Part shown: one piece after another, positions 1 through 37,697 of the stretch
Position numbering within the stretch: position 1 is the first letter of the stretch
Layout: the number at the start of each line of letters is the position of its first letter
From: a phage
NCBI GenBank assembly: GCA_020318295.1
Contig: GCA_020318295.1_4859.1
DNA: 37,697 nt
Reading direction: 5' to 3' (one strand)
Position numbers and translations under genes: made by a program
The notes under the pieces: generated by a model
What the model saw: the letters and a program-made list of their open reading frames with translations, nothing else
Told to the model about the DNA's origin: nothing
Databases searched by the model: none

Positions 1-1345
1 GCTTGGACAGTTCGTATTCACCGAAGACCTCAGTCGCGGAGACTTTGATAACGAACTCAGTGATGTCTGTGGTGTCGGTTGTGAAGAACGAATCGATGAA
101 GCTTGCCGTTGATTTCTTAACGAACTCCGGCGTTGCTACCTGACCGTCCTGTCCACGCCAGAACAGTTCAGGATCGGTCGCATCGATAGCCACGTTAAAC
201 GCTTGTTTCAGTGACTGGCGATTGCGTGTTACCCAACTGCTGTCGAGCTTAGCACGCTGAATCGCAGAACGGTGGCCCCAGGCAGCGATGTAGTCTTTCT
301 GTTTTTCCAACAGTGAAGCTACACGCGTGGAGACATTGGTGTCACCTTCGTCCAGCTGGTAGATAGCGCCCAGTAACGCTTCAACGCTACCACCTTTTTC
401 CAGATAGTCGTCCATCACTTCCTGACAGATATACACTTTCTTCTCAACGTTGTCGTATCCGAAGACAATGTTACCGGTCTTGATGCGGGTAACGATGTTC
501 TGGGTGTAGGCGTAAACCCAACCGATATAGCTGTAATGCAATGGCAGCATCTGTGCTTTCCACTGCCCGCTATTCAGACCAGAGTCTTTCCACGGCATTT
601 CCAGGTAGTAGCCAGAAAGCAGCATAAACAGAATGTTGCGTTTCAGGTTGTGTGGTGCCTGGTCGCTTACCGGAGAGAGCATGTTCCCTTCGAGCATGTT
701 GCGAACGGCTTCGTTGATATTCCAACCCAGCGCATTCAACAGTTCTTTAACCAGATCGTCGTAAGCTTTGCTGCCGGTTTCTGGCAGTTCGATATCGGCA
801 GGGACGTTGGCTTTAACTGCAGGGTGCGTAGTACCATTGCCCAGCGGGTTTTCTACCGAATCAATTAATGCCTGTACCACCGGGGAGTTCAACGCCGGGT
901 CCATACCTGCAGGCACAAGTGCCCATTCTTCGCTAACTGCCTGGTTTTCAATACCCTGGTTGTTTTGGATAACCAGTTGAACAAACGGCTGAATAACGTT
1001 ACGGGCAAAGTCAAGCATACCCTGACAACGTTGGATAGCCATACGTTTCAGTTCGAACAGTGTCGGTTCGTGGTCTTCGACGTTCAGCGTTTCTGGACCC
1101 GCTGCAGTATCTGCGATTACAGACGCTTCGCCTGTACCGGCCTGCGGCGTTTTCAGTGCAGTGATATCCGGCAGAGACTGGAAGAACTCCTCGTCAGTTA
1201 TCTGTGTATCGAAAACGTTCTGCTGCGTAGTCGCTTTTGTCAGTAGACCAACAGGACTGTCAACGTCAGCTTCCAAACGAACCTGGTGTTGTTTCGCCAG
1301 TTTCATTGCGTTGGTGACAGCATTAAGTGAATATAAGTTGATCAT
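1..1345 (-). CDS. hypothetical protein, partial (start codon at 1345..1343, C-terminus beyond window start)
   Basis: Minus-strand frame from ATG at 1345 (MINLYSLNAVTNAMKLAKQ...) stays open for the first ~75 codons I translated; the ORF track lists no minus ORF starting here, so the frame probably runs off the window edge. Only short plus-strand shadow ORFs cover this region. Start overlaps upstream stop as ATGA. Confidence 0.55.
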   Translation of the reverse strand, partial: MINLYSLNAVTNAMKLAKQHQVRLEADVDSPVGLLTKATTQQNVFDTQITDEEFFQSLPDITALKTPQAGTGEASVIADTAAGPETLNVEDHEPTLFELKRMAIQRCQGMLDFARNVIQPFVQLVIQNNQGIENQAVSEEWALVPAGMDPALNSPVVQALIDSVENPLGNGTTHPAVKANVPADIELPETGSKAYDDLVKELLNALGWNINEAVRNMLEGNMLSPVSDQAPHNLKRNILFMLLSGYYLEMPWKDSGLNSGQWKAQMLPLHYSYIGWVYAYTQNIVTRIKTGNIVFGYDNVEKKVYICQEVMDDYLEKGGSVEALLGAIYQLDEGDTNVSTRVASLLEKQKDYIAAWGHRSAIQRAKLDSSWVTRNRQSLKQAFNVAIDATDPELFWRGQDGQVATPEFVKKSTASFIDSFFTTDTTDITEFVIKVSATEVFGEYELSK

Positions 1346-1635
1346 GCCTGACCCCCGTTTTTGGTGCTGATAGAATCCTGGATGCGACCAGTAATACGCG
1401 CACCCACCATATCAGCGATGTCTCGTTTCAGCAAACGCTGATCGCCCATGCGGTCAGACAGGCCATTGCTACCCTTCAGCAGTCCGTGAATAATTTCGGT
1501 GGCCAATTCAACCGCATTGCCCAGAACAACAAAGTTCATGCGTTGCTGTGGGGAATAACCTTCCGTTTCCGGATTCGTGCTATTACGGCCCACCGGAATC
1601 CCATGCTGCTGCTTGAGCGTATCTAAAATTCCCAT
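1342..1635 (-). CDS. hypothetical protein (97 aa)
   Basis: ORF with GGAG about 5 nt upstream of the ATG; stop overlaps the next start (ATGA); same orientation as flanking genes. Confidence 0.5.
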   Translation of the reverse strand: MGILDTLKQQHGIPVGRNSTNPETEGYSPQQRMNFVVLGNAVELATEIIHGLLKGSNGLSDRMGDQRLLKRDIADMVGARITGRIQDSISTKNGGQA

Positions 1636-1659
1636 TATTAACTCCGGAGTTTATTTACC

Positions 1660-1678
1660 GGGCGGGAGCGACCCGCCC
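1660..1678 (-). other. GC-rich hairpin (7-bp stem GGGCGGG/CCCGCCC, 5-nt loop) with no U-tract
   Basis: Perfect inverted repeat seen directly in the 25-nt gap between the beta'-C stop (1683) and the RBS of the 97-aa gene; no T-run follows on the minus strand. Confidence 0.3.
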
Positions 1679-1682
1679 TACA

Positions 1683-4600
1683 TTAGTTGATTTTAGCCGG
1701 CAAGGCTGGGACGTCTTCACCATCTAAGATGCGTCCGATATTCTCCCCACCACGATACCCGACAGCGTTGGTGGTTCCGATGCGCATGATAGAACCCACG
1801 ATACGTGCGTCGACGGAATCACGACCAAAGATAATGTCGAGTTCCTGCCCGTCTTCCGTTTTGTTGGTTCCATACATCACTTCCTGAACCGTCGTTTTCA
1901 GCTGGTTAGCAATAACCATCTTATCCGCTGCTGCCATCTCTACCCGGTGTGTGATGTAGAATCGGACACACAGGCTATTGTACGCTAACGGCACCCCCTC
2001 AACACGAAAATCACCGTTGACTCGACCGTCCTTCGGCTCGTCACGTTTGAGAGCCAGCGCAGTCTTCCGACGTATACGGTCGTATTTACGAACCATCTCC
2101 GCCAAAGACGGGGTCATATCTTCCACCTCGCCGTGGTAAACCACTTCGATTTTGTCGATAAACCCACGAACACCAGAGCGTGGTGCAAAGGAGCTTAACT
2201 CACGCAGCGTTTCCGCTGCTTCTTTACTGAACCCGCTCATATCGCCGGTCAGGTTGTCGGTGAAGGTGCATAGAATTGAATCCACGTCTACGTGGTCCCC
2301 TTCTTTTACCATCTCCAACAGGTTCTGGGTAAACGTCATTGTGACTTCTTTGAGTTTGGTAACATCGGCTTCAGCCTTAGCAGCGAACCGCTCACTAATG
2401 GCGTTGGAGTCCTCAATTACTTCTTCCCCTTCAATCAAAGCGACAGTTGCCAGTATCCCGTTTTTAAAACTGACCTGCGTTGGATCGTAGATGTCTGGTT
2501 CAAAGTGTTGTTCGTTGTACGTGATAACGGCACCGGCAGGGAGTTTATCTCCGCGCTTCCATTTCGTTACCAGAGTGTGTGGGTAGTAAGTCCCTTCGTG
2601 CGGACCGAACCAACGGCCCAGTGGGAAAGCTTCTTCCTCTCCGTCGTCGTATTTGATTTTAACGTGGTCGTTAAGAACCTCCACAATCTTGCCAGGTTTA
2701 TCGATTACGCGTGCGTGCTTCACAGAAGTACGGTGTGCCACGAACTTTTCTTGCTCGGTACGATACGGTGTGGTGGTTGCGCCAACACAACTGGTCGCAG
2801 AACCGAATTGAATCCCAACGAAGTTCTGACGCTTAGCATCGTCCATCAGGGTATCCGGCACCAAGCCATCAATAAACGACAGTGCCTCACCTGGCTTCAG
2901 TTTATCGAGGTCCTTTTTAAAGGTCGTGCCGTCCACGGTGTCGTAACGCGGATTGTTTGTTGCAAAGGCGGTGATACCTACATCGCCGTTATCGACCGTG
3001 TTACCGGAGACAATCCCCAGGTCGCTCGGTTGGAATTCACGGGTACTGTAGACCATGGTCTTGCGGTTACGACCACCTGTACCGCCCATGGTAACAACAT
3101 CTTTTTCTTTGATGTTCTGTACCGGGTTTGCGCCAGGAGCCAGCAGAACAGACGGGTCGGAGTTAATTGCACCCCACACCATGTCCTGCGTCAACTCAAA
3201 CTTACGATTCGAGTTAGGCGCGTTGTTGTAGTTACGCATCGCCCGCACCATTGCGGTGTAGATGTGATACGAAATACGTTGGTTCCCGATGAACATCATT
3301 TCGTCACCGTTAATTTCCGGTAACGTGTGGTCCGTCTGCAGCAGTTCATTAGAACGCTCCAGTAAGCCGATAAAGGTTTCCGGCTCGCCCATTTTCCTGA
3401 GGATACGCGCGTGCATGTCGTCAACAAATGCGGTCCGCATCAGTTTCAGCTCTTTGATGTAGCGTGGTGTTAGCCCATCTGCATCGCGTAACAGGTTCAG
3501 GTAAATGTCTTCCCGGTCAACTTCCGACTCGGTATACGTGGTAAAATGTTTAATGTAACGGTCTAAGCCGTTGACAATCATCCTCTGTTGATCGTTCTCG
3601 CAGACAATTGCAATTTTCGCATCCTGGAGACGAATAATGGAGTCGAACTGACCTTTATCGATACGTTGTCCGACAGAGAGAACCTCGTAACTGATACCAA
3701 AGTGTTTCAACATCCCGGTTAACCCGAGATAGTACGCAAACACAAAGCCCAGCGAGATTGATTTGCCCATCAGTGACAGTTCGGTCATTTCACGTGGAGC
3801 CTTAGAGGTGTCCACGCCAAAGACTTCGGCGAGCGTACCCAGTGGTTCGGTCTTATCCTTATCCACTCGATAGAGCTGGGAGTTTTTATCCATACCGACG
3901 ATGACATGACTCCGCGGTTTCTTCGCCACAGGTACCAGCTCGACACGGTCCGCGTCTGCCAGTTGCCCTTCGTTAAAGAATGCCGCTTTCTGTTTAATGT
4001 CAAAGTTCCATTGGTACCCAATTGCGTTGAACGCTGCTACACGACGTGCCACCTCGGTGTACTGACGCGGCAGTTTAGACAGCGGATCGAACACATTCGC
4101 CAGTTTTGCATCAGTGATTTCGGTGTTCTTTGGATCGACCGCGCGAGTAATAATCGCGTTAGTGAGCCAACGTCCGTAATCATTGACGACTTTATCACTG
4201 CGACGGACAAAGTTCTTCCCGTAGGCAGTGGTTAACGCTACAGTATCGTGGGACACTTTACGGATAGGAAGATCAACGCGCTGACGACGCATTGTATATT
4301 CTACACCATTCGCAACCCAAGTACCGTCTTCGGTTAATGCAGGAATTGAGAAACGTACCGTGGTTGGTTCTCCGCCAATCGGCTGAATACGCAACGTGTG
4401 GTGTTCGATATTCCCGGTAACGGAAATCTCTTTCTCAACAGTGTGATTGTGAATCGCCAAACCGAGACGCTGAGACGATGCTACTGCACCCAGAACATCT
4501 TTCGGGAAGATTTCCTGGTTGTACTGACGAATGATTTGGTCGGTGGTATTTTCCGCCCAGGCTTCATCCGTAACTAAGCGTTCAATCTTCTTAGGCTCGG

Positions 4601-5888
4601 CTTTAACTTCGAGTTTCTTCGGATCGATGGTCAGACCTTCGCCGTACGTCTCTTTAGGATTGTACGGGTTGGGTAAGTTTACGAAACGTTTAGAAGATTC
4701 GTTCAGAAACTGATACGCTTTGGCGGTGACGCGGCCCGCTTCTGCCAGGCGCTCAACTTCCTGTTTAATCACAGCATCGTGTGGGATGGTGCGTTCTACG
4801 ACGATGGTGGTTGGTTTGACATCTTCTTTCGGCGCTTCGATGACCAGATCTTCTTTCTCATCGAACTCATGATCGTTCAATGTATCGTCAACGTTGTCGC
4901 TTTGTGTTGCTTCATCGTCGACGATATCGAGGCTTTCTTCCGGTTTACTGGCAACGGTTTCAACAGCATCGTCGTCCTCTCCCAGATGTACGCGTTCATC
5001 CCCTTCCGGTGTAACGAACTCGTCATCTTCGTAGTCGGTAGACGGCGGTGTGGTCATCACCGTAGTCAGTGTACGGTAGAACATTCTGCCCATCTGCACG
5101 TCAGTCAAACGACCACCGGCAGACTTACGCATTCTTTCAATTACACCCATGTTCATGGATGTAAAACCACCGTTGTGTGTGAAGATAAAGTTCACACGAG
5201 ACAGCTGGTTCATGTCCATACCGTCGAACAGGGTTGCTTGCTGATCGCCGTAAGCCCAACCGAACAGTTCCAGTAACCACAGCAGGTTAAAGTCTTTAAA
5301 GTGTTCCAGTTTGGTTTTAACACGATCGTTATACGTCATTTTAAAACGATCGAAAGAAGGCAGTACGTTACCCAGTTCGATGATGTAGTAGTTCTGACGC
5401 ATGTACTCACGTGAGTCAGTTTTCATCTGGTTAGTTATCAGCAGCTGAATGTTGTGCAGACGTTCGTACCAGGACATCAGAGTATCAGGGTAGAAATAAT
5501 GCGGCAGCATCGGGGTGTAGTTTTCGATGAGCAGCACTTTCGGATCGGAACGTACCACGCCGTCTTCAATCATGCGACGAATACGACGGTTGTTACGATG
5601 GTACTGGAAGATTTGGCGCTCTTGACCAACAACCGGTTTCTTACGCGGGTGGCCAATAATGCCGTCTTCAGGCAGCTGGAAGTGGTGACGAATCATCGCC
5701 GGTTTTTCCAGCTGACCAAAACATGGTGTGGTTAACGGTGGTGCTAAAACCACCTGGTCTAAATCGATGGTGTGGTAGATAGAACCACGTGGGAGCTGGA
5801 GCTTCTCCAGCGGGATAATACGCGGACGACCGAACTCATCGGTCTTGCGCACGGTAAAGCGCTGGTTAAACTGTTTCAGAAAAATCAT
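1683..5888 (-). CDS. multisubunit RNA polymerase beta' subunit, C-terminal portion (1401 aa)
   Basis: N-terminus GRPRIIPLEKLQLPRGSIY resembles E. coli beta' GEPIIVPSQDVVLGLYY just after the catalytic loop; FIFTHNGG...RKSAGGRLTDVQMGR resembles the bridge-helix region (FISTHGARKG...TANSGYLTRRLVDVAQD); C-terminal ARIVGSIMRIGTTNAVGY resembles the beta' C-terminal block NVIVGRLIPAGTGYAY. Contains an acidic insertion (DYEDDEF...DDEATQSDNVDD) at roughly 4800..5050. Confidence 0.6.
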   Translation of the reverse strand: MIFLKQFNQRFTVRKTDEFGRPRIIPLEKLQLPRGSIYHTIDLDQVVLAPPLTTPCFGQLEKPAMIRHHFQLPEDGIIGHPRKKPVVGQERQIFQYHRNNRRIRRMIEDGVVRSDPKVLLIENYTPMLPHYFYPDTLMSWYERLHNIQLLITNQMKTDSREYMRQNYYIIELGNVLPSFDRFKMTYNDRVKTKLEHFKDFNLLWLLELFGWAYGDQQATLFDGMDMNQLSRVNFIFTHNGGFTSMNMGVIERMRKSAGGRLTDVQMGRMFYRTLTTVMTTPPSTDYEDDEFVTPEGDERVHLGEDDDAVETVASKPEESLDIVDDEATQSDNVDDTLNDHEFDEKEDLVIEAPKEDVKPTTIVVERTIPHDAVIKQEVERLAEAGRVTAKAYQFLNESSKRFVNLPNPYNPKETYGEGLTIDPKKLEVKAEPKKIERLVTDEAWAENTTDQIIRQYNQEIFPKDVLGAVASSQRLGLAIHNHTVEKEISVTGNIEHHTLRIQPIGGEPTTVRFSIPALTEDGTWVANGVEYTMRRQRVDLPIRKVSHDTVALTTAYGKNFVRRSDKVVNDYGRWLTNAIITRAVDPKNTEITDAKLANVFDPLSKLPRQYTEVARRVAAFNAIGYQWNFDIKQKAAFFNEGQLADADRVELVPVAKKPRSHVIVGMDKNSQLYRVDKDKTEPLGTLAEVFGVDTSKAPREMTELSLMGKSISLGFVFAYYLGLTGMLKHFGISYEVLSVGQRIDKGQFDSIIRLQDAKIAIVCENDQQRMIVNGLDRYIKHFTTYTESEVDREDIYLNLLRDADGLTPRYIKELKLMRTAFVDDMHARILRKMGEPETFIGLLERSNELLQTDHTLPEINGDEMMFIGNQRISYHIYTAMVRAMRNYNNAPNSNRKFELTQDMVWGAINSDPSVLLAPGANPVQNIKEKDVVTMGGTGGRNRKTMVYSTREFQPSDLGIVSGNTVDNGDVGITAFATNNPRYDTVDGTTFKKDLDKLKPGEALSFIDGLVPDTLMDDAKRQNFVGIQFGSATSCVGATTTPYRTEQEKFVAHRTSVKHARVIDKPGKIVEVLNDHVKIKYDDGEEEAFPLGRWFGPHEGTYYPHTLVTKWKRGDKLPAGAVITYNEQHFEPDIYDPTQVSFKNGILATVALIEGEEVIEDSNAISERFAAKAEADVTKLKEVTMTFTQNLLEMVKEGDHVDVDSILCTFTDNLTGDMSGFSKEAAETLRELSSFAPRSGVRGFIDKIEVVYHGEVEDMTPSLAEMVRKYDRIRRKTALALKRDEPKDGRVNGDFRVEGVPLAYNSLCVRFYITHRVEMAAADKMVIANQLKTTVQEVMYGTNKTEDGQELDIIFGRDSVDARIVGSIMRIGTTNAVGYRGGENIGRILDGEDVPALPAKIN

Positions 5889-5906
5889 ACATGTGCCTTA
5901 TGGGTA

Positions 5907-7520
5907 TCATTTCAACAGCGCAGCAGTCGTTCTTTTAATCACGTTGTTAACCGGATTGATTTTGAAACTGCCGTCTGTTGCAAACCAGTAGTTTTTCGAA
6001 CTGACCCACTTCCGATTTTCCTCGAGCGCTTCGGTTGACATCGGGCAGTTTGCTGAGCCGGTGTCACCATCGTAGTCACCACCCAAGCCCCCTAATCGGG
6101 ATGGGTGCGGTGCCATGGATTCCACAAAGGTTTTCACGGTACGGTCAGGGAAGCTAATTGCACCCTTCTCTTTTAACGTGACCCAATCGTCTTCCAGTTC
6201 ATGCAAATAGAGGGAAGAGGTGGTGGTCTCCAATCTTATGGTCGAGGAGTAAGTCGAACCGCGTCCCGTAACCGGATAACGCGTGATGAACGAGAAGTAG
6301 TCATTCCAAATATCGTAACCTGACAAATAGAGGAGTTCCGCTAAGCTCAGTCCGCGGACAAGCTTACGGTCACGTCCTTCCGGCAGGTCTTCAATATCGT
6401 AAAAGATTTTGAAGCTGCGTTTGTCCTGGTAGATTAATGCCACGTAATGGTCCGGATCAATCATCAGCGGTTTATGTCGAAGCTCGCGCGCTTCCATTCT
6501 GTTGATGAGCGTTTCGATGCCATCGTCGGTAGTGAAAAGGTCATACACCCGCCCGGAGACTTCCAGGAACTCACGCTTGAGTGTTTTGGTGTTAACGCCG
6601 TATAAGTTACCGTCCCCTGCCCGGATGTTACTGAGGTAACGTTCACGGATGTGGTATTGAGCCACAGGCAGTAATGCCTTCAGGGTTTGGTACAAACCGA
6701 TACGGGTATCCGTTGGACGAATCGCATCTTCGCGACCCATGACCTTGGAACCGGTTGAGAATGAAGACAGTACGTTACGCGTACCGTTCATTAACTTACG
6801 TGACGTCACTTTACGACGTGCAAAACCACCTTTACCGTCTTGGATGTTGAAAAAGTACATCCAGATATCATTAAAGGTTTGTTGGAGCTTCCAGCGAACC
6901 GGGTCAGTCAGTTCCGTTCGCGTACTGCGGTCGGGGATTGCACGTGCCAGAGAAATCAGACGGCGGTAGAGTCCGCCAATCTCTTCTTCTTGGTCGCGGC
7001 CATCCTGACGAATGACCAAATCACGTAATCCCGCAGGCAGAACCAGCACATAGCGGCTGAGACTGACCGGACGGAACTTATTGAAGAAATCGACTGTCTC
7101 GTCGCGACGCATCGATTCGTTGCGTCCCGGTGTCAGTTGTTCGTAGTAGCGTAGGAAGAAGTTGAAGCCGGTGTCTGCACCTTTATCACTGGGCAGAGCC
7201 GGCTCGAAGTCTTTTTCTTTCTCATTCCAGATAGCGAATCGCTTCCCGGAACAGATTTCTTCGTACAGCTGTTTCAGCTGGAACAATGCCAAACAAACGG
7301 TCGGTGAAATGATATCCAGTTTGATATCAATGTACGAGAACGTTGAGTCTCGTGCTTCGCTCCCTGTGAGGCCAAAAATTTCGGTTGAATACAGTCCTTC
7401 AGGGTGAAAGTTTTTCGTCAGTCCCTGAAAGGTGTCTGTTGTTGTAACTGGTTTTAAATGCGACACCAGGGACTTGTTGACGTTTAACAAGTAAAAGTCA
7501 ACCCAGTTTAGCTTTCTCAC
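5907..7520 (-). CDS. multisubunit RNA polymerase beta' subunit, N-terminal portion with DxDGD catalytic motif (537 aa)
   Basis: YVLVLPAGLRDLV...DG...GGLYRRLISLA resembles E. coli beta' [20 protein letters not shown]...LYRRVINRN; GKGGFARRKVTSRKLMNGTRNV resembles [28 protein letters not shown] at 6063..6077 sits where NADFDGD does. GTG start with AGGAG 9 nt upstream. Confidence 0.7.
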   Translation of the reverse strand: MRKLNWVDFYLLNVNKSLVSHLKPVTTTDTFQGLTKNFHPEGLYSTEIFGLTGSEARDSTFSYIDIKLDIISPTVCLALFQLKQLYEEICSGKRFAIWNEKEKDFEPALPSDKGADTGFNFFLRYYEQLTPGRNESMRRDETVDFFNKFRPVSLSRYVLVLPAGLRDLVIRQDGRDQEEEIGGLYRRLISLARAIPDRSTRTELTDPVRWKLQQTFNDIWMYFFNIQDGKGGFARRKVTSRKLMNGTRNVLSSFSTGSKVMGREDAIRPTDTRIGLYQTLKALLPVAQYHIRERYLSNIRAGDGNLYGVNTKTLKREFLEVSGRVYDLFTTDDGIETLINRMEARELRHKPLMIDPDHYVALIYQDKRSFKIFYDIEDLPEGRDRKLVRGLSLAELLYLSGYDIWNDYFSFITRYPVTGRGSTYSSTIRLETTTSSLYLHELEDDWVTLKEKGAISFPDRTVKTFVESMAPHPSRLGGLGGDYDGDTGSANCPMSTEALEENRKWVSSKNYWFATDGSFKINPVNNVIKRTTAALLK

Positions 7521-7549
7521 TTTTAAGCTCCTGAATTGGAAGAAACATT

Positions 7550-10500
7550 ATGGCAAAAAGAGGCAAAGACGGTTTCGATGATATCGATTTAGATAGACTC
7601 GACGACTGGGATGATTTCGGTGAACCACCCCGTCCCAAAGACGAGAAAAAACGAAGCCCGATACTCAGTACCCTGAATGTTGCCAGGAAGTCGGCGTTGT
7701 CAACTATCTGGCCAGAAGGGAAACGTGACCAAGTTATCCTCAAGGGGATGCCTAAGCCGGCAGCTGATGCATACGAGGGCTATCAGTCAGCGGCAGCTGC
7801 AGCAAAGGACATTTACGCCCATACGAAAGGGGAGCTTGAGAAGACCGAGCGCACGCTGAAGATGCAAGCGCGTCAACTCGGTCCGACAATGAAGAAATAC
7901 TTGCCGGATGCAGTTACTAAACGCTTCGACAAGTGGTCAAAATCTGACCAGTTAGATTACCAGAACTACGATCCGAATCAGGCATTGATGGATCGTGAAC
8001 TGGGCGACGTATTCTCAGGTGTGCCAAAGGACGCCGATGAGCAACGTCAGCTGCAGGATCGCATGGTAGAGGACAAGCTCCGTGACAGCATCAAAGAGAT
8101 GCGCGCGGATGCAATGCACCAAACCATGATTGGGATGGCGAAAGATATTAACCTGTTAACCGGGTTAAGCCGTGGGGTATTCTTAAACATCGAGCGTAAG
8201 AAGCTCGAATTGCAATACCGCACCCTGTTCGCCATTCAAGACATCGTGAAGATGAAGCAGTCGGAGTTCGATCGTAACACGCCTGCTTTAGAAGCCATCG
8301 TGAAGAACACGGCACTGCCGGATTACGCGAAGGAAGATTTCTCAGAAGTCCGTTGGGCGAACGTTAAACGCCAGGCTGCGGAATGGATGAACCCGTTGCG
8401 TTATGCTGACGGGTTTATGGACATGATTCGCGAAAATACCAAGAAGAAAATTTCTGGTATATTTGGCGAAGGTCGTGGTTTGTTAGAGTCCGTTCTCGGC
8501 ATGGGTGTTGAAGACGATTTCGGCATGAGCGATAGCTCTTCGTTGACTGCCGAACGTCGCAAAACAAATGCTCGCGATAAAGCAACTGCATGGGGTAGCG
8601 GATTCCTTGCGAAGAAACTACTCGGCCCACAAATCGAGAAACTCCAGAAATGGACTCGTGAGGAGATGGAGAAAAATCCAGAGGTCATGAAACGCCTGCA
8701 GAAGGGCGCGTTCACCTTTGGTAATCTTTCCTCTATCTCGAACTCAGCTATCGCAGGCGAAACGCAAGGACCGTTGGCGGATTTGTTCCGGGTATTGAAT
8801 GAACTCGGTATTGTCCAACCGTTAAACCGCGAGAAAGCTTTTCTTGATGAGCGTAATGGCGAAACGTTAAGCCGTTCGGCGAAGTTTGACCGCAAAGCGT
8901 ATCTTAGCATAGTTGAAGTTATTCCTGCCTGGCTGGCAGAGATTAACAAATCTGTTCGTCGTGGCTATGGCGAACATGCCGACCTGGAATATGACATCAC
9001 TAGCCGTGGTTTCGTAGACCGCAAAGTGGTCGGTAATCGTGTACGAAAAGCGGTTGCAAATGATGAGCAGCGTCTGCGTCTTCAGAATTCCATTAATAGC
9101 ACTGTGGATTTTGTTGACCGCGGCAAAACACTCTCGCAGAAGGATCGTCAGCATCTTGCCGACTATATTGAGTCGCGTGCCTCGCAGGGCCGTGCATTCG
9201 ACGTAGAAGCAATTTTGAAAGACCCGATGCATCTTCATCGGTATATGCCAGGAAACTCTGCAGAACGCATTAAGGAAGCGTTACAGGGGCATTCTGATAG
9301 CCTGGTCGGTGGTAGCAACGAATTAAGTAACGAACTGGCACGCAAAATCTCCACAGTGCAGTCATCTATCACCCAACGTCAGGCAATTATCGACGAGGCG
9401 GTGAATATTTACGGCGAGCGAGCGTTGCGTGATGCGGGTATCTTTAACTACGACGCGAAGAGTGACACCTTCGGCGTGGATAAAGACCTGTCCGATCCCT
9501 ATACCTTGTTTAATGACTTGGCGATGGGTAAGACACGCAGCGGGCGTGCATTGACTCGTGACCAGGAGATTCAACGTAAGCTGCAAAATGGTTCGGCGTT
9601 AGGCGACTATCTGCGCCGAATGAACCAAGGGGCAAGTGGTGGTGCCGATGACACGTCGTTACCGCCGGCTTTACGTGGCGGTGGTAAAGGCCGCGGAATG
9701 TCGCCTCGGCAGCTAGCCGCGGTTCTCTACGGTGAAACCTCGACTAACTTTGTTGAATTGTTGAGTCAACGTAACCGTGGCGAAGAAGCGCCACGGAATA
9801 ACTTTGACGGTATCATCGAAGCGATTCGTGGTAACAACAACAGTGACACTCTCCAGAAAATTCTGGAACACGTCAGAAGTATGGACGAAGAAGGGGTTCT
9901 CCTGGCTTCGTTAGCAGGGGGTGCTGGTTCTGGTGATGAAGAAATGGGTCCGCCTCGCCCTGGCGGTGGTAGCGGTGGCGGTAGACGCCGTCGTATTATC
10001 ATCGGTGAGGATGGGCTTATTCGTCGTTGGGGTGGTGTGTTGTTCGACACCGCAGCAGGAATCGGTGGCTTTGCGAAACGTGGTGTTAAGGGTGCCTGGA
10101 ATAAACTGAACCAGTTCGGTGGCTGGGCACGCGGTAAAGTCGCAGGAATGGGTGGCGGAGAAGGTCCTGGTTTCTTAACCCGGATGCGTGGCCTTATTAG
10201 TGGTAGTGTCCGTGGGGGCTTTGAAGCAGTAAGCTCTTTCGGTAAAGGACTACTGGGTATCCGCGACATTTACGATGACCACGGTAATGTTGTTCTGCAG
10301 GGCGCACGCCTGGAAGCTGGGGAATACTACCAGGTTATTGATGGTAAGATGGTTCAGTTGAAAACACTGGACGACATCAAGCTGGGGAGCGACATTGTTG
10401 ACTCCGCAGGTAATCTGGTATTAGCGGCCGCTGACTTAGCCGCAGCCGGTAAACTCCGCTACTATAAAGGCGGGAAAATCCAAGCGCTGACCCAAGGTCT

Positions 10501-13500
10501 GGCCAGTAAGATTGGTTTAGGCTTTAATAAGGTGGCTAAGCTACCGAAACGGTTCCTGGATTTCCTGTCACCAAAAGCGGGCAGCATCGTTGGTAAGATT
10601 AAGGACTGGCTGAACGAGATTCCGGAAGGCGAAGAAAAGACACGCCTCCAGAAAGCGTTCAATCGCGTAACGAGCTTGCCGGGTAAAGTGCTCGGTTTTG
10701 CGAAACGTGGTGTCGATCGTCTGAAAGACATGATTACCGACAACCCACTGACGCGTTGGTGGAAAGGCCGTAAAGATGGTGGGGGTGGTGGTTTCAGTCT
10801 CTTCTCATCAACCGGCAAGAAAACCAACCACATCCTTATCCGTATCTATAAACTGTTGAACCAACGTTTACCGGGCGATCCGGAAGACGAAAGTTGGACA
10901 GAGGAAATGGAGAAGGGCGTCGGGGGTGGCGGTAGTACGATCGGTCGTGCAGTACGCGGGGCGTATGATCGTGCGAAAGCGTCATTGTCTGAACGTTTTG
11001 GTGGACGTTGGTCAAGAACAAAAGCGTTCTTTGGTCGTGGACGTGACCGCCTGCGTGGTTGGTTCAGTGGTTTCCGAGGCCGGGCTGGGGATATGCTCGA
11101 TGGATATCGTGGAGCACGACACGACATTGCTACACGTTACGAAGTTGAACGTCGGTTGGCTGGACGCGATGACGATGTTGCTGAGTTTTATCGCAGCCAT
11201 TTGAACGCGAAAGGTGGCCTTTCTGGCCGTAAAGTCTACGGCGATGCGAAGGAAGACCTTGAGACCGCCCGTGATGCAGCAGGGAGGGTTATCAACAAAG
11301 GGAAGAATGCCGCCAAGTCAGCAGGTGCAAGGTTATTCGAACGCTTGGACCGAATGATTGGCTTGCAAGAGATGTCGTGGTTTAACACCATGCGCGAATC
11401 AGTATCCCGTGCAGGTGGCGACGATGGCATTATTCGTACCATGTTTGCGAAGTTCGGTAAACGTAACAAGCCGCCTGAAGGTGATGAAAAACGCGACTAC
11501 TTTAACTTCTTCAAACGTTGGCGTGAGAAACGTAAGGAGAAGAAAGAGAAAGCGCAGGGCTCCAAAGGGAAATCTGGCGGTCTGTGGGATATGGTGAAAG
11601 GCTTACCTATCATCGGTCCCATCGTCAGTATCTTGGGAACTGTGGGTAATATACTCGGTTCTATCACGAAATGGGGTGTGTTAAAACCCGTAGGTCTTTT
11701 AGGTAAGGCTGCGTGGAACGTTGGTAAGTTCGCAGTAACCCGTTTGGCGGCACCCGCGGTGTCCGCTGTGGCAACTGCAGCGTCTGCCGTCGTGACAGCA
11801 GTGGGCTGGCCGGCAATTCTTATCGGTGGCGCGATCGCTGCGGCAGGTTACGCCGCGTACAAGATCGCAACGACTACCTATACCCAGTACCTGGATAAGA
11901 TGCGTTTAGCTCAGTACGGTTTCCGTGATTACGATAAGTGGTCGTCGGACGACGGGGCGAAGGCGCGTTACTTAGAAGACGCATTGCGTGAGTATGTGTC
12001 TTACGCGGAAGATGGCCAAGCCAGTCTCCGCGGGCTAAGTGGAAAAGACGTTCAGAAGTTAGCTGAAGGGTTCGGTATCAACGTTGAGGAAAAAGGCGAG
12101 ATGTTGGCCTTCCAAGCGTTTATGCTTCAGCGCTTCATTCCGATTTATCTCCGCTGGATTACGGCACTGAAATCGATGCCGAACAGTATCCAGTTGGCTG
12201 ACGTCGGCGACGCGAAGAAAGTATCGAAAGAGGACATGCAGACACTCTTCAACAAAATGAAGATGACTAAGGATGCAAAAGCGTTCTCTTCGTTAACTGA
12301 CCCACGCAAAGTCAACCAAGGTTTCTTCTCGAAAGCTTGGGACGTTGTAACCTTTACACCGAAGGAGTTTTTGAGCGGTGAAGAGGTTATGGAAGTGCAG
12401 AATGAAGTTGAGCGTGCAATCAAGTTCAGAATGGACGATAAGAAAGCACGTAAGTACGGAATGGCACCGGCTGTAGAGGGGATTAAGTCCGCGGGCGTTG
12501 ATGAAGCTATCAACAAACTTGGACAGTTGGATAACGAACGTAATAAAAATCTGGCGAAGGTAGAGGGTTGGGAAGACGGAACAGAGCAGGTTCAGATTCA
12601 GGTAGACTGGAATGCGGTGCTCGACCAGAAAGACATGAATGCGATGGAGTCGGTACGTTGGAAGACTTATGGTTTTACCACCATCGACAACGCCACACGC
12701 ACGTTGATTACGGTATTCGAGAAAAACGTCATCAAAGACATTGACGTGAAAACCGCAAGCTACAAAGGTGATTGGAAGAAAGCAATCGCCTCAATGGTTC
12801 CAGACGCTATCGGCACACCGAAAGAAGATCGTTTGAAGCGGTGGTTCTTTGACCGTTTCTTACCGGTATTCATGACGTACTTGGTTGGGGTGAAACGCTA
12901 CCTGCCAACAGCTGATCCGCTGAACTTGAAACTGACCGGCGGTTACCTGTACGAAATCAGTTTGATGATGTCAACAGCTTATAGCTTGAAGGGCGGTATA
13001 AGACAGTCGGTGTGGGAAGTGAATATCAACCCATTAGGGGGCGATGCTAACACTAATCCGTTGTCTATCAAAGCCGAGCTGGAAACGCTGAAGCTGTTGT
13101 CAAAAGAAGCTGACCTTGCCGTGCGTAACATGATTAAAGCCATTAAAAATAATGGCAAGCGTGCACGCTGGAAGGATCGTAACAAGAACCGCAGTTCTCT
13201 GGAAGTCACCGGTGAAGATGAAGAAGACTCGAACATCAGTTCGGGAGATTCTTTGTCATCTGACGGTGCTCGCGCCTCAGGCTACATTCCATCGGGCACG
13301 AGTGGCGGTGTGCCGGGTAACTTAGGTCAAGTCGTCGATGCGGTCGGTGGTGTGCGGAACTACGCTGCAATGACCACTGGTTCGTCTTCGATTAACCTGA
13401 GTGATGTGAAAGACGGTGATTATAAGTCACTGGCTGAAAAATACCCGATAGAAATGTTGGGTAGAAAGGGTGCGTTGAACGTTCCGAATATCAAAGCATT

Positions 13501-14671
13501 GATTACCGATGCAGCGAACATGATGGGCGTGCCACCTGCAGTGGCGTTAGCAATGGCTAAGGCGGAGTCCGGATTTAACTACACCGCTAAAAACCCGTAT
13601 GCTTCGGCGTCTGGGTTGTTCCAGTTTGTTAACGGCACGTGGGACGGGATGATGAAGGGGTATTCGCGGAAGTTTGGTATTCCGCGTGTTAACCAGATGG
13701 ACCCGTGGGCGAATGCTATCTTGGGTGTGCAGTTCATTCGTGACAACATCCAACAAGCACAACGTGACCTGGGTGGTAAAGCACCACCTCCAGCCGTGGC
13801 TTATCTGTACCACTTCCTAGGTGCAGGCGGCGGTAAGAAATTCCTGGAAGCGTGGAAGCGTAATCCGAATATGGCGGCATCGAGTGCTCCTGGGATTACA
13901 TCTGCAATACTGAGAGGGAATGCCAACGTCTTCTACAGCAACGGTCGTATACGTAGCGTAGATGGGGTTATTCAGGAACTGAACCGCCGCATGGGTGCAA
14001 TTTCCGCCAACGAAGTCGCCGCCGATCCGAGCAAGACGAAGGATATGGTTGCAGGATTGTCGCCTAATTCACCAACCAACCCGGCAGCAGCAATGGGTGC
14101 ACCGGCCGCTAATGACCCGAGTCTGTCGCCAGCAGATAACCTGCCAGCAGATAATGCTAATCGTCGTGATGACGCATTGACGCAGAAAGGGGCCATGGCG
14201 GCACAAGATGCAATGGCTACCGCCGCAGGTAATGTAGGACCAGCAGCACCTACACCAACCACAGGCGGTACCGGAACATCCGATGCCTCAACAACGGCCG
14301 AAACCGTAGCGTCGCAAGCTGCAGCAGAAGGATTGTCTGCGACGGATGTTGCTAAAGTGAAAGCAGGCGCGGAAGCGCAGGTTAACGCAGCAGCTCGTCC
14401 AGTTGCCGCTCCAACTTCTGATGCTACAGCATCGACGCCAACGCTGAATGGTGACCCGATAGATGTTCAGCAGCTCAAGGTACTGATTCAGTCTCGCGAT
14501 TACTTGAAAGAGATTCGTGATATTTTGAAATCAAATCCAAGAGCGGCAAACGACACACGGGGTGGTAGTATCCAGCAAGCGGCAAATGTGCCTCCTCCTG
14601 GCTCAGCTGCACGTAGGCAGGAAATAACCCAACCGACACCGTCGTTAAACGTAAGTCGGAAAGCAAGCTAA
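7550..14671 (+). CDS. giant virion-associated protein (2373 aa) with C-terminal lytic transglycosylase domain; resembles phiKZ gp181-type proteins
   Basis: Single uninterrupted 7.1 kb ORF. Gly-rich low-complexity tracts at about 9900..11100, a long hydrophobic Gly/Ala-rich segment at about 11590..11870 (GLPIIGPIVSILGTVGNILGS...AILIGGAIAAAGYAAYKI), an SLT-like block near 13.5 kb, and an Ala/Pro/Thr-rich tail at about 14080..14450. Confidence 0.8.
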   Translation: MAKRGKDGFDDIDLDRLDDWDDFGEPPRPKDEKKRSPILSTLNVARKSALSTIWPEGKRDQVILKGMPKPAADAYEGYQSAAAAAKDIYAHTKGELEKTERTLKMQARQLGPTMKKYLPDAVTKRFDKWSKSDQLDYQNYDPNQALMDRELGDVFSGVPKDADEQRQLQDRMVEDKLRDSIKEMRADAMHQTMIGMAKDINLLTGLSRGVFLNIERKKLELQYRTLFAIQDIVKMKQSEFDRNTPALEAIVKNTALPDYAKEDFSEVRWANVKRQAAEWMNPLRYADGFMDMIRENTKKKISGIFGEGRGLLESVLGMGVEDDFGMSDSSSLTAERRKTNARDKATAWGSGFLAKKLLGPQIEKLQKWTREEMEKNPEVMKRLQKGAFTFGNLSSISNSAIAGETQGPLADLFRVLNELGIVQPLNREKAFLDERNGETLSRSAKFDRKAYLSIVEVIPAWLAEINKSVRRGYGEHADLEYDITSRGFVDRKVVGNRVRKAVANDEQRLRLQNSINSTVDFVDRGKTLSQKDRQHLADYIESRASQGRAFDVEAILKDPMHLHRYMPGNSAERIKEALQGHSDSLVGGSNELSNELARKISTVQSSITQRQAIIDEAVNIYGERALRDAGIFNYDAKSDTFGVDKDLSDPYTLFNDLAMGKTRSGRALTRDQEIQRKLQNGSALGDYLRRMNQGASGGADDTSLPPALRGGGKGRGMSPRQLAAVLYGETSTNFVELLSQRNRGEEAPRNNFDGIIEAIRGNNNSDTLQKILEHVRSMDEEGVLLASLAGGAGSGDEEMGPPRPGGGSGGGRRRRIIIGEDGLIRRWGGVLFDTAAGIGGFAKRGVKGAWNKLNQFGGWARGKVAGMGGGEGPGFLTRMRGLISGSVRGGFEAVSSFGKGLLGIRDIYDDHGNVVLQGARLEAGEYYQVIDGKMVQLKTLDDIKLGSDIVDSAGNLVLAAADLAAAGKLRYYKGGKIQALTQGLASKIGLGFNKVAKLPKRFLDFLSPKAGSIVGKIKDWLNEIPEGEEKTRLQKAFNRVTSLPGKVLGFAKRGVDRLKDMITDNPLTRWWKGRKDGGGGGFSLFSSTGKKTNHILIRIYKLLNQRLPGDPEDESWTEEMEKGVGGGGSTIGRAVRGAYDRAKASLSERFGGRWSRTKAFFGRGRDRLRGWFSGFRGRAGDMLDGYRGARHDIATRYEVERRLAGRDDDVAEFYRSHLNAKGGLSGRKVYGDAKEDLETARDAAGRVINKGKNAAKSAGARLFERLDRMIGLQEMSWFNTMRESVSRAGGDDGIIRTMFAKFGKRNKPPEGDEKRDYFNFFKRWREKRKEKKEKAQGSKGKSGGLWDMVKGLPIIGPIVSILGTVGNILGSITKWGVLKPVGLLGKAAWNVGKFAVTRLAAPAVSAVATAASAVVTAVGWPAILIGGAIAAAGYAAYKIATTTYTQYLDKMRLAQYGFRDYDKWSSDDGAKARYLEDALREYVSYAEDGQASLRGLSGKDVQKLAEGFGINVEEKGEMLAFQAFMLQRFIPIYLRWITALKSMPNSIQLADVGDAKKVSKEDMQTLFNKMKMTKDAKAFSSLTDPRKVNQGFFSKAWDVVTFTPKEFLSGEEVMEVQNEVERAIKFRMDDKKARKYGMAPAVEGIKSAGVDEAINKLGQLDNERNKNLAKVEGWEDGTEQVQIQVDWNAVLDQKDMNAMESVRWKTYGFTTIDNATRTLITVFEKNVIKDIDVKTASYKGDWKKAIASMVPDAIGTPKEDRLKRWFFDRFLPVFMTYLVGVKRYLPTADPLNLKLTGGYLYEISLMMSTAYSLKGGIRQSVWEVNINPLGGDANTNPLSIKAELETLKLLSKEADLAVRNMIKAIKNNGKRARWKDRNKNRSSLEVTGEDEEDSNISSGDSLSSDGARASGYIPSGTSGGVPGNLGQVVDAVGGVRNYAAMTTGSSSINLSDVKDGDYKSLAEKYPIEMLGRKGALNVPNIKALITDAANMMGVPPAVALAMAKAESGFNYTAKNPYASASGLFQFVNGTWDGMMKGYSRKFGIPRVNQMDPWANAILGVQFIRDNIQQAQRDLGGKAPPPAVAYLYHFLGAGGGKKFLEAWKRNPNMAASSAPGITSAILRGNANVFYSNGRIRSVDGVIQELNRRMGAISANEVAADPSKTKDMVAGLSPNSPTNPAAAMGAPAANDPSLSPADNLPADNANRRDDALTQKGAMAAQDAMATAAGNVGPAAPTPTTGGTGTSDASTTAETVASQAAAEGLSATDVAKVKAGAEAQVNAAARPVAAPTSDATASTPTLNGDPIDVQQLKVLIQSRDYLKEIRDILKSNPRAANDTRGGSIQQAANVPPPGSAARRQEITQPTPSLNVSRKAS
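13480..13900 (+). other. lytic transglycosylase (SLT family) domain within the giant protein
   Basis: MGVPPAVALAMAKAESGFNYTAKNPYASASGLFQFVNGTWDG...AYLYHFLGAGG: the catalytic E-S dipeptide followed by a GLFQF block, as in family-1 lytic transglycosylases and phage gp16-type virion lysins. Domain boundaries are approximate. Confidence 0.7.
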
Positions 14672-14674
14672 TCG

Positions 14675-14696
14675 TAGGGGGTGGCAACACCCCCTA
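14675..14696 (+). other. perfect 9-bp stem hairpin with GCAA (GNRA) tetraloop, 3 nt after the giant-gene stop
   Basis: TAGGGGGTG-GCAA-CACCCCCTA read directly from the sequence; it overlaps the GTG at 14681 that the ORF track uses as the start of the next gene. Confidence 0.5.
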
Positions 14697-14719
14697 ATCA
14701 TCTTACAGAGAGGTTTTAC

Positions 14720-16942
14720 GTGGAAGCAAGACAACTAAAAGATTCAGGATGGGTAACCGGCCTGTTTGGCGGTACAACCGCACAGCGCGATGAGCGCTTC
14801 CTGGGTTTGCGTCGTTACTCTAACGCGATGCTCTCGTTTGAAGATACCACGATGGGTGGTTCGCAAGCGTTAAATGCGCCGCCGCAGTTTACGATGTTTG
14901 CTGATCCGAGTTCAACAGGTGCCTTTGCACAACCTGATGCGGGTCGTGGCTCGTACTCAAAGTACGTTAAAGGTCAAGACCAACGTGGTTCCTATCGTCT
15001 AGGGACTTTCTATTACGAAGCTATTAACCAAAACAGTTTTTATCTTCATTGTCGTTTCGGTAAACCCCGATACATCGGGGTCGCTGCATTCTTCGCGAAT
15101 ATGTACGATTCCAACCTAGCGTACCTGGCACGCACGGGTGATTACCCAGGTATGTTACGTGCGATGGGGACGTATGTTGCCGCCGCAGCAATATGGGCTG
15201 CAGTAGGCACGGTTGCCTTTGCGGTTATTCTGATTACGCCACGTATGTTGAAGATGGTGCTGAACAAGCAGACTTCTCGCTACTACTACGTGAAACCGAC
15301 AATGCATTTGTATCTGCGCGCTGTGCAGAATATGGTCAATACCCAGTTAGTTTATCGCCGATTGGTACCAACGGGTGTGTTAGGGACTTTCCAGCTTGCT
15401 AATGCTGTAGATGGGTCTGAGAAAGGCGGTACTGCTAATAAGTACAACGGCGACCGCAAAGAGTGGTACTCCATGCTGCCAGAAATCTGGACAGCTGATG
15501 GTGAGTTCGATATCTATCGAATGATTAACCGCTACCAAACATTAGCCAACTACCAGGCGAAAACCATCGATAAAATTCGTAAAGAGTCGAGTAACGAAGA
15601 GGACATGGCTCGTCGTTTGCGAAACTTCTATCTGGAAGCGACGTACTCAACAACCCATTTGGAGAAAGCTGCGCAGTACGAGGTTTCTTTACGTAACCTT
15701 GAATACGTAGCCAAAGCCGGTAAAGGGTACGATGCCGGTTTTGAAAACGTCGATAACAAAGAAGACGAACTGGTAGCAGGGATGAACGGAAGCATTCAGG
15801 ATGCTCAGTCACAAGGAGGTAAAGCTGAAAACTTCGAAAACGAAGGTGATGCGCAACGTAAAGAGCTTGCCGAGCGTATGGCACAGGTTGAAAAGAACCA
15901 GGCTCAGGTTGCTAAAAGTCAGACCGAAGCAAACTCAATGGATGAGAATAATCTCGACATTGGGAAGATTGAAAACTGGATGGACCAAGGCCAGAAAGAA
16001 TCTGTCGGTAGCGTCTTCAAAGACTATATCGATATTTTAGAAGGCGCTATGGATGGGTTAACTTCGAACATCGCTTCGGAGATACGCAATGGTTCGCAGT
16101 GGATTACTTGGCGTGTTGATGGACGTGATACCGTAGGGCGTTCGTTCTCCAACACCACCAAAGAACCTGAAATCTCTGGCACGGTTAACTCTGCCACACA
16201 GAAAGCACGTTCTTTGGAAGTAAACCTCTCCGGTGGTAAGACTGGTTTCGACGCAGTCGATGGTCTCATTACTGGGTTGAAGTCCGCCTTTACAGGCGCA
16301 CTCGATTTCTTGCATTTATCAGGGATTATGTCACTGTACAACTCGTCGGTGATTGACTTCCCGGAAGTGTGGGACTCCTCAGACACCTCAGGTGACGATA
16401 TCTCGCTAAGTATTCCCCTTCGCTGTTGGTCGGGTAACGACTTAGATGTGTTTCAGGATCTGATTGTCCCGTTGTCGTTCTGGTTAGCGGCAGTTTGTCC
16501 GCTAGCAACCGGTAAACAATCGTTTACACACCCGTTCTATCTGGAATGTTATTCTCGCGGTCGTTATTCCATGCGTAATGCCATGGTAACTAACCTGAGT
16601 CTCCAGTTCGGTACAGGTGGTTTAGGTTGGCGTGCTGACGGTCTGCCGTTGTCGTGTGATATACAGGTAACTATTCGTGACCTGTCGCGCGTCATGTACA
16701 TGCCGATTGTAACTGATATTGGTGTGTTTGATGATGATAACAAGTTCAGTGAATTTATGTCTGTGTTGGGCGCTGCCACGCTTTACGAGCGTACCAACGG
16801 TATCGCGCAGGCTAAAATCAATGCGTCTATCTGGGCGCAGAACTGGGCAAGTGCTTGGTCGCAGGGTAGCATCGTCAACGCCGCCTTAGATATCATACCA
16901 GCCCGACAAATCGCGAACATTTTCCTACCACAAGCGCGTTAA
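14720..16942 (+). CDS. hypothetical protein, possible virion or membrane protein (about 740 aa; ORF track start 14681)
   Basis: Long ORF. I prefer the in-frame GTG at 14720, preceded by AGAGAGG plus a 6-nt spacer, over the track's GTG at 14681, which lies inside the hairpin. Contains a hydrophobic segment AAAAIWAAVGTVAFAVILITP. No recognisable catalytic motif. Confidence 0.6.
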   Translation: MEARQLKDSGWVTGLFGGTTAQRDERFLGLRRYSNAMLSFEDTTMGGSQALNAPPQFTMFADPSSTGAFAQPDAGRGSYSKYVKGQDQRGSYRLGTFYYEAINQNSFYLHCRFGKPRYIGVAAFFANMYDSNLAYLARTGDYPGMLRAMGTYVAAAAIWAAVGTVAFAVILITPRMLKMVLNKQTSRYYYVKPTMHLYLRAVQNMVNTQLVYRRLVPTGVLGTFQLANAVDGSEKGGTANKYNGDRKEWYSMLPEIWTADGEFDIYRMINRYQTLANYQAKTIDKIRKESSNEEDMARRLRNFYLEATYSTTHLEKAAQYEVSLRNLEYVAKAGKGYDAGFENVDNKEDELVAGMNGSIQDAQSQGGKAENFENEGDAQRKELAERMAQVEKNQAQVAKSQTEANSMDENNLDIGKIENWMDQGQKESVGSVFKDYIDILEGAMDGLTSNIASEIRNGSQWITWRVDGRDTVGRSFSNTTKEPEISGTVNSATQKARSLEVNLSGGKTGFDAVDGLITGLKSAFTGALDFLHLSGIMSLYNSSVIDFPEVWDSSDTSGDDISLSIPLRCWSGNDLDVFQDLIVPLSFWLAAVCPLATGKQSFTHPFYLECYSRGRYSMRNAMVTNLSLQFGTGGLGWRADGLPLSCDIQVTIRDLSRVMYMPIVTDIGVFDDDNKFSEFMSVLGAATLYERTNGIAQAKINASIWAQNWASAWSQGSIVNAALDIIPARQIANIFLPQAR

Positions 16943-16964
16943 TATACCATAGAGGTAGTGCGTT

Positions 16965-17516
16965 ATGAGTTTATTTGGAAAGACCGCAAAAGAGCTGGTT
17001 TACGATCTCATCGTGTCTCAGAATCCTGCACTGACTGGTAAGGGCGTGACCATCGATAAATTGTCGTTCGGTAACCCGGCACACATCACCGCAGCCGATC
17101 CTGACCCAGAGCAATACACCAGACTGAACACCAACCTTGATGTTTCTGGTATCATTGAGAAGGGTACGTTCGGTAAGATGGGTCTTACTTATCGACGATT
17201 GGACGTAGCACATTTGTTTGAGAACGTCGTGTTGTCTGTCGATGGCACCGGCGTGTCGACCGCTGCCGATCTTGTTCCCTTGCTGCGAACCAAATACAAT
17301 TGGTTAATCGACGCAACCGAGATTTACGCGACAGAATCAATGACTTCCTCCACGAAACACAATCTGCGTTTCAATGGAAAGTCACTGGCGTGGACGGGTA
17401 CGGTTGAAGTTTATTTGACCGAAGTTCCGAGCGATGGTGTCGATATCAGTAAACTGATTACCGTTACTGAGTTGAACGGTCTGGTTTATGACGTTTCCGA
17501 CATGGCTCAAGCGTAA
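16965..17516 (+). CDS. hypothetical protein (183 aa)
   Basis: ORF with GAGG upstream of the ATG, immediately followed by an intrinsic terminator. Confidence 0.55.
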   Translation: MSLFGKTAKELVYDLIVSQNPALTGKGVTIDKLSFGNPAHITAADPDPEQYTRLNTNLDVSGIIEKGTFGKMGLTYRRLDVAHLFENVVLSVDGTGVSTAADLVPLLRTKYNWLIDATEIYATESMTSSTKHNLRFNGKSLAWTGTVEVYLTEVPSDGVDISKLITVTELNGLVYDVSDMAQA

Positions 17517-17533
17517 CAAAAAAATAAGTAATG

Positions 17534-17576
17534 CGAGTACCCCGTTAGGGGTACTCGTTTGCTTTTATTTTTTAGC
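17534..17576. terminator. bidirectional rho-independent terminator between convergent genes
   Basis: Stem CGAGTACCCC / GGGGTACTCG with loop GTTA, followed by TTTGCTTTTATTTTTT on the plus strand and preceded by an A-run that reads as a T-run on the minus strand. Confidence 0.7.
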
Positions 17577-18009
17577 GTTCGATAATCACTTTTACGATAT
17601 CTTCTACCGGAGGGTAATACCACAACACCACACTGTTTCGTCCCAAGTCTTTTGGAAACGTTTGGCAATATGCAATGTCGGTGCCGAAGCGCTCAGAGAG
17701 CTTTAAAACGTTCTCTGGGAACTGACAACCACCACGCCAGTCGTGTGTATAGAGTACCTGCTGTAATAACTTCACATTAGCATCGAAGAAGTACAGATTT
17801 TCTACCGGCGCAATGTGTGGTACCGGAATTGGTGTGTCGGTGAGTACGAACTCCAAACCACCGCATTGTTCTGAACGCTCCGCTAGGAATTTCAGATGCC
17901 ATGGCATTAGACCGTGGTCTTCCCAGACGATATTGTTGACCAGTAAACGATCAGCGTATTCGTCGTAATCAACCGTGAACAGTTTCTTCGCCATCGGTAA
18001 ACGCCTCAT
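17572..18009 (-). CDS. hypothetical protein (145 aa; start may be the internal Met at 17994)
   Basis: ORF in the minus-strand block; its stop lies in the T-tract of the terminator. Confidence 0.5.
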   Translation of the reverse strand: MRRLPMAKKLFTVDYDEYADRLLVNNIVWEDHGLMPWHLKFLAERSEQCGGLEFVLTDTPIPVPHIAPVENLYFFDANVKLLQQVLYTHDWRGGCQFPENVLKLSERFGTDIAYCQTFPKDLGRNSVVLWYYPPVEDIVKVIIER

Positions 18010-18910
18010 CTTTTACAGTAAGGGAACCGTTTACTTCGATTTCAGCAGCGGTCATGTCTGCTTCTTTAACGAAGATACCGTCCGCGTTCAGGAAACCCTT
18101 ACGGTCTTTGATTTCATCCCATGCCAGAGAGAAGCACTGTTCCAGCGTCATATCGTACGCATTAGCCAGCGCATTGGCGTATTCGACCATCTGAGCGAAG
18201 TGACATTCGATCATTACCGCGTCGCTGTTCTCGAAGTGTTTATATTCGAGTTGCTTAGCCGAGTCGATGCCTGCCTGATCCCAGATATAATCAACCGCAC
18301 AAGTAAGATGGAAACGCATTTTGTGGAACAGGTAATGACTGTTCCCGGCGTGTGGTTTCTTTGAACGTGCGTCGTTGACGTATGTGCTGATATCGGTTGA
18401 GTCAAACTTAATGAGTTCCATCAAGTTAACCAGCACGACCAGAGCATCACCGATACCGTCCATGATGTAACGACGTTTGTTTTTACTGATACCGGTTGCC
18501 GCTTCACCGTCTTCTTCGTAGAGTTTGGTGGCTTGGCTATACCAGACGCCGTTATCCAGAATACCACGCGCTTTAGACCAACCCATAACGTTAGTAATAC
18601 ATTGTGGGATGGTGTACAAAGGTACGTAACGCGGACGATCAACCGTACCACGATACTCGACACCTTCCAACGTCCACGGCATTTCGAAATCATTTATTTC
18701 CAAACTCTGGTCGCCCGTGAAGACTTTACCTTCGACGTAAGTGTGACCGGTTTCACTGTTCACGCATAGGGTGTACAGTTTCTCAAAGGACCACGGTTCA
18801 ACAAACTGACGTTGGCAGAATCCAGCCAGAAGCTCATTAATCTGTGCCAGGTACTGGTTAGGTTCAACAATAACGTTATACGGAATCTGGATAATGAAAC
18901 GGTCGCCCAT
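17969..18910 (-). CDS. hypothetical protein (313 aa)
   Basis: ORF with AAGGAG 8 nt upstream of the ATG, directly downstream of a terminator hairpin. Confidence 0.6.
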   Translation of the reverse strand: MGDRFIIQIPYNVIVEPNQYLAQINELLAGFCQRQFVEPWSFEKLYTLCVNSETGHTYVEGKVFTGDQSLEINDFEMPWTLEGVEYRGTVDRPRYVPLYTIPQCITNVMGWSKARGILDNGVWYSQATKLYEEDGEAATGISKNKRRYIMDGIGDALVVLVNLMELIKFDSTDISTYVNDARSKKPHAGNSHYLFHKMRFHLTCAVDYIWDQAGIDSAKQLEYKHFENSDAVMIECHFAQMVEYANALANAYDMTLEQCFSLAWDEIKDRKGFLNADGIFVKEADMTAAEIEVNGSLTVKDEAFTDGEETVHG

Positions 18911-18925
18911 TTTGATAGCTCCTTA

Positions 18926-18964
18926 AACAAAAAAAATAAGTAGGGTGTCCATATGGACACCCTA
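18926..18964 (-). terminator. rho-independent terminator (minus strand)
   Basis: Perfect palindrome TAGGGTGTCCA-TA-TGGACACCCTA followed on the minus strand by CTTATTTTTTTTG, then the AAGGAG RBS of the 313-aa gene. Confidence 0.65.
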
Positions 18965-18973
18965 ATACGTATT

Positions 18974-19162
18974 TTAAATCTTGCACGCACCACCGGTGCA
19001 GTTGTCGTCGTCTTTCGACGGGTCAACGCCACCTTCCACACCTGCGTCAGGGTCAAGTCCAGGGATAACCATCTCGTCATCCGGAGACATGTTTACATCC
19101 GCACCTAACCCATCACGATACATGAACGTTGTGGCTTGCCCACGACCGAGTTCTCCAGCCAT
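18974..19162 (-). CDS. small acidic Gly/Asp-rich hypothetical protein (62 aa)
   Basis: ORF with GAGGA upstream; orientation matches the operon; a competing plus-strand ORF 18981..19178 has no RBS. Confidence 0.4.
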   Translation of the reverse strand: MAGELGRGQATTFMYRDGLGADVNMSPDDEMVIPGLDPDAGVEGGVDPSKDDDNCTGGACKI

Positions 19163-19174
19163 ATTTTCCTCTAC

Positions 19175-19654
19175 TTAATTAATCAGGTGTATCACAACGT
19201 CTGGCGTTACTACGTCGACCAGACTGCGATAGATTTTATCGTAACTGAACTTGTTGAAGAAGAAACCCGCTTCGTCGACAATAACCAAGCCGAATTTCTC
19301 GTAGCCGGATATACCAGCACCCGTCGCGCGTTTCCAACCCTCAGGCAAGTAGTTACAGTGCACGGTCAGCCAACCGTTCCCAGCGGCTTTTTCATGGAAT
19401 TTCTCCACCACTTCGCTCCGTAACGCTTCGTTGTGAACCAGATACAGAACGCTGCCGTGGAACTTTGCTGACATATCAACAGCGTGTGTTGTAACGCCTT
19501 TCTGACGACCAGCGCCATAGCGGATAGTGCGGAACTCTCTTAGTGCAATATGCGGTAAAAAGCCACAGCTGCGGGCTTCATCGGAGTCCAGTTCGATAAG
19601 ACCTTTGGACAGTTCTTTTACTACGGCGCGATAATCGATCCGAGTTATAGACAT
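19175..19654 (-). CDS. hypothetical protein (159 aa) with a Walker-B-like LVIVDEAGFFF segment
   Basis: ORF; hhhhDEA-type motif near the C-terminus and a degenerate G-rich segment (YGAGRQKGVTT) about 85 aa upstream; no confident family assignment. Confidence 0.5.
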   Translation of the reverse strand: MSITRIDYRAVVKELSKGLIELDSDEARSCGFLPHIALREFRTIRYGAGRQKGVTTHAVDMSAKFHGSVLYLVHNEALRSEVVEKFHEKAAGNGWLTVHCNYLPEGWKRATGAGISGYEKFGLVIVDEAGFFFNKFSYDKIYRSLVDVVTPDVVIHLIN

Positions 19655-19665
19655 CTGTTTTCACC

Positions 19666-20463
19666 TTATTTGTAGTTAACCATATACGGCGCGCCCTGCT
19701 TAGTAAAGCCAACCGTCAGCTTGCTCGCCTCTTTCTTTACCCATGCGGGTAATTCTTCACGGAATGCCGGGTTCAAGAACCAAATCTGCTCATAGCGCCC
19801 GTCAATCTTTTCAACAACGCGTTCCCAACCTTCGACGTACGTCAACGAGAACCATTTAAAACGCGCATGGCGTGCCCAGTAGTGGTATTCGATGGTTCGA
19901 CCGACGTGAGTCAAGACATCAATCAGAACTTGGTAGAAGCTCGGCTTTCCGATGACATGGGTATACTCGAAGATAACAGATTCTTCGCCAGGGACGAAGT
20001 TATCTTCAAAATTCTTCTCCCCTGTTAAAGGTACCATTATCGTGTCGTTGTTGATACACAGCAACCAGTGCTTATTCGAAAATATCGGCGTGTCGCCCGA
20101 GAACCGAGCCCAGCGATAATTTTCAATCGCGACGCCAATCTGTGGCCGTAACGTATCGACTACCTTCGCTATCGCTGCAGGGTCTATCGGCTCATAAACC
20201 AGACAAATCGCCTGCGCTTGCTCTCTTTCCTGCTCAGGTTCCGCAGGTCGCGGTCGCCGCCCCAGCATCAAAATCCCACTAAGATTAGTTTCCCCAATCT
20301 CAATGATTTCTATTTCGCTAGTAGGAAGCTGCCGTTTGGCGTCCTCCATGTCGACGGCCCCTAATAACCCGTATTCGTAGTCGTCGAATTCCACCGTGTA
20401 GAATTCATCGGAGAACGCAAAGAGTTTCATCATCTTATTTCTCCATTGTTTTAAAGAGAACAT
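19666..20463 (-). CDS. hypothetical protein (265 aa)
   Basis: ORF in operon context. Confidence 0.55.
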   Translation of the reverse strand: MFSLKQWRNKMMKLFAFSDEFYTVEFDDYEYGLLGAVDMEDAKRQLPTSEIEIIEIGETNLSGILMLGRRPRPAEPEQEREQAQAICLVYEPIDPAAIAKVVDTLRPQIGVAIENYRWARFSGDTPIFSNKHWLLCINNDTIMVPLTGEKNFEDNFVPGEESVIFEYTHVIGKPSFYQVLIDVLTHVGRTIEYHYWARHARFKWFSLTYVEGWERVVEKIDGRYEQIWFLNPAFREELPAWVKKEASKLTVGFTKQGAPYMVNYK

Positions 20464-20698
20464 CTACGCTGTTACGGAGCATATTCAGTTCTTCTTCTTT
20501 CTTACGCAGCAGCATTTCAGGAGCGTTCTTTGCAAACTCTTTCAGTGCCATTTGGACGACATGCGAATCGGTTTCGTCCGGGAACAGAGCTTTTAATGCG
20601 ACCCATTCCTCCGCGGTGAATACGTCACCTTTGCGGACATTACGCTGTTGTGGTAGTCGAATTGTTTTACTGAGACGGTCTGTCATAGCTCCACCCAA
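20435..20698 (-). CDS. hypothetical small protein (87 aa; start may be the Met at 20686)
   Basis: ORF in operon context; overlaps neighbours by a few codons. Confidence 0.45.
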   Translation of the reverse strand: MGGAMTDRLSKTIRLPQQRNVRKGDVFTAEEWVALKALFPDETDSHVVQMALKEFAKNAPEMLLRKKEEELNMLRNSVDVLFKTMEK

Positions 20699-21219
20699 AT
20701 CAGTTTAAAGGTATTACCTTCTAAGCCAGTCGGATGGATAATCATCGCTTCGGTATAGATAGGTTCTTCCTCTGCAATACGGTGCTCGGCTGCTAAGCCT
20801 GAAAGATGCATGTAGAGGTCTTCATCCATATCTCCGTTAAAAGACGAGGTCAGGATAAAGGGTGTGGACTCGGCGATTTGCAAAAGCGTTTCTTTGCTAA
20901 TCTGTATCTCCATTGTCCGACGCCGTTCCATCCAGCTACCTTGTTCGTGGATATACGGATCGGTGTTAATACGGACGACTGGTTCCATAGATTCACCCAG
21001 ACCACGAGTCATCATCTGAATAGCCAGTAGCGTCCACCATTCCTGCTCAGCTATCGGGAAGCCGATAGCTTTCATCGTACCGTCCGGCTGCGGCACGTGA
21101 AGTTGTCCACGGTGCTCATCCGGAAACTCCACGATTTTCTGTCCATTGATAGGAATGAACGGTGGTTCGTCCGTGGTAACCACCGCTTTAGGCTTGAAGG
21201 GAACGACGTTGTCAGCCAT
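20683..21219 (-). CDS. hypothetical protein (178 aa)
   Basis: ORF in operon context. Confidence 0.55.
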   Translation of the reverse strand: MADNVVPFKPKAVVTTDEPPFIPINGQKIVEFPDEHRGQLHVPQPDGTMKAIGFPIAEQEWWTLLAIQMMTRGLGESMEPVVRINTDPYIHEQGSWMERRRTMEIQISKETLLQIAESTPFILTSSFNGDMDEDLYMHLSGLAAEHRIAEEEPIYTEAMIIHPTGLEGNTFKLIWVEL

Positions 21220-21231
21220 AAACGCTCCTAA

Positions 21232-22269
21232 TTAGATAGCCACCGGTGCAGATATTTTTTCATGAGACTGATACCCAACGATCTCAAAATCTTCGAATTT
21301 ATAATCGAAGATAGATTCCGGTTTACGCTTGATGATCAGTTTCGGTAAAGGTAAAGGTTCGCGAGTCAGTTGCAGCTTGGCCTGTTCCAGATGGTTGGAG
21401 TACAGATGTACGTCGCCACCGCTCCAAACGAAATCGCCCGGCACCATGTTAACTTGCTGAGCTACCATGTGAATCAGTAACGCGTAAGACGCGATGTTGA
21501 ACGGTGTTCCCAGGAAGAAGTCTTGGGAACGTGCATACAGCTGACATGAAAGAATGCGGCGAGGTATTTCAAGTGCGTTCATCTCAACGTGGAATACTGC
21601 GTCATCTGCTACAGCTTCATTACTAAAGCGGGAATCGTTAAATTGATCTGGAAGGTTCTTTTCAAACCAATCAAGACGCTCGTCGATAGACAGCTCACGA
21701 GTGTAGAACTGAAAGAACGCATGACACGGAGCTAACGCCATTTGATCCAACTCACCCACGTTCCATGCGCTGACAATAATACGGCGACTGTCAGGATCGT
21801 TACGCAGCTGGTCAATCACCTTAGAGATCTGGTCGTGCTCTTTCAGAAGTACACGCGCATCGAACATTTGTGAACCGTCGTCCGCGTCGCCATAATCCGC
21901 GTATCCAGCATCTTGCAGTTTCTCGAGTAAAGCTGCATTTTTCTTAGGCACCAGTTTCACATCTTTCCAACGTCTCCATTGTGCACCATACAGGGGGCCA
22001 AGGTTCCCATTCTCATCTTGCCACTCCCGCCAAATGGTAACGCCGTTATCTTCCAGATATTTGGTGTTGGTATCCCCACTAAGGAACCACAACAGTTCGT
22101 GAATAATAGAACGCAGGTGGAGTTTTTTAGTCGTGACTAACGGGAAACCTTTGCGCAAATCAAAACGCATTTGGCGACCAAAGACGGAGAGAGTCCCTGT
22201 CCCAGTACGATCGCCTTTAACATGACCCTCGTCCAGAATGTTTTGCATCATCTCAAGATATTGTTTCAC
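21232..22269 (-). CDS. thyA: thymidylate synthase (ThyA family) with two insertions (345 aa)
   Basis: Near-identical blocks to E. coli ThyA: MKQYLE.MQ..LDEG...[61 protein letters not shown] (catalytic Cys), [10 protein letters not shown] (Asn that specifies dUMP), [21 protein letters not shown]. Insertions of about 36 aa (nt about 21850..21966) and about 45 aa (nt about 21555..21702). Confidence 0.9.
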
Positions 22270-22271
22270 AA

Positions 22272-23141
22272 TTATTTTCCTTTCAATAAATTCAAAATGT
22301 CTCTTAAATCATCGTTCGCACAAATGTTTACAGCGTTACCATCGAACTTAACATCAACACGAGGGTTACGATTGAACAACATTTGTTTTCTTACTATCCA
22401 CGGTTCAAAGTGCGCCTTGAGAAGCTCTTGCAGCTTTTCGTTCATAATGTCCTCCATCCGCAGCAATAGCTGCGGCATGGCGACTTCACCGTTATGTTTG
22501 GTTTGTAAATCGTTCGATGTGGCCAAAAGGCAATTTACAATAATGTCGTGAACTGACTCGTTGGTTTTGTACACCGTCTGATAGGTTTGTTTCGCCAAAT
22601 CGTCGTCGGATAACGGCAACGATGCTTTGAGCAGTTCGCCGAGCGTGCTTGTCGTTTCAGGCGTCTTAACGAGCTTACGATGGCCATTAAAAACAACACG
22701 GTCAAACTCCAGCCCGCAACGACACGCCAACAATTGATACTGTCTCATCAACTTACGAAGCAGCGCGCTATAACTCTTAGCGTCAGGTTCTGGTTCACGC
22801 AAAACAACACTAACGGTCTCGACTGCAATTAACATGAGCTGCTGCAGTTGTCCTTCTTTCGTGCCAGTTGTAGTACGAACAGACACCGCATCACTCAACG
22901 GAACGACAATATCACCGAGGTTAGAATGTGGACCGAGGTGTAGCAGCGCGGCAAATGTCCAAATCGATTCACCGATACCGGCAGCCACCTTTAAGTTATC
23001 CAGTTCATCGACACCTGCTGAGATCCTGCCGAGTGTGACGTAATACTTCACCAACTGACGTTCAGTCGCTTTCTGTTGGTAAATATCTGTCTTGCGAAAC
23101 CACTCTTCGACTGCCTGAACTTGCTGAACGATGCTAGGCAC
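22272..23141 (-). CDS. hypothetical protein (about 289 aa; ORF track extends to 23234)
   Basis: I prefer the in-frame GTG at 23141, preceded by GGGAGGAAG, which overlaps the upstream stop by only a few nt; the track's start at 23234 would overlap the upstream gene by 100 nt. Confidence 0.5.
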
Positions 23142-23556
23142 AGACTTCTTCCTCCCGATACGCGTAGCAGATTGCAAAGTTAAGCTGGCCGGTTGCGCGA
23201 GAAACGACAACGGCGATAGTCTGGTCTTCCACACCCGACATCGGTGTGCCCTGATTAACCATTTGACCTGCGGCCTTACTTACCGGACCCAGCAAACGCC
23301 AGCTGTACAGACGGCTACGTAACGCTGCGTTTTGTAAGAAAGCGGAGCCGCAATCATAGTCGACATTAAACGCTGCAAACATTGGACCACAGTCTGCCAT
23401 CGTGCCGTTTAACGGCAGCTCGCTCGTTACCACAATCTTCACAGGCTTGTCTTTGAGACGCTGTGCTAACGCTTCCCAGTTAGCGTTATTAGTGCCAGCG
23501 ATGATGGTGTTGTTCAGAAGTAACCCAACGCCTTTTTCAAACGCGATATTGTTCAT
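23134..23556 (-). CDS. hypothetical protein (140 aa)
   Basis: ORF with AAGGAG upstream. Confidence 0.5.
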   Translation of the reverse strand: MNNIAFEKGVGLLLNNTIIAGTNNANWEALAQRLKDKPVKIVVTSELPLNGTMADCGPMFAAFNVDYDCGSAFLQNAALRSRLYSWRLLGPVSKAAGQMVNQGTPMSGVEDQTIAVVVSRATGQLNFAICYAYREEEVCA

Positions 23557-23604
23557 TATAGTTCTCCTTGAGGTCTTTTACATACGTACAGCCGTGCCCG
23601 TAAA

Positions 23605-23967
23605 TTATCGAAGAATAAGAATTTGGCTACTGTCGTGCACATTGTACGTATTCATCCTGGGCTTGCTAGGCGGGTTGAATCCCATCAATAATTCGCACAA
23701 TACACGACCAGGCTGCCCACTGAAGATAACTAGATGCGTGGTGTCTTCGCCGTCTCCAAGTCGGGAGAAAGCAACGCGTGGCGACGCAGCTTGCGTGTAG
23801 AGTTGCAATAGTTGAAACTTACCTTCTGCGAAGGGAGCAAGTTTCTCTTTCCACTCGACCATAGATGTTTCGTCGAGTTCTAACGTGCGTACACGTCTCC
23901 CGTCACTATCCGGAACACCACAAACAAACACGATTCCGTGACGATTAAAGAAGAAGCCGATTTGCAT
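23605..23967 (-). CDS. hypothetical protein (120 aa)
   Basis: ORF with AAGGAG 8 nt upstream, directly downstream of a terminator. Confidence 0.55.
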   Translation of the reverse strand: MQIGFFFNRHGIVFVCGVPDSDGRRVRTLELDETSMVEWKEKLAPFAEGKFQLLQLYTQAASPRVAFSRLGDGEDTTHLVIFSGQPGRVLCELLMGFNPPSKPRMNTYNVHDSSQILILR

Positions 23968-23980
23968 TTACATACTCCTT

Positions 23981-24019
23981 AAGATAAAAAATAAAGATAC
24001 CCTCTCCCGAAGGAGAGGG
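23981..24019 (-). terminator. rho-independent terminator (minus strand)
   Basis: Stem CCCTCTCC / GGAGAGGG with loop CGAA, followed on the minus strand by TATCTTTATTTTTTATCTT, then the AAGGAG RBS of the 120-aa gene. Confidence 0.65.
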
Positions 24020-24025
24020 CACGAC

Positions 24026-24685
24026 TTAGATGCGGGTTTCATTATCCCAGTAGTTCCGAATGACTTCCTGGGCTTCAGCATCCGACGGGTTGCCTGGAAT
24101 AGCGTCTTCTACTGCAAACGGCAATACGTCCTTGATAGACGTCAGCTCAAATCGCTCAACTTCCAGTTCGACTTTTACCCACTCGCCGAATGTAGTGGAG
24201 TCGCGCAGTTCGTTGACAAGGTCTTCGAAACCTGCCTGCGATTCGATAACTGGGTGACCTGCCAGTTTAAAGAACAAGTCGATATCCCAATGCTTCGCAC
24301 CTTGCTCTGCCAGCTCGCCTGGCTCGAGTTTGATACGACGCACGAGATGTGCAAGATTGCCATCTTCGTAGAAGGTCAGACCGGAAGCAAACCCGATATC
24401 TGAGTTCTCTTCGATACGACCATCAGATGCTTGTCGTTTTAACGTTAAGACTGCGGTTTTATCGGTGGACAACCGCACACGACGTTTGCCGTTAACGACC
24501 GGCATGATGACGTCCAGGAACGTTTCACCTGTCTGACCAAACAGCCATTGCCAACCTTCTTCAGTGGGTTTAACCCACATGCAATACTCACGTTCCTTCT
24601 CCGTAGAGATGGACTCACGCGCAACAGTAATGACTTCTTTTTCCTGCTGCTCGTCGAGGTTTTTGAGAATATCAAATAGTCCCAT
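24026..24685 (-). CDS. hypothetical protein (219 aa)
   Basis: ORF with AGGAA upstream; 14-nt overlap with the upstream gene. Confidence 0.55.
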   Translation of the reverse strand: MGLFDILKNLDEQQEKEVITVARESISTEKEREYCMWVKPTEEGWQWLFGQTGETFLDVIMPVVNGKRRVRLSTDKTAVLTLKRQASDGRIEENSDIGFASGLTFYEDGNLAHLVRRIKLEPGELAEQGAKHWDIDLFFKLAGHPVIESQAGFEDLVNELRDSTTFGEWVKVELEVERFELTSIKDVLPFAVEDAIPGNPSDAEAQEVIRNYWDNETRI

Positions 24686-25523
24686 CGTCGATTCCTAGTT
24701 TCTTCAAAAGTTCGGCTCGATCAAACGTACTGTCTTCAGGATCGATATGTTCAGCTATCATCTCAATCAGATTTGGTAGCCAGTCCCAGTGTGCTGGGAA
24801 TATCTTACGCCCTTGCATCATGTAATAATGCTTAAGCGGGATACGTGCTCGCAGAATCTCTGCAAATACATTACCTAACGATGTCCCGTCGACCGACAGT
24901 ATAAAGAGTTTATTTACCAGCGCATGGATAAAACGGCTTTCTGTAACCGGAGTAAATGTACCTGGCTTATAACTGGTTCCTCCGTAGATTTCCGCTTTCA
25001 GATTACGACCTAACCGGATACAGTCGGTGCCATCTAGCGCACGTAACTTCTCAATATCAGGCCAGGTGTTCACTGCCTGTTGCATGATATCAAATTCCAT
25101 CACCAAAGTGCGGTTATCAATTTCACGCATTAAGTAATCCAGAATACGCAGGTAATGATAATAACCTTCGAGCGTCCGGAAAGGGCCGTGGGGGGTAACA
25201 AAATACTCACCAGGGCGAGCATAAAAGTTACTCGCCATCCGACCTATCTCAGTTCGACCCTGCGAATAGATGTTGAAGTGATTCAAACCATCTGTAGACG
25301 GCGTGATATCCACCAGGGTACTCTGATAACCCATACGCAGTAAATAGCGTACAAAGGCTTCCTTTTCTTCTGGCGGGAGGATGGGACGTAAAACAGGATA
25401 TGTGGTTCCTACTGCGGCGGGCAATGCAAAGCCAAAAGCAGCCGCCAAAGCATCCACCGATGCACCATCATCGCGTAGGCGTTCCAACGCACTACGCAAA
25501 AACTTACCTTCATCTTTCGACAT
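24672..25523 (-). CDS. hypothetical protein (283 aa)
   Basis: ORF in operon context. Confidence 0.55.
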   Translation of the reverse strand: MSKDEGKFLRSALERLRDDGASVDALAAAFGFALPAAVGTTYPVLRPILPPEEKEAFVRYLLRMGYQSTLVDITPSTDGLNHFNIYSQGRTEIGRMASNFYARPGEYFVTPHGPFRTLEGYYHYLRILDYLMREIDNRTLVMEFDIMQQAVNTWPDIEKLRALDGTDCIRLGRNLKAEIYGGTSYKPGTFTPVTESRFIHALVNKLFILSVDGTSLGNVFAEILRARIPLKHYYMMQGRKIFPAHWDWLPNLIEMIAEHIDPEDSTFDRAELLKKLGIDDGTI

Positions 25524-25532
25524 AGAGGTACC

Positions 25533-26807
25533 TTATAAGGCGAAATAGCTCTGTACCAGTGTACTGGCAGACTGATATTGGACACTACCACCGGCGATAA
25601 CGTATGGGCGTTTCTCGGTAGTTAAGAGTGCTTGAATCGCATTACTGTTGGCGTATGTGTAAAGCTTAAGTTCAACCATTCCAGGATTCGTTTTAGAGAT
25701 ATCCCAGTTTGGATTAAGCGCTTTAAACAACGTTAACAGTCGCTGACCGTAGGTACTGTAACCCACGCCTGGTTCAACGTTAAGGTTCATCAGAAGATTC
25801 TGAATAACGGTATCTGCAATCTCAGCACCTTGACCAGGCTGTAGTTTAGGCAAGTAATACTCAACAGAATTGAGATTACCCGCCGCCGCAGCCTGTATCA
25901 TCAGTTCGCCGTACAACGCTTGTTGTGCAATAGGATCGGTGATAGCCTGAATCATCGGATCGATGCGATTCGGCAGACCGTATTGATTGAGCTTTGTGGA
26001 CATACCGTATATCAACGCAGACGAGGTGTTGATATCCAGCGAGGAGAAATTCCCACTCCCGCCCGTAAAGCTATCAATGATCCCGTCGATAGACAAGAAG
26101 TCGTCCAGGTCCTTAAAGCTATCAAACGTGTGTGTAACATCGTCAATCAGTGCGGTGACTTGCCATTTGGCGCTATTGGCCATATCGACGTAGTTACCGA
26201 TTTCACGCTGTACCTCACCAGGCAGTTTGGCAAGCTGTCCCGCGATGTTCATCGTGGACTCCAGGCGAGCTTTCACTGACGCATAATCTGTCCCGACCGC
26301 GCTTAAAGCGCTATCGCGAAGATCAGTCAGTGTATCCCATCCCTTACTTAACAGACTACCTGCGCCGCCCGGTGAGAGATAGCTCAGTGCAGTTTTCCCT
26401 TCCTGGTTTACCTTCTGAAAGGGTTCGGACACATCGCGCTTCTGTGGATCGATAACTGGCAGCGCTTCTTTCGTGTTGGAAGCAAAAGTAGGCACACGTT
26501 GAGGCGGCGATACTCCGGAAGCCGCTGAACCTGCTGCCTTTTTACCACCTACCGTGACTTGGTCGCCGCCCCCGAACACGTTACCAAATTTTTCACTTAT
26601 CGTGTTGCCAATGTTGGAGATCTTGTCGAAAGTTTCCCCTGCTTTGGCGGTTACGTTATTGTACAAATTTTGAGCACTTTCAATACCGCGCTCGGCATTA
26701 CCAATCGTTGACTGGACACGGTTTTGAACATCGTTAACTTTGTTCTCTATTGCGCCCGTTGTGCTGCTTATCTGGTTGGTAATCCCATCAAGGTTGTTCA
26801 GTTTCAT
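25533..26807 (-). CDS. hypothetical protein, possibly structural (424 aa; Gly/Ser/Thr/Asn-rich)
   Basis: ORF whose composition resembles phage virion or fibre-like proteins; no catalytic motif. Confidence 0.55.
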   Translation of the reverse strand: MKLNNLDGITNQISSTTGAIENKVNDVQNRVQSTIGNAERGIESAQNLYNNVTAKAGETFDKISNIGNTISEKFGNVFGGGDQVTVGGKKAAGSAASGVSPPQRVPTFASNTKEALPVIDPQKRDVSEPFQKVNQEGKTALSYLSPGGAGSLLSKGWDTLTDLRDSALSAVGTDYASVKARLESTMNIAGQLAKLPGEVQREIGNYVDMANSAKWQVTALIDDVTHTFDSFKDLDDFLSIDGIIDSFTGGSGNFSSLDINTSSALIYGMSTKLNQYGLPNRIDPMIQAITDPIAQQALYGELMIQAAAAGNLNSVEYYLPKLQPGQGAEIADTVIQNLLMNLNVEPGVGYSTYGQRLLTLFKALNPNWDISKTNPGMVELKLYTYANSNAIQALLTTEKRPYVIAGGSVQYQSASTLVQSYFAL

Positions 26808-27666
26808 TGGAACTCCAGAATCTATACGTCGCTAACGGAACGTCGTCGCTGACCTCATATTCTCTACCACTACGATGACGAACTTTGAAAGTGATTTCGA
26901 ACTCACGTACGTCCAGCGCTTGTAAGATTATTAGAAACCAACGCCAGGTGATTGCCTCGGTGTGACGCATCGCCTGTTTCATGTTGTTTCGTCTGTCCCC
27001 ACGTTTGGATGATGTGCCTGGGCACAACTTAGGGTTGTTGACGTAGTTCGTCGTCCACCGTTCCAGTTTATCACCATCGATTTTATACCCACGAATAACT
27101 TTGTAGATTAAACGCAGGAGAATGTGCTTCATCACATGTTCGATAGTGTGGTCGATGTTCGCGACATACTCGTTAACGTCGTAAGATGCGGGATGCTCGA
27201 AACGCTCTTTACGTTTCTTCCTGTTCTCATTACGTAAGTTCTTAATGAAGTCCTCACGCACAAACGTACTGTCGAATACAAAACACTTCGTGTCAAAGCT
27301 TCCCCGCTTAGTCAGCAGGGTGACTGTTAGCGTTTGCATCTCCAGGATAACTAATCCCTCGATGAAACGTTTCCACGTAAAATCGACTGTCAGGTTACGT
27401 ACCGAACCACCCGTAAGTGAGGTGTTCAGCCGGTTAACGCGGTCGGTCATCGTGGTCAGTTTGCTGTCACGAAACTGTTTCAGATACTCCGGGTCGTTGA
27501 CATGTTGACGGATAAGGTCTTTCCATATCCCGTCGCTAATACCCATCAACTTAACCAGATTCCAATAAGCTTTCCTTAACGGGTAGCTGGAATCTGACGC
27601 CGGTGGCGTACCGTGCCAAATTTGCTCGCGTGTGCTATTCAGCGGCGGCTTTTTCTCATCATCCAT
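26788..27666 (-). CDS. hypothetical protein (292 aa)
   Basis: ORF in operon context. Confidence 0.5.
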   Translation of the reverse strand: MDDEKKPPLNSTREQIWHGTPPASDSSYPLRKAYWNLVKLMGISDGIWKDLIRQHVNDPEYLKQFRDSKLTTMTDRVNRLNTSLTGGSVRNLTVDFTWKRFIEGLVILEMQTLTVTLLTKRGSFDTKCFVFDSTFVREDFIKNLRNENRKKRKERFEHPASYDVNEYVANIDHTIEHVMKHILLRLIYKVIRGYKIDGDKLERWTTNYVNNPKLCPGTSSKRGDRRNNMKQAMRHTEAITWRWFLIILQALDVREFEITFKVRHRSGREYEVSDDVPLATYRFWSSNETEQP

Positions 27667-27699
27667 ACATCACCTTGTTACAAGGGAATAGATTAAAAG

Positions 27700-28230
27700 T
27701 TAGAGATAGTGTTCCACTATCACTTCTAACTCGCGGAAGATATGTGCGGTTTGATTAAACAGCGTATCCTGTTCGGGTGTTTGTTTATCAAATGCACGCT
27801 GATACAGTTCTAACATAGCGAAGACTGTGCGCAGTTTATCGCGCGCGACTTCAGGATCGGATGCACCGAAATAATGATCAAGCCATCGTGGTTCTGAACT
27901 CTCTCCTTTTCTATCGATTGCCTCAGGCAACTCTAACCAACGTTGATTGGGAATGTTGCTACTGGATACACGGTTATACTCAGAAATGAAGAATTCCAAT
28001 CGCTCCACCAACGTGTCAAAATCTCGAATACGTAATTCGAGTTGTCCACGCAATGAAAAAGGAAGGTATTCTTTCCCATTATATTCCAGAGGCTCTGTAA
28101 TGAGTTCTAAGCCCACCATCACTCTGTGCAGGGTGTTATGGGTATTCTTATGAAACTCAGCCTCCAAAGAGCGTCTGCGAGCTTCTACAGCCTTACGACG
28201 CAGGAGTGTTGAAAGCCATTTAAAAAGCAT
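27700..28230 (-). CDS. hypothetical protein (176 aa)
   Basis: ORF; first gene downstream of the conserved promoter-like motif. Confidence 0.55.
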   Translation of the reverse strand: MLFKWLSTLLRRKAVEARRRSLEAEFHKNTHNTLHRVMVGLELITEPLEYNGKEYLPFSLRGQLELRIRDFDTLVERLEFFISEYNRVSSSNIPNQRWLELPEAIDRKGESSEPRWLDHYFGASDPEVARDKLRTVFAMLELYQRAFDKQTPEQDTLFNQTAHIFRELEVIVEHYL

Positions 28231-28263
28231 AGGTGTTATCCTATTATGAGATGTTGTCTCGGA

Positions 28264-28293
28264 TAGATAATATCTGTCTGAGTTCTTTTTGAG
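28264..28293 (-). promoter_or_regulatory. putative phage promoter element, copy 1 (minus-strand read CTCAAAAAGAACTCAGACAGATATTATCTA)
   Basis: The 12-nt core AGATATTATCTA is identical to the copy at 35829..35840 and, in both, ends exactly 33 nt upstream of an ATG; 23 of 30 positions are identical across the extended motif. Confidence 0.5.
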
Positions 28294-28306
28294 ATGAGGT
28301 TATCCC

Positions 28307-28777
28307 ATGAGCGAAGAAGTGAAATACCAAGCGTTCGACGGAGATGTGGACAACGAAGATTCGCTTCTCCGCCAAACACAACAGCTACGCGTTAAGCTCG
28401 TCACGGATATGGTGAACGACGGTGAAGTACACAAAGACTTAAAAGCCGTCGACCGAATCGAACGCCTAATCAACGGCATCGACAAACAGGTCATGACGAA
28501 GCGGAAAATTAAAGCTGCTGAGAAAGGCGCTGAGGCGACTCAAGATTTGGCCAACAGTTTAAACGGCTTCTTAATGACCCGTGCAGGCGTTGGTATCAAA
28601 CGTCACGACGATGAAGAAGATTTAAATAACGGATACCAACCCACCGTCCCACAGATTGCCGCAGTACGGCCTCCGAAAGAAGGTGAGTTGGCACCAGTAG
28701 GCGAAAAGATTGACGTTGACCAGATCATGGCGTCTGCGTTTGCGAGTCGTCGTCCTGCTGATGACGACGAAGACTAA
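28307..28777 (+). CDS. hypothetical acidic protein (156 aa)
   Basis: ORF with GAGATGAGG upstream; lone plus-strand gene in a minus-strand block; its 3' end overlaps the convergent 242-aa gene by 53 nt. Confidence 0.5.
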   Translation: MSEEVKYQAFDGDVDNEDSLLRQTQQLRVKLVTDMVNDGEVHKDLKAVDRIERLINGIDKQVMTKRKIKAAEKGAEATQDLANSLNGFLMTRAGVGIKRHDDEEDLNNGYQPTVPQIAAVRPPKEGELAPVGEKIDVDQIMASAFASRRPADDDED

Positions 28778-29453
28778 ACAGCGCAGTGTCCTTTACGTCA
28801 GTACCGACGTATTGAGCAAGAAAACGGGTGGACTCCTTAAAGGGGTTCACCTTATCTCTTTTTATTTGCGCGATTGCTTCTTCCGTTAATTCGCTGGTCA
28901 GCATACTCGGTCGGGTAATGGTGAAATCCGGAATCGGTTTCTGGAAATGGCCCGCGTGTTGTTCTATCCACGGGTACCAGTCGTACATTATCCAACCGTC
29001 CCACGCCGAAGCAAGTCGTCCTGGTGTAAGATCGCTGTGAGGAATAACAACGACGTCTACTTGCACTTCGTTGTAGTAGTAGCGAAGTTCTTCCAAAAAC
29101 GCATGACGTTCTTCATCATCGAGATCAGCGTATGGCCACAGGTTAAACGTTAAGACAGGTCGCTCGATAGGAGCGTGCATCTGTATCGTCATTAACATTG
29201 CCTGTACTTCGTTCTTTAGCGTAAGCAACATTTCTGTTGGCTGCGCGTTCTGCAACGCGCGTTTATCACGCTCCGCGAACTTTTTATTCCAGTCCTGAAT
29301 TCCTACCACTTCGGCCCACGCATCCGTGAACCGCATCCGATACACTTCTAAATCAAGCTTCTCTAATACATCAGGCTGCAGCACTTTCGCCCAACCAATT
29401 CGTGTATCGAAGATTGTGTCGATATCGACTAAGAAACGGCGTCCTAATCTCAT
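28725..29453 (-). CDS. hypothetical protein (242 aa)
   Basis: ORF; ATGA overlap with the upstream gene. Confidence 0.55.
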   Translation of the reverse strand: MRLGRRFLVDIDTIFDTRIGWAKVLQPDVLEKLDLEVYRMRFTDAWAEVVGIQDWNKKFAERDKRALQNAQPTEMLLTLKNEVQAMLMTIQMHAPIERPVLTFNLWPYADLDDEERHAFLEELRYYYNEVQVDVVVIPHSDLTPGRLASAWDGWIMYDWYPWIEQHAGHFQKPIPDFTITRPSMLTSELTEEAIAQIKRDKVNPFKESTRFLAQYVGTDVKDTALFSLRRHQQDDDSQTQTP

Positions 29454-30118
29454 TCCGGGCGTCCTAAGTTGTTACCGATGTGCATTGCTTTAAAGTACGA
29501 AGACCATGTACGCGGCGCTTTTGAACTGGTACGCTCAGCCCCTTCCAGGTTGATGCGACCTTTACCGGTTTGCCGTAGCGATTGATAGAACGCACGTTGT
29601 AACGTATCGTTACCACCACGCGCCCACAGGAACTCCTGGAGCGTTGAGTCGTGTCCATCCGAGTACATGATGTACGCTTCTGGAAACGAAACACCCGAGG
29701 CTTTGGAAGGCCCTACTACCTGACCTGAGAGTTTATCGCGGACTTTATCGTTCTTCGCCACCGCCATTTTCTTCTCTTGCATCTGCGTCTGGCGACGTGC
29801 AGGTAGCCGGAAGACCAAATGGGGATAACGGGTACGCTGTAGGATACCGGTTTTCGGTTCCGTGAGCCACAGGCGCTGACACAAGTTCAGTCCCATCGCT
29901 TCGCAAATTTTAATATTGCGCATATGGTCAATTTTGACCTTGCCGCCAGTTGGGTTGTAAACAGGCAACCCTTCGCGCAGACGATTGAACTCTTCGTCAG
30001 ACATTCGTGAGAAAGCGCGCTTGGCAGCTTCCGCGTTAATCCCGGTCGGGTCAACTAAGTTCAGTAACTGTAAAGCATAAGCTTCTGCTTTTTTTCGCCG
30101 TGCCGGGTCTAATCTCAT
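29450..30118 (-). CDS. hypothetical protein (222 aa)
   Basis: ORF; ATGA overlaps on both sides. Confidence 0.55.
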   Translation of the reverse strand: MRLDPARRKKAEAYALQLLNLVDPTGINAEAAKRAFSRMSDEEFNRLREGLPVYNPTGGKVKIDHMRNIKICEAMGLNLCQRLWLTEPKTGILQRTRYPHLVFRLPARRQTQMQEKKMAVAKNDKVRDKLSGQVVGPSKASGVSFPEAYIMYSDGHDSTLQEFLWARGGNDTLQRAFYQSLRQTGKGRINLEGAERTSSKAPRTWSSYFKAMHIGNNLGRPE

Positions 30119-30390
30119 TTTTTCATCCTCTCACGGAGCACTGGAAGAACCACACGTTCCAGGTCTTCAATCCAGTACGGGATATCTTCATTGTGTTCAG
30201 GCACACCGACCGCATCAACCTTCGGTTTATCATTAATCAGGTTGCCGTAATGGGCATTTACCTGATGACTAAATTCAGACAGTGCATGTCGCGGTGCTGA
30301 GAACTCGTTATGGAACGCGGTGCTAAGTTCCTGGCTAATACCAGCGAGACCCAGACACAGACGCTCTACAATATCTTTCTGATAACGCAT
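30115..30390 (-). CDS. hypothetical protein (91 aa)
   Basis: ORF with GAGGA upstream, downstream of a terminator. Confidence 0.5.
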   Translation of the reverse strand: MRYQKDIVERLCLGLAGISQELSTAFHNEFSAPRHALSEFSHQVNAHYGNLINDKPKVDAVGVPEHNEDIPYWIEDLERVVLPVLRERMKK

Positions 30391-30402
30391 CGCTAATCCT
30401 CA

Positions 30403-30431
30403 GGGGAAAAAAACAGGCGGGTTGCCCCGCC
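30403..30431 (-). terminator. rho-independent terminator (minus strand)
   Basis: Stem GGCGGG / CCCGCC with loop TTGC, followed on the minus strand by TGTTTTTTTCCCC; lies 6 nt after the stop of the 497-aa gene. Confidence 0.6.
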
Positions 30432-30436
30432 CGTGC

Positions 30437-31930
30437 TTATTTCTTCTTAGTCAAGAACTTAGGTTCCAGACCATCCACGGCCATCGCCAGTAATGACATT
30501 GCTGTTAAGCAACGCTTACCGCCTTTGACTTCCTGATCCTTGAACATCCAGTATTCCACTGTATTGTCCAGAATTTCATTCCAGTCCCACTTTTCGTCGA
30601 TAACTTTATAAAGCTCCGCCGGTGAGAGATGGTATTTCATTTCCAGTCGGTGGTAGTTATTCTGCATGTACGCTAATGCGGCGGTGATTTCCAACGCACG
30701 GCGCAAACGCGGGTTGCTGTCACACATGTCGCGAATCGTGGTACGCATGAAAGATGTACCAGGTAGCAAATCGAGGGTATAATTAGCACCACTACGTTTG
30801 TAGCCCCATTCATCTTTCAGTGTGTCGCTCAGGTAATGCCACAGAGAGAGGTGATAAAGCAGACCCATCTCCTGTGAGAAGACCATTTTGAACTTAACGC
30901 CTGTGTGACCACCTTTCGCACGGTACTGCGTGAACACGATTTCTTTCAGGTCGTTCACCGAAGCATTCATTGCCTTCGAACGCGCAGTCGGGTATTTCTC
31001 TTCGTTTACACCGGTCTTCGCGTTGTAAGTCTGATCCTGCTTCAACTCACCAGACTTGGTTGCAACCAGCAGGGAGTTAGTTAAGAACGACAACTGACGG
31101 CGCGGGATACCCGCAAACTTCAGATCATCGCCCGCATCGTCCAACAGTTTACCGTTCGCCTTCGGTCCACCACGGCCACCTGCCGCCATTGCTTTACCCG
31201 CATCGTCGGCCAACTGAGCAACGAAGCCCATATAGAAACCACCACGCGCAAACGCAGACGGCCAACGGCTCATCATATTCGATTTCTGCAGGGCATCGTG
31301 GGCGTTCAGGATGTTCTGTTCAGAATCACCGACTTCTGATTTGGCATGTTTCTCTTCCAGAGAAGAGGTGTGCCATTCGGACAGGGAGTCAATCGAGTAC
31401 AACCACGGGTCGAGAATCTTTTTCGCAGAGCGACGGATTGGGTCCGGGAACGGTGTTTCGCGTGCCTTACCAGCCATGTACTCTTTGAAACGTTTTTCGA
31501 CTTCGTCACGGATATAAGCAGAGTAATACTCCTCACCCGCCATGATATCCGAGCCAACCATGTTGTAACGACCTTCGTGGATCAGGTCCAGCACGCCGCC
31601 CGTTGGTGATACTTCTAATCCGTTTGCTTTCGCTGCGGAAATGTACCCTGTTTCCAGACGACTTAATGCAGCCGTAACTTCGGTATCGTATTTCGATCCC
31701 CAGGCCGCATTATAACGTTGCAGAATCATGAAAATGCAGAAGTCTAATAGGGTAGACTTAAAGGTGTTCCCACGACCTGCGAAGCCCATGATGTGGGCAA
31801 AACCACCGTTGAGGTAGTACAAACCATCTTCCCCGCGCTCGTAGTTACCGAGAGCGTGGTCCATGATGGTATATACGTTAAAACGAGGGCGAATCACTTC
31901 ACCCATGACTTGTTTAGCTGGACCTGCCAT
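30437..31930 (-). CDS. RecA/UvsX-like P-loop protein, putative recombinase (497 aa)
   Basis: Gap-free resemblance to the T4 UvsX Walker-A region as I recall it: NGGFAHIMGFAGRGNTFKSTLLDFCIFMILQRYNAAWGSKYDTE versus TGGMQSGLLILAGPSKSFKSNFGLTMVSSYMRQYPDAVCLFYDSE (GG, AG, FKS, RY, YD.E conserved). Confidence 0.45.
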   Translation of the reverse strand: MAGPAKQVMGEVIRPRFNVYTIMDHALGNYERGEDGLYYLNGGFAHIMGFAGRGNTFKSTLLDFCIFMILQRYNAAWGSKYDTEVTAALSRLETGYISAAKANGLEVSPTGGVLDLIHEGRYNMVGSDIMAGEEYYSAYIRDEVEKRFKEYMAGKARETPFPDPIRRSAKKILDPWLYSIDSLSEWHTSSLEEKHAKSEVGDSEQNILNAHDALQKSNMMSRWPSAFARGGFYMGFVAQLADDAGKAMAAGGRGGPKANGKLLDDAGDDLKFAGIPRRQLSFLTNSLLVATKSGELKQDQTYNAKTGVNEEKYPTARSKAMNASVNDLKEIVFTQYRAKGGHTGVKFKMVFSQEMGLLYHLSLWHYLSDTLKDEWGYKRSGANYTLDLLPGTSFMRTTIRDMCDSNPRLRRALEITAALAYMQNNYHRLEMKYHLSPAELYKVIDEKWDWNEILDNTVEYWMFKDQEVKGGKRCLTAMSLLAMAVDGLEPKFLTKKK

Positions 31931-31945
31931 TTAGCGCTCCGTCAA

Positions 31946-32245
31946 TTAGCGTTTTTTCAGTGGGAGTAACAGACGACGTTTATGCCAAACTTCGAAATGC
32001 ATTTCTGCCCACTCGGTGACTTGACTGTCATCTTTAGGGTTGATATTAGAAATGCCCTTGAAGCGGTTACGGTTACGTTCGTCGATTTCGATTTCCAGAA
32101 CGCGCTGACCATCAGCACGAGTGGTCACGTTCAGGATTTTACCAACCACGATCGGACTACCATCGGTATTCTTCTTCGTCGGGGTGGTGTAAATCTCAGG
32201 TTCGATACGAGAGGTTAAAGCGCGAGTCAGTAATTTGATTCTCAT
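31946..32245 (-). CDS. hypothetical small basic protein (99 aa)
   Basis: ORF; first minus-strand gene after a 98-nt divergent intergenic region. Confidence 0.5.
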   Translation of the reverse strand: MRIKLLTRALTSRIEPEIYTTPTKKNTDGSPIVVGKILNVTTRADGQRVLEIEIDERNRNRFKGISNINPKDDSQVTEWAEMHFEVWHKRRLLLPLKKR

Positions 32246-32343
32246 CAGATGTTACCTTTATGCAGTTCTCGTACATAAGGTTTGGGTGATACGTAAAAGA
32301 CTTACTATGTAGCCCAATCCCTTATATATTCGAGGTTGATAGA

Positions 32344-33099
32344 ATGAATGTTAATCCACTTGCAGCGTTGTCGGGCTTTGTTGCCAAAGCATCCACGATT
32401 CTGCCTAAAGCCTTTAGCGGCTCTCAACAGGAACTCGCGCTGACCACCTATGACGACATGTCTGATGTGTCCAAGTGGATGCAGCAAGAGAAGTTTTTAA
32501 ACTTTACCGGAATGCTTGTACCCGTACCTCCGGGCTTCAACACGTATGTGATGGACCACATAGAACGGTTGGAATCTGTATGGGCTGTGCTCCAGAAGAT
32601 TCAGGAAGGGGTTTTAAGTCCCATCGACAAACGTTTCGGCGCGATGACACACGACCTGGGTATGCTGACACTGCCTATCGGATTTAAGTTCAAAGACCTG
32701 AACTACCCACTGAAAAACATTAACCCGAAAGACCTGGTTGAGAAACTGGCGAAGTCGTACACCAACAATGTGGTCGACCAGCGTGCGATTGAAAAGACCT
32801 ACCACAGTGCAGGTGAGATTGACGTTGCGTTTAATCGTGCCAAAGCGCTGAACCTGGAAGTGACTAAGAAACTCCAGAAAGGTATTGACCGTACAGTTGA
32901 AAGCATCAACGTCTCTGTAGACATTATCTCTAATTCACAAGTCCATCCTAATGTGGCGGCAGAGTTAGTGAAAATGGCTGACATGGGTGCTGACTGGGTT
33001 GAGCTGTTCGGACTGTTTATGAAACAGATTAATGAACTGACAGAATGCCTGAACGTAACCGGTGATCGCCTCAAGACCCTGAAAGCAAACAAAAAATAA
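32344..33099 (+). CDS. hypothetical protein (251 aa)
   Basis: ORF with GAGG upstream; lone plus-strand gene bounded by a divergent intergenic region and a bidirectional terminator. Confidence 0.55.
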   Translation: MNVNPLAALSGFVAKASTILPKAFSGSQQELALTTYDDMSDVSKWMQQEKFLNFTGMLVPVPPGFNTYVMDHIERLESVWAVLQKIQEGVLSPIDKRFGAMTHDLGMLTLPIGFKFKDLNYPLKNINPKDLVEKLAKSYTNNVVDQRAIEKTYHSAGEIDVAFNRAKALNLEVTKKLQKGIDRTVESINVSVDIISNSQVHPNVAAELVKMADMGADWVELFGLFMKQINELTECLNVTGDRLKTLKANKK

Positions 33100-33110
33100 A
33101 AAGTAAGCAG

Positions 33111-33152
33111 TACCCACTCCCCTTACGGGAGTGGGTAGGCTTTATTTTATTT
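33111..33152. terminator. bidirectional rho-independent terminator between convergent genes
   Basis: Stem TACCCACTCCC / GGGAGTGGGTA with loop CTTAC, followed by GGCTTTATTTTATTT on the plus strand and preceded by an A-run that reads as a T-run on the minus strand. Confidence 0.7.
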
Positions 33153-33161
33153 CGGACCGAT

Positions 33162-33704
33162 TTAGAATTTACTGATAGTAAGTGGCTGCATTGGCTCGAC
33201 CACAATCAGTATTTCTTTCAGACGTGAAACGATATGCTCCCAGACCTGTGCTTCAAGGTGACGTAACATGGTGGTGAACTCACCCATGTACATCTCTTTA
33301 TACTCGTCGCGGTTGAGATGTTCCCACGCTTCTTTCAATGGGCCTGCTTCTGGACCAGACATCTTGATCATCATTTCGATGTCTTTCATCTCATCAAACG
33401 CTTTACCGACTTTATCAATAACCTCATCGGTTTTAAGTTCGAGCGAGAAACGACCCATCTTAGACTGCAGGAAGCCGTCTTCAATGTCTTCATCGTTGTA
33501 TTCAAAACAAGCAATACGTTGCGCGAGTTGATGAACTTCATTTACCGCGATGTTGACGTACGCCGCAGAGATAAGACCAGCGAGGTGCTGACGATCGATA
33601 TTCTTTGGTATCAGATAGTCTTCACACTTACGCTTAAACTCGAACAACGCCGCTGGAAATATTTCGCGAAATTCGTCATCGAGTAAATCAATGAATATTT
33701 TCAT
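33162..33704 (-). CDS. hypothetical protein (180 aa)
   Basis: ORF; ATGA overlap with the upstream gene. Confidence 0.55.
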   Translation of the reverse strand: MKIFIDLLDDEFREIFPAALFEFKRKCEDYLIPKNIDRQHLAGLISAAYVNIAVNEVHQLAQRIACFEYNDEDIEDGFLQSKMGRFSLELKTDEVIDKVGKAFDEMKDIEMMIKMSGPEAGPLKEAWEHLNRDEYKEMYMGEFTTMLRHLEAQVWEHIVSRLKEILIVVEPMQPLTISKF

Positions 33705-34240
33705 TCAGCAGGTTTCCCATATTTCTCGCCGAGATACAGTAGTTCACGACGACAGATAGCCAGCACCTTCATTTCCGCATCACGATACAGCTTGGTGATT
33801 TTGTCAATGATTGGCTGGTCAACGATATCAGACCATGTTACCGTGTCCGTGACGTTCGATGATTGCCCGTTAATGACCACAGCAACATATGTCTCGCCCA
33901 GGTTCTCTTGATGTAACCCCGCCAGTGATTCACCAACCTTATCAAAGGCTTCACTCAATAAGTCGGTGATTTGGTCCGTCCCTTCTACCAGTTCAAAACG
34001 ATGGGGATAGTTCAGAATATTGCGCAGCCGCGTGAACATACGTTCAATAAGCTGATTTACCATATCCCCAGTGTCGCAGATAGCCACATCTACGCCCGAA
34101 CCTATTTCGTCAGACAAACGATTTTCGTGGACGGCCAACGCATCGTGAAGTTCAAATTCCACGTCACGTTTTAATCCTAACAGAATTTCATCTAGCTGAC
34201 GTCTCGACTCCGACAGAGCGAAGTCAATTACGATTTGCAT
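33701..34240 (-). CDS. hypothetical protein (179 aa)
   Basis: ORF with AAGGAG upstream. Confidence 0.55.
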   Translation of the reverse strand: MQIVIDFALSESRRQLDEILLGLKRDVEFELHDALAVHENRLSDEIGSGVDVAICDTGDMVNQLIERMFTRLRNILNYPHRFELVEGTDQITDLLSEAFDKVGESLAGLHQENLGETYVAVVINGQSSNVTDTVTWSDIVDQPIIDKITKLYRDAEMKVLAICRRELLYLGEKYGKPAE

Positions 34241-34250
34241 CTAATGCTCC

Positions 34251-34724
34251 TTAAAAGTTACTTACCTCGGGCTGCGTATACCAGTATCTGCACGCTACGA
34301 GATCCACAACGTTATATTTCAGTTGTCCACCGTGCTGTGACGTGTCTGCCAATTCATGCGCAAGCTTGTACGCTAAGTCTTCACGGTTGTCGAGGATAAG
34401 CAACACAACACGCTGCACCTCATTAAAGATATCCGGTTCACGTAAACAACTGTAGCGCTCGCTAAGATGCTTAATAACGCCTTTATAAACATCTCCTGGT
34501 ACAGCAGTGCCATTTTCTGCTACGTGGAATGAAACAAGCACGATTTTAATTAAAATCTCGACAACCATGGAGTATATCATTCCACGGTTGCCGTTAATTT
34601 CCACACGCTTTAGATACTCTTGCAAGTCCATCAATGACTCGCTATACACCTTTAACATAGCGACCACCTCTAGTTGGTTGCCGGCCACACCCCTGGCGAT
34701 GGGATTGCATTGTATCCACGCCAT
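34251..34724 (-). CDS. hypothetical protein (157 aa; start may be the internal Met near 34658)
   Basis: ORF in operon context. Confidence 0.5.
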   Translation of the reverse strand: MAWIQCNPIARGVAGNQLEVVAMLKVYSESLMDLQEYLKRVEINGNRGMIYSMVVEILIKIVLVSFHVAENGTAVPGDVYKGVIKHLSERYSCLREPDIFNEVQRVVLLILDNREDLAYKLAHELADTSQHGGQLKYNVVDLVACRYWYTQPEVSNF

Positions 34725-35047
34725 TTCTTAATCACGACAAGGTTCGAGCCTGGAAGACCATCTAAATCAAAACCAACAGTAGCAACGACATCAACTTCAG
34801 CATCCAGCGATACCTGATCGCGACCCTGTGTTCTGAAATGCGCAAGAGACGCCAGTTTACCGCCAGTAATCGCAGTATCGCGAATAAGACGTGCCATATT
34901 GCGCATCTCTACTGTCACTTCTCCACGAATAGCGACACTCAGCGTTGCTTTATTTAACCAGGCTTCTTGTCCCGGTTCGACAATATAGAGAATCACACCT
35001 TCTTTGTAATACTGTTTTACCATCGTTTCAAATTCGTCTTGCGTCAT
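34670..35047 (-). CDS. hypothetical protein (125 aa)
   Basis: ORF with AAGGAG upstream. Confidence 0.5.
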   Translation of the reverse strand: MTQDEFETMVKQYYKEGVILYIVEPGQEAWLNKATLSVAIRGEVTVEMRNMARLIRDTAITGGKLASLAHFRTQGRDQVSLDAEVDVVATVGFDLDGLPGSNLVVIKKWRGYNAIPSPGVWPATN

Positions 35048-35060
35048 TTTAAATACTCCT

Positions 35061-35795
35061 TCAGTAGTTTAGTTTCTCAGCGACATCTTTACGGATGCGA
35101 CACATCACCACCATCGCACCATTCGGAATTTGGCTCACGCAGTTATCCGTGTAAAACTTACCTTCACACAGATAAAAGTCCAGACACATGGCATCGGTCA
35201 GTTCGTGCCACAGGGTGCCGAAACCATACTGCCAAGGGCCGGAATGAACGACATCGTAATCGCCATCAGTTATGCCAAATGCGGCAGTAGCGGAAGACCA
35301 CAGTGTTGAGGAGGTGGTATAAGTGTCATACCAGTAACCGAGCAGACGATGGTTACGACGTATCTCAGCTAACCGCTCGTACATTGGGATGAATACATCT
35401 TCCACCTGCGTGACAAAATCAGCCAGCATCAACTTTTCCGTAAACCACTCGATCCACGCAAAGATTTGTTCTTCAACGTCTTGTTGGCTTAACCCCGTGG
35501 CAGTAATGCCTTCTTCGTAGGTGTAACCTTCGTAGACGTCAACAACATTAATCTCTACATGTTCTAGCGTGAACAACCGTTCGGTGTTGATGCAGTCGTA
35601 CATCTCTTGTAACCACGCAGTGAAGACTTCTATACAGACGTTGATGGCTGTGTACTTGAATTCATCGCGCAGTGGATACCACTGTGGGTTATCCTTTAGT
35701 TCGTTCTTCGCGAACGCGGGCCAATGCTTTTCGAACAACGCTTCAAAGAACTGGGGCGTGAGGTTTAAAAGCACTGGCACTTCGACTTTAAGCAT
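35061..35795 (-). CDS. hypothetical protein (244 aa)
   Basis: ORF with AAGGAG upstream; first gene downstream of the second copy of the promoter-like motif. Confidence 0.55.
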   Translation of the reverse strand: MLKVEVPVLLNLTPQFFEALFEKHWPAFAKNELKDNPQWYPLRDEFKYTAINVCIEVFTAWLQEMYDCINTERLFTLEHVEINVVDVYEGYTYEEGITATGLSQQDVEEQIFAWIEWFTEKLMLADFVTQVEDVFIPMYERLAEIRRNHRLLGYWYDTYTTSSTLWSSATAAFGITDGDYDVVHSGPWQYGFGTLWHELTDAMCLDFYLCEGKFYTDNCVSQIPNGAMVVMCRIRKDVAEKLNY

Positions 35796-35828
35796 CGTGA
35801 ATAAATTCTCCTTAAGGTTACGTCCCTG

Positions 35829-35858
35829 TAGATAATATCTATCTCAGATTACTTTAAG
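35829..35858 (-). promoter_or_regulatory. putative phage promoter element, copy 2 (minus-strand read CTTAAAGTAATCTGAGATAGATATTATCTA)
   Basis: Same 12-nt core and the same 33-nt spacing to the ATG at 35795 as copy 1. Confidence 0.5.
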
Positions 35859-36589
35859 AGATGCAAGAAGCGTGCTGCCTGTTCTGTAAAGTGAAAATAC
35901 TCGATGGTATCAGGTTCGTCCGAGTGAATGTCATCCGGGTCCAGCAGGTAGCCCGAGATATCATCCGTTAAAACCCAAGCGTCTCCCTGCAGGAAAATAC
36001 CCATCGGTTTTTCTACCACAGGCATCACCAAGTCCGAATAAGAGTTACCTTCTGCTACCCTTACAATGTCTTCACACGGGTCAACAATATACAGGTTGCA
36101 GAGACTACGATCTTTAAGACTGCGATGAAACATCGCACGATCGTACCAAATAACCTGAGAACAATTATCTTCGTCACCCGCCACATCGACCAACTCTGTC
36201 CAGAAACGATGTAAGAACCAGTTCAACGCACCGGTTATTAGCTCGTTCGGTTTCAGCATTCTAACGTGTTCGTCGTACAACTCTTCCATTGTCCAGATTC
36301 GACATTGCTCACGATCGATTGTCGGTAGCGGAGGTATTTGCGGCGGGACTTGTTTAGGCATCGGTTCATCACATCTTGCATTGTAACGCGCAATTGTTTC
36401 AGTAACCAGCTCTGCCACAACATCACAAGCCGCTTCAAACCCCCACTTGTACAACACGTCGTAATCTTCCATGGGCGCAGCACCGAACTCACGGTTCGTT
36501 GCCATCCACGACATCCATCCGTATTGCTCCACACAGTTAATCAGACTTTGTGTGTGGAGCGTGAGCGATTCACTCACGACTCGCAACAT
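35849..36589 (-). CDS. hypothetical protein (about 246 aa; ORF track extends to 36649)
   Basis: I prefer the internal ATG at 36589, with AGAGG 7 nt upstream, which sits 1 nt from the upstream stop; the track's start would overlap the upstream gene by 59 nt. Confidence 0.5.
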   Translation of the reverse strand: MLRVVSESLTLHTQSLINCVEQYGWMSWMATNREFGAAPMEDYDVLYKWGFEAACDVVAELVTETIARYNARCDEPMPKQVPPQIPPLPTIDREQCRIWTMEELYDEHVRMLKPNELITGALNWFLHRFWTELVDVAGDEDNCSQVIWYDRAMFHRSLKDRSLCNLYIVDPCEDIVRVAEGNSYSDLVMPVVEKPMGIFLQGDAWVLTDDISGYLLDPDDIHSDEPDTIEYFHFTEQAARFLHLLK

Positions 36590-36590
36590 G

Positions 36591-37697
36591 TTACACCTCT
36601 TCTTCTCGCAGTATGCGACGGTTTGCGTAATACGCACACCACAACCCATGATACTCTTTACCGATATAGATTAAGAAGTAACGGATGTAGTATTTTTCAG
36701 GACGACACACCGCGATGTAATAACGGCCTTCCGGTTCTTTAATACGGTTGATTTCCGTACGCGATGGAATATCGATGCCGCGAGTCAAAATAACCGAGAC
36801 AGGTCGTTTACCCATCGGAAAGTCAATCTTTAACGTTATTGACTTATCGACGCTACGGTAGTATTCCTTGACAGGTTTACCTTTGTCGTCGAATAGCAAG
36901 TCGGTAATATCGTTTAAGACATAACCCTTTTCCTGATGCAGAACATCACGCAACGTTGTAGCGAGTTCGTCACGAATATCCAGCGCACGGTACGACAATA
37001 AGGGCGGGCGAAGCATTCTGGAGATGGCCAGGTCTTCAAAGAACCAGACGTTGGAATCTTCTCCACTGAAATGCATCTTGTCTGCTGGTAATCCATCACC
37101 TGCCACGTCAACGAACTTCTTACGTTTAACGAACTCATTGTTAACAACGCCGATTGGATCATACTGCCGCATCTTCGGTGTATCTTTCCATGCCAGGGCG
37201 GCGTGATTGTTTACAATCGTGTAGATGTTATCCCACGGTTGTTTAGTGAACATTACGGAAAAGTGTGCATCAGGAATCATTTTCCCAATAAACACCAAGT
37301 CGTCCTTGTTCTTTGCATGGTTGCCACCAAACATGTAATAGAAAGTTTCATCTTTCACTTTTACAGTAGGATGGTCCTCGTTCACCAACGGATAGCAATA
37401 TTTAACCGTACAAATCGGCGGATATGCCGCAAGGTTCATCCCAGCGGCGATGGGCTCTGGTTCCGCGGATGCAGGCAAATCATCCTTCGACCAGTACGGC
37501 TGATATGGAACACCGTCGTTGGTCGCGGTGATAGCTGAACCTTTTCTAGCCAATTCGTCCGCCCGGTCATTGCCGTAGTGTCCGGAGTGTCCTTTGATTT
37601 TGATAACCTTAACACCCCGTCCTTCTTTTTTCATCTGCTGTTTGATTTCCCAGATACGAACAATAAGTTCTTTGTTCGCCAGCGGAGTACCGTCAGC
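36591..37697 (-). CDS. protein with an RNase H-like motif followed by an unassigned C-terminal extension of about 310 aa (partial; start beyond window end)
   Basis: The minus frame stays open to the window edge. The translated edge reads ...NKELIVRIWEIKQQMKKEGRGVKVIKIKGHSGHYGNDRADELARKG, resembling the RNase HI C-terminal block (E. coli ...[25 protein letters not shown]); the following ~310 aa have no motif I recognise. Confidence 0.55.
   Translation of the reverse strand, partial: ADGTPLANKELIVRIWEIKQQMKKEGRGVKVIKIKGHSGHYGNDRADELARKGSAITATNDGVPYQPYWSKDDLPASAEPEPIAAGMNLAAYPPICTVKYCYPLVNEDHPTVKVKDETFYYMFGGNHAKNKDDLVFIGKMIPDAHFSVMFTKQPWDNIYTIVNNHAALAWKDTPKMRQYDPIGVVNNEFVKRKKFVDVAGDGLPADKMHFSGEDSNVWFFEDLAISRMLRPPLLSYRALDIRDELATTLRDVLHQEKGYVLNDITDLLFDDKGKPVKEYYRSVDKSITLKIDFPMGKRPVSVILTRGIDIPSRTEINRIKEPEGRYYIAVCRPEKYYIRYFLIYIGKEYHGLWCAYYANRRILREEEV

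Follow-up and report, generated by a model that had tools for sequence, protein, structure and literature searches.

Adjacent genes for the beta'N and betaN subunits of a probable SPN3US-type virion RNA polymerase

The vRNAP region described here encodes, with a probability that we put at about 93%, two of the five polypeptides of the virion multisubunit polymerase of SPN3US-type (Seoulvirus) Salmonella jumbo phages. It lies within a 37,697-nucleotide stretch of phage DNA (here called the window) and occupies the minus strand, where a 537-aa beta'N gene with a GTG start (positions 5907 to 7520) is followed by an 18-nt intercistronic spacer (5889 to 5906) and a 1401-aa betaN gene (1683 to 5888). 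Over its full 5838 nt, the region shares 97.9 to 99.2% nucleotide identity with SPN3US and with over 30 related phages, and two genes are annotated in all of the listed records. Because the window is 98 to 99% identical to SPN3US and its relatives, we assign the two open reading frames (ORFs) to SPN3US gp240 and gp241, whose orthologs in Pseudomonas phage phiKZ are gp180 and gp178. The beta'N gene matched phrog_2986 (E = 2.9e-238) and the betaN gene phrog_3148 (E = 0), the latter assignment also drawing on profile, fold and literature evidence. The genes are essentially identical to gp240/gp241 of SPN3US (PMC5105663, PMC5694885): junction, lengths and neighbors agree, DNA identity across the pair is 97.9%, and the differences are strain-level substitutions only. 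The original prediction, made from the sequence of this DNA, had given the ORF coordinates and lengths (537 aa and 1401 aa) exactly and was correct in naming a phiKZ-type jumbo-phage multisubunit RNA polymerase.

The gene pair itself is already known, as the SPN3US vRNAP has been dissected by genetics and proteomics and the five-polypeptide enzyme has been described in reviews. Its subunits are gp240 (beta'N), gp241 (betaN), gp218 (betaC), gp42 (beta'M) and gp244 (beta'C) (PMC5105663, PMC5694885), and these published assignments agree with our profile and fold results. According to the literature, the remainder of beta is a separate 222-aa betaC, and the remainder of beta' is encoded by two genes that lie outside the window (gp42 and gp244 in SPN3US). 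We located the probable betaC gene on the minus strand at 29450 to 30118, 23.5 kb from betaN. It matches phrog_3233 ("RNA polymerase beta subunit"; E = 9.1e-94), and its product corresponds in size and position to SPN3US_0218; searching the PDB with the single sequence or with a 16-sequence profile returned no beta chain matches for it.

Mass spectrometry has detected all five proteins in SPN3US heads, and four of the five genes (gp240, gp241, gp218 and gp244) are recorded as essential (PMC5105663, PMC5694885). Amber mutants have been used to knock out and analyze gp241, gp218 and gp244 only; losing any one of these left all five proteins absent from the virion, and gp218 (betaC) is described as essential for packaging all five subunits (PMC5105663, PMC5694885). 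As the loss of any of these three removes all five, the enzyme assembles before packaging. In phiKZ, the DFDGD subunit Gp180 copurifies with Gp178, Gp80 and Gp149, and ∼10 copies are packaged per virion. By analogy, the 97.9% DNA near-identity to SPN3US suggests that presence in the virion and a requirement for infectivity apply to the present phage as well. In such an enzyme, the barrels of beta'N and betaN/betaC would form the active center, as in cellular RNA polymerases, and the enzyme would be ejected with the DNA and go on to transcribe the early genes.

The genomic surroundings of the pair also point to a virion function. The order of the genes agrees with SPN3US_0239/0240/0241, and the head-gene module order (giant gp181-like gene, beta'N, betaN, gp243-like gene, prohead protease) is present in both the window and SPN3US. 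As had been predicted, the pair adjoins a giant gp181-like gene. This divergently oriented neighbor (7550 to 14671, plus strand) encodes a giant virion protein of 2373 aa, orthologous to SPN3US gp239 (phrog_3201), that stands outside the polymerase and carries an SLT lytic transglycosylase domain (aa 1984 to 2072; Pfam SLT, E = 2.1e-9). A divergent giant gene also occupies the equivalent place in L002, L004, L006 and L007, four of six contigs inspected; these distant contigs also keep the head-module order of SPN3US, with a Peptidase_S80 gene.

Split beta and beta' pieces are common to both polymerases of these phages, and among solved structures beta'N best matches a subunit of the non-virion polymerase (nvRNAP) of Bacillus phage AR9, so the pair might be thought to belong to the non-virion (middle/late) enzyme. 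To our knowledge, however, no vRNAP structure has been solved, which is why the best solved match is an nvRNAP subunit. Moreover, the proteins of the 98 to 99% identical genes gp240/gp241 were detected in purified SPN3US virions and in tailless heads, and both were missing from vRNAP amber mutants; the genes sit within the head-gene module beside gp239, gp243 and the prohead protease; and no solved nvRNAP chain has an equivalent of the betaN N-terminal extension. We therefore regard a non-virion assignment as very unlikely and treat the pair as part of the virion polymerase.

Judged from its sequence, the 537-aa protein corresponds to the first portion of beta', reaching from the N terminus to ∼51 residues beyond the Mg-binding DYDGD loop. 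When the PDB was searched with a profile of 21 homologs, the beta'N chain of AR9 nvRNAP (7s00_d/7s01_d) was matched with an E value of 5.9e-13, plastid beta' with 5e-10 and dozens of bacterial beta' chains with ∼1e-7, and cyanobacterial beta'/gamma chains were also matched; 3 of the 21 homologs matched Pfam RNA_pol_Rpb1_1. Motif position and alignment place the beta' catalytic Asp triad of the double-psi beta-barrel at the DYDGD codons (aa 482 to 486; 6063 to 6077, minus strand). All 21 homologs have D482, and conservation of D484, G485 and D486 is at least 90%. At the aligned position, plastid beta' has NADFDGD and AR9 beta'N has DYDGD, and the GKGGFARRK block (aa 229 to 237) aligns with the corresponding block of these chains, which upholds two of the beta' blocks originally recognized in this protein.

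A break in the beta' chain soon after the catalytic triad, also part of the original prediction, is likewise what we observe. The best solved relative, AR9 nvRNAP beta'N (PDB 7S00/7S01 chain d), shares DYDGD and ends ∼53 residues later, and the beta' break point is therefore common to virion and non-virion enzymes. The divided beta' of cyanobacteria and plastids (gamma/RpoC1 plus beta'/RpoC2), whose chains are among the best matches of the 537-aa profile, similarly keeps the Asp triad in its first piece; there, however, the break comes much later, ∼190 residues past the triad (chain length, 680 aa), and the second piece is encoded by the next gene, an arrangement that was assumed for the present locus but does not apply to it. 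The gp240 protein was given as 519 aa by Thomas et al. in 2016 (PMC5105663). A length of 537 aa, as in the GenBank coding sequence and the window, is supported by a GGAG located 7 nt 5' of the GTG start and by residue conservation across homologs that begins at position ∼10.

By profile and fold, the 1401-aa protein is the first ∼80% (N-terminal) of beta, following an extension of ∼445 aa. Its beta-homologous body (aa 446 to 1401; 1686 to 4553, minus strand) spans the N-terminal lobes of beta, the region of the fork loop (GGTGGRNRKTM, aa 935) and the conserved DD (aa 1016 to 1017) and takes in the initial portion of the beta double-psi barrel (ADKMVIANQLKT, aa 1321). A 12-sequence profile of the betaN family matched 30 PDB sequences at E values of ≤1, of which 25 were beta chains and none was a beta' chain. 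The Thermus thermophilus beta chain (1iw7_C) was matched with an E value of 2.2e-8, and betaN query positions 910 to 972, 989 to 1113 and 1300 to 1356 were colinear with residues 395 to 458, 533 to 653 and 822 to 880 of that chain. For the fold comparison, we used an AlphaFold2 model of aa 440 to 1401 with a moderate mean pLDDT of 68 (model aa 478 to 593, <50). Its top 50 Foldseek matches in the PDB were bacterial chains C, I, M or F (E = 1.1e-19 to 3e-17; probability, 1.00; TM, 0.38 to 0.46); all those that could be cross-checked were beta, including 8i23_C, 8dy7_C, 5zx2_C and 5tw1_C, which are named beta in the profile search, and fold similarity to beta' was not found among the 50.

These results bear directly on the central claim of the original prediction, in which the two cistrons were the N- and C-terminal halves of beta', split just past the Asp triad. 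The end of the 537-aa protein 51 residues past DYDGD is compatible with this reading, and short stretches of the 1401-aa protein do resemble beta' motifs by eye. Neither the profile matches nor the fold matches of the 1401-aa protein include beta', however, and the GEPIIVPSQD-like block, the bridge helix and the NVIVGRLIPAGTG-like C-terminal beta' block that had been reported in it were not found there; the blocks are those of beta. In the profile search, the supposed C-terminal block (the "ARIVGS..." stretch, aa 1361 onward) aligned with the beta block GVPSRM, and ADKMVIANQLKT aligned with the beta block GDKLANRHGNKG. To the eye, GGEPTTVRFSIPALTEDGTWVANG also appears to fall in the N-terminal conserved beta block P.MT..G.F.iNG. 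Together with the published placement of the remaining beta' in gp42 and gp244, these alignments make the two-halves reading extremely improbable, and the 1401-aa protein as the rest of beta' is refuted by the profile search and Foldseek. Of the searches that had been proposed, the profile search thus confirmed beta' for the 537-aa protein, whereas profile and structure searches with the 1401-aa protein returned beta only, without beta'.

The 1401-aa protein is not a complete beta chain either. It ends near residue ∼880 to 925 of the 1119 in T. thermophilus beta, and it is therefore betaN only. Compared with RpoB (e.g., T. thermophilus 1IW7 chain C), betaN has the sequence blocks and fold of beta over aa ∼446 to 1401, but identity is only 12 to 14%, the chain stops partway through the barrel, leaving the last ∼200 residues to a separate protein, and the ∼445-aa extension is absent from cellular beta.

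On the minus strand, the junction between the two cistrons reads directly as TGA tac cca TAA ggc aca tgt ATG, with both ORFs in a common frame. The second in-frame stop lies at 5898 to 5900, and an AAGG Shine-Dalgarno sequence lies at 5896 to 5899, 7 nt before the betaN ATG; the 18-nt same-frame gap, its two in-frame stops and the ribosome binding site were all described correctly in the original prediction. beta'N is directly upstream of betaN in 60 of 66 related loci, where the two genes are −26 to +84 nt apart, in any frame, and, in most relatives, the genes overlap or are ≤∼20 nt apart. The frame is the same in 24 of these 60 loci, and the common reading frame, which is not conserved in relatives, is without significance. 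A single gene, whether broken by an assembly or sequencing error, recently pseudogenized or joined by programmed read-through into a fusion polypeptide, would account for two ORFs in one frame 18 nt apart but has next to no probability, as the junction is identical in SPN3US and listed phage records annotate two genes, frames differ in 36 of the 60 related loci and the genes overlap in 15, nearly all of the 120 listed beta'N homologs (of ∼900 found) are ∼480 to 560 aa long, none of 41 betaN homologs contains beta'N, the two consecutive in-frame stops are of different types, and gp240 and gp241 peak in separate gel slices at ∼60 and 159 kDa (SDS-PAGE and mass spectrometry, from the literature). 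The two cistrons thus encode separate polypeptides, as had been proposed, and their tight spacing may couple the synthesis of these two active-site subunits and keep it equimolar.

The first 445 residues of betaN form an extension that is found only in virion polymerases and consists of a folded basic domain, an acidic disordered linker and helices. The N-terminal domain (aa 1 to 280; 5049 to 5888, minus strand) is basic (pI 9.7), alpha/beta, specific to virion-type betaN and confidently predicted in the structure model, and a structure search found no solved relative of it in the PDB. It recurs in betaN-like proteins from more than 1000 sequence clusters and is N-terminal in the 150 best representatives. 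The linker (aa 281 to 365; 4794 to 5048, minus strand), predicted to be disordered by the structure model, has 38% D+E compared with 15% in the whole 1401-aa protein and a net charge of −27, with pLDDT below 50 for aa 288 to 339. In 11 homologs, its acidity is kept (23 to 41% D+E), but its sequence is not. An acidic stretch at about this place (∼4800 to 5050) had been noted before, as an insertion in beta'; the stretch is real, but it joins the extension domain to the beta body. Between the linker and the body, the structure model places a helical connector (aa 366 to 445; 4554 to 4793, minus strand), with helices at aa 370 to 383 and 389 to 403 (pLDDT, ∼74). A weak similarity of the connector to consensus TPR proteins, limited to a single repeat, was judged not meaningful.

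The extension, with the domain boundaries defined here, is an obvious candidate for a role in prohead recruitment and tail passage of the ∼300-kDa five-piece polymerase, and also in early-promoter recognition without sigma; according to reviews, alpha, omega and sigma homologs are absent from these phages. The basic domain, on its acidic disordered linker, might bring the preassembled enzyme into the prohead as a capsid-targeting module. We propose only tentatively that the special properties of the virion enzyme come from this module, which may act as a capsid-targeting/ejection handle and perhaps also takes the place of the missing sigma-like or fifth subunit when early promoters are recognized; the acidic linker would then be a possible DNA-mimicking plug during storage in the head. 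Of these roles, the head-targeting idea alone has already been proposed in print. In 201phi2-1, the N-terminal region of betaN is cleaved off as a propeptide at TFE-275. SPN3US gp241, unlike this homolog, is reported not to be proteolytically processed, and a simple model of a cleavable targeting propeptide is therefore not transferable unchanged.

The pair in phiKZ, gp180 (DFDGD) and gp178 (beta), represents equivalent subunit types, and phiKZ gp181/gp182 correspond to SPN3US gp239/gp238, but the sequences of the polymerase subunits are very divergent. phiKZ presumably also has an extra gene, gp179, between gp180 and gp178. The conserved DD is shared: D1017 of the window betaN corresponds to D1072 of phiKZ gp178, and the D1016-D1017 site to D675 of Escherichia coli RpoB.

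Two sites that are interrupted by introns in relatives are intact in the window. Codons D1016-D1017 (2838 to 2843, minus strand) are equivalent to the site of the mobile intron gp210 in PhiPA3, where the homolog of the 1401-aa gene is divided into gp211 and gp209 by a group I intron; this vRNAP beta intron lies directly after the two conserved Asp residues (10.1101/2023.09.30.560319). Among 150 listed representatives, 54 are 1000 to 1130 aa long, many ending in "...DRDD" or just past it, and another 57 are 500 to 700 aa long, most ending in "...QRGD" or a few residues on. The second site is codon D539 (GAT/CTT; 4272 to 4274, minus strand), for which the window carries the intronless allele. 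In two relatives (L030 and L074), inserts of 1544 and 1950 nt lie exactly after the D539-equivalent codon and match Rfam Intron_gpI (E = 2e-10 and 1.6e-13, respectively). Each holds an intron ORF bearing DUF723 zinc fingers, and these introns thus differ from that of PhiPA3 in both location and kind of intron ORF.

The correction of the 1401-aa protein from beta' to beta matters for annotation only. Public records label the two genes variously "beta subunit," "alpha chain" or "hypothetical."

The two adjacent minus-strand genes, a 537-aa ORF (5907..7520, GTG start) and a 1401-aa ORF (1683..5888, ATG start), are the already known β′N and βN genes of the SPN3US-type virion RNA polymerase (vRNAP), and not one β′ gene split into adjacent halves. 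The original prediction is thus confirmed in part, with an interpretation that was only partly right. Both ORFs have exactly the predicted coordinates and lengths, and the 18-nt same-frame spacer with two in-frame stops and an AAGG is also there (minus strand, TGA tac cca TAA ggc aca tgt ATG), the AAGG lying 7 nt 5′ of the ATG. A divergent giant gene (7550..14671, 2,373 aa) with an SLT transglycosylase domain begins 29 nt from the start of the 537-aa ORF.

Salmonella phage SPN3US and over 30 of its Seoulvirus-type jumbo phage relatives match the 5.8-kb region across its full length, at 97.9 to 99.2% identity. Another 27 records have 60 to 80% identity; these are very probably the 27 that the list assigns to Erwinia phages. 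Two genes are annotated in this region by each of the 20 records listed. In SPN3US the pair carries the tags SPN3US_0240 and SPN3US_0241, and its neighbors are the giant gene, 0239, and genes 0242 to 0245. The GenBank start of gp240 is the GTG at 7520, while a start at the codon-19 GTG (7466) would give 519 aa, the length given by Thomas et al. 2016 (PMC5105663). The 537-aa start looks right, given the GGAG 7 nt 5′ of GTG 7520 and the conservation among homologs from residue ∼10 (YLLNV). In several SPFM phage records (proteins P0035, P0036, P0038, P0142, P0143, and P0145), versions of both polymerase proteins had high scores, yet only 3 to 12% of their length was matched, which suggests that these assemblies contain frameshift errors.

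Recognizing the homology of either protein required profiles. Single-sequence Pfam scans of the two proteins returned no match, and single-sequence searches of the PDB gave only marginal matches for the 537-aa protein (E = 0.39), for which such searches are nearly blind, and only irrelevant ones for the 1401-aa protein. With a profile of 21 homologs (37 to 90% identity), the best match of the 537-aa protein was chain d of 7S00/7S01, the β′N subunit of the non-virion enzyme of AR9 (E = 6e-13), followed by plastid and cyanobacterial β′/γ chains (∼1e-9) and dozens of bacterial β′ chains (∼1e-7). The DYDGD motif (aa 482 to 486) aligned with the catalytic triad, its Asp residues being invariant or nearly so. 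On these alignments, the 537-aa protein is identified as β′N. The predicted break of β′ after the Asp triad also stands: the protein ends 51 residues past DYDGD, compared with ∼53 in AR9 β′N, so the break is real and common to virion and non-virion enzyme families.

The 1401-aa protein was predicted to be the remainder of β′. However, a profile of 12 sequences (26 to 80% identity) matched 30 PDB sequences at E ≤ 1, of which 25 were β chains (RpoB; best, Thermus thermophilus 1IW7_C, E = 2.2e-8) and none were β′ chains. Three colinear blocks align with T. thermophilus β: profile positions 910 to 972 with residues 395 to 458 (the GPGGLTRERAG fork-loop region), 989 to 1113 with 533 to 653, and 1300 to 1356 with 822 to 880 (GDKLANRHGNKG ... 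GVPSRM). An AlphaFold2 model of residues 440 to 1401 (mean pLDDT, 68) gave Foldseek matches with E values of 1e-19 to 3e-17 and a probability of 1.00; all of the top 50 were bacterial chains (C, I, M, or F), and the PDB profile search names several of these as β. The profile and Foldseek matches indicate that the motifs taken for β′ blocks are β blocks: "ARIVGS..." aligns with GVPSRM of β, while the counterpart of "ADKMVIANQLKT" is the region around the first strand of the β barrel. By sequence profile and predicted structure, then, the 1401-aa protein is not the rest of β′ but a β subunit, and more specifically βN only, as the chain ends near T. thermophilus β residues ∼880 to 925 of 1,119.

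The published subunit assignments agree with these results. In SPN3US, gp240 is β′N, gp42 is β′M, gp244 is β′C, gp241 is βN, and gp218 is βC (Thomas et al. 2016, PMC5105663; Ali et al. 2017, PMC5694885). All five polypeptides were found in heads by mass spectrometry, and four of the five genes (those for gp240, gp241, gp218, and gp244) are marked as essential (PMC5105663; PMC5694885). Amber mutants in gp241, gp218, or gp244 produce particles lacking all five subunits, from which the authors concluded that vRNAP assembly precedes packaging (PMC5105663; PMC5694885). In phiKZ, the DFDGD-bearing subunit is Gp180, which coprecipitates Gp178, Gp80, and Gp149; each virion contains ∼10 packaged copies of Gp180. 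According to a 2026 review, the vRNAP consists of five or more β/β′-like polypeptides and lacks homologs of α, ω, and σ.

The window also contains the gene assigned as βC (SPN3US_0218/gp218 ortholog, 222 aa; 29450..30118, minus strand), 23.5 kb from the βN gene. Its PHROG is labeled RNA polymerase beta subunit (E = 9e-94). Neither the βC sequence nor a 16-sequence profile matched any β chain in the PDB, so the assignment is based on the published studies together with the label of the PHROG. PHROG searches with 25 further window ORFs revealed no polymerase subunit other than the gp218-like βC. Most other ORFs belong to PHROGs of unknown function; those with a label include a MazG-like nucleotide pyrophosphohydrolase (17969..18910), a thymidylate synthase (21232..22269), and a UvsX-like recombinase (30437..31930), all on the minus strand.

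An ancestral fusion or read-through, at which the reading frame shared by β′N and βN might hint, was rejected, as the frame is common to only 24 of 60 related loci and the genes overlap in 15 of them. These 60 are the loci in which β′N lies directly upstream of βN, among 66 with both genes placeable, and their gaps range from −26 to +84 nt. In two of six contigs inspected individually (L003 and L005), a gene other than β′N is immediately upstream of βN. The length of β′N is ∼480 to 560 aa in nearly all of the 120 listed from ∼900 homologs, and no β′N part occurs within any of 41 βN homologs. Taken together, the frames, overlaps, lengths, and absence of β′N from βN homologs show that the genes are always separate cistrons and that their common frame in the window is due to chance. 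The conserved close spacing is suggestive of translational coupling, though not proof of it. One long protein, P0041 (1,898 aa; L003:1694-7390), was considered as a possible β′N-βN fusion and rejected, as it lacks the Asp triad and a separate β′N gene is on the same contig. P0041 is a distant βN homolog that shares the N-terminal domain and has ∼400 aa inserted in frame within the β body, between gp241-equivalent residues ∼581 and 767; an opposite-strand gene sits between its gene and β′N.

βN carries an N-terminal extension (aa 1 to 445). Published work found the long N-terminal domain of gp241 to be without homology to cellular β and proposed a role for it in targeting of the complex to heads (PMC5105663; PMC5694885). 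In an AlphaFold2 prediction from 13 sequences, residues 1 to 280 form a compact α/β domain (pLDDT, ∼85 to 95), residues 288 to 339 are disordered, and helices follow at 370 to 403. With a pI of 9.7 and a net charge of +10, the α/β domain is basic. The predicted acidic stretch was borne out at residues 281 to 365 (4794..5048), where D and E make up 38%, versus 15% in the whole protein; this linker has a net charge of −27, and its acidity, but not its sequence, is kept in 11 of 11 homologs examined. In 201phi2-1, the cleavage site of the homolog (TFE-275) falls on the boundary of the domain, whereas SPN3US gp241 is reported to be uncleaved. With the extension domain as the query, Foldseek found only eight proteins in BFVD at E ≤ 1e-15, three of them full-length and vRNAP β-like (1,453 to 1,463 aa), including one named "RNA polymerase beta subunit" from Photobacterium phage PDCC-1; the rest were shorter or unnamed. 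An exhaustive HMM search yielded 1,129 cluster representatives, and the domain was N-terminal in the best 150. The domain, its linker, its N-terminal position, and the cleavage boundary are compatible with the published head-targeting hypothesis.

Only 34 of those best 150 representatives are full-length. Another 57 are 500 to 700 aa long, most ending at or a few residues past "...MRKQRGD" (D539; window codon 4272..4274, minus strand), and 54 are 1,000 to 1,130 aa long, many ending at or just past "...DRDD" (D1016-D1017; 2838..2843, minus strand). The latter position is where the mobile group I intron of PhiPA3, gp210, is inserted; the corresponding residues are D1072 in phiKZ gp178 and D675 in E. 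coli RpoB (10.1101/2023.09.30.560319). In two related contigs, inserts of 1,544 nt (L030:5961-7504) and 1,950 nt (L074:8729-10678) lie exactly between the D539- and L540-matching codons (MRKQRxD before, xPIRK after), a site that differs from the published PhiPA3 one. Rfam Intron_gpI matched the 3′ end of each insert, up to exon 2, above the gathering score (47.2 bits, E = 2e-10, and 57.8 bits, E = 1.6e-13, respectively). Both contigs have GAT as the last codon of exon 1 and G as the last intron nucleotide, and each insert contains an intron ORF (372 or 485 aa) that encodes DUF723/CapR zinc-finger repeats. Since many of the 54 midlength representatives end at the conserved DD of the PhiPA3 site, interrupted βN genes may be common in metagenomic jumbo phages. 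The window allele is intronless, its βN gene being uninterrupted at both D539 and D1016-D1017.

Two short stretches of the extension were also noted. AVET (aa 308 to 311; 4956..4967), in the acidic disordered linker and near the cleavage point of the 201phi2-1 homolog, has the A-x-E pattern at which the prohead protease of SPN3US cleaves (e.g., AVE-79 in gp47), although gp241 is reported to be unprocessed. A 40-residue stretch at aa ∼391 to 432 (4590..4715; AEAGR..KAY.FL.E....F..LPNPYNPKETYGEAL) matches designed consensus TPR proteins (E = 5e-6); as it covers one repeat only, the match probably reflects chance similarity in composition or motif.

Follow-up and report, generated by a model that had tools for sequence, protein, structure and literature searches.

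The open reading frame at positions 7550-14671 (+ strand) of the 37,697-nucleotide stretch of phage DNA analysed here, referred to as the window, encodes a giant tail protein of the gp181/gp239 family of phiKZ-like (Chimalliviridae) jumbo phages, which probably acts as a tape measure fused to an envelope-penetration module. The protein is not new, as it has already been described as SPN3US gp239 and phiKZ gp181. Small additions to what is known are a ~100-aa helical module present in two related copies, the size and length conservation of the family, and the exchange of lytic domains in some of its members; the domain map drawn here leaves the current picture unchanged.

Identity of the gene and its neighbourhood

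The window derives from a Seoulvirus, an SPN3US-like jumbo phage, showing 96-99% nucleotide identity to phages of this type and having Salmonella phage 1252 as its nearest deposited genome (98.9% nt). The single 7.1 kb frame of 2373 aa named in the original prediction, an earlier reading of this DNA, is borne out: it opens with an ATG at the start annotated for SPN3US, and its N-terminus (MAKKGKDDFDD...) is kept among homologs. The product is 99.1% identical in amino acid sequence to SPN3US gp239 (AEP84072.1) over the full length, with strain-level differences only and the same neighbours; in GenBank, gp239 carries the label 'putative tail fibre protein'. The gene and its surroundings comprise the following features.

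1683-7520, - strand: two divergent virion RNA polymerase (vRNAP) subunit genes, by homology, arranged alike in phiKZ and 201phi2-1
1683-5888, - strand: SPN3US gp241 homolog, vRNAP subunit
5907-7520, - strand: SPN3US gp240 homolog, vRNAP subunit
7550-14671, + strand: complete ORF, 2373 aa, ortholog of SPN3US gp239 and phiKZ gp181 by aa/nt identity and BLASTP
14675-14696, + strand: perfect 9-bp GC-rich hairpin right after the stop codon (centroid -18.1 kcal/mol)
14720-16942, + strand: homolog of SPN3US gp238 and phiKZ gp182, the baseplate 'spacer' ring (BLASTP against phiKZ-type gp182, E 1e-40)
16965-17516, + strand: SPN3US gp237 homolog (DUF7941; PHROG 'virion structural protein'), third co-oriented gene
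17533-17558, no strand assigned: strong bidirectional terminator-like hairpin closing the three-gene cluster, with a stem of 11 bp and, on the + strand, a T-run behind it

Only 29 bp separate the vRNAP genes from the start of the ORF, and the gp238 homolog likely starts at the GTG at 14720, which is preceded by GAGAGG. The gene directly downstream thus codes for a hub-proximal baseplate ring protein: in the 2026 phiKZ structural atlas gp182 sits between the tube initiator and the hub, and SPN3US gp238 is described as essential and tail-associated. For the third gene, gp237, no detectable relationship to phiKZ gp184 was found. Searches in and around the ORF returned no tRNAs, Rfam families or meaningful tandem repeats, and as a sigma-70 scan gave fewer sites than in shuffled sequence, no promoter was assigned.

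Sequence and gene order show that the protein is a true ortholog of phiKZ gp181. When it is compared by BLASTP with gp181 of fnug, a phage of the phiKZ species whose protein measures 2237 aa, two regions align, aa 12-603 with E 7e-15 and aa 1383-2148 with E 2e-29, and PHROG 3201 is matched with 2453 bits. Both the resemblance to phiKZ gp181 and the position divergent from the beta' genes had been proposed in the original prediction, and both are confirmed, with N- and C-terminal parts aligning and synteny kept by divergent vRNAP genes upstream and a gp182 homolog downstream in the two phages. phiKZ gp181, a structural peptidoglycan hydrolase of 2237 aa, has the same flanking genes, and in it the hydrophobic block, the helical modules and the SLT domain follow one another in the same sequence; it differs in its low identity (~16-24%), in being 136 aa shorter, and in a central Gly-rich and a C-terminal low-complexity region that are unalignable.

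The family comprises about 1,190 clusters, and protein length is conserved in it at ~2.1-2.6 kaa. Lengths span 2094-2862 aa among 94 homologs of 22-99% identity, and 139 of the best 150 matches in an exhaustive profile search measure 2006-2763 aa. Full-length proteins (96 in total) were aligned with MAFFT FFT-NS-2. A divergent, seemingly rearranged counterpart in SPFM1 and SPFM20 was set aside, its form in SPFM20 being an artefact of the sequence record.

Domain architecture

Composition, alignments, profile searches and AF2 models divide the protein into the following regions, all on the + strand.

7550-9619: conserved N-terminal region of mainly alpha-helical character, aa 1-690 (AF2 model, alignment)
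9620-10261: Gly-rich, variable, predicted disordered region, aa 691-904 (composition, pLDDT below 50, indels)
10262-10474: small beta-rich domain, aa 905-975 (AF2 strands, pLDDT 67-77)
10475-11587: helical, basic, Gly-containing region, aa 976-1346 (composition, AF2, alignment)
11588-11869: hydrophobic Gly/Ala-rich block, candidate membrane-insertion segment, aa 1347-1440 (hydropathy, homologs)
11882-12208: helical module copy 1, aa 1445-1553, motif R..AQYG...LE...RFIP.YL (AF2 pLDDT 84-94)
12635-12931: helical module copy 2, aa 1696-1794, motif R.K.YG...E...WF..RFLPVF (AF2, hhalign)
13499-13999: GH23/SLT lytic transglycosylase domain, aa 1984-2150 (Pfam, phmmer, Foldseek)
14000-14479: Ala/Pro/Thr-rich low-complexity linker, aa 2151-2310 (46% A+P+T, poorly conserved)
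14480-14668: C-terminal amphipathic helix (aa ~2320-2345) and conserved terminal peptide ...TQPTPSLNVSRKAS (homolog C-termini)

After the SLT domain, aa 1-690 form the most conserved part of the protein, aligning to aa 26-631 of phiKZ gp181. The AF2 model of the N-terminal part (m25a93c83576c), although of low confidence with a mean pLDDT of 51, predicts 77% helix in aa 1-430, with long helices at aa 69-109, 162-253, 258-316 and 334-401 and a better-defined domain at aa ~350-690 (pLDDT 70-86 at aa ~490-660). Over aa 1-1190 the predicted helix amounts to 65%, likewise at low confidence, with helices of up to 92 residues. An N-terminal profile matched none of the solved structures.

Gly-rich tracts follow at aa ~690-900 and 1050-1200, with Gly making up 32% of aa 790-889, 23% of aa 690-900 and 17% of aa 651-1250; aa 691-904 carry many indels among distant homologs, and the region contains no tandem repeat at the DNA level. 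These tracts had been anticipated directly before the SLT domain; their presence is confirmed, while the region lies ~800 residues upstream of it. The beta-rich domain is characterized by the motif RDIYD..GNVVL.G.KLEAGEYYQ...DIVD..GN.VL..ADLA.AGKL.YYKGGK with the invariant columns G903, G912, L916, G924, Y926, I943 and G954, and a second ~80-aa copy pair, missing from the 2373-aa protein, occurs in relatives at a greater distance. The basic region ends in a Lys/Arg-rich stretch (26% K+R, aa 1251-1346) directly before the hydrophobic block.

This block of ~94 aa corresponds to the ~90-residue hydrophobic Gly/Ala-rich stretch that had been noted originally. Its best 90-aa Kyte-Doolittle window has a mean of 1.16, above all 1000 shuffles (maximum 0.83), while the single 19-aa window (1.91) is unexceptional alone. 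A comparable block was found in 93 of 94 homologs at ~55-62% of their length, the best-conserved element being 'AVGWPAILIGGAIAAAGYAAYKIAT' at aa ~1416-1440. The block is a candidate for insertion into a membrane, as the original prediction had suggested.

Two copies of a ~100-aa helical module follow. Their relationship is marginal in plain BLASTP (E 0.022), and the internal duplication is instead indicated by profile-profile comparison, in which hhalign relates copy 1 to copy 2 with 97% probability and E 4e-11. In copy 2, R1703, Y1707, G1708, W1765, R1769 and P1772 are invariant in an alignment of 15 sequences of 22-77% identity (alignment A1). Neither a profile search with the middle module nor Foldseek against the PDB matched the modules to a solved structure.

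By sequence and predicted fold, the SLT region is a genuine GH23 lytic transglycosylase domain whose catalytic Glu is intact. The SLT-type block AESGFNY...GLFQF proposed near residue 2000 is recovered by Pfam PF01464 at aa 1984-2072 with E 2.1e-9 and 37.4 bits, well above the cut-off of 21.3. Among solved relatives, phiKZ gp144 (3bkh, 9xps_S; phmmer E ~2e-15) comes closest to the catalytic domain, in structure as well as in sequence. Glu2006 (codon 13565-13567) in 'AESGFNY' aligns with position 115 of phiKZ gp144, the catalytic Glu of that enzyme; E2006, S2007 and the GLFQF element (aa 2022-2026) are invariant in alignment A1. phiKZ gp144, an endolysin or neck-associated lytic transglycosylase located at the neck whisker ring in the phiKZ atlas, differs in its size of 260 aa and in having a peptidoglycan-binding domain at its N-terminus. 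The AF2 model of the domain (pLDDT ~80-89) displays a goose-lysozyme-like alpha-helical fold, and Foldseek retrieves 3bkh first (E 2.6e-7), then MltF, MltE, Slt70, goose-type lysozyme and phi6 P5. Muralytic activity of phiKZ gp181 itself is reported in a review (PMC5380687). In some family members the lytic domain is swapped or an extra one (GH19, M23, VanY) is added, which argues that selection acts to keep a wall-hydrolysing activity at this position.

An Ala/Pro/Thr-rich tail had also been predicted; this composition applies to the linker at aa 2151-2310, while the last ~60 residues form the conserved helix and terminal peptide. Their layout is common to homologs down to phiKZ gp181 and 201phi2-1 gp276, and by analogy with the T5 and 80alpha tape measure proteins they may constitute a hub-docking element.

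The domain map also bears on the tail fiber function given for this family in GenBank records and PHROG 3201, a reading whose probability we regard as practically negligible and which we reject. Apart from these database labels nothing speaks for it: the Pfam scan, the AF2 models and Foldseek show no fiber-like, beta-helical or receptor-binding domain, and a hydrophobic block together with an SLT enzyme is atypical of tail fibers. In phiKZ the fibers are made of the gp131-135 paralogs, and gp145/146 appear as putative tail fibers in a transposon study. The label has the look of a propagated annotation.

Role in the virion

SPN3US gp239 (259 kDa) was found by mass spectrometry in virions and not in tailless particles, and was named tail tape measure protein by the same authors from the Thomas laboratory (PMC5105663, PMC5694885, PMC10052503). 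On this literature for a 99.1%-identical protein, the product of the ORF is a component of the tail rather than the head, and its earlier classification as a virion protein holds. gp239 is the largest virion protein of SPN3US, and phiKZ orf181 is the largest gene of the phiKZ genome and essential; for gp239 and gp181 together, essentiality has been either demonstrated or assumed, and gp181, like gp239, has been detected in virions.

Another reading takes the product for an internal ejection protein that is packaged in the head and works in the manner of T7 gp16. The SLT domain is homologous to that of T7-like internal virion protein D (33-36% identity, E ~1e-19), gp16 is likewise large and ejected to span the envelope, and SPN3US-like phages package many ejection proteins in the head. 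However, gp239 is absent from tailless, DNA-filled heads, whereas T7 gp16 is kept in the head core and lacks a ruler function. The domain order is moreover reversed, as had been pointed out in the original prediction: the SLT domain of T7-like protein D is N-terminal (aa ~22-189 of 1441) and that of the protein studied here occupies aa 1984-2150 of 2373. We consider a head-packaged protein exceedingly unlikely and reject this assignment.

How well a tape measure would match the dimensions of the tail varies with the part of the protein that is counted. At 1.5 Å per residue, aa 1-1346 would extend over ~202 nm, compared with 200 nm for the phiKZ tail, which the SPN3US tail is said to resemble in length; this fit depends on choosing aa 1-1346, including the non-helical Gly-rich and beta segments, and the full 2373 aa would reach 356 nm, far above the ~200 nm tail. 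Three copies would occupy ~13% of a lumen of 68 Å x 2000 Å.

The excess length is one reason to consider that the protein is solely a tail-carried, ejected effector that cuts the wall and inserts into the membrane, with tail length set by something else. The sizeable non-helical parts (the Gly-rich aa 691-904, predicted to be disordered, and the beta domain of aa 905-975) point the same way, as does the result that none of the curated tape-measure families in Pfam and NCBIfam is matched; the NCBIfam search added nothing further, and the one tape-measure hit is a weak match to PHROG 1533 over aa 1355-1573 (E 7e-4). Many tape measure genes lie next to frameshifted genes for tail assembly chaperones; here the divergent vRNAP genes are found upstream instead, but this weighs little because gene order is scattered in phiKZ-like phages. 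Against an effector without ruler function stand the length, which is tightly kept across a very divergent family, the long helices predicted for the N-terminal half and the adjoining gene for a tube-proximal baseplate ring. Furthermore, the groups working on SPN3US and phiKZ proteomics and genetics have named no alternative tape-measure candidate. Taken together, we judge an effector alone to be unlikely and prefer a tape measure that carries the effector modules.

Structural work speaks to an older view, which places phiKZ gp181 and 201phi2-1 gp276 at the tip of the baseplate, in an external needle or puncturing device. A review table lists phiKZ gp181 as a 'needle-like cell-puncturing device' (PMC5380687), and 201phi2-1 gp276 is annotated as 'putative cell-puncturing device'. 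In the 2026 phiKZ atlas, which covers 40 proteins, the central baseplate nevertheless consists of gp88, gp182, gp101 (hub), gp164 (spike), gp163.1 (tip) and gp174 (pin) and gp181 is never mentioned, while the protein is predicted to be helical with a hydrophobic block and not to contain a beta-helix or OB-fold spike domain. We thus reject a needle or spike function as quite improbable. With the puncturing spike of phiKZ built from gp164, gp163.1 and gp101 and gp181 unmentioned, a presumed tape measure in the tube lumen with an ejection role, comparable to T5 pb2, fits better than a puncturing needle. A tape measure and a transglycosylase are likewise absent from the text of the Goslar preprint (2026), and among PDB chains phiKZ gp181 matches none except the paralogous gp144.

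Proposed mode of action

A functional precedent is the T5 tape measure pb2, in which a long helical ruler is likewise followed by a hydrophobic stretch and, towards the C-terminus, a muralytic domain. pb2 is kept inside the tail tube until receptor binding triggers its expulsion during infection. The two proteins differ in several respects: no sequence homology to pb2 is detectable, T5 is a siphophage, the pb2 enzyme carries a zinc peptidase motif instead of GH23, and pb2 is about half the size and cleaved during assembly, with no cleavage known for gp239.

Modelled on the supposed working of pb2, a few copies of the protein, probably three, would reside inside the tail tube, with aa 1 to ~1346, the N-terminal part with its long helices, stretched out along the lumen and the C-terminal helix and terminal peptide docked near the hub and the spacer (gp238/gp182). 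Once the sheath has contracted and the spike is lost, the protein would pass out into the periplasm, where the SLT domain could cut peptidoglycan locally. The hydrophobic block, following the Lys/Arg-rich stretch, would insert into a membrane and thereby may help to form a conduit for DNA and packaged ejection proteins into the cell.

How phiKZ-like phages bring their DNA, together with a large cargo of proteins, through the envelope is the question behind gp239 and gp181. The protein type was not resolved in the two 2026 structures (phiKZ, Goslar), and it is the obvious candidate for a periplasm-spanning conduit. The domain map provides concrete targets for mutagenesis and focused cryo-EM or cryo-ET, namely the proposed ruler and docking helix as well as the hydrophobic block, the duplicated modules and the SLT domain. 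As a more speculative extension, which we hold to be possible but rather doubtful, the C-terminal ~1000 residues (Lys/Arg-rich stretch, hydrophobic block, two helical modules, SLT domain and docking helix) might represent a self-contained trans-envelope 'ejectosome' that is fused to the tape measure and builds a channel after expulsion. Such a channel would let through a 240-kb genome and also the ejection proteins packaged in the head, which amount to >40 MDa and include the virion RNA polymerase. In that case the duplicated R..YG / RF.P module would represent a new domain, specific to jumbo phages that form a nucleus, which either forms channels or binds peptidoglycan or membranes.

Identity, orthology and location

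The giant ORF encodes a protein already known as the SPN3US gp239/phiKZ gp181 type. Its DNA is 98.9 % identical to that of Salmonella phage 1252 and 96–97 % identical to SPN3US and relatives of the genus Seoulvirus, and the encoded protein shares 99.1 % identity with SPN3US gp239. In a BLASTP comparison with gp181 from a phage of the phiKZ species (2237 aa), aa 12–603 (E 7e-15) and aa 1383–2148 (E 2e-29) aligned. SPN3US, phiKZ-type fnug and 201phi2-1 share with the window two divergent virion RNA polymerase (vRNAP) subunit genes upstream and a gp182 homolog downstream (E 1e-40). Both the resemblance to gp181 and the position divergent from the beta' genes, as put forward in the original prediction, are thereby borne out, and on these grounds we regard the link to gp181 as true orthology going beyond a common SLT domain. 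All tested defining features of the SPN3US gp239/phiKZ gp181 orthologous group and of GH23/SLT were found. The phiKZ ortholog is essential, and a review describes it as muralytic (PMC5380687). Our additions are modest: a module duplication, the size and tight length range of the family, swaps of the lytic domain, a C-terminal helix with a terminal peptide, and the observation that this protein has no assigned place in the newest structures.

The laboratory behind SPN3US genetics and proteomics named gp239 tail tape measure protein; no other virion protein is as large (259 kDa). Mass spectrometry detected it in purified virions, and tailless particles of two different mutants lacked it or contained far less of it (PMC5105663, PMC5694885, PMC10052503). 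The mass spectrometry of virions proposed as a check has therefore already been performed, on an essentially identical protein, which was detected. Identity and tail location can be considered close to certain. The label tail fiber protein, carried by GenBank and PHROG 3201, was rejected.

Features of the giant ORF and its flanks (window coordinates)
7550–14671, + strand: giant ORF, 2373 aa, uninterrupted; ATG start with GGAAGA just before
10262–10474 (aa 905–975): small beta-rich repeat domain, DIYD..GN.VL.G..L..G.YY, from AlphaFold2 and alignment
11882–12208 (aa 1445–1553) and 12635–12931 (aa 1696–1794): helical module copies between hydrophobic block and SLT domain
14675–14696: perfect 9-bp GC-rich hairpin, UAGGGGGUG-GCAA-CACCCCCUA, 4 nt past the giant-ORF stop codon
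16965–17516: SPN3US gp237 homolog; hits to Pfam DUF7941 (E 3.5e-26) and to a number of PHROG families annotated as 'virion structural protein'
17533–17558: strong bidirectional terminator-like hairpin, 11-bp stem and T-run

Domain architecture

The annotated SPN3US start is the same ATG, and the N-terminal peptide is kept in relatives. Every feature originally listed for the long ORF was recovered, so that the observation is confirmed and its interpretation supported with refinements. The Gly-rich tracts exist (32 % Gly in aa 790–889, 17 % across aa 651–1250), albeit not beside the SLT domain but some 800 residues ahead of it; a search of this region (aa 651–1250) for a DNA tandem repeat found none. 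The Ala/Pro/Thr-rich tail likewise stands for aa 2151–2310 (46 % Ala+Pro+Thr), but not for the final ~60 residues, which form a separate conserved element. Here an amphipathic helix ~40–65 residues from the end is followed by a spacer rich in Pro, Gly and Ser and then by a short peptide at the terminus, a layout recurring as far as phiKZ and 201phi2-1. The whole protein contains no Cys and 0.5 % His, close relatives carrying 0–4 Cys.

For aa 1–1190, AlphaFold2 with an 11-sequence alignment gave a low-confidence model (mean pLDDT 51) with 65 % predicted helix, including helices of up to 92 residues within aa 69–401, a better-defined domain at aa ~350–690 and disorder at aa 691–904. Relatives at ≤50 % identity carry an extra ~80-aa copy pair of the beta domain (PDIYVKG...PRL...DITG...GN.IIS...F.LVD.WGR.V), which is absent from the window protein and corresponds to a gap near aa ~1010–1050.

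The predicted hydrophobic stretch of about 90 residues was located at aa 1347–1440, preceded by a Lys/Arg-rich stretch (aa 1251–1346, 26 % K+R). Its 90-residue mean hydropathy is 1.16, a value reached by none of 1000 composition-preserving shuffles (maximum 0.83); taken alone, one window of 19 residues would be unremarkable. The best conserved element of the block is AVGWPAILIGGAIAAAGYAAYKIAT. Downstream, AlphaFold2 of aa 1440–2160 (15 sequences, mean pLDDT 72.7) modelled the SLT domain with confidence, together with a pair of similar helical modules and two linkers that are disordered. By hhalign one module is a homolog of the other (probability 97 %, E 4e-11), an internal duplication of ~100 aa with the motif R..YG ... 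LE ... RF.P.Y/F, and neither matched a solved structure.

The SLT block suspected near residue 2000 was recovered by Pfam (PF01464, aa 1984–2072) with 37.4 bits, above the gathering cut-off of 21.3. Among proteins of solved structure, the phiKZ lytic transglycosylase gp144 comes nearest (E ~2e-15), and it was also the best PDB match of the domain fold (E 2.6e-7), followed by MltF, MltE, Slt70 and phi6 P5. E2006 of 'AESGFNY' aligns with position 115 of gp144, the catalytic Glu of that enzyme; the GH23 active site is intact. T7 gp16 has the SLT domain in common (33–36 % identity), but domain order and virion location differ, in agreement with the original remark on domain order.

Homolog family

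Searching 5.8 billion proteins yielded 94 homologs (22–99 % identity) of 2094–2862 aa, with a median of 2401. All but one carry the hydrophobic block, at about 55–62 % of their length and ~550–650 residues ahead of the lytic domain. Conservation is highest in aa 1–650, 900–1000, 1400–1600, 1750–1850 and the SLT domain, and lowest in the Gly-rich region, aa 1100–1300, the aa 1850–2000 linker and the C-terminal low-complexity stretch. Six homologs (P0041, P0043, P0045, P0094, P0084, P0086) feature GH19 (PF00182) in place of SLT, or an added M23 (PF01551) or VanY (PF02557) peptidase domain. As lytic domains are swapped among members, cell-wall hydrolysis at this position is suggested to be the selected function. 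Homolog P0028 has an SLT match slightly under the cut-off, and P0034 retains the E[ST]...G.[FLMW]Q pattern despite lacking a Pfam match.

Searching exhaustively with HMMER, using a profile built from the helical module region, retrieved 1187 cluster representatives at E≤0.001, of which 796 reached E≤1e-10. Since 139 of the best 150 matches are proteins of 2006–2763 aa that carry the modules at a matching relative position, the modules look specific to the giant gp239/gp181-type protein, whose family is large.

Proposed tape measure and ejection model

We consider it probable that this gp239/gp181-family tail protein acts as both length ruler and envelope-penetration conduit, the two roles themselves being plausible but unproven. 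The long-helix N-terminal part would sit in the tail tube as ruler, with the C-terminal end docked near the hub. Upon contraction the protein would be expelled, the SLT domain would open the peptidoglycan, and the hydrophobic block could enter a membrane, helping to form a conduit for DNA and protein. T5 pb2, a tape measure followed by a hydrophobic stretch and a muralytic domain and expelled on receptor binding, works in a similar mode but is not homologous.

At 1.5 Å per residue aa 1–1346 would span 202 nm and the full length 356 nm, so the fit to the 2000 Å phiKZ tail reported in the phiKZ structural paper depends on the part counted; the tail of SPN3US is reportedly about as long. Three copies would fill about 13 % and six about 26 % of the 68 Å lumen. 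In the phiKZ atlas (a 2026 structural paper covering 40 proteins), gp182, whose homolog is encoded directly downstream, forms a ring between tube initiator and hub; in SPN3US the orthologous gp238 is a tail protein and essential. Size, helicity, adjacency to hub-proximal genes and tail location are those of a tape measure, but curated family membership and chaperone synteny are missing: no curated tape-measure profile matched, the sole hit, PHROG 1533 at E 7e-4, falling on the hydrophobic block, and no tail chaperone genes lie alongside the ORF. The main rival, an ejected effector in a tail whose length is set otherwise, would accommodate these absences, and we judge it distinctly improbable. 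A bolder reading, in our view rather unlikely, is that the C-terminal ~1000 residues act as a fused trans-envelope ejectosome built on a new duplicated domain.

In the phiKZ atlas the central baseplate consists of gp88, gp182, gp101, gp164, gp163.1 and gp174, with no mention of gp181 or of a tape measure, which is why the older 'needle' assignment of gp181 is not borne out; the paralogous transglycosylase gp144 is placed at the neck whisker ring. The second 2026 structure, the Goslar preprint, mentions neither tape measure nor transglycosylase, and the PDB has no chain for gp181. A protein in the lumen that departs from the symmetry of the tube would be expected to show up poorly, and T5 pb2 is likewise ill-defined inside its tube.

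Flanking DNA and SPFM records

Since only 29 bp (7521–7549) separate the giant-ORF start from that of the divergent vRNAP subunit gene, both promoters must lie inside neighbouring coding sequences or be of a non-sigma-70 phage type; a sigma-70 promoter scan of this gap found nothing. Downstream, the mechanical start of the next ORF (GTG 14681) falls inside the 14675–14696 hairpin, the SPN3US-consistent start being GTG 14720, preceded by GAGAGG. The 17533–17558 hairpin separates the end of the gp239–gp238–gp237 same-strand cluster from a convergent gene (17572–18009). BLASTP found no similarity between the gp237 homolog and phiKZ gp184.

In the record of Salmonella phage SPFM20 (LR535917.1, 1–10147), consecutive 60-nt blocks map to the window (~13400–15700) in −60 nt steps, so that the record appears to be genuine Seoulvirus sequence whose 60-nt lines run backwards from last to first. 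Its 2364-aa 'tail fiber protein' VFR14562.1 (P0052 in our homolog set) was consequently rejected as a divergent homolog, being a scrambled artefact of reversed ~20-aa blocks. SPFM1 (LR535901.1) gives a similarly weak, partial tblastn match.

Follow-up and report, generated by a model that had tools for sequence, protein, structure and literature searches.

A conserved stem-loop at the gp239/gp238 junction of SPN3US-like phages and its possible role as a leaky terminator

Why does a perfect, GC-rich hairpin stand between the stop codon of a giant gene and the ribosome-binding site of its neighbor? The question is raised by a stretch of phage DNA of 37,697 nucleotides (GenBank assembly GCA_020318295.1, contig GCA_020318295.1_4859.1; referred to as the window in the following), whose source is an SPN3US-like Salmonella jumbo phage (Seoulvirus). 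The giant gene (7550..14671, plus strand; 2373 aa in the ORF list) is a homolog of SPN3US gp239, with which it shares 97-99% DNA identity, and ends in a TAA stop codon at 14669-14671. Its product matches PHROG 3201 and a transglycosylase, the transglycosylase region being C-terminal, and is homologous to PHIKZ181 of phage phiKZ (E 2e-29). We regard it as a tail tape-measure-like protein; gp239 itself has been termed the tape measure protein (PMC5105663, PMC5694885). The following gene on the same strand (14720..16942; 740 aa, GTG start) is a homolog of gp238, matches PHROG 3181 and is homologous to PHIKZ182 (E 1e-40); the corresponding RefSeq CDS of SPN3US has 2223 nt. In SPN3US, gp238 is essential and tail-associated (PMC5105663). 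The third gene of the presumed operon is a gp237 homolog (16965..17516, plus strand), which encodes a virion structural protein of 183 aa. The gp239-gp238-gp237 block is closed by a bidirectional terminator-like hairpin at 17533..17558 with T-rich tails on either strand, found at 202322-202347 in our hairpin census of SPN3US.

The hairpin between the first two genes occupies 14675-14696 and reads TAGGGGGTG-GCAA-CACCCCCTA. On the plus strand, its 5' arm UAGGGGGUG (14675..14683) and 3' arm CACCCCCUA (14688..14696) form a perfect 9-bp stem with seven G:C pairs, capped in the sense strand by a GCAA tetraloop of the GNRA type (14684..14687), which is closed by the Watson-Crick pair G14683:C14688. 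It begins 3 nt past the gp239 stop, just as an initial annotation of this DNA had described it, and ends 10 nt ahead of the Shine-Dalgarno (SD) sequence of the gp238 homolog, AGAGAGG (14707..14713, plus strand); the intervening U-poor tail and spacer is AUCAUCUUAC (14697..14706, plus strand), a segment that is U-rich in most related genera. The fold is stable, as that annotation had expected a folding calculation to show: the isolated hairpin has a free energy of -17.3 kcal/mol, each G:C pair of the stem forms with a probability of ~1.0 in a 141-nt context, and a 76-nt region that includes it has a folding z-score of -2.8 relative to dinucleotide shuffles. The window contains four perfect hairpins with a 4-nt loop and a stem of 9 bp or more, against 0.18 expected from 100 dinucleotide shuffles. 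GC-rich, on the sense strand and downstream of a gene, the structure has the stem-loop of a terminator. An Rfam scan of 14400-15000 at E<=10 returned nothing relevant to it, the sole match being an unrelated mir-44 hit on the minus strand (14431-14502) that scored 16 bits, the gathering score being 54. The idea that it represents a repeated genomic motif was dropped, since in the 240-kb genome of SPN3US the pattern GGGG-N-GNRA-N-CCCC is essentially confined to this site.

The hairpin is real, and it is kept at the gp239/gp238 junction throughout the phiKZ-like giant phages. All 32 closer relatives examined have a hairpin at the same junction (13 of 13 GenBank relatives from five genera and 19 of 19 IMG/VR loci), 2-15 nt past the stop and directly ahead of the SD, and so do seven distant phiKZ-like phages. 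Across 19 distinct sequences from relatives, 91% of the alignment cells are paired and five of the nine pairs show double changes. The GGGG core of the 5' arm is invariant; above this G4:C4 core, two pairs (alignment columns 9/18 and 10/17) have undergone compensatory changes, occurring as four to five pair types and never unpaired. The loop-closing pair is G:C in 18 of the 19. Of the 19 distinct sequences with a 4-nt loop, 17 have GCAA or GAAA; Miami and KpLz-2_45 likewise carry GAAA. The covariation score is 0.429, compared to 0.132 in shuffles, none of which reached it (0/500), and it collapses in slid registers. A comparison of pEa29 with SPAsTU reveals a clean U-A to A-U swap within otherwise identical flanks. 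Moreover, the structure belongs to the mRNA strand: G-U pairs, such as those in Kwan and pEa11, are confined to the sense strand and would be A-C mismatches on the opposite one, and the loop is mostly GNRA in the mRNA sense. The RNAalifold consensus of the 19 sequences consists of the hairpin alone.

The hairpin also bears on where gp238 begins. The ORF list starts this gene at the GTG at 14681-14683, within the 5' arm, whereas the initial annotation preferred the GTG at 14720, preceded by AGAGAGG and a 6-nt spacer. This layout is exact, and the choice is upheld by the RefSeq entry of SPN3US, which uses the equivalent of 14720, as well as by the conservation across genera of the GTG or ATG start, the SD and the N-terminus (V-D/E-A-R-x-L-x-D-x-x-W-V), with a purine-rich SD at the same place in all relatives. 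The GTG at 14681 is buried in the stem (unpaired probability 0.001). Its region offers no in-frame start in 10 of 11 relatives, CR5 being the exception with an unrelated in-frame ATG in the SD region, and in SPAsTU a 1-nt deletion puts this GTG out of frame. A search of the supplements of PMC5694885 yielded no N-terminal peptides of gp238. For annotation, the gain is that the essential tail gene gp238 begins at GTG 14720, and not at the spurious start at 14681. We also considered a gp239-gp238 fusion by stop readthrough or frameshifting and rejected it: although the two genes lie in one frame in the window, two in-frame stops (TAA TCG TAG) stand between them, and the spacer over which the hairpin would have to act as a stimulator measures 42-80 nt in relatives and is not a conserved multiple of 3.

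Could this stem terminate transcription? Intrinsic terminators carry a U-tract in the roughly 7-9 nt directly 3' of the stem, but the tail in the window is AUCAUCUUA. The 9 nt that follow the stem (ATCATCTTA) contain four T with a longest run of two, in agreement with the earlier observation that a canonical U-tract is absent, and the hairpin at 14675-14696 was not picked up by a terminator scan with a minimum of 5 T in 8. By the rules of bacterial RNAP, termination would be poor here. The initial annotation had gone one step further, from the missing U-tract to a function other than termination, and this step is not supported. Most relatives have U-rich tails (e.g. CCCCCUUUUCUUU, GUUUUUUUU and UUCUUUUUU); a U-tract is present in many orthologs, for instance in Asesino, Kwan, pEa11, L023, L026 and L034, and the phiKZ junction holds a mapped read-through terminator, T087. 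Degenerate U-tracts are likewise found in the Klebsiella phage Miami (AAUCAGGAG), in L024/L029 (AUCUUAAAG) and in Phobos (UUCAUUGG). Across relatives, the tail has anywhere between 3 and 8 T in 9 nt, whereas the stem is never lost, a pattern which suggests that selection acts more on the hairpin itself than on canonical termination. In SPN3US, the U-tract has decayed and termination is therefore probably weak.

The data for T087 come from the ONT-cappable-seq study of Putzeys et al., whose supplement was our source for TTSs in phiKZ (bioRxiv 10.1101/2023.10.13.562163; also PMC10914365). At the PHIKZ181/PHIKZ182 junction, T087 is placed at 196087 and classed as 'intrinsic' with -13.2 kcal/mol (bioRxiv 10.1101/2023.10.13.562163, PMC10914365). 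It sits at the end of a U-tract, 16 nt ahead of the PHIKZ182 ATG, and is passed by the transcript unit TU142, which covers PHIKZ182-184 (bioRxiv 10.1101/2023.10.13.562163). From the ONT-cappable-seq 3' ends in phiKZ alone, termination and exonucleolytic trimming to a hairpin are indistinguishable. The two junctions are orthologous, with a giant tape-measure/transglycosylase gene followed by the gp238/PHIKZ182 homolog, and share the order of stop codon, strong stem-loop, short tail, SD and start codon. They differ in the hairpin itself: that of phiKZ has a C-first stem (GGAGCCUCCC-UAUU-GGGAGGUUCC), is capped by UAUU and is followed by a clear UUAUUUUG tail, whereas in the window the stem is G-first, the loop consists of GCAA and a U run is absent; the two hairpins have no detectable sequence similarity. 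Furthermore, 3' ends have been mapped at T087, whereas the window hairpin is known from its sequence; our literature search found no SPN3US transcriptome or transcript 3'-end maps for SPN3US-like phages.

Other known terminators resemble the hairpin in part. The conserved terminator motif of the phiKZ type, BCCYCCCCHWWDGGGRRGGBYTTATKYYGT, combines a C-rich 5' arm with a G-rich 3' arm and YTTAT (PMC10914365); the window hairpin does not follow it, having the opposite polarity (GGGGG...CCCCC) and, as the closest match to YTTAT in its tail, a CTTAC located 6 nt past the stem. Rho-independent terminators with GNRA or UUCG loops are similar in their GC-rich stem, extra-stable tetraloop and position directly after a stop, but their defining U-tract is missing in the hairpin of this genome. 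Another mapped TTS of phiKZ, T106, consists of a UUCG hairpin with the tail GUAUAUCGUC, directly ahead of an SD and ATG. It lies at a different locus and has a different loop, but shares with the window hairpin a strong tetraloop hairpin, a U-poor tail and an adjoining SD and start, and is nonetheless a mapped 3'-end site. T106 is among the mapped phiKZ TTSs without an ARNold intrinsic prediction.

The genome of SPN3US provides further context. Of its co-directional spacers, 58 contain a hairpin with a free energy of -10 kcal/mol or lower, in most cases 3-10 nt past the stop, so the window hairpin lies exactly where the phage places its terminators. U-rich tails follow 39 of these 58 hairpins, 22 of the 39 having a UUCG loop, and about a third lack such tails. 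The median distance to the next start is 29 nt for U-poor and 52 nt for U-rich hairpins; the two groups do not differ significantly (Mann-Whitney p=0.25, Spearman p=0.09). Neither the interval from the hairpin to gp238 nor the final 300 nt of gp239 showed a recognizable promoter motif, which is consistent with gp238 relying on read-through; sigma-70-like sites and an early-promoter-like motif derived from SPN3US intergenic regions are absent near the junction and the hairpin, respectively. Late promoters of such phages are tiny, so a gp239-internal promoter like P097 of phiKZ is possible. An 11-mer, AGCAAGCTAAT, is common to the end of gp239 and P097, but its reading frame differs and other genera have not kept it, and we consider it a coincidence.

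We interpret the hairpin as a terminator of the intrinsic type that is leaky (an attenuator) and in addition caps the gp239 mRNA at its 3' end, and put the probability of this reading at roughly 0.5. The structure, conservation, covariation, strand-specific features and position of the hairpin are demonstrated by the sequences, as is the orthology of its junction to that of T087; the formation of 3' ends at this site in SPN3US-like phages, and its efficiency, we infer. The hairpin would then be a sense-strand structure of the late mRNA, inherited from the phiKZ-like common ancestor as the terminator stem-loop after the tape-measure gene. Once the multisubunit non-virion RNA polymerase has passed the gp239 stop, the G5/C5-cored, GNRA-capped stem would fold in the exit channel, and a fraction of the complexes would terminate or pause just downstream of it. 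The remaining complexes would continue through gp238 and gp237 until they meet the bidirectional terminator at 17533-17558. On transcripts ended at the hairpin or trimmed back to it, the 3' stem-loop would guard the 7-kb gp239 message from 3' exonucleases, and the hairpin would thereby set the ratio of gp239 mRNA to gp238/gp237 mRNA. In the Seoulvirus lineage, the U-tract decayed and the first tail residues became part of the stem (UA...UA); termination efficiency is consequently probably low in these phages, and 3'-end protection may now dominate.

Part of this scenario might suffice by itself. The hairpin could be a purely post-transcriptional element, which in Seoulvirus causes no termination and does no more than block 3'-to-5' exonucleases or mark a processing boundary in the gp239-gp238-gp237 polycistronic mRNA, giving the upstream segment a longer half-life. 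Intercistronic stem-loops that stabilize mRNA are known, for example, from the REP elements in malE-malF and from the Rhodobacter puf operon. By analogy, a stable hairpin within an operon and without a U-tract could shield the upstream segment from 3' exonucleases, although the window hairpin, whose motif occurs once in the genome, is not repeated as REP elements are. A role in RNA stability or processing had already been proposed in the initial annotation, and it stays a live rival or a secondary function: the GC-rich stem is invariably kept despite degenerate U-tracts in the window and several lineages, about one in three strong co-directional hairpins in SPN3US has no U-rich tail, and this phage is annotated with a 3'-5' exoribonuclease and a ribonuclease. 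As the full explanation we consider it unlikely, given that most orthologs keep U-rich tails and that the phiKZ counterpart is classed as an intrinsic terminator, its 3' ends mapping where the U-tract stops. Inspection of the tail by eye also revealed no match to the cleavage preference of RNase E.

A long shot is that the four invariant, always G-first GGGG/CCCC pairs, together with the freely covarying upper stem and the GNRA loop, might constitute a U-tract-independent termination or pause signal recognized specifically by the non-virion RNA polymerase of the phage or an associated factor; this combination persists in at least six genera, with or without a U-tract. It appears quite improbable that the hairpin is a translational regulator, which tunes re-initiation or coupling between gp239 and gp238, as the initial annotation had suggested, or insulates the gp238 RBS from upstream structure. 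Placed between stop and SD, the hairpin must be unwound by a ribosome terminating on gp239, and the short layout of hairpin, SD and start is conserved. However, it pairs with neither the SD (mean unpaired probability 0.47) nor the start codon (0.73), and the weak second helix of the MFE structure is not conserved. Neither the window folds nor the RNAalifold consensus contained a conserved SD-sequestering fold or a translational operator, and nothing supports the coupling idea; in addition, the stop-start spacing and the relative frame vary among relatives, and the same layout in phiKZ coincides with a mapped TTS.

A very improbable reading makes the hairpin the protected 5' end of a gp238 transcript, started at or just before 14675 by an unrecognized late promoter at the end of gp239. 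It would fit P097, a phiKZ late promoter that lies within the 3'-terminal part of PHIKZ181, and late promoters of these polymerases are so short that they are easily overlooked; yet the phiKZ TSS lies 103 nt upstream of the TTS and not at the hairpin, the TATR-type ending of the listed phiKZ late promoters is not found directly upstream of the window hairpin, no motif there is common to the relatives, and the 11-mer mentioned above is absent as a conserved element from other genera. Finally, a DNA-level inverted repeat without an RNA role (a protein-binding palindrome or cruciform) or a chance hairpin is scarcely credible, since the arms do form a perfect inverted repeat in DNA but the upper stem varies freely and yet stays paired, the G-U wobbles and GNRA loops exist only in the sense orientation, and conservation in >30 genomes along with the shuffle controls excludes chance.

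The hairpin is thus ordinary operon punctuation and not a new kind of regulator, and it opens no new class of mechanism. The gp239-gp238-gp237 block is best annotated as a single late operon with an internal terminator-type hairpin. Among non-coding features, only a few, this hairpin downstream of the tape-measure gene included, can be followed across the phiKZ-like jumbo phages. Were it a U-tract-independent signal, it would be a regulated attenuator that sets the stoichiometry of tape-measure to baseplate mRNA inside the phage nucleus. Along with its relatives, it is also a potential test case for how the non-virion RNA polymerase responds to hairpins with and without U-tracts, and natural variants with strong, weak and absent U-tracts already exist for such a comparison.

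The sequence around the gp239/gp238 junction matches the Salmonella jumbo phage SPN3US and about 30 close Seoulvirus relatives at 97-99% identity. Its giant ORF (7550..14671, plus strand, 2373 aa) is the counterpart of SPN3US gp239 (RefSeq ACQ60_gp027), described in work on that phage as its tail tape measure protein of 259 kDa (PMC5105663, PMC5694885), and has a C-terminal transglycosylase region. It is followed by gp238, an essential, tail-associated protein (PMC5105663) that matches PHROG 3181, and by gp237, a 183-aa virion protein. Upstream, gp239 is divergently flanked by RNA polymerase beta subunit genes, the nearest of which (5907..7520, minus strand) is separated from it by only 29 nt (7521-7549), so that the promoters of both genes must overlap or sit within coding sequence. 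In several SPFM records within GenBank LR535901-LR535917 (hits H24-H30 and H46-H64), the region aligns as 16-40 short pieces at ~98% identity, which points to numerous small indels there, probably errors of sequencing or assembly.

The junction reads TAA (14669-14671)-TCG-TAGGGGGTG-GCAA-CACCCCCTA (14675-14696)-ATCATCTTAC-AGAGAGG (14707-14713)-TTTTAC-GTG (14720), and a re-reading confirmed all details of hairpin, Shine-Dalgarno (SD) sequence, spacing and GTG in the initial annotation. The stem comprises nine perfect pairs, including seven G:C, and is capped by a GNRA tetraloop. The proposed fold is indeed stable, with -17.3 kcal/mol for the isolated hairpin and a probability of ~1.0 for its G:C pairs in a 141-nt context; only 1 of 200 dinucleotide shuffles of the 76-nt region was as stable (z = -2.8), and the window holds four hairpins of this quality against 0.18 expected from shuffles. 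The stem also lacks a U-tract, as had been claimed: 4 of the 9 tail nucleotides are T, with no run, and a consensus terminator scan did not report the site. The 3' arm with the first tail bases (CACCCCCUAA; hairpin region 14675-14698) is similar to the anti-Shine-Dalgarno end of 16S rRNA (CACCUCCUUA), and the 5' arm (GGGGG; GGGGGAGG in relatives) to an SD; this likeness may simply follow from stems built of G/C runs.

The proposal that gp238 starts at 14720 and not at the GTG at 14681 within the hairpin is well supported, given the conservation of the former and the burial and non-conservation of the latter. The RefSeq start of SPN3US gp238 (CDS of 2223 nt) is the equivalent of 14720, and 11 relatives from five genera keep the start codon (GTG, or ATG in Derbicusvirus), a purine-rich SD 5-7 nt upstream and the N-terminus V-D/E-A-R-x-L-x-D-x-x-W-V. 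An in-frame start matching 14681 is missing in 10 of these 11, the exception being CR5 with an unrelated in-frame ATG within its SD region. In Asesino and phiEaH2, an in-frame stop lies just 6 nt before the gp238 GTG, and a 1-nt deletion between hairpin and start in SPAsTU puts the hairpin GTG out of frame. In the window, the GTG at 14681 is fully base-paired (unpaired probability 0.001). Peptide data for gp238 were sought in the supplements of PMC5694885 and not found. In Erwinia phage pEa_SNUABM_29 (L003), the deposited start of the gp238 homologue lies 33 nt downstream of the conserved GTG (1914 vs 1947), so that the intergenic spacer seems longer than it is, at 80 nt; this start is probably mis-called.

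A strong hairpin a few nucleotides past the stop codon and directly ahead of the SD is present at all junctions collected, i.e. in 13/13 GenBank relatives (Seoulvirus, Erskinevirus, Wellingtonvirus, Machinavirus and Derbicusvirus) and 19/19 IMG/VR loci, several of which are metagenomic lineages. It usually consists of G4-5, two to three variable pairs, a tetraloop, the complement and C4-5. In a loop-anchored alignment of 19 distinct sequences with a 4-nt loop, 91% of cells are paired, compared to 77% in column shuffles (0/500 reach the observed value), although this percentage leans towards structure, as the alignment is anchored on detected hairpins. Both sides change at five of the nine pairs, the covariation score is 0.429 vs 0.132 in shuffles (again 0/500), and shifting the 3' partners by 1-3 columns makes the signal collapse. 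Four G:C pairs are invariant, while the two pairs above the G-run occur as four and five pair types and are unpaired in no sequence. Such double changes are plain in the raw sequences, for instance in SPAsTU (GGGGGTG/CACCCCC) and pEa29 (GGGGGAG/CTCCCCC), whose flanks are otherwise identical. Read in the mRNA sense, 17 of the 19 loops are GNRA, and the G-U pairs of Kwan/Wellington and pEa11 would turn into A-C mismatches on the opposite strand; both features point to a sense-strand RNA and led us to reject a palindrome acting at the DNA level. A known Rfam family was likewise rejected as its identity.

By contrast with the stem, the U-richness of the tail differs among relatives. Tails are clearly terminator-like in Erskinevirus (UUUUCUUU), pEa11 (AUUCUUUUU), L034 (GUUUUUUUU) and L026 (UUCUUUUUU), but poor in L024/L029 (AUCUUAAAG), Phobos (UUCAUUGG), Derbicus (UUUAACUGG) and SPN3US (AUCAUCUUA); in Seoulvirus, the first two tail residues pair with an upstream UA and lengthen the stem. 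The stem is thus more strongly constrained than the U-tract. Across genera, a G-first G4:C4 core and a GNRA loop are strictly retained, whatever the U-tract; this is the one mildly unusual point, with a small chance that it reflects a polymerase-specific, U-independent signal.

Both flanking genes have homologs in phiKZ, gp238 in PHIKZ182 (E 1e-40) and gp239 in PHIKZ181 (E 2e-29), and the two junctions are therefore orthologous. The phiKZ spacer reads TAA-TCTATTAAA-GGAGCCTCCC-TATT-GGGAGGTTCC-TTATTTTG-TC-AAGGAG-ATTCCT-ATG, and the last U of its tail TTATTTTG, 16 nt before the PHIKZ182 start, is the position of T087, a TTS mapped at 196087 and classed as 'intrinsic' (-13.2 kcal/mol; Putzeys et al., bioRxiv 10.1101/2023.10.13.562163 supplement; PMC10914365). 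From the late promoter P097 (TSS 195984, inside the PHIKZ181 3' end), transcript unit TU141 ends at T087 after 103 nt, and TU142 reads through to T088, covering PHIKZ182-184 (bioRxiv 10.1101/2023.10.13.562163). The phiKZ element is thus a mapped leaky terminator ahead of the downstream ribosome-binding site. In the same dataset, T106 was mapped 4-5 nt past a UUCG hairpin (bioRxiv 10.1101/2023.10.13.562163); its tail, GUAUAUCGUC, is followed directly by SD and ATG, so U-poor hairpins in such a layout can mark 3' ends in the phiKZ-like family. A strong hairpin also occupies the orthologous junction in six of six further distant relatives (KpLz-2_45, Ea35-70, LucasX, FLC4-4C, Yong XC31 and Miami). 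Four have clearly U-rich tails and FLC4-4C a less U-rich one (UAAUAUGAUUC); Miami, with a GAAA loop and no U-tract (AAUCAGGAG), resembles SPN3US. The 11-mer AGCAAGCTAAT at the gp239 end (14660-14672) also occurs just upstream of the P097 TSS (phiKZ, L020 8469-8481), which we consider a coincidence, since its reading frame differs and other genera do not keep it.

In the whole SPN3US genome (assembled from L015-L019), about half of all intergenic spacers contain a strong transcribed-strand hairpin. Among the 58 co-directional spacers with a hairpin of <= -10 kcal/mol, the hairpin typically begins 3-10 nt past the stop codon. Tails are U-rich in 39, of which 22 carry UUCG, by far the commonest loop; this anatomy is classical for intrinsic terminators. 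The remaining 19, including the gp239/gp238 hairpin, have <=4 T in 9 nt. Our hairpin is thus sited like SPN3US terminators, within a U-poor minority, which tends to be nearer to the next start (29 nt vs 52 nt for U-rich hairpins), though without significance (p=0.25). Its motif occurs once in the genome, which excludes a dispersed repeat. Many SPN3US hairpin tails contain YTTTATTT, recalling the YTTAT of the phiKZ terminator motif. Two other U-less hairpins follow very large virion genes and precede AAUCA and an SD, in SPN3US at 145506-145523 (minus strand, L017; GCCCC-AAUCAAAGGAG) and in Klebsiella phage Miami at about 648-673 (L045; CCCACC-AAUCAGGAG), compared with CCCCC-UAAUCAUCUUACAGAGAGG here; AAUCA could be a common tail feature or chance.

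Elsewhere in the window, two convergent genes are separated by a 10-11-bp GC-rich hairpin (GCGAGTACCCC-GTTA-GGGGTACTCGT; 17533-17558) whose tails are T-rich on both strands; this bidirectional terminator-like site closes the gp239-gp237 block. Perfect intergenic hairpins at 18941-18964 (minus strand, ATAT loop followed by CTTATTTTTT), 24000-24019 (minus strand, UUCG loop) and 33111-33137 (11-bp stem, flanked by convergent genes) look like this phage's ordinary terminators. A ~30-nt motif, TTTCAGATATATATTACYTAGGTGAGA, has at least seven intergenic copies in SPN3US (about 4433, 56300, 65419, 94245, 113992, 165693 and 223283; L015-L019), with none on the window plus strand near the hairpin. This motif looks like the phiKZ early (virion RNAP) promoter, which is AT-rich and has a TATATTAC core; it is probably the early promoter of SPN3US.

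The best-supported reading of the gp239/gp238 element is a terminator-type intercistronic hairpin; its main rival is a purely post-transcriptional stabiliser. The initially suggested tuning of translational coupling between the two genes finds no support, as the hairpin contacts neither SD nor start codon, a separate MAFFT and RNAalifold run on the stop-to-start region returned it as the sole conserved helix, leaving no alternative conserved pairing, and stop-to-start spacing and frame vary among relatives. Readthrough or frameshifting is rejected, as TAA-TCG-TAG lies between the genes and their shared frame (14669-14722), not kept in relatives, looks accidental.

Earlier work has described GNRA- and UUCG-loop terminator hairpins and, for phiKZ-like phages, read-through terminators that precede downstream genes; in the searched literature, we found no annotation or discussion of this element in SPN3US-like phages. 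SPN3US, which encodes a homologue of chimallin, is presumed to form a phage nucleus (PMC9365700), so late transcription is probably uncoupled from translation, and we infer that the nearby stop codon should not hinder hairpin folding. As a terminator-type element, the hairpin would partially end the gp239 transcript and cap its 3' end, and some polymerases would pass it into gp238-gp237, as far as the bidirectional terminator (17533-17558). In Seoulvirus, termination would probably be weak, given the decayed U-tract.

Follow-up and report, generated by a model that had tools for sequence, protein, structure and literature searches.

Two hairpin modules on the minus strand of a phage genome are, judged from their sequence, intrinsic-type terminators of an SPN3US-like jumbo phage, each immediately followed by the ribosome-binding site of the next gene. 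The two, referred to here as M1 and M2, lie in a stretch of 37,697 nucleotides that was analysed as a whole (the window). The reading that we hold to be somewhat better than even is a joint one, in which both modules would be terminators placed against ribosome sites, M2 a plain and attenuating one and M1 a terminator with a promoter nested around it. A first-pass annotation had described a recurrent module of hairpin, T-tract, AAGGAG and ATG at these positions, and all four elements are present at both sites, but on the minus strand, the strings quoted at the time being the reverse complement.

The 7.5-kb stretch around the modules has 97% identity over its full length to the Salmonella jumbo phage SPN3US (Seoulvirus), a 240-kb relative of phiKZ, and the gene order of the window is that of SPN3US. 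This phage is a genetic model for giant phages of enterobacteria. Positions are converted as SPN3US = 219881 minus window, the minus strand of the window being the plus strand of SPN3US. The SPN3US genome was joined from five pieces and then scanned for hairpins and motifs, while the syntenic M1 region was compared in nine relatives from Seoulvirus, Erskinevirus and Machinavirus, using an alignment made on trimmed sequences. Hairpin folding was compared with 200 dinucleotide shuffles per site. Phages of the phiKZ group have their own multisubunit RNA polymerases and short phage-specific promoter motifs, with the virion polymerase transcribing early genes and the non-virion polymerase later genes (PMC7598289, PMC4666361). 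Nothing usable on SPN3US transcript 5' or 3' ends, a transcription map or time-resolved proteomics was found in the literature searched.

Terminators and ribosome-binding sites

M1 spans positions 18978-18908 (minus strand). A 62-aa ORF ends upstream of it with the stop codon TAA (18976-18974), and the stem starts 9 nt past this codon. The hairpin, TAGGGTGTCC-ATAT-GGACACCCTA (18964-18941), has 10 bp, six of them G-C, and would be the terminator-type stem-loop of the upstream unit. It folds at -18.3 kcal/mol (z = -5.4), a value reached by 0 of 200 dinucleotide shuffles. Directly 3' of the stem comes a U-rich tract, CTTATTTTTTTT, within the tail CTTATTTTTTTTGTTT (18940-18925), which may act both as the terminator U-tract and as part of the leader of a predicted new transcript. 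AAGGAG follows at 18924-18919 and, after a spacer, the ATG (18910-18908) of a 313-aa MazG-like gene (17969-18910). The name of this gene comes from a weak Pfam match to MazG (E = 0.0019, under the curated cut-off), and Pfam returned nothing for the five flanking proteins beyond one sub-threshold MazG match. The unit that M1 would open is closed by a two-way terminator hairpin between convergent genes (17534..17558).

M2 is built in the same order on the minus strand. Its stem starts 3 nt past the upstream stop codon (24028-24026), and the 11-bp hairpin GTGCCCTCTCC-TTCG-GGAGAGGGTAT (24022-23997) is a canonical stem-loop of the phiKZ terminator type, folding at -20.2 kcal/mol (z = -5.0), lower than all of 200 dinucleotide shuffles. 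The tail CTTTATTTTTTATCTT (23996-23981), with the U-rich tract CTTTATTTTTT directly 3' of the stem, leads into AAGGAG (23980-23975) and the ATG (23967-23965) of a 120-aa ORF (23605-23967). No Pfam family was found for this ORF, which gives no clue as to why the gene stands behind a terminator. The spacer from AAGGAG to the start codon, given earlier as 8 to 9 nt, measures 8 nt at M1 and 7 nt at M2. In a consensus scan, both hairpins are among the strongest terminator-like sites of the window. The phiKZ-type terminator motif is satisfied by M2 (CCCTCTCC-TTCG-GGAGAGGG-TATC-TTTAT), and at M1 in the tail feature only, the 5' arm there being 50% pyrimidine and the loop ATAT. At gathering score, zero Rfam families matched anywhere in the window. 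A third junction of terminator and ribosome site lies at 30388..30434 (minus strand), with a hairpin at 30434-30413 (-18.4 kcal/mol, z = -2.7), a T-run, GAGGA (30401-30397) and an ATG at 30390; it carries no promoter motif and would be a plain terminator beside a ribosome site, as M2.

The genome-wide search for further copies that had been proposed for these modules was carried out in SPN3US. About 51 strong G+C hairpins with T-rich tails were found in the genome scan; the loop is TTCG in 20 of the 51, the 5' arms are pyrimidine-rich, and in 31 of the 51 tails the first 14 nt contain TTAT, as against 19.2 +/- 2.9 after shuffling. A census was then taken of the 32 terminator-like hairpins with a same-strand start within 160 nt. 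Thirteen of these adjoin a ribosome site and start codon directly, with no recognisable promoter motif; at 8 to 11 the T-run passes directly into TAC-N15-TRTR or TTTAC(G)-N15-TRTG; three have TRTG at the loop edge and three are followed by an early motif. The layout of terminator against ribosome site is a standard genome-wide feature of SPN3US-like phages. The recurrence claimed for the module therefore stands at its two sites, though 'twice' was too few, with a third example in the window and 13 in SPN3US.

The notion of a cassette reused in two copies fared worse. Its basis, a likeness of 17 of 22 nt between M1 and M2 from the tail to AAGGAG, dissolves into two features found genome-wide, a terminator tail common to the family and a generic ribosome-site context. 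The latter, TTAAGGAG, has 20 copies in SPN3US, 17 of them at gene starts. The M1 tail is identical over 16 nt to that of the SPN3US terminator at 105758, and not to that of M2. We infer that the M1 and M2 hairpins terminate the phage polymerases, an ordinary finding where the modules are read as standard terminators of this phage family.

Phage promoter-like motifs and proposed expression behind M2

It had been argued that a promoter would not fit into the modules. With intergenic gaps of 63 nt at M1 and 58 nt at M2, tail and ribosome site do follow one another without spare sequence, but the argument assumes a promoter of the host type, and this phage family has its own polymerases. A consensus scan for sigma-70-like promoters (-35/-10 hexamers, spacer of 16-18 nt) found none near M1 or M2, and the window as a whole holds fewer such matches than its shuffled versions (16 vs 24.8). 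For a phage that has its own polymerases, this host-promoter scan is anyway irrelevant. Two motifs of the phage itself came to light.

An early-like motif, AGATAGATATTAyCTnngtGA, has about 23 copies in SPN3US, essentially all of them intergenic and on the gene strand, which fits the early promoters of the group, long conserved AT-rich motifs. Within 3 mismatches there is no copy at M1 or M2. The nearest are AGACAGATATTATCT (28265..28279, minus strand) and AGATAGATATTATCT (35830..35844, minus strand), the latter upstream of the gene at 35061-35795 and the former, some 4.3 kb away from M2, the nearest recognisable promoter upstream of that module.

The second motif is bipartite, with an A/T-rich run that has TAC(G) at its end and, separated from it by exactly 15 nt, T[AG]TG. 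An unbiased count gave 67 copies of TAC-N15-T[AG]TG in SPN3US, of which 23 lie 15-80 nt upstream of a same-strand start where 2.4 are expected (p = 8e-17). Among spacings from N9 to N21 most others are unenriched; N13 is marginal, and the excess at N17 (8 vs 1.8) is tentatively attributed to overlapping TGTGTG runs. The motif resembles the middle and late promoters of phiKZ. In phiKZ, a middle element AAanTTACc lies near -24 and the start motif is TATG, with G as +1 (PMC4666361, PMC8244752, PMC12809450). Two promoter-like sites of this kind lie on the minus strand of the window. One, TTTTACG-N14-TATG at 32274..32298, precedes the gene at 31946-32245, and the other, TTTACG-N14-TATG at 23581..23604 (SPN3US 196279), precedes the gene after the 120-aa ORF (ATG at 23556), with a predicted start at G 23581 and a leader of 25 nt, and is conserved in relatives. 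An AAC variant of the motif also precedes the SPN3US helicase gene.

At M2, neither pattern nor weight matrix found a promoter motif. The hairpin, like that of M1, is kept in Erwinia and Salmonella relatives with compensatory changes, here double changes in 2 of its 11 pairs. The 120-aa gene is missing from Machinavirus relatives, where the tail of the terminator equivalent to M2 continues without a break into the TAC-N15-TATG promoter of the gene after it. The 120-aa gene thus fills, in the window, a slot between terminator and promoter. M2 is probably a plain terminator beside a ribosome site, with a gene dependent on read-through, and read-through of M2 would be the simplest route by which the 120-aa gene is expressed. 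Transcripts from the early-type promoter at 28279-28265 would mostly end in the U-tract, and the gene would be translated from the read-through fraction only, so that M2 would act as an attenuator; beyond the gene, the next recognisable promoter is the one at 23604-23581.

A T-tract that doubles as a promoter element had also been suggested. Such fusions do occur: 8 to 11 other SPN3US terminators, as well as the one in the place of M2 in Machinavirus relatives, have a T-run that passes directly into TTTAC(G)-N15-TRTG. The T-tracts of M1 and M2 themselves, however, match no promoter element. We regard it as highly improbable that either tract is an upstream promoter element with a start between it and the start codon, given that neither T-run is followed by TAC, that 8 to 17 nt are left before the ATG where 15 nt plus a leader of 24-77 nt are needed, and that a start there would remove the ribosome site. 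The TATG of M2 (23974-23971) stands 6 nt before the ATG; considered as a start site it was rejected, as it is unconserved in relatives and would leave a 6-nt leader without a ribosome site.

The first-pass annotation had offered read-through of the terminator, or a promoter overlapping the hairpin, as the ways in which the downstream genes could be expressed. These look like the right two options, and each seems to apply to one site, read-through fitting M2 and an overlapping promoter fitting M1.

A candidate promoter nested around the M1 hairpin

The bipartite motif brackets the M1 hairpin. Just upstream of the stem lies the A/T-rich TTTAAAATACG (18968..18978, minus strand), a candidate upstream promoter element that overlaps the stop codon at 18976-18974 and is similar to the phiKZ middle-promoter element AAAATTACC (PMC4666361). 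It contains TAC at 18971-18969, and exactly 15 nt later comes TATG (18953-18950), which runs from the end of the loop onto the first base of the 3' arm. G 18950 would be the transcription start site, with the TAC at -21 to -19 and a leader of 40 nt. In the proposed mechanism, the M1 hairpin and U-tract would end the upstream unit, and a phage promoter of the phiKZ middle/late kind would be wrapped around the same hairpin, with the A/T-rich TAC element upstream of the 5' arm and the TATG start motif where the loop meets the 3' arm. A transcript initiated at G 18950 would hold only the 3' arm, so the hairpin could not form and termination would be escaped; it would cross the T-tract and continue into the MazG-like gene, its 40-nt leader being unstructured. 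The predicted leader is indeed unstructured (-1 kcal/mol for a folded 43-nt leader region).

The case for a promoter at M1 draws on position, matrix score and conservation. M1 is one of the 23 gene-proximal copies of TAC-N15-T[AG]TG, and with a weight matrix built from 18 other sites (M1 left out) it ranked 26th of 480,756 positions. Its score of 12.2 bits compares with held-out training-site scores of 3.9 to 23.3, most of them around 18; M1 carries AAAATAC rather than TTTTTAC, and its G at +2 is seen in no training site. Also against a promoter here, the purified non-virion polymerase of phiKZ failed to transcribe middle promoters in vitro, and the TATG motif by itself does not suffice (PMC4666361). 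Stronger evidence comes from conservation. In nine of nine phages from three genera, 15 nt separate the triplet from TATG, and TATGG is invariant in these nine, the longest invariant block of the M1 alignment. The stem, on the other hand, changes: compensatory double changes affect 5 of the 10 pairs among eight phages (a covariation score not attained in any of 500 shuffles), and in pEa_SNUABM_29 the stem is wholly different (GCCTCTGC/GCAGAGGC) with TATG still in the loop.

An appreciably less likely but realistic alternative is that M1, like M2, is a mere terminator against a ribosome site, both genes being expressed by partial read-through or regulated antitermination, and that the TAC-N15-TATG match at M1 reflects coincidence or another constraint on the loop. 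Read-through must be common anyway, with 13 SPN3US terminators adjoining a start without a promoter motif, and partial termination and hints of antitermination have been described for phiKZ and 201phi2-1 (PMC10914365, PMC11512511). M1 has a low motif score within the range of the training sites, Seoulvirus has TAC as the triplet where the Erwinia groups have AAC and one phage TAA, and the bare pattern TAC-N15-TATGG is no rarity for a window of this length, with 0.59 chance occurrences expected. Against this alternative, TATGG stays invariant although half of the stem pairs covary and the stem is rewritten in one phage, and the 15-nt spacing is fixed in nine phages. The alternative also has to contend with the loops, as ATAT, TTAT and ATCATA occur once each in SPN3US and only in the three terminators with TATG at the loop edge, all of which lie 33-40 nt upstream of starts. 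Three further, independent modules built in this way stand before unrelated genes of Cronobacter phage CR5, 34-38 nt from the starts, and in two of them an A-rich TAC or AAC is correctly spaced; no nested modules beyond these three appeared when the CR5 scan was extended to 150 kb. With only three of about 51 terminators per genome nested, the design is a minority one.

The invariance of the M1 loop could reflect another constraint, for example a protein or nuclease site on the RNA. The hairpins might also be elements of RNA processing or stability, with polycistronic transcripts cut nearby, stem-loops protecting the new 3' ends and the M1 loop sequence serving as a recognition site for a nuclease or protein. 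The covarying conserved structure and the conserved M1 loop would suit such a role, as would the annotated ribonucleases encoded near the region in SPN3US, and we nevertheless think it quite improbable: the T-rich TTAT tail is conserved and enriched, which a pure stability hairpin would not need, two-way versions lie exactly between convergent genes, and the same motif marks mapped phiKZ transcript 3' ends that are predicted to be intrinsic terminators (PMC10914365).

The nested promoter and terminator favoured here for M1 could also go further, into a stop-and-restart device in which the extruded or opened hairpin offers TATG as single-stranded DNA in its loop and so helps to define the promoter. 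We consider this improbable. If true, it could couple the termination of one unit to re-initiation of the next, and could explain unexplained sequence requirements around phiKZ late promoters. In phiKZ, the non-virion polymerase binds TATG only in the opened non-template strand (PMC12809450). Orthologues of the promoter at 23604-23581 in four relatives have a 7- to 8-bp repeat with TATG in the loop (GCGGGTGT...ACACCCGC in two, GCGGGTG...CACCCGC in the other two). Inverted repeats were also considered as a general feature of these promoters and rejected, with the device kept as a low-probability reading: repeats of at least 6 bp surround the start at 4 of 24 SPN3US promoter-like sites as against 3.6% of random positions, a marginal enrichment that falls to 3 of 23 without M1.

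For SPN3US, the analysis provides a candidate set of about 23 early-type promoters, at least 23 middle/late-type promoters and about 50 terminators, in a group whose middle and late promoters a review describes as not predictable bioinformatically (PMC7598289). It distinguishes three spacer-free packings, namely the terminator against a ribosome site, the terminator tail fused to a promoter, and the promoter nested around a terminator. The bipartite motif and the nested arrangement at M1 are what it adds; no usable description of a promoter overlapping a terminator hairpin was found in the literature searched. If the nested design is real, it would be a compact insulator that ends one unit and starts the next within ~60 bp, useful for phage engineering, and would bear on how non-virion polymerases find a 4-nt start motif. 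If it is not, what is left is a compact phage genome with ordinary attenuating terminators.

Comparison with known systems

In phiKZ, 61 terminators have been mapped experimentally by ONT-cappable-seq, and their motif is a stem-loop followed by YTTAT (PMC10914365), with which the hairpin and tail features counted across SPN3US agree. M2 shares with them a G+C-rich stem with a pyrimidine-rich 5' arm, a purine-rich 3' arm and a tetraloop, and a tail that starts (C)TT(T)AT and continues in T's; dozens of copies per genome and two-way copies between convergent genes are further points in common. The present phage differs in genus and host, and its terminators are read from sequence where the phiKZ 3' ends were mapped. 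M1 departs from the phiKZ consensus in its stem (GGGTGTCC/GGACACCC) and in its ATAT loop.

The bipartite motif is like the middle and late promoters of phiKZ in having, some 20 nt before the start, an A/T-rich element with TAC as its last letters, in TATG or TGTG at the start and in leaders of 24-77 nt, and two phiKZ middle promoters likewise carry a correctly placed TATG (PMC4666361, PMC8244752, PMC12809450). Unlike in phiKZ, the SPN3US elements form a single bipartite motif with a strict 15-nt spacer, and in the A/T-rich part, which a terminator tail often supplies, T mostly predominates; the SPN3US start sites are predicted ones.

Terminators inside 5' leaders, where premature termination gives short RNAs, are known from phiKZ and 201phi2-1 (PMC10914365, PMC11512511), and there, as at M1, promoter and terminator lie tens of nucleotides apart in the same orientation. 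Transcription in those phages starts upstream of the whole hairpin, and the transcript can be terminated, whereas the predicted start at M1 lies inside the hairpin and its transcript could not form it.

The promoters of the virion RNA polymerase of coliphage N4 are DNA hairpins, and M1 would resemble them, but no more than that, in having a DNA hairpin where a phage-encoded polymerase has its promoter. In N4 the polymerase is a single-subunit enzyme, a stem of 5-7 bp with a 3-nt loop is recognised as extruded DNA, the start lies downstream of the hairpin, and the hairpin has no terminator function.

Promoter-like motifs in SPN3US and the window

One motif in the genome of Salmonella phage SPN3US is bipartite, (A/T-rich)TTTAC(G)-N14-T[AG]TG, and keeps a fixed spacer of 15 nt from the TAC to the TRTG. 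It is strongly enriched upstream of SPN3US genes, where 23 copies are found against 2.4 expected, and copies in the window lie at 32274-32298 (-) and 23581-23604 (-). According to a review, sequence-based prediction of middle and late promoters has not been possible for phages of this group (PMC7598289).

A second, AT-rich and highly conserved motif, AGATAGATATTAyCTnngtGA, occurs in ~23 copies in SPN3US, nearly all of them intergenic and on the gene strand, and probably represents the consensus of this phage's early (virion polymerase) promoters. The window has copies of it at 35830-35844 (-) and 28265-28279 (-), the latter contained within a near-palindrome (CTCAGACAGATATTATCTATCCGAG, 28258-28282, both strands) that is flanked by divergent ORFs at 27700-28230 (-) and 28307-28777 (+). 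On its (+) strand the near-palindrome presents a copy of the early-type motif with three mismatches, with a T-run and then a ribosome site downstream, and the whole may be a two-way element.

Terminators joined to putative start signals

In 8 to 11 SPN3US terminators the T-run of the tail runs on, without a gap, into the TTTAC of the bipartite motif (11458, 85557, 88371, 93425, 95760, 100101, 168814, 180981 and others), so the tail at the same time supplies the upstream, A/T-rich section of the promoter-like motif. The same fusion is seen in the Machinavirus loci L009, L011, L013 and L015, near 3800-4000.

Besides M1, the window module in which a candidate promoter is nested around the terminator hairpin (18978-18908, -), there are five further nested modules, two in SPN3US (105758-105818 and 225621-225669) and three in Cronobacter phage CR5 (97979, 104221 and 108982). 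Each has TATG or TGTG at the edge of the hairpin loop. A T-run and a ribosome site come next, ahead of the start codon, which lies 33-38 nt downstream of the G. The tail of M1 is identical over 16 nt to that at SPN3US 105758.

Some promoter-like sites that have no T-tract likewise contain a strong inverted repeat with the TRTG in its loop, as in the 11-12 bp stem at SPN3US 35388 (region 35382-35420). Four relatives carry inverted repeats at their orthologue of the promoter-like site 23604-23581 (L007 4405, L008 3652, L010 3719, L014 3396), two with GCGGGTGT...ACACCCGC and two with GCGGGTG...CACCCGC; the window's own site is without this repeat.

The ORF behind M2

The 120-aa ORF downstream of M2, a window module without a promoter motif, lies at 23605-23967 (-), matches no Pfam family and is found in Seoulvirus and Erskinevirus relatives. 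Machinavirus is without it, and there the terminator is fused to the next candidate promoter. The loci compared are L009, L011, L012, L013 and L015. The gene looks like an insertion or loss exactly between the terminator and promoter signals.

Endolysin start codon and two-way terminators

The annotated endolysin start codon of SPN3US (135393-135425) directly follows a terminator T-run, with neither spacer nor ribosome site, and an alternative GTG with a good ribosome site lies ~28 nt downstream; the annotation may have placed the start incorrectly.

Window 17534-17558 and 33111-33137 each hold a two-way terminator hairpin that has a T-run on either strand and lies precisely where convergent genes meet, and similar two-way hairpins between convergent genes have been reported in phiKZ.

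Follow-up and report, generated by a model that had tools for sequence, protein, structure and literature searches.

In thymidylate synthase (TS), a C-terminal lid closes over the folate for hydride transfer. Phage T4 encodes a TS of its own, Td, whose small phage-specific surface segments have been proposed as contacts in the T4 dNTP-synthesising complex. The TS of L. casei and E. faecalis carries a 50-aa extra segment, and the small domain of the enzyme is highly variable (PMC6514825, PMC6479881). In E. coli TS, the stretch from Cys146 to Tyr153 is an inter-subunit communication segment (PMC6514825). The SPFM phages, relatives of the phage described here, encode DHFR and thymidylate kinase beside TS (PMC6614189), and in phage PhiPA3 a TS-GFP fusion is kept out of the phage nucleus (PMC9067925).

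The thyA gene of an SPN3US-like jumbo phage

We analysed a 37,697-nt stretch of phage DNA (the window; NCBI GenBank assembly GCA_020318295.1, contig GCA_020318295.1_4859.1) that contains a thyA gene (Table 1). The encoded protein matches PF00303 (E 7e-113, 376.7 bits against a threshold of 24.3 in Pfam) and phrog_160 (E 2.5e-117), and it passes the NCBIfam equivalogs NF002499 (435.6 bits, cut-off 405), NF002497 (410.6 bits, cut-off 327) and TIGR03284 (357 bits, cut-off 108). At the nucleotide level, the gene is 94-96% identical to annotated thymidylate synthase genes of Seoulvirus. The window phage is a Seoulvirus, an SPN3US-like Salmonella/E. coli jumbo phage, which agrees with the enterobacterial host that a preliminary description of the sequence had argued for. 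Translation starts at a GTG codon (22269), for which phage Lh1B has ATG, and homology to E. coli ThyA begins with residue 1 (phmmer against PDB). Taken alone, the window thyA encodes a housekeeping enzyme already annotated in phages of the SPN3US type and says nothing new on DNA modification.

Table 1. Features of the thyA locus, in window coordinates (Ec, E. coli ThyA numbering).
Feature	Position	Strand	Description
thyA CDS	21232..22269	(-)	345 aa + stop (ORF list); thymidylate synthase, SPN3US-like jumbo phage
Shine-Dalgarno-like AAGGA	22278..22282	(-)	8 nt 5′ of the GTG start; direct sequence reading
Core block 1	21964..22269	(-)	residues 1-102 = Ec1-102; Arg21, Glu58, Trp80, Trp83, Tyr94
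Insert 1	21838..21963	(-)	residues 103-144, 42 aa, in place of Ec103-108 (6 residues), net +36
Core block 2	21697..21837	(-)	residues 145-191 = Ec109-155; Arg162/Arg163 (Ec126/127), catalytic Cys182
Insert 2	21553..21696	(-)	residues 192-239, 48 aa, in place of the Ec156-158 hairpin turn, net +45
Core block 3	21235..21552	(-)	residues 240-345 = Ec159-264; Arg247, Ser248, Asp250, Asn258, His288, Tyr290
Recombinant tract in thyA	21328..21552	(-)	residues 240-314; per-bin nucleotide differences
Upstream neighbour	22272..23234	(-)	320 aa; distant MazG-like NTP pyrophosphatase relative; phrog_10269, E 9e-112
MazG-type nucleotide pyrophosphohydrolase	17969..18910	(-)	313 aa, same gene block; phrog_7855, E 1.9e-145

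The product of the upstream neighbour is weakly similar to the MazG-like phrog_715 (E 7.5e-4) and has no Pfam or NCBIfam match; its orthologue in pSal-SNUABM-04 is annotated with an NTP-PPase_SsMazG domain. It is a possible dUMP-supplying partner of the synthase. The second MazG-type product of the block matches Pfam MazG weakly, below the gathering score (E 0.0019). Searches in PHROGs with the MazG gene and the nine genes nearest to thyA, in Pfam with five ORFs and in NCBIfam with three, returned only MazG-like matches or families of unknown function. The gene adjoining thyA in SPLA3 that is labelled a restriction endonuclease has no Pfam match.

Core and active site

The window protein aligns with E. 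coli ThyA in three blocks (phmmer against PDB), with identity at 194 of 255 core positions (76.1%). The preliminary description had recognised a ThyA with its catalytic cysteine and its specificity asparagine, and both are found: Cys182 (codon 21724-21726) in PCHAFFQFY, with His183 completing the P-C-H motif, and Asn258 (codon 21496-21498) in PFNIASY. In E. coli numbering, Arg21, Lys48, Glu58, Trp80, Trp83, Tyr94, Arg126/127, Cys146, His147, Arg166, Ser167, Asp169, Phe176, Asn177, His207, Tyr209 and the C-terminal Val-Ala-Ile are kept, the window protein ending in PVAI. The four-arginine phosphate clamp (Arg21, Arg126′, Arg127′ and Arg166) is present as Arg21, Arg162, Arg163 and Arg247, and the uracil-specifying set as Asn258 (Asn177), Asp250 (Asp169), His288 (His207) and Tyr290 (Tyr209), while the folate, hydride-transfer and lid set (Glu58, Ile79, Trp80, Trp83, Tyr94, Leu172, Phe176, Val262-Ile264) is identical to that of E. 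coli. Where E. coli ThyA has Gln165 and Cys168, the window allele has Ala and Gln, position 165 being variable across the phage ThyA subfamily. Because Gln165 orients Asn177 in TS, its replacement by Ala could bring a modest change in specificity. The AF2 model of the protein (mean pLDDT 94.2, pTM 0.92) matches E. coli TS in Foldseek with an E-value of 3e-45 and a TM of 0.96, normalised to the 264-aa target.

Since the protein retains its C-terminus and the residues for catalysis and for binding dUMP and folate, and passes the equivalogs, by far the most likely activity is the canonical synthesis of dTMP. The window gene would thus supply the phage with a folate-dependent thymidylate synthase of its own (ThyA, EC 2.1.1.45). 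Cys182 would attack C6 of dUMP, as in E. coli ThyA, and the methylene group of 5,10-CH2-THF would be transferred to C5 of dUMP and then reduced by hydride from the cofactor, yielding dTMP and dihydrofolate. Phage DHFR and thymidylate kinase, the latter annotated in SPN3US, would close the cycle. By analogy with its Pseudomonas relatives, the window ThyA would act in the cytoplasm, outside the phage nucleus.

Two folded inserts

The core is interrupted by two inserts, put at about 36 and 45 residues in the preliminary description, and the alignment to E. coli ThyA returns exactly these net gains (Table 1). In the AF2 model, insert 1 consists of a strand (101-108), a helix (112-120) and two further strands (124-130 and 137-145; DSSP, pLDDT 81-95), and insert 2 of helices 195-205, 207-212, 217-221 and 223-232 (pLDDT 85-96), so that both are folded modules in the predicted structure (insert pLDDT 81-96). 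Insert 1 would form a strand-helix-strand-strand surface unit following the Tyr94 helix. Insert 2 would form an acidic bundle of four short helices, swapped in for the turn of a long hairpin whose strands hold Cys146 and Arg166 and build the dimer-interface sheet. Each insert would then be an autonomously folded surface module set in a length-tolerant loop. Among the PDB matches, no solved thymidylate synthase covers either insert. [quoted passage not shown] This can be upheld in part, as the strands beside insert 2 belong to the interface sheet (PMC6514825); the predicted secondary-structure context and the literature together suggest how the inserts may lie relative to the two-fold axis and the mouth of the active site.

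The two inserts are conserved at few positions. Insert 2, with a net charge of -7, is acidic in all 18 of the 18 enterobacterial-phage sequences, and its anchor residues Glu197, Arg198 (41/43), Pro236 (42/43) and Arg238 are conserved, giving the motif FQFY-TRELxxxER...VPxRxLSC. In insert 1, Gly122 and Gly127 are conserved, and the middle of both inserts is poorly conserved. An assembly artefact as the source of the inserts is ruled out, since the same in-frame inserts recur in at least 24 independent records of full-length phage genomes, and many contigs from metagenomes have them too. Compositional foreignness was also considered and rejected, as the inserts resemble the core in both GC and GC3.

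Distribution of the inserts

Both inserts are found in every enterobacterial nucleus-forming jumbo phage checked, among them SPN3US-like phages, Goslar, CR5, phiEaH2 and Erwinia phages (59-98% identity), and segments homologous to both are present in phiKZ gp235 and Phabio gp351. The preliminary description had named inserts shared by all relatives among the findings that would speak against its reading, and sharing of this kind is what the enterobacterial jumbo phages, phiKZ and Phabio display. The model of the 201phi2-1 TS spans the whole query including the inserts, with a query-normalised TM of 0.92 (rmsd 2.4), against 0.73 for the best TS in the PDB. When the 150 best 50%-identity cluster representatives were classified together with the window protein, 95 of the 151 sequences carried an insert at Ec150-161, and the insert 2 motif is likewise assigned to 95 of the 151. 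The motif also occurs in many viral contigs and in the 160-kb Flavobacterium phage immuto. In contrast, the best 80 bacterial matches from a scan of 185,579 GTDB species genomes are all insert-free, at 783-831 nt each; the insert carriers are phage records or viral contigs. The inserts appear to define an old phage-restricted ThyA subfamily of Enterobacteria and Pseudomonas nucleus-forming jumbo phages, and insert 2 extends to other large phages.

In some representatives, a single-sequence HMM alignment gave apparent N-terminal extensions of 280-390 aa, suggestive of fusions such as DHFR-TS. These were rejected, as in Pfam the apparent extensions are giant internal inserts, one of them with an I-HmuI-like segment. 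In the literature on SPN3US, Chimalliviridae, Goslar, phiKZ gp235 and TS insertions, we found annotation-level mentions only and no description of the two-insert TS architecture.

Mosaic evolution of thyA

Differences between the window thyA and that of SPN3US are concentrated in one tract (Table 1), where nucleotide divergence is 18%, compared with 2% in the rest of the gene. This tract holds 41 of the 57 differences in 225 of the 1038 nt (binomial P 8e-16) and is nearer to phage Lh1B than to SPN3US. Between the window allele and Lh1B, 31 of 46 residues are changed in insert 2 but hardly any in insert 1, and across alleles the two inserts assort independently. By these sequence comparisons, the inserts evolve fast, and related phages swap them in the manner of cassettes. 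In the inserts, dN/dS is limited by the small number of differences between close pairs and by saturation between distant ones, and for this reason positive selection is not claimed. The mosaic pattern shows that co-circulating Seoulviruses reshuffle even a gene of core metabolism.

Alternative explanations

The closeness of the core to enterobacterial ThyA had been taken as a sign of relatively recent acquisition, by which an enterobacterial thyA would have been captured lately and then received two lineage-specific insertions. With Enterobacterales ThyA the core shares 76-83% identity, about as much as phage ThyAs share with one another, and the best bacterial matches listed are from Pantoea, Mixta, Enterobacter, Serratia and Aeromonas. 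However, ThyA evolves very slowly, so an identity of 76% need not mean a recent event. Nucleotide identity to thyA is only 60-80% (about 70%) across 5426 of 5426 E. coli genomes, and both inserts have homologues in Pseudomonas phages that share just 53% identity in the core. In a tree of core positions, the ThyAs of SPN3US and Erwinia phages form their own clade beside, not inside, Enterobacterales and Aeromonas (support of 55% for the phage clade, 70% for Enterobacterales and 31% for both together, with bootstrap values of at most 31% at deep nodes). Recent capture is very unlikely, though with so little support at the deep nodes the gene could have arisen long ago as a chimera that joined a host-like core to inserts of viral descent. 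We give almost no credence to the inserts being remnants of mobile elements, whether inteins that have degenerated or DNA of introns or homing endonucleases that is read through in frame. This holds even though phage thyA is classically targeted by both introns and homing endonucleases (PMC11620839), an in-frame I-HmuI NUMOD-like segment is present in one metagenomic ThyA and some phiKZ-like thyA genes look split. At 42 and 48 aa, the inserts are far below mini-intein size, they lack the Cys/Ser/Thr and His-Asn junction residues, their GC resembles that of the core and the model shows them folded into the enzyme as integral elements. The smallest mini-inteins known to us are about 130 aa or more. 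No Rfam family is matched in the whole window at gathering thresholds, and thus there is no group I intron; no repeats or target-site duplications flank the inserts, apart from one weak inverted pair of no obvious meaning, and the window protein has no endonuclease or other extra Pfam domain. A further suggestion, that the inserts go with altered chemistry such as a switch to a dUMP hydroxymethylase or another product feeding thymidine hypermodification, draws on phages that use TS homologues for pre-replicative hydroxymethylation (bioRxiv 10.1101/2025.08.14.668559; PMC7824862) and on the Ala at position 165 of the window allele. It finds little footing in the protein, which scores above the thymidylate-synthase equivalog cut-offs and retains Trp80, Trp83, Tyr94, Glu58, Asp169 and the C-terminal PVAI, that is, the folate, hydride-transfer and C-terminal residues. 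Hydroxymethylases of the T4 gp42 type match the model weakly (Acj9 gp42, TM 0.53, 12% identity), the screened neighbours offer MazG-like or function-unknown families only, and relatives carry DHFR, which is required only when dihydrofolate forms. We regard such a switch as extremely unlikely.

As to the role of the inserts, our best guess, and the most likely reading, is that they are lineage-specific stabilising or docking surfaces, acting between subunits or with phage nucleotide-metabolism proteins. Their fold and a handful of anchors would be retained, with the remainder drifting and being swapped by recombination. A real but minority possibility is that they are neutral decoration, namely tolerated expansions of indel-prone loops that have no function of their own and are kept only since their removal would destabilise the fold. 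Both inserts lie in loops of variable TS length (PMC6514825, PMC6479881), three insertion hot spots occur among the cluster representatives, the insert middles are replaced wholesale between close relatives as well as being poorly conserved, and fast cassette-like turnover fits nearly neutral decoration equally well. Yet from Salmonella to Pseudomonas phages the inserts have similar length, a confident fold and four near-invariant anchors, insert 2 stays acidic despite its sequence turnover, and neither insert has been lost in any enterobacterial-clade relative checked. It is distinctly unlikely that the inserts are an ancient phage-only interaction platform, which could tether the synthase to phage enzymes of nucleotide metabolism or to the outer face of the phage nucleus, or alternatively shield it from, or act as a decoy for, a host factor recognising phage ThyA. 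In that case, the cassette-like replacement of insert 2 and the recombination tracts in thyA would stem from an arms race, or from gene conversion driven by homing endonucleases at the locus. Taking the lines of evidence together, we consider it highly probable that the window encodes the phage's own ThyA with old phage-only inserts, likely serving as stabilising or docking surfaces.

Nucleus-forming jumbo phages and some other large phages share a TS architecture that lies beyond the solved structures. Two folded phage-restricted modules are set into an enzyme that ranks among the most conserved known, and one of the two lies where the dimer-interface strands end. Should these modules serve in partner binding or in communication between subunits, they would provide a handle on cytoplasmic nucleotide synthesis around the phage nucleus, as well as a simple sequence marker for the phage ThyA lineage in metagenomes.

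Comparison with known thymidylate synthases

E. coli ThyA (PDB 2TSC, 1TYS and 1AOB, among others) has the same length and register as the window protein outside the inserts but lacks both of them, with a short loop at Ec103-108 and a hairpin turn at Ec156-158. The TS of L. casei, E. faecalis and S. aureus (315-321 aa) contains a large folded insertion with unchanged chemistry (PMC6514825, PMC6479881), a precedent for inserts that leave the product as it is. This insertion sits between Ec83 and Ec89, in contrast to the window inserts at Ec102-108 and Ec155-158, and the Foldseek alignment to L. casei-type TS runs to 396 columns, so that the insertions fall at separate places. T4 Td (286 aa) is likewise a phage-encoded ThyA that makes dTMP, and is about 35% identical to the window protein. 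It has no insert at the Ec155-158 hairpin, T4-like matches being about 858 nt, and its gene has a group I intron, which the window thyA lacks (Rfam). The T4 gp42 dCMP hydroxymethylase and the phage dUMP hydroxymethylases share the superfamily fold and Cys-based activation of C6. Hydroxymethylases lack the C-terminal lid of TS, and the dCMP enzymes have Asp for Asn177; unlike them, the window protein keeps Asn258 and the PVAI terminus. The Pseudomonas nucleus-forming phages share phage family biology with the window phage, and their synthases, phiKZ gp235 (488 aa), the 201phi2-1 TS B3FJL1 (457 aa) and Phabio gp351 (465 aa), have inserts 1 and 2 at the same positions. With cores about 53% identical to that of the window protein, these enzymes differ from it by a longer insert 2 and by a third insert of about 100 aa at the small-domain position used in L. 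casei.

Gene, core and inserts

On its profile matches, the 345-residue protein is a thymidylate synthase (TS), with an E value of 7e-113 to Pfam PF00303 and with three NCBIfam equivalog models for thymidylate synthase matched above their curated cut-offs. Nucleotide identity is 94-96% to the annotated TS genes of SPN3US, SPLA5c, SaP7, the SPFM phages, SEGD1 and other Seoulviruses, which are jumbo phages infecting Salmonella and E. coli, and the surrounding gene order is that of SPN3US gp216-239, both of which bear out the enterobacterial host proposed in the preliminary description. Its GTG start sits 2 nt past the stop of the upstream gene, with AAGGA 8 nt upstream (sequence read). In two phage records the annotated start lies further downstream, by seven codons in SPN3US and by six in SPLA1a (window 22249-22269; L001:9001-9021). 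Because homology to E. coli ThyA already begins at residue 1 (phmmer), a ribosome-binding site is present and Lh1B thyA has an ATG at the matching codon, the longer form is favoured, and the SPN3US annotation is probably too short. SPN3US ThyA is gp229; gp100 (SPN3US_0100, L002:18525-19148) is a thymidylate kinase in the GenBank record, although a proteomics paper calls it thymidylate synthase (PMC5694885).

Features of thyA and its neighbourhood (window positions)
Feature	Position	Strand	Basis or remark
thyA ORF, 345 aa	21232-22269	-	ORF list
Intragenic recombination tract, residues 240-314	21328-21552	-	divergence from SPN3US
MazG-like gene, 320 aa	22272-23234	-	phrog_10269; directly upstream of thyA
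MazG-type gene	17969-18910	-	phrog_7855; same leftward gene block as thyA

Against PDB sequences, phmmer aligned the protein in three blocks, in which residues 1-102, 145-191 and 240-345 correspond to E. coli positions (Ec) 1-102, 109-155 and 159-264. Insert 1 (residues 103-144) thus places 42 residues where E. coli has six, a net gain of 36, and insert 2 (residues 192-239) places 48 where it has three, a net gain of 45, just as first estimated. Core identity to E. coli ThyA is 76.1% over 255 aligned positions. Kept (E. coli numbering) are Arg21, Lys48, Glu58, Ile79, Trp80, Trp83, Tyr94, Arg126/127, Cys146, His147, Arg166, Ser167, Asp169, Leu172, Phe176, Asn177, His207, Tyr209 and Val262-Ile264, which we take to be the positions for catalysis, dUMP binding, folate binding and C-terminus closure; they include the catalytic Cys (146) and specificity Asn (177) picked out earlier. 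The exceptions among the residues checked are Asp81, which is Arg, and Gln165, which is Ala (with Cys168 replaced by Gln). Within the phage subfamily Ec165 may be Gln, Ala, Met, Ile or Leu. Around residues 244-247 (21529-21540), with Ec165 and Ec168 at residues 246 and 249, the window reads YARSQD and SPN3US YQRSAD; the Ala/Gln pair moves with the recombinant tract and is common to Lh1B-type alleles. An earlier comparative study flagged positive selection in the SPFM/SPN3US gene at codons 89 and 92 (PMC6614189, Table 2). Both lie in the core just ahead of the Tyr94 helix, outside both inserts, and residue 92 is Pro here and Glu in two other alleles (P0021 and P0024).

Predicted structure

An AlphaFold2 model built with a 44-sequence alignment has a mean pLDDT of 94.2 and a pTM of 0.92, with no low-confidence segments. 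Insert 1 is predicted to form a strand (101-108), a helix (112-120) and two further strands (124-130 and 137-145). It follows the Tyr94 helix and precedes the counterpart of the Ec110-121 helix, just past the variable small domain of TS, which is where human TS has the second of its eukaryotic inserts. Insert 2 is modelled as four short helices (195-205, 207-212, 217-221 and 223-232) that take the place of the turn joining two long strands, the counterparts of Ec147-156 and Ec157-169. These strands bear Cys146 and Arg166/Ser167/Asp169 and are part of the five-stranded dimer-interface sheet, so that the suggested location near the dimer interface appears reasonable for insert 2. The Cys146-Tyr153 segment mediates inter-subunit communication, with Phe149 facing its own counterpart across the dimer (PMC6514825). 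The BFVD model of 201phi2-1 TS superposes on the entire query (query-normalised TM 0.92), while the best solved structures reach just 0.73 because they lack the inserts; none of the solved-structure matches covers either one.

Distribution and evolution of the inserts

Both inserts are, by sequence comparison, a family trait. All enterobacterial nucleus-forming jumbo phages in the phage collection have a ThyA of about 336-370 residues with both inserts, including Goslar, Cronobacter CR5 and Erwinia phiEaH2, Asesino, Machina, Huxley and Kwan (59-71% identity). Enlarged ThyAs occur in all phiKZ-, 201phi2-1-, PA1C- and Phabio-like Pseudomonas phages, and phiKZ gp235 (488 aa) and Phabio gp351 (465 aa) have recognisably homologous segments at both positions (insert 1, W-x-D-x-K/R-L/V-V/I-P-K ... 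G-Y/F ... D-x-R-x-V; insert 2, TRELT-V-D-ER-V ... P-K/R-R-A-I-S-C). A profile was searched exhaustively against 1.84 billion representatives, and the best 150 matches were classified along with the window protein; an insert lies at Ec150-161 in 95 of these 151 sequences, most of them with the motif FQFY-TRELxxxER ... VPxRxLSC, which also occurs in many IMG/VR viral contigs and in Flavobacterium phage immuto (160 kb). The best 80 matches in a one-genome-per-bacterial-species scan were all 783-831 nt and had no inserts. Sharing of the inserts by all relatives, which the preliminary description had said would speak against its reading, is therefore what the distribution gives. An assembly artefact was ruled out, since dozens of genomes and metagenome contigs, independent of one another, have the same inserts in frame.

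Some long metagenomic ThyAs (P0139, P0126 and others) have very large internal inserts that stay in frame, and one of these ThyAs includes an I-HmuI NUMOD-like segment. Several phiKZ-like phages (OMKO1, SL2 and PA02) match gp235 over residues 1-388 only, under the annotation thyA_1. Such thyA genes look split or interrupted, with mobile elements as a possible cause.

Within insert 2, Glu197 (36/43), Arg198 (41/43), Pro236 (42/43) and Arg238 (36/43) are near-invariant among 43 diverse sequences. Enterobacterial-clade sequences also conserve Thr190, Leu193 and Trp201, and Gly122 and Gly127 are prominent in insert 1. Residues other than these anchors are highly variable, yet insert 2 stays acidic, with a net charge of -2 to -10 in 18/18 enterobacterial-phage sequences. 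A formal dN/dS was uninformative, close pairs having too few changes and distant pairs being saturated.

The gene is a mosaic between close relatives. Residues 106-239, both inserts included, are almost identical to SPN3US, while 41 of the 57 nucleotide differences fall in the tract covering residues 240-314 (binomial P 8e-16), which diverges by 18% versus 2% in the rest of thyA and is closer to Lh1B. Against Lh1B the pattern is reversed, with insert 2 swapped wholesale (31 of 46 residues differ) and insert 1 kept. Insert 1 and insert 2 types assort independently among alleles, which argues that tight co-evolution between them is not needed.

The slot just upstream of thyA differs among Seoulviruses (L174:1506-3004; L009:1-58): the MazG-like gene is present here and in SPN3US, a tiny ORF alone in SEGD1, and a 'restriction endonuclease' plus one further ORF in SPLA3, neither with a Pfam match. 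A free-standing endonuclease beside thyA could drive its gene conversion. The two MazG-type families match each other weakly, and such paralogues in one leftward block with thyA hint at a small nucleotide-pool module. A second Seoulvirus-like jumbo phage lineage (L003-L005; NZ_CP173450.1; NZ_CP134650.1), whose contigs of 222-226 kb share synteny with the window and have ThyA at 6001-7035 (L003-L005), occurs widely in assemblies of gut and enteric origin. Complete genomes of E. coli and Enterobacter list it as a 'plasmid', and it is also filed under the names of Shigella and Salmonella. The lineage's ThyA (P0045, 344 aa) departs at usually fixed core positions (LSCFYMMRSNDYLLGAPFNV, ALNPCHNYFQFY).

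Origin of the gene

The host-like core had been read as relatively recent acquisition, and the ThyA cores of enterobacterial phages are indeed 75-83% identical to Enterobacterales ThyA, which is roughly as near as they are to each other (68-96%). However, every one of the 5426 complete E. coli genomes has only a moderate match to the phage gene, with nucleotide identity of 60-80%, mostly near 70%, over at most 72% of the query. In a neighbour-joining tree of core columns only (200 bootstraps), Enterobacterales (70%) and SPN3US with the Erwinia phages (55%) form separate clades whose union is weak (31%), Goslar and P0045-type ThyAs branch elsewhere, and the deep nodes do not resolve; the phage genes thus stand, on this tree, beside the host crown group and not nested inside it. 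Recent capture is accordingly very unlikely. Cores of phiKZ and Phabio are about 53% identical to enterobacterial-phage and Enterobacterales ThyA alike. The likeness to the host is most readily explained by slow change in an enzyme under very strong constraint, perhaps following an old exchange; an ancient chimera of host-like core and viral inserts is conceivable.

Chemistry and role of the inserts

Everything points to dTMP, made by canonical synthesis, as the product, since the equivalog scores are passed, the hydride-transfer and lid apparatus is intact, hydroxymethylase-type relatives are only distant matches, and DHFR, TS and thymidylate kinase are encoded together in relatives (PMC6614189). 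These same points count against the earlier hint that the inserts go with altered chemistry, the last-ranked of four readings and a highly improbable one; Gln165Ala is the sole feature that leaves a small doubt, on fine specificity. The MazG-type NTP pyrophosphatases near thyA could supply dUMP. TS-GFP of the Pseudomonas relative PhiPA3 is kept out of the phage nucleus (PMC9067925), so the window enzyme presumably works in the cytoplasm. When phiKZ gp235 was knocked down, plaques and chimallin levels were weakly affected (PMC12571901).

Long retention, anchor residues, confident folds, preserved charge and zero losses within the enterobacterial clade argue that the inserts have some selective value, and the rapid turnover of their other residues argues either that nothing beyond the fold and a handful of contacts is important, or that the surfaces keep pace with partners that evolve fast. 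We rank first a role as stabilising or docking surfaces, the contact being either from one subunit to the other or with proteins of phage nucleotide metabolism. Second, and rather doubtful, comes near-neutral decoration of loops that tolerate indels, and arms-race or anti-host roles rank third.

The enzyme is already known as such, being annotated in many public genomes, and the literature searched on SPN3US, Chimalliviridae, Goslar, phiKZ gp235 and TS insertions gave annotation-level mentions only, the inserts not being addressed. New here is an undescribed, phage-restricted ThyA architecture common to nucleus-forming phages, which suggests neither new chemistry nor recent host capture. In L. 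casei and E. faecalis, TS has a large folded insertion of its own, showing that chemistry need not change, and phiKZ gp235 and Phabio gp351 have, at the L. casei position, a third insert of about 100 residues that is theirs. For T4 Td a comparable docking role has been proposed, and that enzyme would be the analogue for stabilising or docking inserts in the window ThyA.

Follow-up and report, generated by a model that had tools for sequence, protein, structure and literature searches.

Early promoters of phiKZ-related jumbo phages are an already known kind of element, and promoters of such form have been described for phiKZ, 201phi2-1, AR9, and phiR1-37. The phiKZ early promoter sites with their AT-rich consensus reportedly go back to Ceyssens 2014, and Lavysh 2016 (Virology 495:185) is said to hold motif predictions for all these phages. 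In the published description, the early promoters of phiKZ and 201phi2-1 are conserved at positions -10, -20, and -30. More generally, a conserved AT-rich motif of ~10 nt is located near -10 before the early operons of every jumbo phage with its own multisubunit RNA polymerases, and it is the injected virion polymerase that recognizes such motifs, with transcription starting 6 nt past the motif (PMC7598289; PMC5312081), as it does in phiKZ and phiR1-37 (PMC5312081). It has also been stated that such a motif was found computationally in every RNA-polymerase-encoding jumbo phage (PMC7598289). The early promoters of phiKZ, which are served by the virion RNA polymerase, amount to 28-32 sites with an AT-rich consensus (PMC8244752). 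For AR9, the early promoter was given as AAATATATATTAT-(6N)-G+1 and also as ATATATTAT-(6N)-G+1 (Lavysh 2017, PMC5312081).

Here, we analyzed a stretch of phage DNA of 37,697 nucleotides (NCBI GenBank assembly GCA_020318295.1, contig GCA_020318295.1_4859.1; referred to as the window). It is 98.6-99.6% identical to the Salmonella jumbo phage SPN3US and its close relatives and represents the reverse complement of SPN3US from ~182 to 220 kb. Phages of the SPN3US group have genomes of ~240 kb, belong to the genus Seoulvirus, and are related to phiKZ. The virion polymerase subunits of SPN3US are gp42, gp218, gp240, gp241, and gp244 (PMC5105663). Homologues of three of them are encoded on the minus strand of the window, namely the beta-N subunit gp241 (1683-5888), the beta-prime-N subunit gp240 (5907-7520), and the beta-C subunit gp218 (29450-30118).

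Two intergenic elements of the window resemble the early promoters described above. We consider it highly probable that both are early promoters at which the virion RNA polymerase initiates, the predicted starts being positions 28260 and 35825; that our confidence stays short of certainty is mostly due to doubt over the acting polymerase and the timing. The start site, the identity of the polymerase, and the early timing are all assignments that we infer from sequence only.

Two copies of the element in the window

The initial annotation had pointed to a 12-nt core, AGATATTATCTA, that occurs twice on the minus strand. This proved exact: the core is found at 28264-28275(-) and 35829-35840(-), and there is no further copy in the window. 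Both copies lie 33 nt before the ATG of a minus-strand gene, and the coordinates of the two genes (176 aa, 27700-28230; 244 aa, 35061-35795) agree with this distance. A recount of the identity between the two 30-mers that contain the core gave the same value as before, 23/30.

Copy 1 is located in a divergent gap of 76 nt, with the 176-aa gene on one side and the 156-aa gene of the plus strand (28307-28777) on the other. The latter encodes a gp220 homologue, the ribosome-binding site and leader of which overlap the upstream half of the copy. The 176-aa protein, a gp221 homologue (phrog_8650), is the first gene product after copy 1, and the homologues of gp222-gp225 come next, up to a terminator-like hairpin at 24022-23997. 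The upstream end of copy 2 extends into the 3' end (final codons plus stop) of the preceding gene, which encodes a gp208 homologue (35849-36649). Here, the first gene is that of the 244-aa gp209 homologue (phrog_8219), followed by the homologues of gp210-gp213 up to a hairpin at 33111-33137.

As read from the sequence, the putative promoter consists of an A/T-rich upstream part (AAA near -30, TTT/cAGATA near -20), a -10-like ATATTAY, and a G 7 nt further on. From about -35 to +3, copy 1 (28258-28295, minus strand) reads ctcAAAAAGAACTCAGACAGATATTATCTATCC-G(+1)AG and scores 41.3 bits with the family matrix described below, and copy 2 (35823-35860, minus strand) reads ctcTTAAAGTAATCTGAGATAGATATTATCTACAG-G(+1)GA and scores 43.5 bits. 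The -10-like core is ATATTAT in both copies (28267-28273 and 35832-35838, minus strand), in line with the family consensus. The start is predicted at the G at 28260(-) for copy 1 and at the G at 35825(-) for copy 2, which would leave leaders of 30 nt to the ATG codons at 28230 and 35795, respectively. The two start regions read ATCCGAG and ACAGGGA, and the predicted transcript of copy 1 contains a small hairpin, GAGA-CAACA-UCUC, that begins at +1. The core TAGATA-T-TATCTA forms a 13-bp palindrome that is perfect in copy 2 and matches at 12/13 positions in copy 1.

Taken alone, the window does not lift this two-copy repeat beyond chance. It contains 80 pairs of identical 12-mers, compared with ~43 (range 31-53) in shuffled sequences, and the 23/30 extension is the best pair by a narrow margin only, since several other pairs reach 22/30. 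With up to two mismatches allowed, the 12-mer matches seven times in the window (1.6 expected), but five of the seven matches are weak intragenic ones or reverse-strand echoes, the echoes being a consequence of the near-palindromic core. A weight-matrix scan of the window returned only the two copies plus the reverse echo of copy 1 (18.2 bits); in shuffled windows the best score was 18 bits, which was reached in one of 20. A further weak match (32918-32930), located within the gp214 homologue, stays below 5 bits and was treated as chance. The significance of the two copies therefore derives not from the window, but from a genome-wide family of 23 sites in SPN3US and from conservation across genera.

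A family of 23 oriented sites in the SPN3US genome

We scanned the whole assembled genome of SPN3US with its 264 annotated genes. Intergenic 8-mers were ranked in an unbiased way, and T-runs, terminator stems, and ribosome-binding sites were set aside. The top-ranking 8-mers were GATATTAT, AGATATTA, and TATTATCT, followed by ATAGATAT and ATATATTA, and all of this with a strong strand bias (GATATTAT: 16 occurrences on the plus strand versus one on the reverse strand). From a list of the ATATTAY sites in SPN3US, 19 copies of an extended consensus were obtained, and a position-weight scan contributed another four, variant sites that carry ATGTTAT or ATGTCAT, resulting in a total of 23 sites. These sites score between 23 and 54 bits, and the next matches, with 18 and 12 bits, are reverse-strand echoes of palindromic cores.

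Over ~38 nt, the consensus of the family reads c.AAAa..TTTcAGATAKATATTAYCTannGAG (K = G/T, Y = T/C). ATATTAY is unchanged in 19 of the 23 SPN3US sites and in both window copies, and six consecutive positions carry 2 bits. A G is located exactly 7 nt past ATATTAY in every one of the 23 sites. A genome-wide motif search with tabulated distances to start codons had been proposed in the initial annotation, together with the expectation that positions and orientations would not be random if the element is a promoter. This is what the search in SPN3US revealed: all 23 sites point in the direction of the next gene, none faces a gene in the reverse sense, and 22 of them are intergenic, although only 6.4% of the SPN3US genome is intergenic (P ~1e-25). 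One earlier argument did not survive the comparison. The identical spacing of the two window copies had been taken as a sign of a promoter, but across the family the leader, counted from the predicted G up to the start codon, can be as short as 26 nt or as long as 261 nt (median 53). Given this range, the equal distance of 33 nt is a coincidence.

Eight of the 23 predicted transcripts open with a stable hairpin at most 2 nt from the predicted +1 (z <= -3), and the sequences of the stems differ. Such hairpins at the transcript ends lend the predicted start some independent support. For the leaders that follow the ATATATTAC sites, no consensus fold was obtained, because the hairpins vary in length and sequence. 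Depending on the site, between 4 and 10 of the 12 pairs of the core show Watson-Crick symmetry in the family of 23, and the seven ATATATTAC sites break two central pairs of the palindrome without any compensating change.

Our literature search did not find an SPN3US transcriptome or data on its start sites, timing, or polymerase dependence. Literal searches for the motif strings in papers gave nothing relevant, and the SPN3US consensus was not found written out. When IMG/VR was scanned for exact 15-mers, at least 120 stretches came back, most of them at chance level; the likely relatives among them include SPN3US and phiEaH2.

Conservation across genera

Both copies are conserved islands in relatives from the genera Seoulvirus, Erskinevirus, and Machinavirus, and in the Erwinia phage genera the DNA flanking the two copies is only ~70% identical. 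For copy 1, we compared SPAsTU, Asesino, phiEaH2, and ChrisDB, which represent three genera and match the DNA of the copy 1 region with 70-82% identity. A block of 26 nt, AAAAAGAACTCAGACAGATATTATCT, is unchanged in all four phages, and so is the GAG at the predicted start. For copy 2, SPAsTU, pEa_SNUABM_29, and Asesino have all kept both the G at +1 and the core A(G/A)ATAGAT(A/G)TTATCT. The islands that survive at this copy are the core with the G, the ribosome-binding site, and the ATG, whereas the upstream flank cannot be aligned. The G at +1, 7 nt past the core, was present in all orthologues compared.

Comparison with known phage promoters

The sequence TATATTAC, which we take to be the mapped phiKZ early promoter consensus, occurs at seven sites in the first 50 kb of phiKZ, all of which are intergenic sites of the plus strand at a distance of 43-73 nt from the following start codon; one precedes gp54. 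These sites can be aligned without gaps to the SPN3US sites and to the window copies, and the alignment reveals four common features: T..AAA near -30, TTT.A near -20, ATATTA(C/T) at -10, and a G exactly 7 nt further on. Furthermore, both phages have tens of intergenic copies per genome in gene sense, and the leaders of phiKZ, which are mostly 31-40 nt long, are close to the 30 nt at the window copies. The SPN3US-type sites differ in that cAGATA(G/T) immediately precedes and CT follows the core, so that most of them are near-palindromic and the phiKZ sites are not. They also differ in their basis, since the phiKZ starts were mapped experimentally and those of the SPN3US type are predicted from sequence.

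A similar picture emerged for AR9, which shares the core and the same 6-nt spacer to the G start. SPN3US sites of the form AGATATATATTAC-(6N)-G (the ATATATTAC type) match the AR9 motif at 11/13 positions, as counted by eye, and the number of sites is comparable, with 34-39 in AR9 and 23 in SPN3US. In contrast to SPN3US, AR9 has a uracil-containing genome, infects a Bacillus host, and forms no phage nucleus, and its flanking consensus is different.

Two other classes of promoters share less with the window element. The late and middle promoters of phiKZ, which depend on the non-virion polymerase and are marked by TATG (its G being +1) and by TACT at -22, are likewise phage-specific and come from the same phage family, and TATG-type motifs do occur upstream of structural genes in SPN3US. 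But the window element has no TACT at -22 and no TATG at either predicted start, and its SPN3US counterparts precede genes of the non-virion polymerase instead of structural genes. A phiKZ late promoter was rejected for the missing TATG. The promoters of the N4 virion RNA polymerase, in which a DNA hairpin is formed from a 5- to 7-bp stem and a 3-nt loop, resemble the window element in combining an injected polymerase with an inverted repeat. However, the SPN3US palindrome is AT-rich and the polymerase is a multisubunit enzyme and not T7-like. An N4-type hairpin promoter was discarded as well, since the inverted repeat is not maintained at all sites and the central pairs are lost uncompensated in the ATATATTAC sites.

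The suggestion of the initial annotation that the element is a phage-specific promoter is thus supported by the 23 oriented and almost exclusively intergenic sites of SPN3US, by the islands conserved across genera, and by the alignment with phiKZ and AR9. By analogy with these systems, the comparison favors the injected virion RNA polymerase as the enzyme involved and the early class as the type of promoter.

Genes downstream of the motif

In SPN3US, the motif is located directly upstream of gp22-23, gp34-35, and gp76-77, with two copies preceding gp22. The products gp35 and gp77 are subunits of the non-virion RNA polymerase (PMC5105663). Based on their annotation as RNA polymerase beta, we infer that gp23 and gp34 also belong to the non-virion enzyme. 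By contrast, the motif directly precedes none of the five virion polymerase genes (gp42, gp218, gp240, gp241, and gp244); in the window, too, the gp241 and gp240 homologues have no motif upstream, and the gp218 homologue has none directly upstream. It is also absent before the 33 minus-strand genes of SPN3US (0/33), many of which encode virion or tail proteins. Motif copies before the non-virion but not the virion polymerase genes are the pattern expected if the virion enzyme directs the early synthesis of the non-virion enzyme; this expectation further assumes that the virion enzyme itself is made late. We had also considered gp22 as the nucleus shell protein, that is, as a homologue of phiKZ gp54, and dropped this assignment for want of a PDB match and of pairwise similarity.

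Of ten genes that follow the motif, gp209 and gp221 among them, only gp34 (RNA polymerase beta subunit) could be assigned in searches of Pfam and PHROGs; the others matched nothing but families of unknown function. Judged by such matches, gp209 and gp221 do not qualify as early genes by themselves. From their position behind the two promoter candidates, gp209-gp213 and gp221-gp225 are probable early genes, and this status makes them candidates for roles in host take-over or anti-defense.

The course of events would then be as follows. By homology with phiKZ and AR9, the virion polymerase (gp42/gp218/gp240/gp241/gp244) would be injected along with the DNA and would bind the two sites without a host sigma factor and without new protein synthesis. 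It presumably recognizes a duplex element made up of the upstream A/T blocks and ATATTAY, and would initiate on the minus strand at G 28260 and G 35825. The gp221-gp225 block would be transcribed up to the hairpin at 24022-23997 and the gp209-gp213 block up to that at 33111-33137, each with a 30-nt leader that contains a ribosome-binding site. A reader of the raw sequence alone has very probably picked out a true regulatory element. The analysis also yielded a usable consensus, the positions of 23 sites in SPN3US, and two predicted starts. The early regulon of SPN3US-type phages is now directly testable, and SPN3US is a genetic model for which amber mutants in the virion polymerase are available.

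Alternative explanations

Other readings of the two copies have to be weighed against an early promoter of the virion polymerase. That they are a functionless chance repeat would fit the abundance of identical 12-mer pairs in the window and the fact that 23/30 barely tops the next pairs, but in view of the oriented, almost entirely intergenic sites throughout SPN3US, the cross-genus conservation, and the homology to phiKZ and AR9, we give this explanation next to no credence. A better case can be made for a host promoter of the sigma-70 extended -10 type, which the Salmonella RNA polymerase would transcribe from the G located 7 nt downstream of a TATTAT -10 box. TATTAT agrees with TATAAT at 5/6 positions, the conserved G is as far from it as +1 is from the -10 box in sigma-70 promoters, and the phiKZ early motif itself was published as containing an extended -10 box. 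However, no -35-like hexamer is present 16-18 nt away, and a promoter scan calls neither copy on the motif strand. Sigma-70-like sites are even depleted in the region, with 16 found and 24 expected by chance. More than 20 conserved positions lie outside the -10 box, and the non-consensus T of TATTAT is never an A, which is unlike host promoters. A host promoter therefore appears very improbable.

An equally small probability was assigned to the idea that the near-palindromic core TAGATA-T-TATCTA is not what the polymerase recognizes but primarily the operator of a dimeric DNA-binding protein of the phage, such as one that shuts off early genes. The core is palindromic in most sites of the family as well as in the window copies, and a near-palindrome is unusual for a promoter and typical of the site of a dimeric regulator. 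SPN3US encodes a helix-turn-helix (HTH) protein, gp101, the gene of which is itself preceded by the motif, and early promoters need to be silenced late, when new virion polymerase is made (PMC5312081). But an operator does not account for the single orientation of all 23 sites, nor for the asymmetry of the consensus, which is A/T-rich in its upstream portion and carries an invariant G downstream. The uncompensated breaks in the ATATATTAC sites (n = 7) and the variable symmetry over the family also argue against it, as does the phiKZ counterpart, which is not palindromic. An operator role may coexist with promoter function; it is superfluous for explaining the data.

The opposite strand of copy 1

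The initial annotation had further proposed that copy 1 could also serve the plus-strand 156-aa gene. We found no support for this additional role: the family is asymmetric, none of its 23 members faces a gene in reverse, and the reverse reading of copy 1 scores 18 bits compared with at least 23 bits for the sites of the family. This reverse reading is cGGATAGATAATATCTGTCT-G (ATAATAT-CTGTCT-G) and is located 28 nt before the ATG of the gp220 homologue. A TATG late-type promoter for the same gene at 28245-28248(+) was rejected, since it is not conserved in SPAsTU or Asesino.

Read on the plus strand, copy 1 (28258-28292) would form an 11-bp RNA hairpin, CUCGGAUAGAU-AAU-AUCUGUCUGAG followed by UUCUUUUUGA, which resembles a terminator or attenuator and adjoins the divergent gp220 homologue just ahead of the gene. 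The hairpin contains two G-U pairs and is therefore strand-specific. Its fold energy of -13.2 kcal/mol contrasts with values of 0 to -6.7 at the other 22 sites on the same reading. A terminator-type hairpin with a T-run is present at copy 1 only and is absent at copy 2 and the other 21 sites. No plus-strand gene ends at this hairpin.

Copy 1 could accordingly be a compound element in which the early promoter of gp221 on the minus strand is combined, on the plus strand, with a second promoter or with a terminator or attenuator in the gp220 leader. Such a plus-strand role would complement the early-promoter explanation and not replace it, and we regard it as possible but unlikely. It is consistent with the reverse reading, which retains the G 7 nt after ATAATAT, and with the hairpin plus U-run, the hairpin being the strongest among all 23 sites. 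The 26-nt block is conserved over three genera beyond what the family consensus requires. In addition, the gap upstream of gp220 is just 76 nt long, so that a gp220 promoter must overlap the copy 1 region. On the other hand, a score of 18 bits is also attained by shuffled windows, as mentioned above, and the AR9 virion polymerase was reported to be intolerant of single mismatches (PMC5312081). The hairpin is weaker in Asesino and phiEaH2, where it is still present, and unclear in ChrisDB. Moreover, the invariance of the block is partly due to the gp220 ribosome-binding site and to the promoter itself.

A more far-reaching version, which seems to us somewhat less likely still, would make copy 1 a compact two-strand switch and, more broadly, the near-palindromic SPN3US-type promoter the site of a dimeric late silencer. 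Such a switch could act as an early promoter in one direction and as a terminator/attenuator or a second promoter in the other, and the activity in this other direction would control gp220 or block antisense transcription.

Arrangement of the probable early promoter in SPN3US

The probable early promoter is a family of 23 sites in the genome of Salmonella jumbo phage SPN3US that have the core ATATTAY, or in four sites a variant of it, followed after 7 nt by a predicted start G. It is doubled in tandem before gp22 (SPN3US positions 15620 and 15713, 93 nt apart) and before gp76 (72492 and 72690, 198 nt apart), and both clusters contain genes for RNA polymerase beta-type proteins, namely gp23 and gp77, the latter a non-virion beta-N fragment. 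The sole intragenic member, at 25232 within gp30, matches the full consensus, scores 39 bits and lies 261 nt before gp31.

In three of five SPN3US divergent gaps, gp33/gp34 (28947-29014), gp220/gp221 and gp262/gp263, no more than 28-34 nt separate the core from the start codon on the opposite strand. Therefore, the promoter's upstream half, which is A/T-rich, is at the same time the leader and ribosome-binding region of the opposite-strand gene. Copy 1, the family member preceding the gp221 homologue in the window, carries on its opposite (plus) strand a hairpin of 11 bp including two G-U pairs, followed by TTCTTTTTGA (28258-28292). This structure resembles a terminator. With a fold energy of -13.2 kcal/mol, it is much stronger than what the other 22 SPN3US sites show (0 to -6.7). 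The divergent gp220 homologue starts close by, its ATG following about 15 nt after the end of the T-run and about 25 nt after the stem.

Hairpins and a second motif in the leaders

Eight of the 23 predicted SPN3US early transcripts (sites 4446, 56313, 65432, 92559, 94258, 114005, 165706, and 223296) have a stable hairpin at, or no more than 2 nt from, the predicted +1. Such a 5' hairpin may serve as a stabilizer of the transcript. The stem sequences are not alike, as illustrated by GAGAGUU/AACUCUC and GAGACGUA/UACGUUUC, and the sole counterpart in the window comprises 4 bp (GAGA-CAACA-UCUC, 28260-28248, minus strand). Another conserved leader motif, AATCGACTAT(TAATCTTAAGGAG), occurs eight times in SPN3US, always on the plus strand and outside the window (23831, 65455, 93795, 94280, 166644, 167592, 222528, and 223318). 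Most copies directly precede the ribosome-binding site on its 5' side, and several are located downstream of an early promoter.

Other signals in the window

The 12-mer that forms the exact core common to copy 1 and copy 2 (the member before the gp209 homologue) is weakly matched a third time inside the gp214 homologue (32918-32930). With two mismatches on either strand and less than 5 bits on the matrix derived from the SPN3US sites, this match is probably due to chance. Between positions 17000 and 36900, we found fewer σ70-like promoter matches than in shuffled sequences (16 versus 24.3 ± 4.4) and an enrichment of terminator-like hairpins (33 versus 18.5). Strong ones are located on the minus strand at 30434-30413, 24022-23997, and 18964-18941; furthermore, one hairpin was called on both strands (17533-17558) and one on the plus strand only (33111-33137).

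SPN3US genes lacking the early motif, for example gp170/171, gp173, gp214/215, gp256/257, and gp262, are enriched for upstream TATG-type motifs, often (G/C)TATGA, which are similar to the late promoter TATG of phiKZ. In the window, TATG-type motifs are found in the divergent gap between the gp215 and gp214 homologues (32246-32343) and at 28245-28248 on the plus strand.

Follow-up and report, generated by a model that had tools for sequence, protein, structure and literature searches.

The window, by which we mean the whole 37,697-nucleotide stretch of phage DNA that was analysed, corresponds to SPN3US_0207-0243 of Salmonella phage SPN3US, and the gene considered here encodes a protein that is 100% identical to SPN3US gp216, the DNA being 99.5% identical to SPN3US (Table 1). 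Salmonella phages SPFM3 and SPFM17 likewise encode a protein that is 100% identical to gp216. A Shine-Dalgarno-like GGAG lies a few bases upstream of the ATG, and the reading frame starts 15 bp past the stop of a 99-residue ORF and ends 46 bp ahead of a 91-residue ORF, with all three on the same strand. GenBank and RefSeq both list SPN3US_0216 as a "hypothetical protein", and a UvsX-like label is already found on many related GenBank records for gp216 homologs. Ali et al. (2017) reported that SPN3US has diverged homologs of the T4 DNA polymerase and of UvsX, naming the latter "UvsX (SPN3US gp216)" (PMC5694885); the identity of gp216 as a diverged UvsX homolog was therefore already published in 2017 and is not new.

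The two small ORFs that flank the gene correspond in place to the small ORFs gp150 and gp151 of PhiKZ. Two genes downstream of gp216 lies SPN3US_0218, for which GenBank has the label "putative virion structural protein 22" and RefSeq that of "RNA polymerase beta subunit"; its placement relative to gp216 mirrors that of PhiKZ gp149 relative to gp152. SPN3US and PhiKZ have a gene order in common, which runs from an RNA polymerase beta (RNAP-beta) fragment through small ORFs to the recombinase gene and a gene on the opposite strand, with RNase H further on. No recombination partners were recognised among the immediate neighbours of gp216; with the exception of the RNAP beta fragment, these all belong to PHROGs that have no known function.

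Table 1. Coordinates of gp216, its putative functional parts and its neighbours. Positions are those of the window, residue numbers those of gp216; conservation counts refer to an alignment of 85 homologs.
Feature	Position	Strand	Basis or remark
CDS, SPN3US_0216 (gp216), 497 aa	30437..31930	minus	ATG start
N-terminus, residues 1-16	31883..31930	minus	coil in model (DSSP)
Walker A / P-loop GRGNTFKS, residues 52-59	31754..31777	minus	conservation in 85 homologs; aligned to UvsX GPSKSFKS
D82-T-E84	31679..31687	minus	D82 and E84 in 85/85; covered by the significant profile alignment
Walker B strand WLYSIDSLSE, residues 176-185	31376..31405	minus	D181 85/85, S182 84/85; predicted beta strand 176-181
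Q239, candidate gamma-phosphate sensor	31214..31216	minus	end of the core strand preceding the L2-like loop
L2-like loop, residues 240-276	31103..31213	minus	predicted disorder; 37 residues
R337-A-K339-G-G341, basic pair on core beta strand	30908..30922	minus	R337, K339 and G341 in 85/85; predicted strand 328-338
Helix, small beta strands and further helices, residues 359-425	30656..30856	minus	predicted structure
C-terminal helices, family-specific, residues 426-497	30440..30655	minus	pLDDT 90-97; conserved across the family including Aeromonas D3-type proteins
SPN3US_0215, 99 aa	31946-32245	minus	phrog_10750, a PHROG of its own, unknown function
SPN3US_0217, 91 aa	30115-30390	minus	phrog_6181, a PHROG of its own, unknown function
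SPN3US_0218, 222 aa	29450-30118	minus	PHROG_3233 (RNA polymerase beta subunit), E 9e-94

Similarity to UvsX and RecA

A preliminary description of this DNA, made by eye, pointed to a gap-free alignment with T4 UvsX around the Walker A motif, with shared motifs at identical spacing. The diagonal is indeed present, at an offset of +8: A51-G52, F57-K58-S59, Y73, Y81-D82 and E84 of gp216 fall on A59-G60, F65-K66-S67, Y81, Y89-D90 and E92 of UvsX, with 10 identities over 34 residues. The motifs AG, FKS and YD.E are spaced as had been described, but the supposed "GG" comes down to one glycine only and the supposed "RY" is QY in UvsX, with the R one position earlier. The best ungapped score between the two proteins, 31, was reached by 222 of 300 composition-preserving shuffles, so the by-eye motif match is by itself non-significant and the pairwise score no better than chance; BLASTP of gp216 against T4 UvsX returned an E value of 0.82.

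At the level of sequence comparison, the similarity of gp216 to UvsX is significant with profiles only. When aligned by hhalign, the profile of the family (85 homologs) matched the single T4 UvsX sequence with E 5.9e-4 over 52 gap-free columns, and in local mode it matched a UvsX profile of 65 sequences built from viral contigs with E 3.7e-5 (71% probability), residues 9-97 being aligned with UvsX 31-105. In a search of PDB sequences with the family profile, the top match was T4 UvsX (3IO5, E 0.03), and the matches that followed were to archaeal RadA recombinases only. Matches to Pks13 and an ATP synthase, returned by phmmer from the PDB sequences, had E values above 1 and were dismissed as chance. 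The sole significant match of gp216 in the profile search was to PHROG_97, "UvsX-like recombinase" (E 2.8e-55), which aligned residues 6-463 to profile positions 39-347. T4 UvsX is a member of this PHROG too (E 9.4e-105), its residues 1-364 occupying positions 20-355. No competing P-loop family emerged from Pfam, NCBIfam or the PDB sequences.

The Pfam search of gp216 gave no match at E values up to 10, the NCBIfam search gave none either, and the protein stays below the gathering thresholds for Pfam RecA (PF00154), Rad51 (PF08423) and T4_UVSX_C (PF21134). T4 UvsX (PDB 3IO5), in contrast, passes both Pfam RecA (47.1 bits) and T4_UVSX_C (132.5 bits). A Pfam scan of the 85 homologs produced noise only, in that three of them have weak Rad51 matches (best E 0.018) and none reaches any Pfam model. 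Although gp216 escapes Pfam, NCBIfam and pairwise BLAST, its fold and its catalytic positions bear out the assignment to the UvsX family.

The structural model of gp216 predicts a RecA fold over about 290 residues, extending beyond the P-loop. Among its structural neighbours, RecA (e.g., PDB 3CMU and 8AMD) aligned over 286-297 residues at 14-15% identity, and the closest neighbours of the gp216 core are recombinases, which rank above other RecA-superfamily ATPases. The remainder of the protein had been described as not recognisably RecA-like by eye, a description that its RecA-like predicted fold corrects. Compared with bacterial RecA, gp216 is without the N-terminal helix, has about 200 extra residues and has no Pfam RecA match.

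Candidate catalytic and DNA-binding sites

The P-loop of gp216 contains the UvsX-type F-K-S, replacing the usual G-K-S/T. Within it, G52, N55 and K58 are each found in 84 of the 85 homologs, Gly occupies position 54 in 73, and only S or T occurs at position 59. The corresponding P-loop of PhiKZ gp152 (L086:5753-7192), the ortholog that has been studied best, reads A-S-R-P-N-N-F-K-T, as against A-G-R-G-N-T-F-K-S in gp216, with Ser and Pro at the positions of G52 and G54. Both K58 and E84 are aligned, inside the significant hhalign alignment, to UvsX K66 and E92; we read the latter as the catalytic glutamate that comes after strand beta2. A Walker B motif, which the preliminary description had left to be located, is represented by the invariant D181. 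The segment WLYSIDSLSE was placed on UvsX VVFIDSLGNL by a relaxed hhalign alignment with low posterior confidence, and the correspondence to the UvsX IDSL is seen only in this low-confidence extension.

The relaxed alignment also pairs Q239 with UvsX H195, again at low confidence. Only two residues occur at position 239, His in 73 homologs and Gln in 12, and gp216, with its Gln, differs here from the majority of the family. RecA Q194 is presumably the counterpart of UvsX H195 and gp216 Q239, and we propose Q239 as a gamma-phosphate sensor equivalent to the two. Among published UvsX variants, H195Q/A mutants are described (PMC2673438).

By its position in the model, the segment comprising residues 240-276 may be the DNA-binding loop L2. 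Residues 247-254 and 259-261, with pLDDT below 50, are the only low-confidence part of the gp216 model, and in the family the length of the segment ranges from 23 to 31 residues. An 18-residue segment (186-203) stands at the position of L1; neither 186-203 nor 240-276 has sequence similarity to known L1/L2 loops. In a RecA filament, the lysines K248 and K250 extend to the ATP of the adjacent protomer, and the order of the strands, by which R337 and K339 lie on the corresponding late core strand, suggests that these two could be their counterpart in gp216. For L1, L2 and the basic pair alike, these tentative assignments follow from the order of secondary structure elements together with the low-confidence alignment.

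Insertions, termini and the homolog family

T4 UvsX has 391 residues and gp216 is 106 longer, in agreement with the roughly 100 residues noted earlier; the idea of a long C-terminal extension is right only in part. Because PHROG_97 spans nearly the same profile positions in both proteins, most of the extra length is internal, and it appears to be made up mostly of internal insertions plus a short tail of about 35-70 conserved C-terminal residues. We infer insertions relative to UvsX at about residues 23-37, 103-131, 153-175, 186-203, 240-276 and 296-327. Residues 359-425 of the model probably correspond to the C-terminal domain of RecA and UvsX, and they are followed by the family-specific helices (Table 1), which make up the true extension and within which PHROG_97 coverage stops, at residue 463. 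The C-terminal third is the best-conserved part of the family, and the consensus of its tail reads ...PFLSTMDLL.M..G.Y.PYWL.

At the other end of the protein, the model, hhalign and the family alignment all give no counterpart in gp216 of the N-terminal segment of about 30 residues that is found in T4 UvsX. The hhalign alignment starts at gp216 residue 9, which corresponds to UvsX residue 31, such that UvsX residues 1-30 are missing from it, and members of the family have a median of 17 residues ahead of a conserved N18. In RecA and UvsX, the N-terminal helix or segment is the polymerisation element for filament assembly. This segment appears to be absent from the phiKZ-like UvsX clade.

The size of gp216 is a property of the family, since the 105 homologs found in the database (404-636 residues) are mostly 460-510 residues long; none of them has a Pfam domain. 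In another group of jumbo phages, which includes Aeromonas D3 and Vibrio pTD1, tblastn gave matches at residues ~313-490 only, yet the Aeromonas D3 protein is a full-length homolog by hhalign (probability 100%, E 4e-46).

Two sets of homologs depart from the usual length. Four clusters (P0023, P0024, P0026 and P0027) have 635-636 residues, with a conserved N-terminal domain of ~143 residues placed before the same "MAGPAK..." start. A fusion with the upstream 99-residue gp215 was ruled out as the origin of these 635-residue proteins (BLASTP E 1.6). The N-terminal domain matches no PHROG, and the window contains no copy of it; it may stem from a genuine fusion or from an upstream gene that was merged into the gene call. 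Shorter versions of 280-477 residues (P0030-P0032, P0042 and P0045) come from Salmonella phages SPFM1, 5, 8, 9, 12 and 15. They have high HMMER scores, yet their BLASTP alignments extend over 5-13% of the query only, which suggests that the records concerned are affected by frameshifts or faulty annotation.

Proposed recombinase function and the phage nucleus

PhiKZ gp152 is a full-length ortholog of gp216 (30% identity, BLASTP E 2e-54, gp216 residues 13-497 aligned with 11-465), and the two are alike in length, at 479 and 497 residues. PhiPA3 gp175 is also a full-length homolog, with 26.6% identity over 99% of the query. The preliminary view of gp216 as a candidate divergent member of the RecA-like recombinases carried by nucleus-forming jumbo phages is supported by the profile match, the motifs and the orthology to PhiKZ gp152. 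We regard it as likely that gp216 is a highly diverged recombinase gene of the RecA/UvsX family, carried by SPN3US, a phiKZ-like jumbo phage with a chimallin gene; the chimallin, itself diverged, was identified as SPN3US gp244 by Laughlin et al. in 2022 (PMC9365700).

Several relatives of gp216 in the Chimalliviridae have been placed in the phage nucleus. PhiPA3 gp175 is nuclear-localised and has been used for proximity labelling (PMC10643120), EcoRI has been carried into the nucleus as a fusion to PhiKZ gp152 (bioRxiv 10.1101/2024.03.27.586873, PMC8191949), and the "UvsX" of Erwinia phage RAY, gp150, is nuclear (PMC10299810). The PhiKZ and PhiPA3 proteins were each imported into the nucleus of the other phage (PMC11087766). 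For filament formation there is indirect evidence, in that "RecA-like filaments" have been segmented in tomograms of cells infected with 201phi2-1 (PMC9365700). Our literature search found no nuclear-localisation test of SPN3US gp216 itself; by analogy with its PhiKZ, PhiPA3 and RAY orthologs, we infer that it too would be nuclear.

Based on analogy with RecA and UvsX, gp216 would bind ATP at a site formed by Walker A and Walker B (K58 and D181) and would coat single-stranded phage DNA by means of the loops flanking Q239, with ATP hydrolysis depending on E84 and on the basic residues R337/K339 of the neighbouring subunit. Within the nucleus bounded by chimallin, it would then catalyse homology search and strand exchange, which would serve to replicate the phage genome in a recombination-dependent way and to repair it. 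ATPase activity, formation of filaments on single-stranded DNA and strand exchange are thus predicted for gp216, and we have good confidence in its role as an ATP-dependent, single-strand-binding strand-exchange protein for replication and repair in the phage nucleus. Our literature search turned up no study in which recombinase activity was tested biochemically or genetically for a member of the gp216 clade; PDB entry 9gbg was considered as biochemistry of this clade and rejected, as it comes from the UvsX proteins of extremophile phages, which belong to another clade.

Two other functions could be imagined for a RecA-fold ATPase of this kind. The first is that of an accessory or mediator protein, comparable to the RAD51 paralogs or to the phage annealing helper Sak4, which would help, e.g., the host RecA or anneal single-stranded DNA and would form no strand-exchange filament of its own; we consider this improbable. 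The second, which we hold to be very improbable, is that of a ring-forming motor of the RecA superfamily, a helicase or translocase like DnaB, RadA/Sms or KaiC, in place of a recombinase. His at position 239, as found in most of the family, is no argument for a helicase, because T4 UvsX itself has His there (H195), and all structural matches of the model to helicases and KaiC score well below those to RecA, with 198-250 residues aligned compared with 286-297. The PDB sequence matches of the profile being confined to UvsX and archaeal RadA, and PHROG_97 being the UvsX family, likewise speak against a ring motor, as does the presence of a separate DnaB-like helicase in chimalliviruses (RAY gp315, PMC10299810). 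To a chance P-loop match in some unrelated NTPase family, which would accord with the shuffled scores, the BLASTP result and the silence of Pfam and NCBIfam, we give practically no credence, as it is refuted by the PHROG_97 match and the structural matches to RecA.

One point against a strand-exchange protein, the reading that we favour, is the apparent lack of a counterpart to the N-terminal assembly segment. The conserved tail (residues ~426-497) and the insertions might conceivably form a non-canonical filament interface or a surface for the nuclear import machinery, a suggestion to which we attach a small, though not negligible, probability. In either role, they would mark a structurally distinct subclass of recombinases adapted to the phage nucleus. 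A cited review restricts the UvsY mediator and the UvsW helicase to group 2 jumbo phages, and the gp216 clade would seemingly assemble on DNA with no mediator of the UvsY type.

Orthologs of gp216 are in routine use as a nuclear marker and as import cargo in research on the phage nucleus. To this our analysis adds a confirmation of the family assignment from the fold and from the catalytic positions, a corrected location of the extra length, and the observation that the canonical N-terminal polymerisation element appears to be missing.

Follow-up and report, generated by a model that had tools for sequence, protein, structure and literature searches.

In every polymerase-encoding jumbo phage, according to one review, bioinformatics can detect a motif ahead of the early operons, an AT-rich element of ~10 nt centred near -10, which was an early promoter wherever it was tested (PMC7598289). 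The mapped early promoter of phage AR9 has the form AAATATATATTAT-(6N)-G+1, and transcription in phiKZ and phiR1-37 also starts 6 nt past the element (PMC5312081). One predicted early promoter of AR9 with a single deviation was inactive (PMC5312081), so a motif match alone does not prove function. In phiKZ, all subunits of the non-virion RNA polymerase (nvRNAP) are early gene products (PMC4666361), and the subunits of the virion polymerase are middle gene products (PMC4666361; PMC13282480). The phiKZ-related phage SPN3US has two multisubunit RNA polymerases, a virion enzyme consisting of gp42, gp218, gp240, gp241 and gp244 and a non-virion enzyme that includes gp35 and gp77 (PMC5105663).

The window analysed here, a stretch of phage DNA of 37,697 nt, is 98-99% identical to the genomes of such Salmonella phages of the genus Seoulvirus as SPN3US, SPLA3, the SPFM series and phage 1252, and lies in reversed orientation relative to the SPN3US record; it is a Seoulvirus, that is, an SPN3US-like, phiKZ-related jumbo phage. 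Its ORFs 1683..5888 and 5907..7520 correspond to the virion polymerase subunits gp241 and gp240 of SPN3US. No transcripts, mapped 5' ends, time courses or in vitro transcription experiments were found in the literature for SPN3US or another Seoulvirus, and searching the literature with the motif strings described below returned nothing relevant. Here we describe a conserved element at a gene junction of this window which, by comparison with the mapped promoters of AR9 and phiKZ, is very probably an early promoter of the phiKZ-like type, recognised by the virion-packaged multisubunit RNA polymerase (vRNAP).

A promoter-like element at the end of a coding sequence

The junction separates two minus-strand genes, ORF 35849..36649, homologous to SPN3US_0208, and ORF 35061..35795, and reads ...CTC TTA AAG TAA TCTGAGATAGATATTATCTACAGGGACGTAACCTTAAGGAGAATTTATTCACG ATG on that strand. 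An earlier note, made from the letters of the window, had placed the second copy of a promoter-like motif at 35829-35858, and most of its description agrees with our analysis. The intergenic gap measures 53 nt (35848-35796), as the note had it, and includes a 33-nt spacer (35828-35796, the motif ending at 35829) that holds an AAGGAG Shine-Dalgarno sequence at 35813-35808 (-), 12 nt ahead of the ATG of the downstream gene (35795-35793, -). As the note stated, there is no terminator hairpin between the genes: a consensus scan of the minus strand over 35780-35930 found no GC-rich hairpin with a T run, ruling out a terminator at the junction. The repetition is also real, in that the other copy (copy 1) lies at 28264-28294 and the 17-mer GAGAYAGATATTATCTA occurs twice in the window with at most one mismatch. 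It is not a chance repeat, since only 0.11 matches would be expected even with three mismatches allowed. An RNA structure or processing hairpin was likewise ruled out, as the fold of 35780-35930 is no better than that of shuffled sequence (z = +0.49) and yields no stable hairpin.

Two details of the earlier description have to be amended. The motif was said to abut the stop codon; the TAA does lie at 35851-35849 (-), but the interval 35829-35858 actually contains both this codon and the two sense codons that precede it. The motif is present in that interval, but the conserved element is longer and extends over about 35862-35822 (-), corresponding to columns -37 to +4 of a 41-column family profile (see below). 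It thus overlaps the final 11 nt of the upstream gene and its stop codon, which occupies promoter positions -26 to -24.

Profile R1 matches the junction at 35861-35824 (-) with 32.5 bits (E = 5e-9). The core, AGATATTATCT, spans 35830..35840 (-), or positions -15 to -5, and contains the invariant A-13, T-12, T-10 and A-8 of the family; the invariant A-29 is kept too, as is G+1. The junction copy deviates at -20, with G rather than C, and at -1, with G rather than T, and by its score in the second profile (R2) it ranks 18th of 24, below the family median. The predicted transcription start is the G at 35825 (-), 6 nt past ATATTAT, which corresponds to position 184063 of SPN3US and would give a leader of 30 nt. 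The orthologous SPN3US site (locus L005:34329-34363) scores 27.8 bits with profile R2, and the SPN3US records that we inspected carry no annotated regulatory feature at this junction. Copy 1 belongs to the same promoter family; it is located at 28256..28297 (-), ahead of ORF 27700..28230, scores 32.0 bits with profile R1 (E = 7.4e-9) and has a predicted leader of 30 nt as well. The 12-mer AGATATTATCTA is exactly the same in both window copies.

The upstream ORF itself, 35849..36649 (-), comprises 266 aa when delimited mechanically; its PHROG match begins at residue 21, and the SPN3US annotation has 246 aa. It is the internal ATG near 36589, immediately following the ribonuclease H-like gene upstream, that probably marks the true start.

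A family of 24 co-oriented sites in SPN3US

The whole 240-kb SPN3US genome was scanned as five loci. The exact 11-mer AGATATTATCT occurs nine times, always on the gene-sense strand, against 0.14 occurrences expected on both strands from base composition, and alignment of the exact and one-mismatch sites exposed a much longer conserved block. A first profile, built on 13 sites from sequence only, added 11 more, all on the same strand and upstream of genes. The second profile, built on all 24 sites, returns these 24 again and adds none at E <=1, except for a weak reverse-strand match at copy 1.

The family consensus is A(-29)..TTTCAGATAGATATTATCT..G(+1), with TTTCAGATAGATATTATCT covering -23 to -5. 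Across the 24 sites, the upstream columns consist of an invariant A at -29, TTT at -23 to -21 and CAGATA at -20 to -15, followed in the core by G or T at -14 and ATATTA at -13 to -8; A-13, T-12, T-10 and A-8 are invariant in 24/24. Past the core, T or C is found at -7, C at -6, T at -5 and A at +2, and G occupies +1 in 23 of the 24 sites, the junction copy included. Each of the columns from -15 to -5 carries 1.1-2.0 bits. Each of the 24 sites has the orientation of the gene that follows it; 22 lie within annotated intergenic DNA, and the distance from site to start codon ranges from 26 to 261 nt, with a median of 53. Predicted leaders comparable to those of the two window copies (26-29 nt) are found at three other sites. 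The most distant member (SPN3US L002:25208-25248) is situated inside a gp68-like coding sequence, 261 nt before the next gene, and may be an intragenic promoter.

The sites fall into two loosely separated sub-variants. Variant A, GATAGATATTATCT, is a dyad and the majority form, and precedes polymerase and replication-type genes. Variant B, GATATATATTACCTAGGTGAGA, also found as GATATATATTAC(C/T)TAGGTGAGA, precedes clusters of small genes. A few of the 24 sites are A/B hybrids.

Several members serve the genes of the non-virion polymerase. Sites precede the clusters with RefSeq tags gp244-243, gp232-231 and gp190-189 (gp22-23, gp34-35 and gp76-77 in the original numbering), and one precedes the gene of a protein homologous to phiKZ gp68 (BLASTP E = 2e-13), which is the fifth nvRNAP subunit. 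None of the 24 sites lies directly upstream of the virion polymerase genes gp42, gp218, gp240, gp241 and gp244. Two genes are preceded by tandem copies: 93 nt apart before RefSeq tag gp244, upstream of a non-virion polymerase gene (SPN3US L002:15596-15636 and 15689-15729), and 198 nt apart before RefSeq tag gp190, just past the major head gene (SPN3US L003:22568-22608 and 22766-22806). After the first gp190 copy, an unannotated ORF of 27 codons with a good ribosome-binding site is present at L003 22641-22724. A BLASTP comparison of the protein of SPN3US RefSeq tag gp244 with the phiKZ chimallin gp54 was not significant (E = 0.67), and the two are not claimed to be orthologues.

Comparison with phiKZ, AR9 and N4

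The SPN3US family fits the reviewed description of a ~10-nt AT-rich element centred near -10. SPN3US and AR9 agree in the ATATTAT block and in the 6-nt distance from it to a G, the mapped start in AR9 and the predicted one in SPN3US; the upstream part is AAATAT in AR9 versus TTTCAGATAG in SPN3US. The AR9 promoters were mapped by dRNA-seq and primer extension, and AR9 differs from SPN3US in having uracil-containing DNA and no phage nucleus.

As in phiKZ, the AT-rich element around -10 is extended and highly conserved in SPN3US and has a T/A-rich stretch upstream, and its predicted start lies 6 nt downstream. Both genomes hold tens of copies (in phiKZ 28-32 early sites, which the injected virion polymerase reads), also upstream of non-virion polymerase genes, and the sequence common to the two is TTT(C/G)AGAT-n-(T/G)ATATTA(C/T). 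When 50 kb of phiKZ were scanned with a profile derived exclusively from SPN3US, sense-strand intergenic sites of the form TTTGAGATnTATATTAC-6N-G were found before PHIKZ054, PHIKZ058.1, PHIKZ068 and PHIKZ043. The first of these sites scored 18.8 bits (E = 1e-4); for PHIKZ054, a primary start that carries the early motif is reported from mapping (PMC8244752). The two phages differ in that the majority form of SPN3US is GATAGATATTATCT and not GATnTATATTAC, which makes the SPN3US core a dyad, and in the conserved GnGA downstream in SPN3US. An exact variant-A core, TAGATATTATCT, is present in phiKZ (L011:4895-4911) after PHIKZ041.3, facing a convergent gene; with E = 0.11, this match may be due to chance.

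In N4, too, an injected polymerase transcribes the early genes, among them that of a second phage polymerase. However, the N4 enzyme is a single-subunit polymerase that reads a DNA hairpin, whereas the SPN3US enzyme is a split multisubunit one and the junction has no stable hairpin.

Conservation of the junction site

The site is found at the same gene junction, with gene order kept, in SPAsTU and pEa_SNUABM_29 (Seoulvirus) and in Asesino and phiEaH2 (Erskinevirus). The DNA of the former two is about 67% identical to the window; for the latter two, similarity at the DNA level can be traced no further than part of the upstream genes. The motif precedes the gp209 homologue in all four relatives, with profile scores of 20-25 bits each. 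At this junction, the core A(G/A)ATAGAT(A/G)TTATCT is conserved in the relatives and the surrounding bases differ, and the ribosome-binding block ACCTTAAGGAG is invariant in five related phages.

In the Erskinevirus sites (Asesino L009 4795-4831; phiEaH2 L010 4795-4829), the TAG stop of the upstream gene falls within the promoter core, AAA-TAG-ATATTATCT, and gene end and promoter overlap by about 20 nt. Were the motif not under selection, it would be difficult to account for a promoter and a gene end that use the same bases.

The predicted early operon

The first gene that the element would serve, ORF 35061..35795 (-), encodes a 244-aa homologue of SPN3US_0209 (phrog_8219), and the homologues of SPN3US_0210-0213 at 33162..35047 (-) make up the rest of the predicted operon. 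Searches of Pfam and PHROGs assigned no function to the served genes SPN3US_0209-0213. A GC-rich hairpin of 11 bp, TACCCACTCCC/GGGAGTGGGTA, at 33111-33137, with T-rich tracts on both sides, sits between the convergent genes 33162..33704 (-) and 32344..33099 (+). It is likely a bidirectional terminator and the probable end of the operon.

The five genes that lie upstream in this array lack the early motif. Three of the genes in the upstream part of the array, SPN3US_0206-0208, are preceded by a strong terminator and lack a motif copy. This suggests that the junction site most likely starts a separate early unit, SPN3US_0209-0213, and sets its timing rather than boosting a unit that is already transcribed. 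The earlier proposal of an internal promoter is, therefore, retained as to a minus-strand promoter without a preceding terminator, for which the 24-site family, the cross-genus conservation and the match to the mapped AR9 and phiKZ early promoters provide strong comparative support, but its boosting role is probably wrong, early timing being likelier. As no terminator lies ahead of the site, read-through from upstream would be possible later.

Just outside the window, at SPN3US L005:31277-31363, there is a terminator hairpin, CTCCCTCTTACC-TTCG-GGTAAGAGGGA, with a T run. The sequence GTGATATATAATCTCGTGGAGAG, after this hairpin and before SPN3US_0206, resembles the early motif but has an A in place of the invariant T at -10, and could represent another promoter class.

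By analogy with phiKZ and AR9, we propose that the vRNAP, injected together with the DNA, would bind the element at 35862-35822 through the extended AT-rich TTTCAGATAGATATTATCT (-23 to -5) and the invariant A-29, and would initiate at the conserved G at 35825 (-), six nt past ATATTAT. The resulting mRNA would consist of the 30-nt leader with its strong ribosome-binding site and the five small genes SPN3US_0209-0213, and would terminate at the hairpin 33111-33137. In this way, the 3' half of the co-directional array would be given an early expression time, and read-through from the upstream genes could contribute transcripts later.

Alternative explanations

The motif most likely belongs to the promoters that the phage reads with the RNA polymerase of its virion, rather than being a generic or host promoter. 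A host sigma-70 promoter with TATTAT as its -10 box would be suggested by the fact that this AT-rich hexamer, about 7 nt before the predicted start, is one position off TATAAT, with a G located 6-7 nt downstream. However, a consensus scan found no such site on the minus strand of the junction, a -35 box is lacking (CTCTTA, the hexamer located 17 bp further up, shares 2 of 6 positions with TTGACA when read by eye), as is a TG extension, and the pattern of conservation is unlike that of sigma-70 contacts: conservation is highest from -20 to -13, within the would-be spacer, where sigma-70 makes no base-specific contacts. Given also that phiKZ-type phages develop independently of the host polymerase (PMC7598289; PMC13282480), a host promoter is barely conceivable here. 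The near-perfect inverted repeat formed by the 11-bp core could alternatively be an operator, the dyad AGATA-T-TATCT being bound by a dimeric phage regulator and the promoter being elsewhere or absent, in line with the weak score of copy 1 on the reverse strand (15.8 bits). Yet the dyad is broken by T at -14 in 7 of the 24 sites and by C at -7 in 7 of 24, its central T is invariant and asymmetric, and the related phiKZ sites are not dyads. The strict polarity towards the next gene (24/24) and the conservation that reaches asymmetrically to A-29 and, at a fixed 6-nt distance, to G+1 also speak against an operator, which we consider extremely unlikely.

That the junction carries an inactive copy of the motif is very unlikely as well, although a silent predicted early promoter does exist in AR9 (PMC5312081) and the score of the junction site lies in the lower half of the family. 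All invariant positions are retained at the junction, and the position is conserved across two genera despite diverged flanks, even where this requires bases to be shared with the end of the upstream gene, stop codon included. A further reading, which we regard as unlikely, is that of a real phage promoter of another temporal class, delayed-early or middle, used by the non-virion or a modified virion polymerase. The loose split of the family is compatible with this, in that variant B is the one closest to the phiKZ early core TATATTAC, whereas the junction site is a variant A site and stays so at this junction in other genera; moreover, the reading of the phiKZ middle promoters is not settled in the literature (PMC4666361). 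Against it, hybrid sites link variants A and B into a continuum, and the element bears little resemblance to the middle and late motifs of phiKZ (TACT at -22; TATG at the start; PMC7598289; PMC8244752). Variant A sites, furthermore, precede the non-virion polymerase genes, which that enzyme cannot be the first to transcribe, and this disfavours another class.

We also considered whether variant A could be a separately regulated promoter subclass, for example a delayed-early one that is additionally bound by a dimeric phage protein for shut-off or timing, with copy 1 perhaps bidirectional and variant B immediate-early; this is a doubtful proposition, though one with some chance of being correct. 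On the opposite strand of copy 1 (28251-28297), ATAATAT-6N-G is found, with the G at 28280; the leader up to the divergent gene, which starts at 28307, would be 27 nt long. This suggests that copy 1 is possibly a two-way promoter. In this reverse reading, an A takes the place of the invariant T at -10. The junction site (copy 2) has no reverse-strand profile match.

We thus return to an early promoter of the vRNAP as the preferred reading of the junction element. From the observed motif family, its orientation, positions and conservation, and its likeness to the mapped early promoters of AR9 and phiKZ, we infer the polymerase, start point, timing and operon limits at the junction; activity, polymerase and timing are assigned by analogy.

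Implications for SPN3US-type phages

This kind of element is already known, and the current understanding of early transcription in such phages is unchanged by our results. The SPN3US motif may already be shown in the work of Lavysh et al. 2016. The points that are mildly unusual are the two sub-variants, the dyad of the majority form and the overlap of promoter and coding sequence, of which the junction serves as an illustration, with a promoter packed into the end of a gene.

For SPN3US-type phages, which serve as a genetic model of jumbo phages that form a nucleus, the analysis provides a map of 24 predicted early promoters with predicted starts. It also points to an early-promoter grammar common to Salmonella and Erwinia phages, phiKZ and AR9. 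The genes gp209-213 are predicted to be early and are, for that reason, candidates for a role in host take-over or in setting up the phage nucleus.
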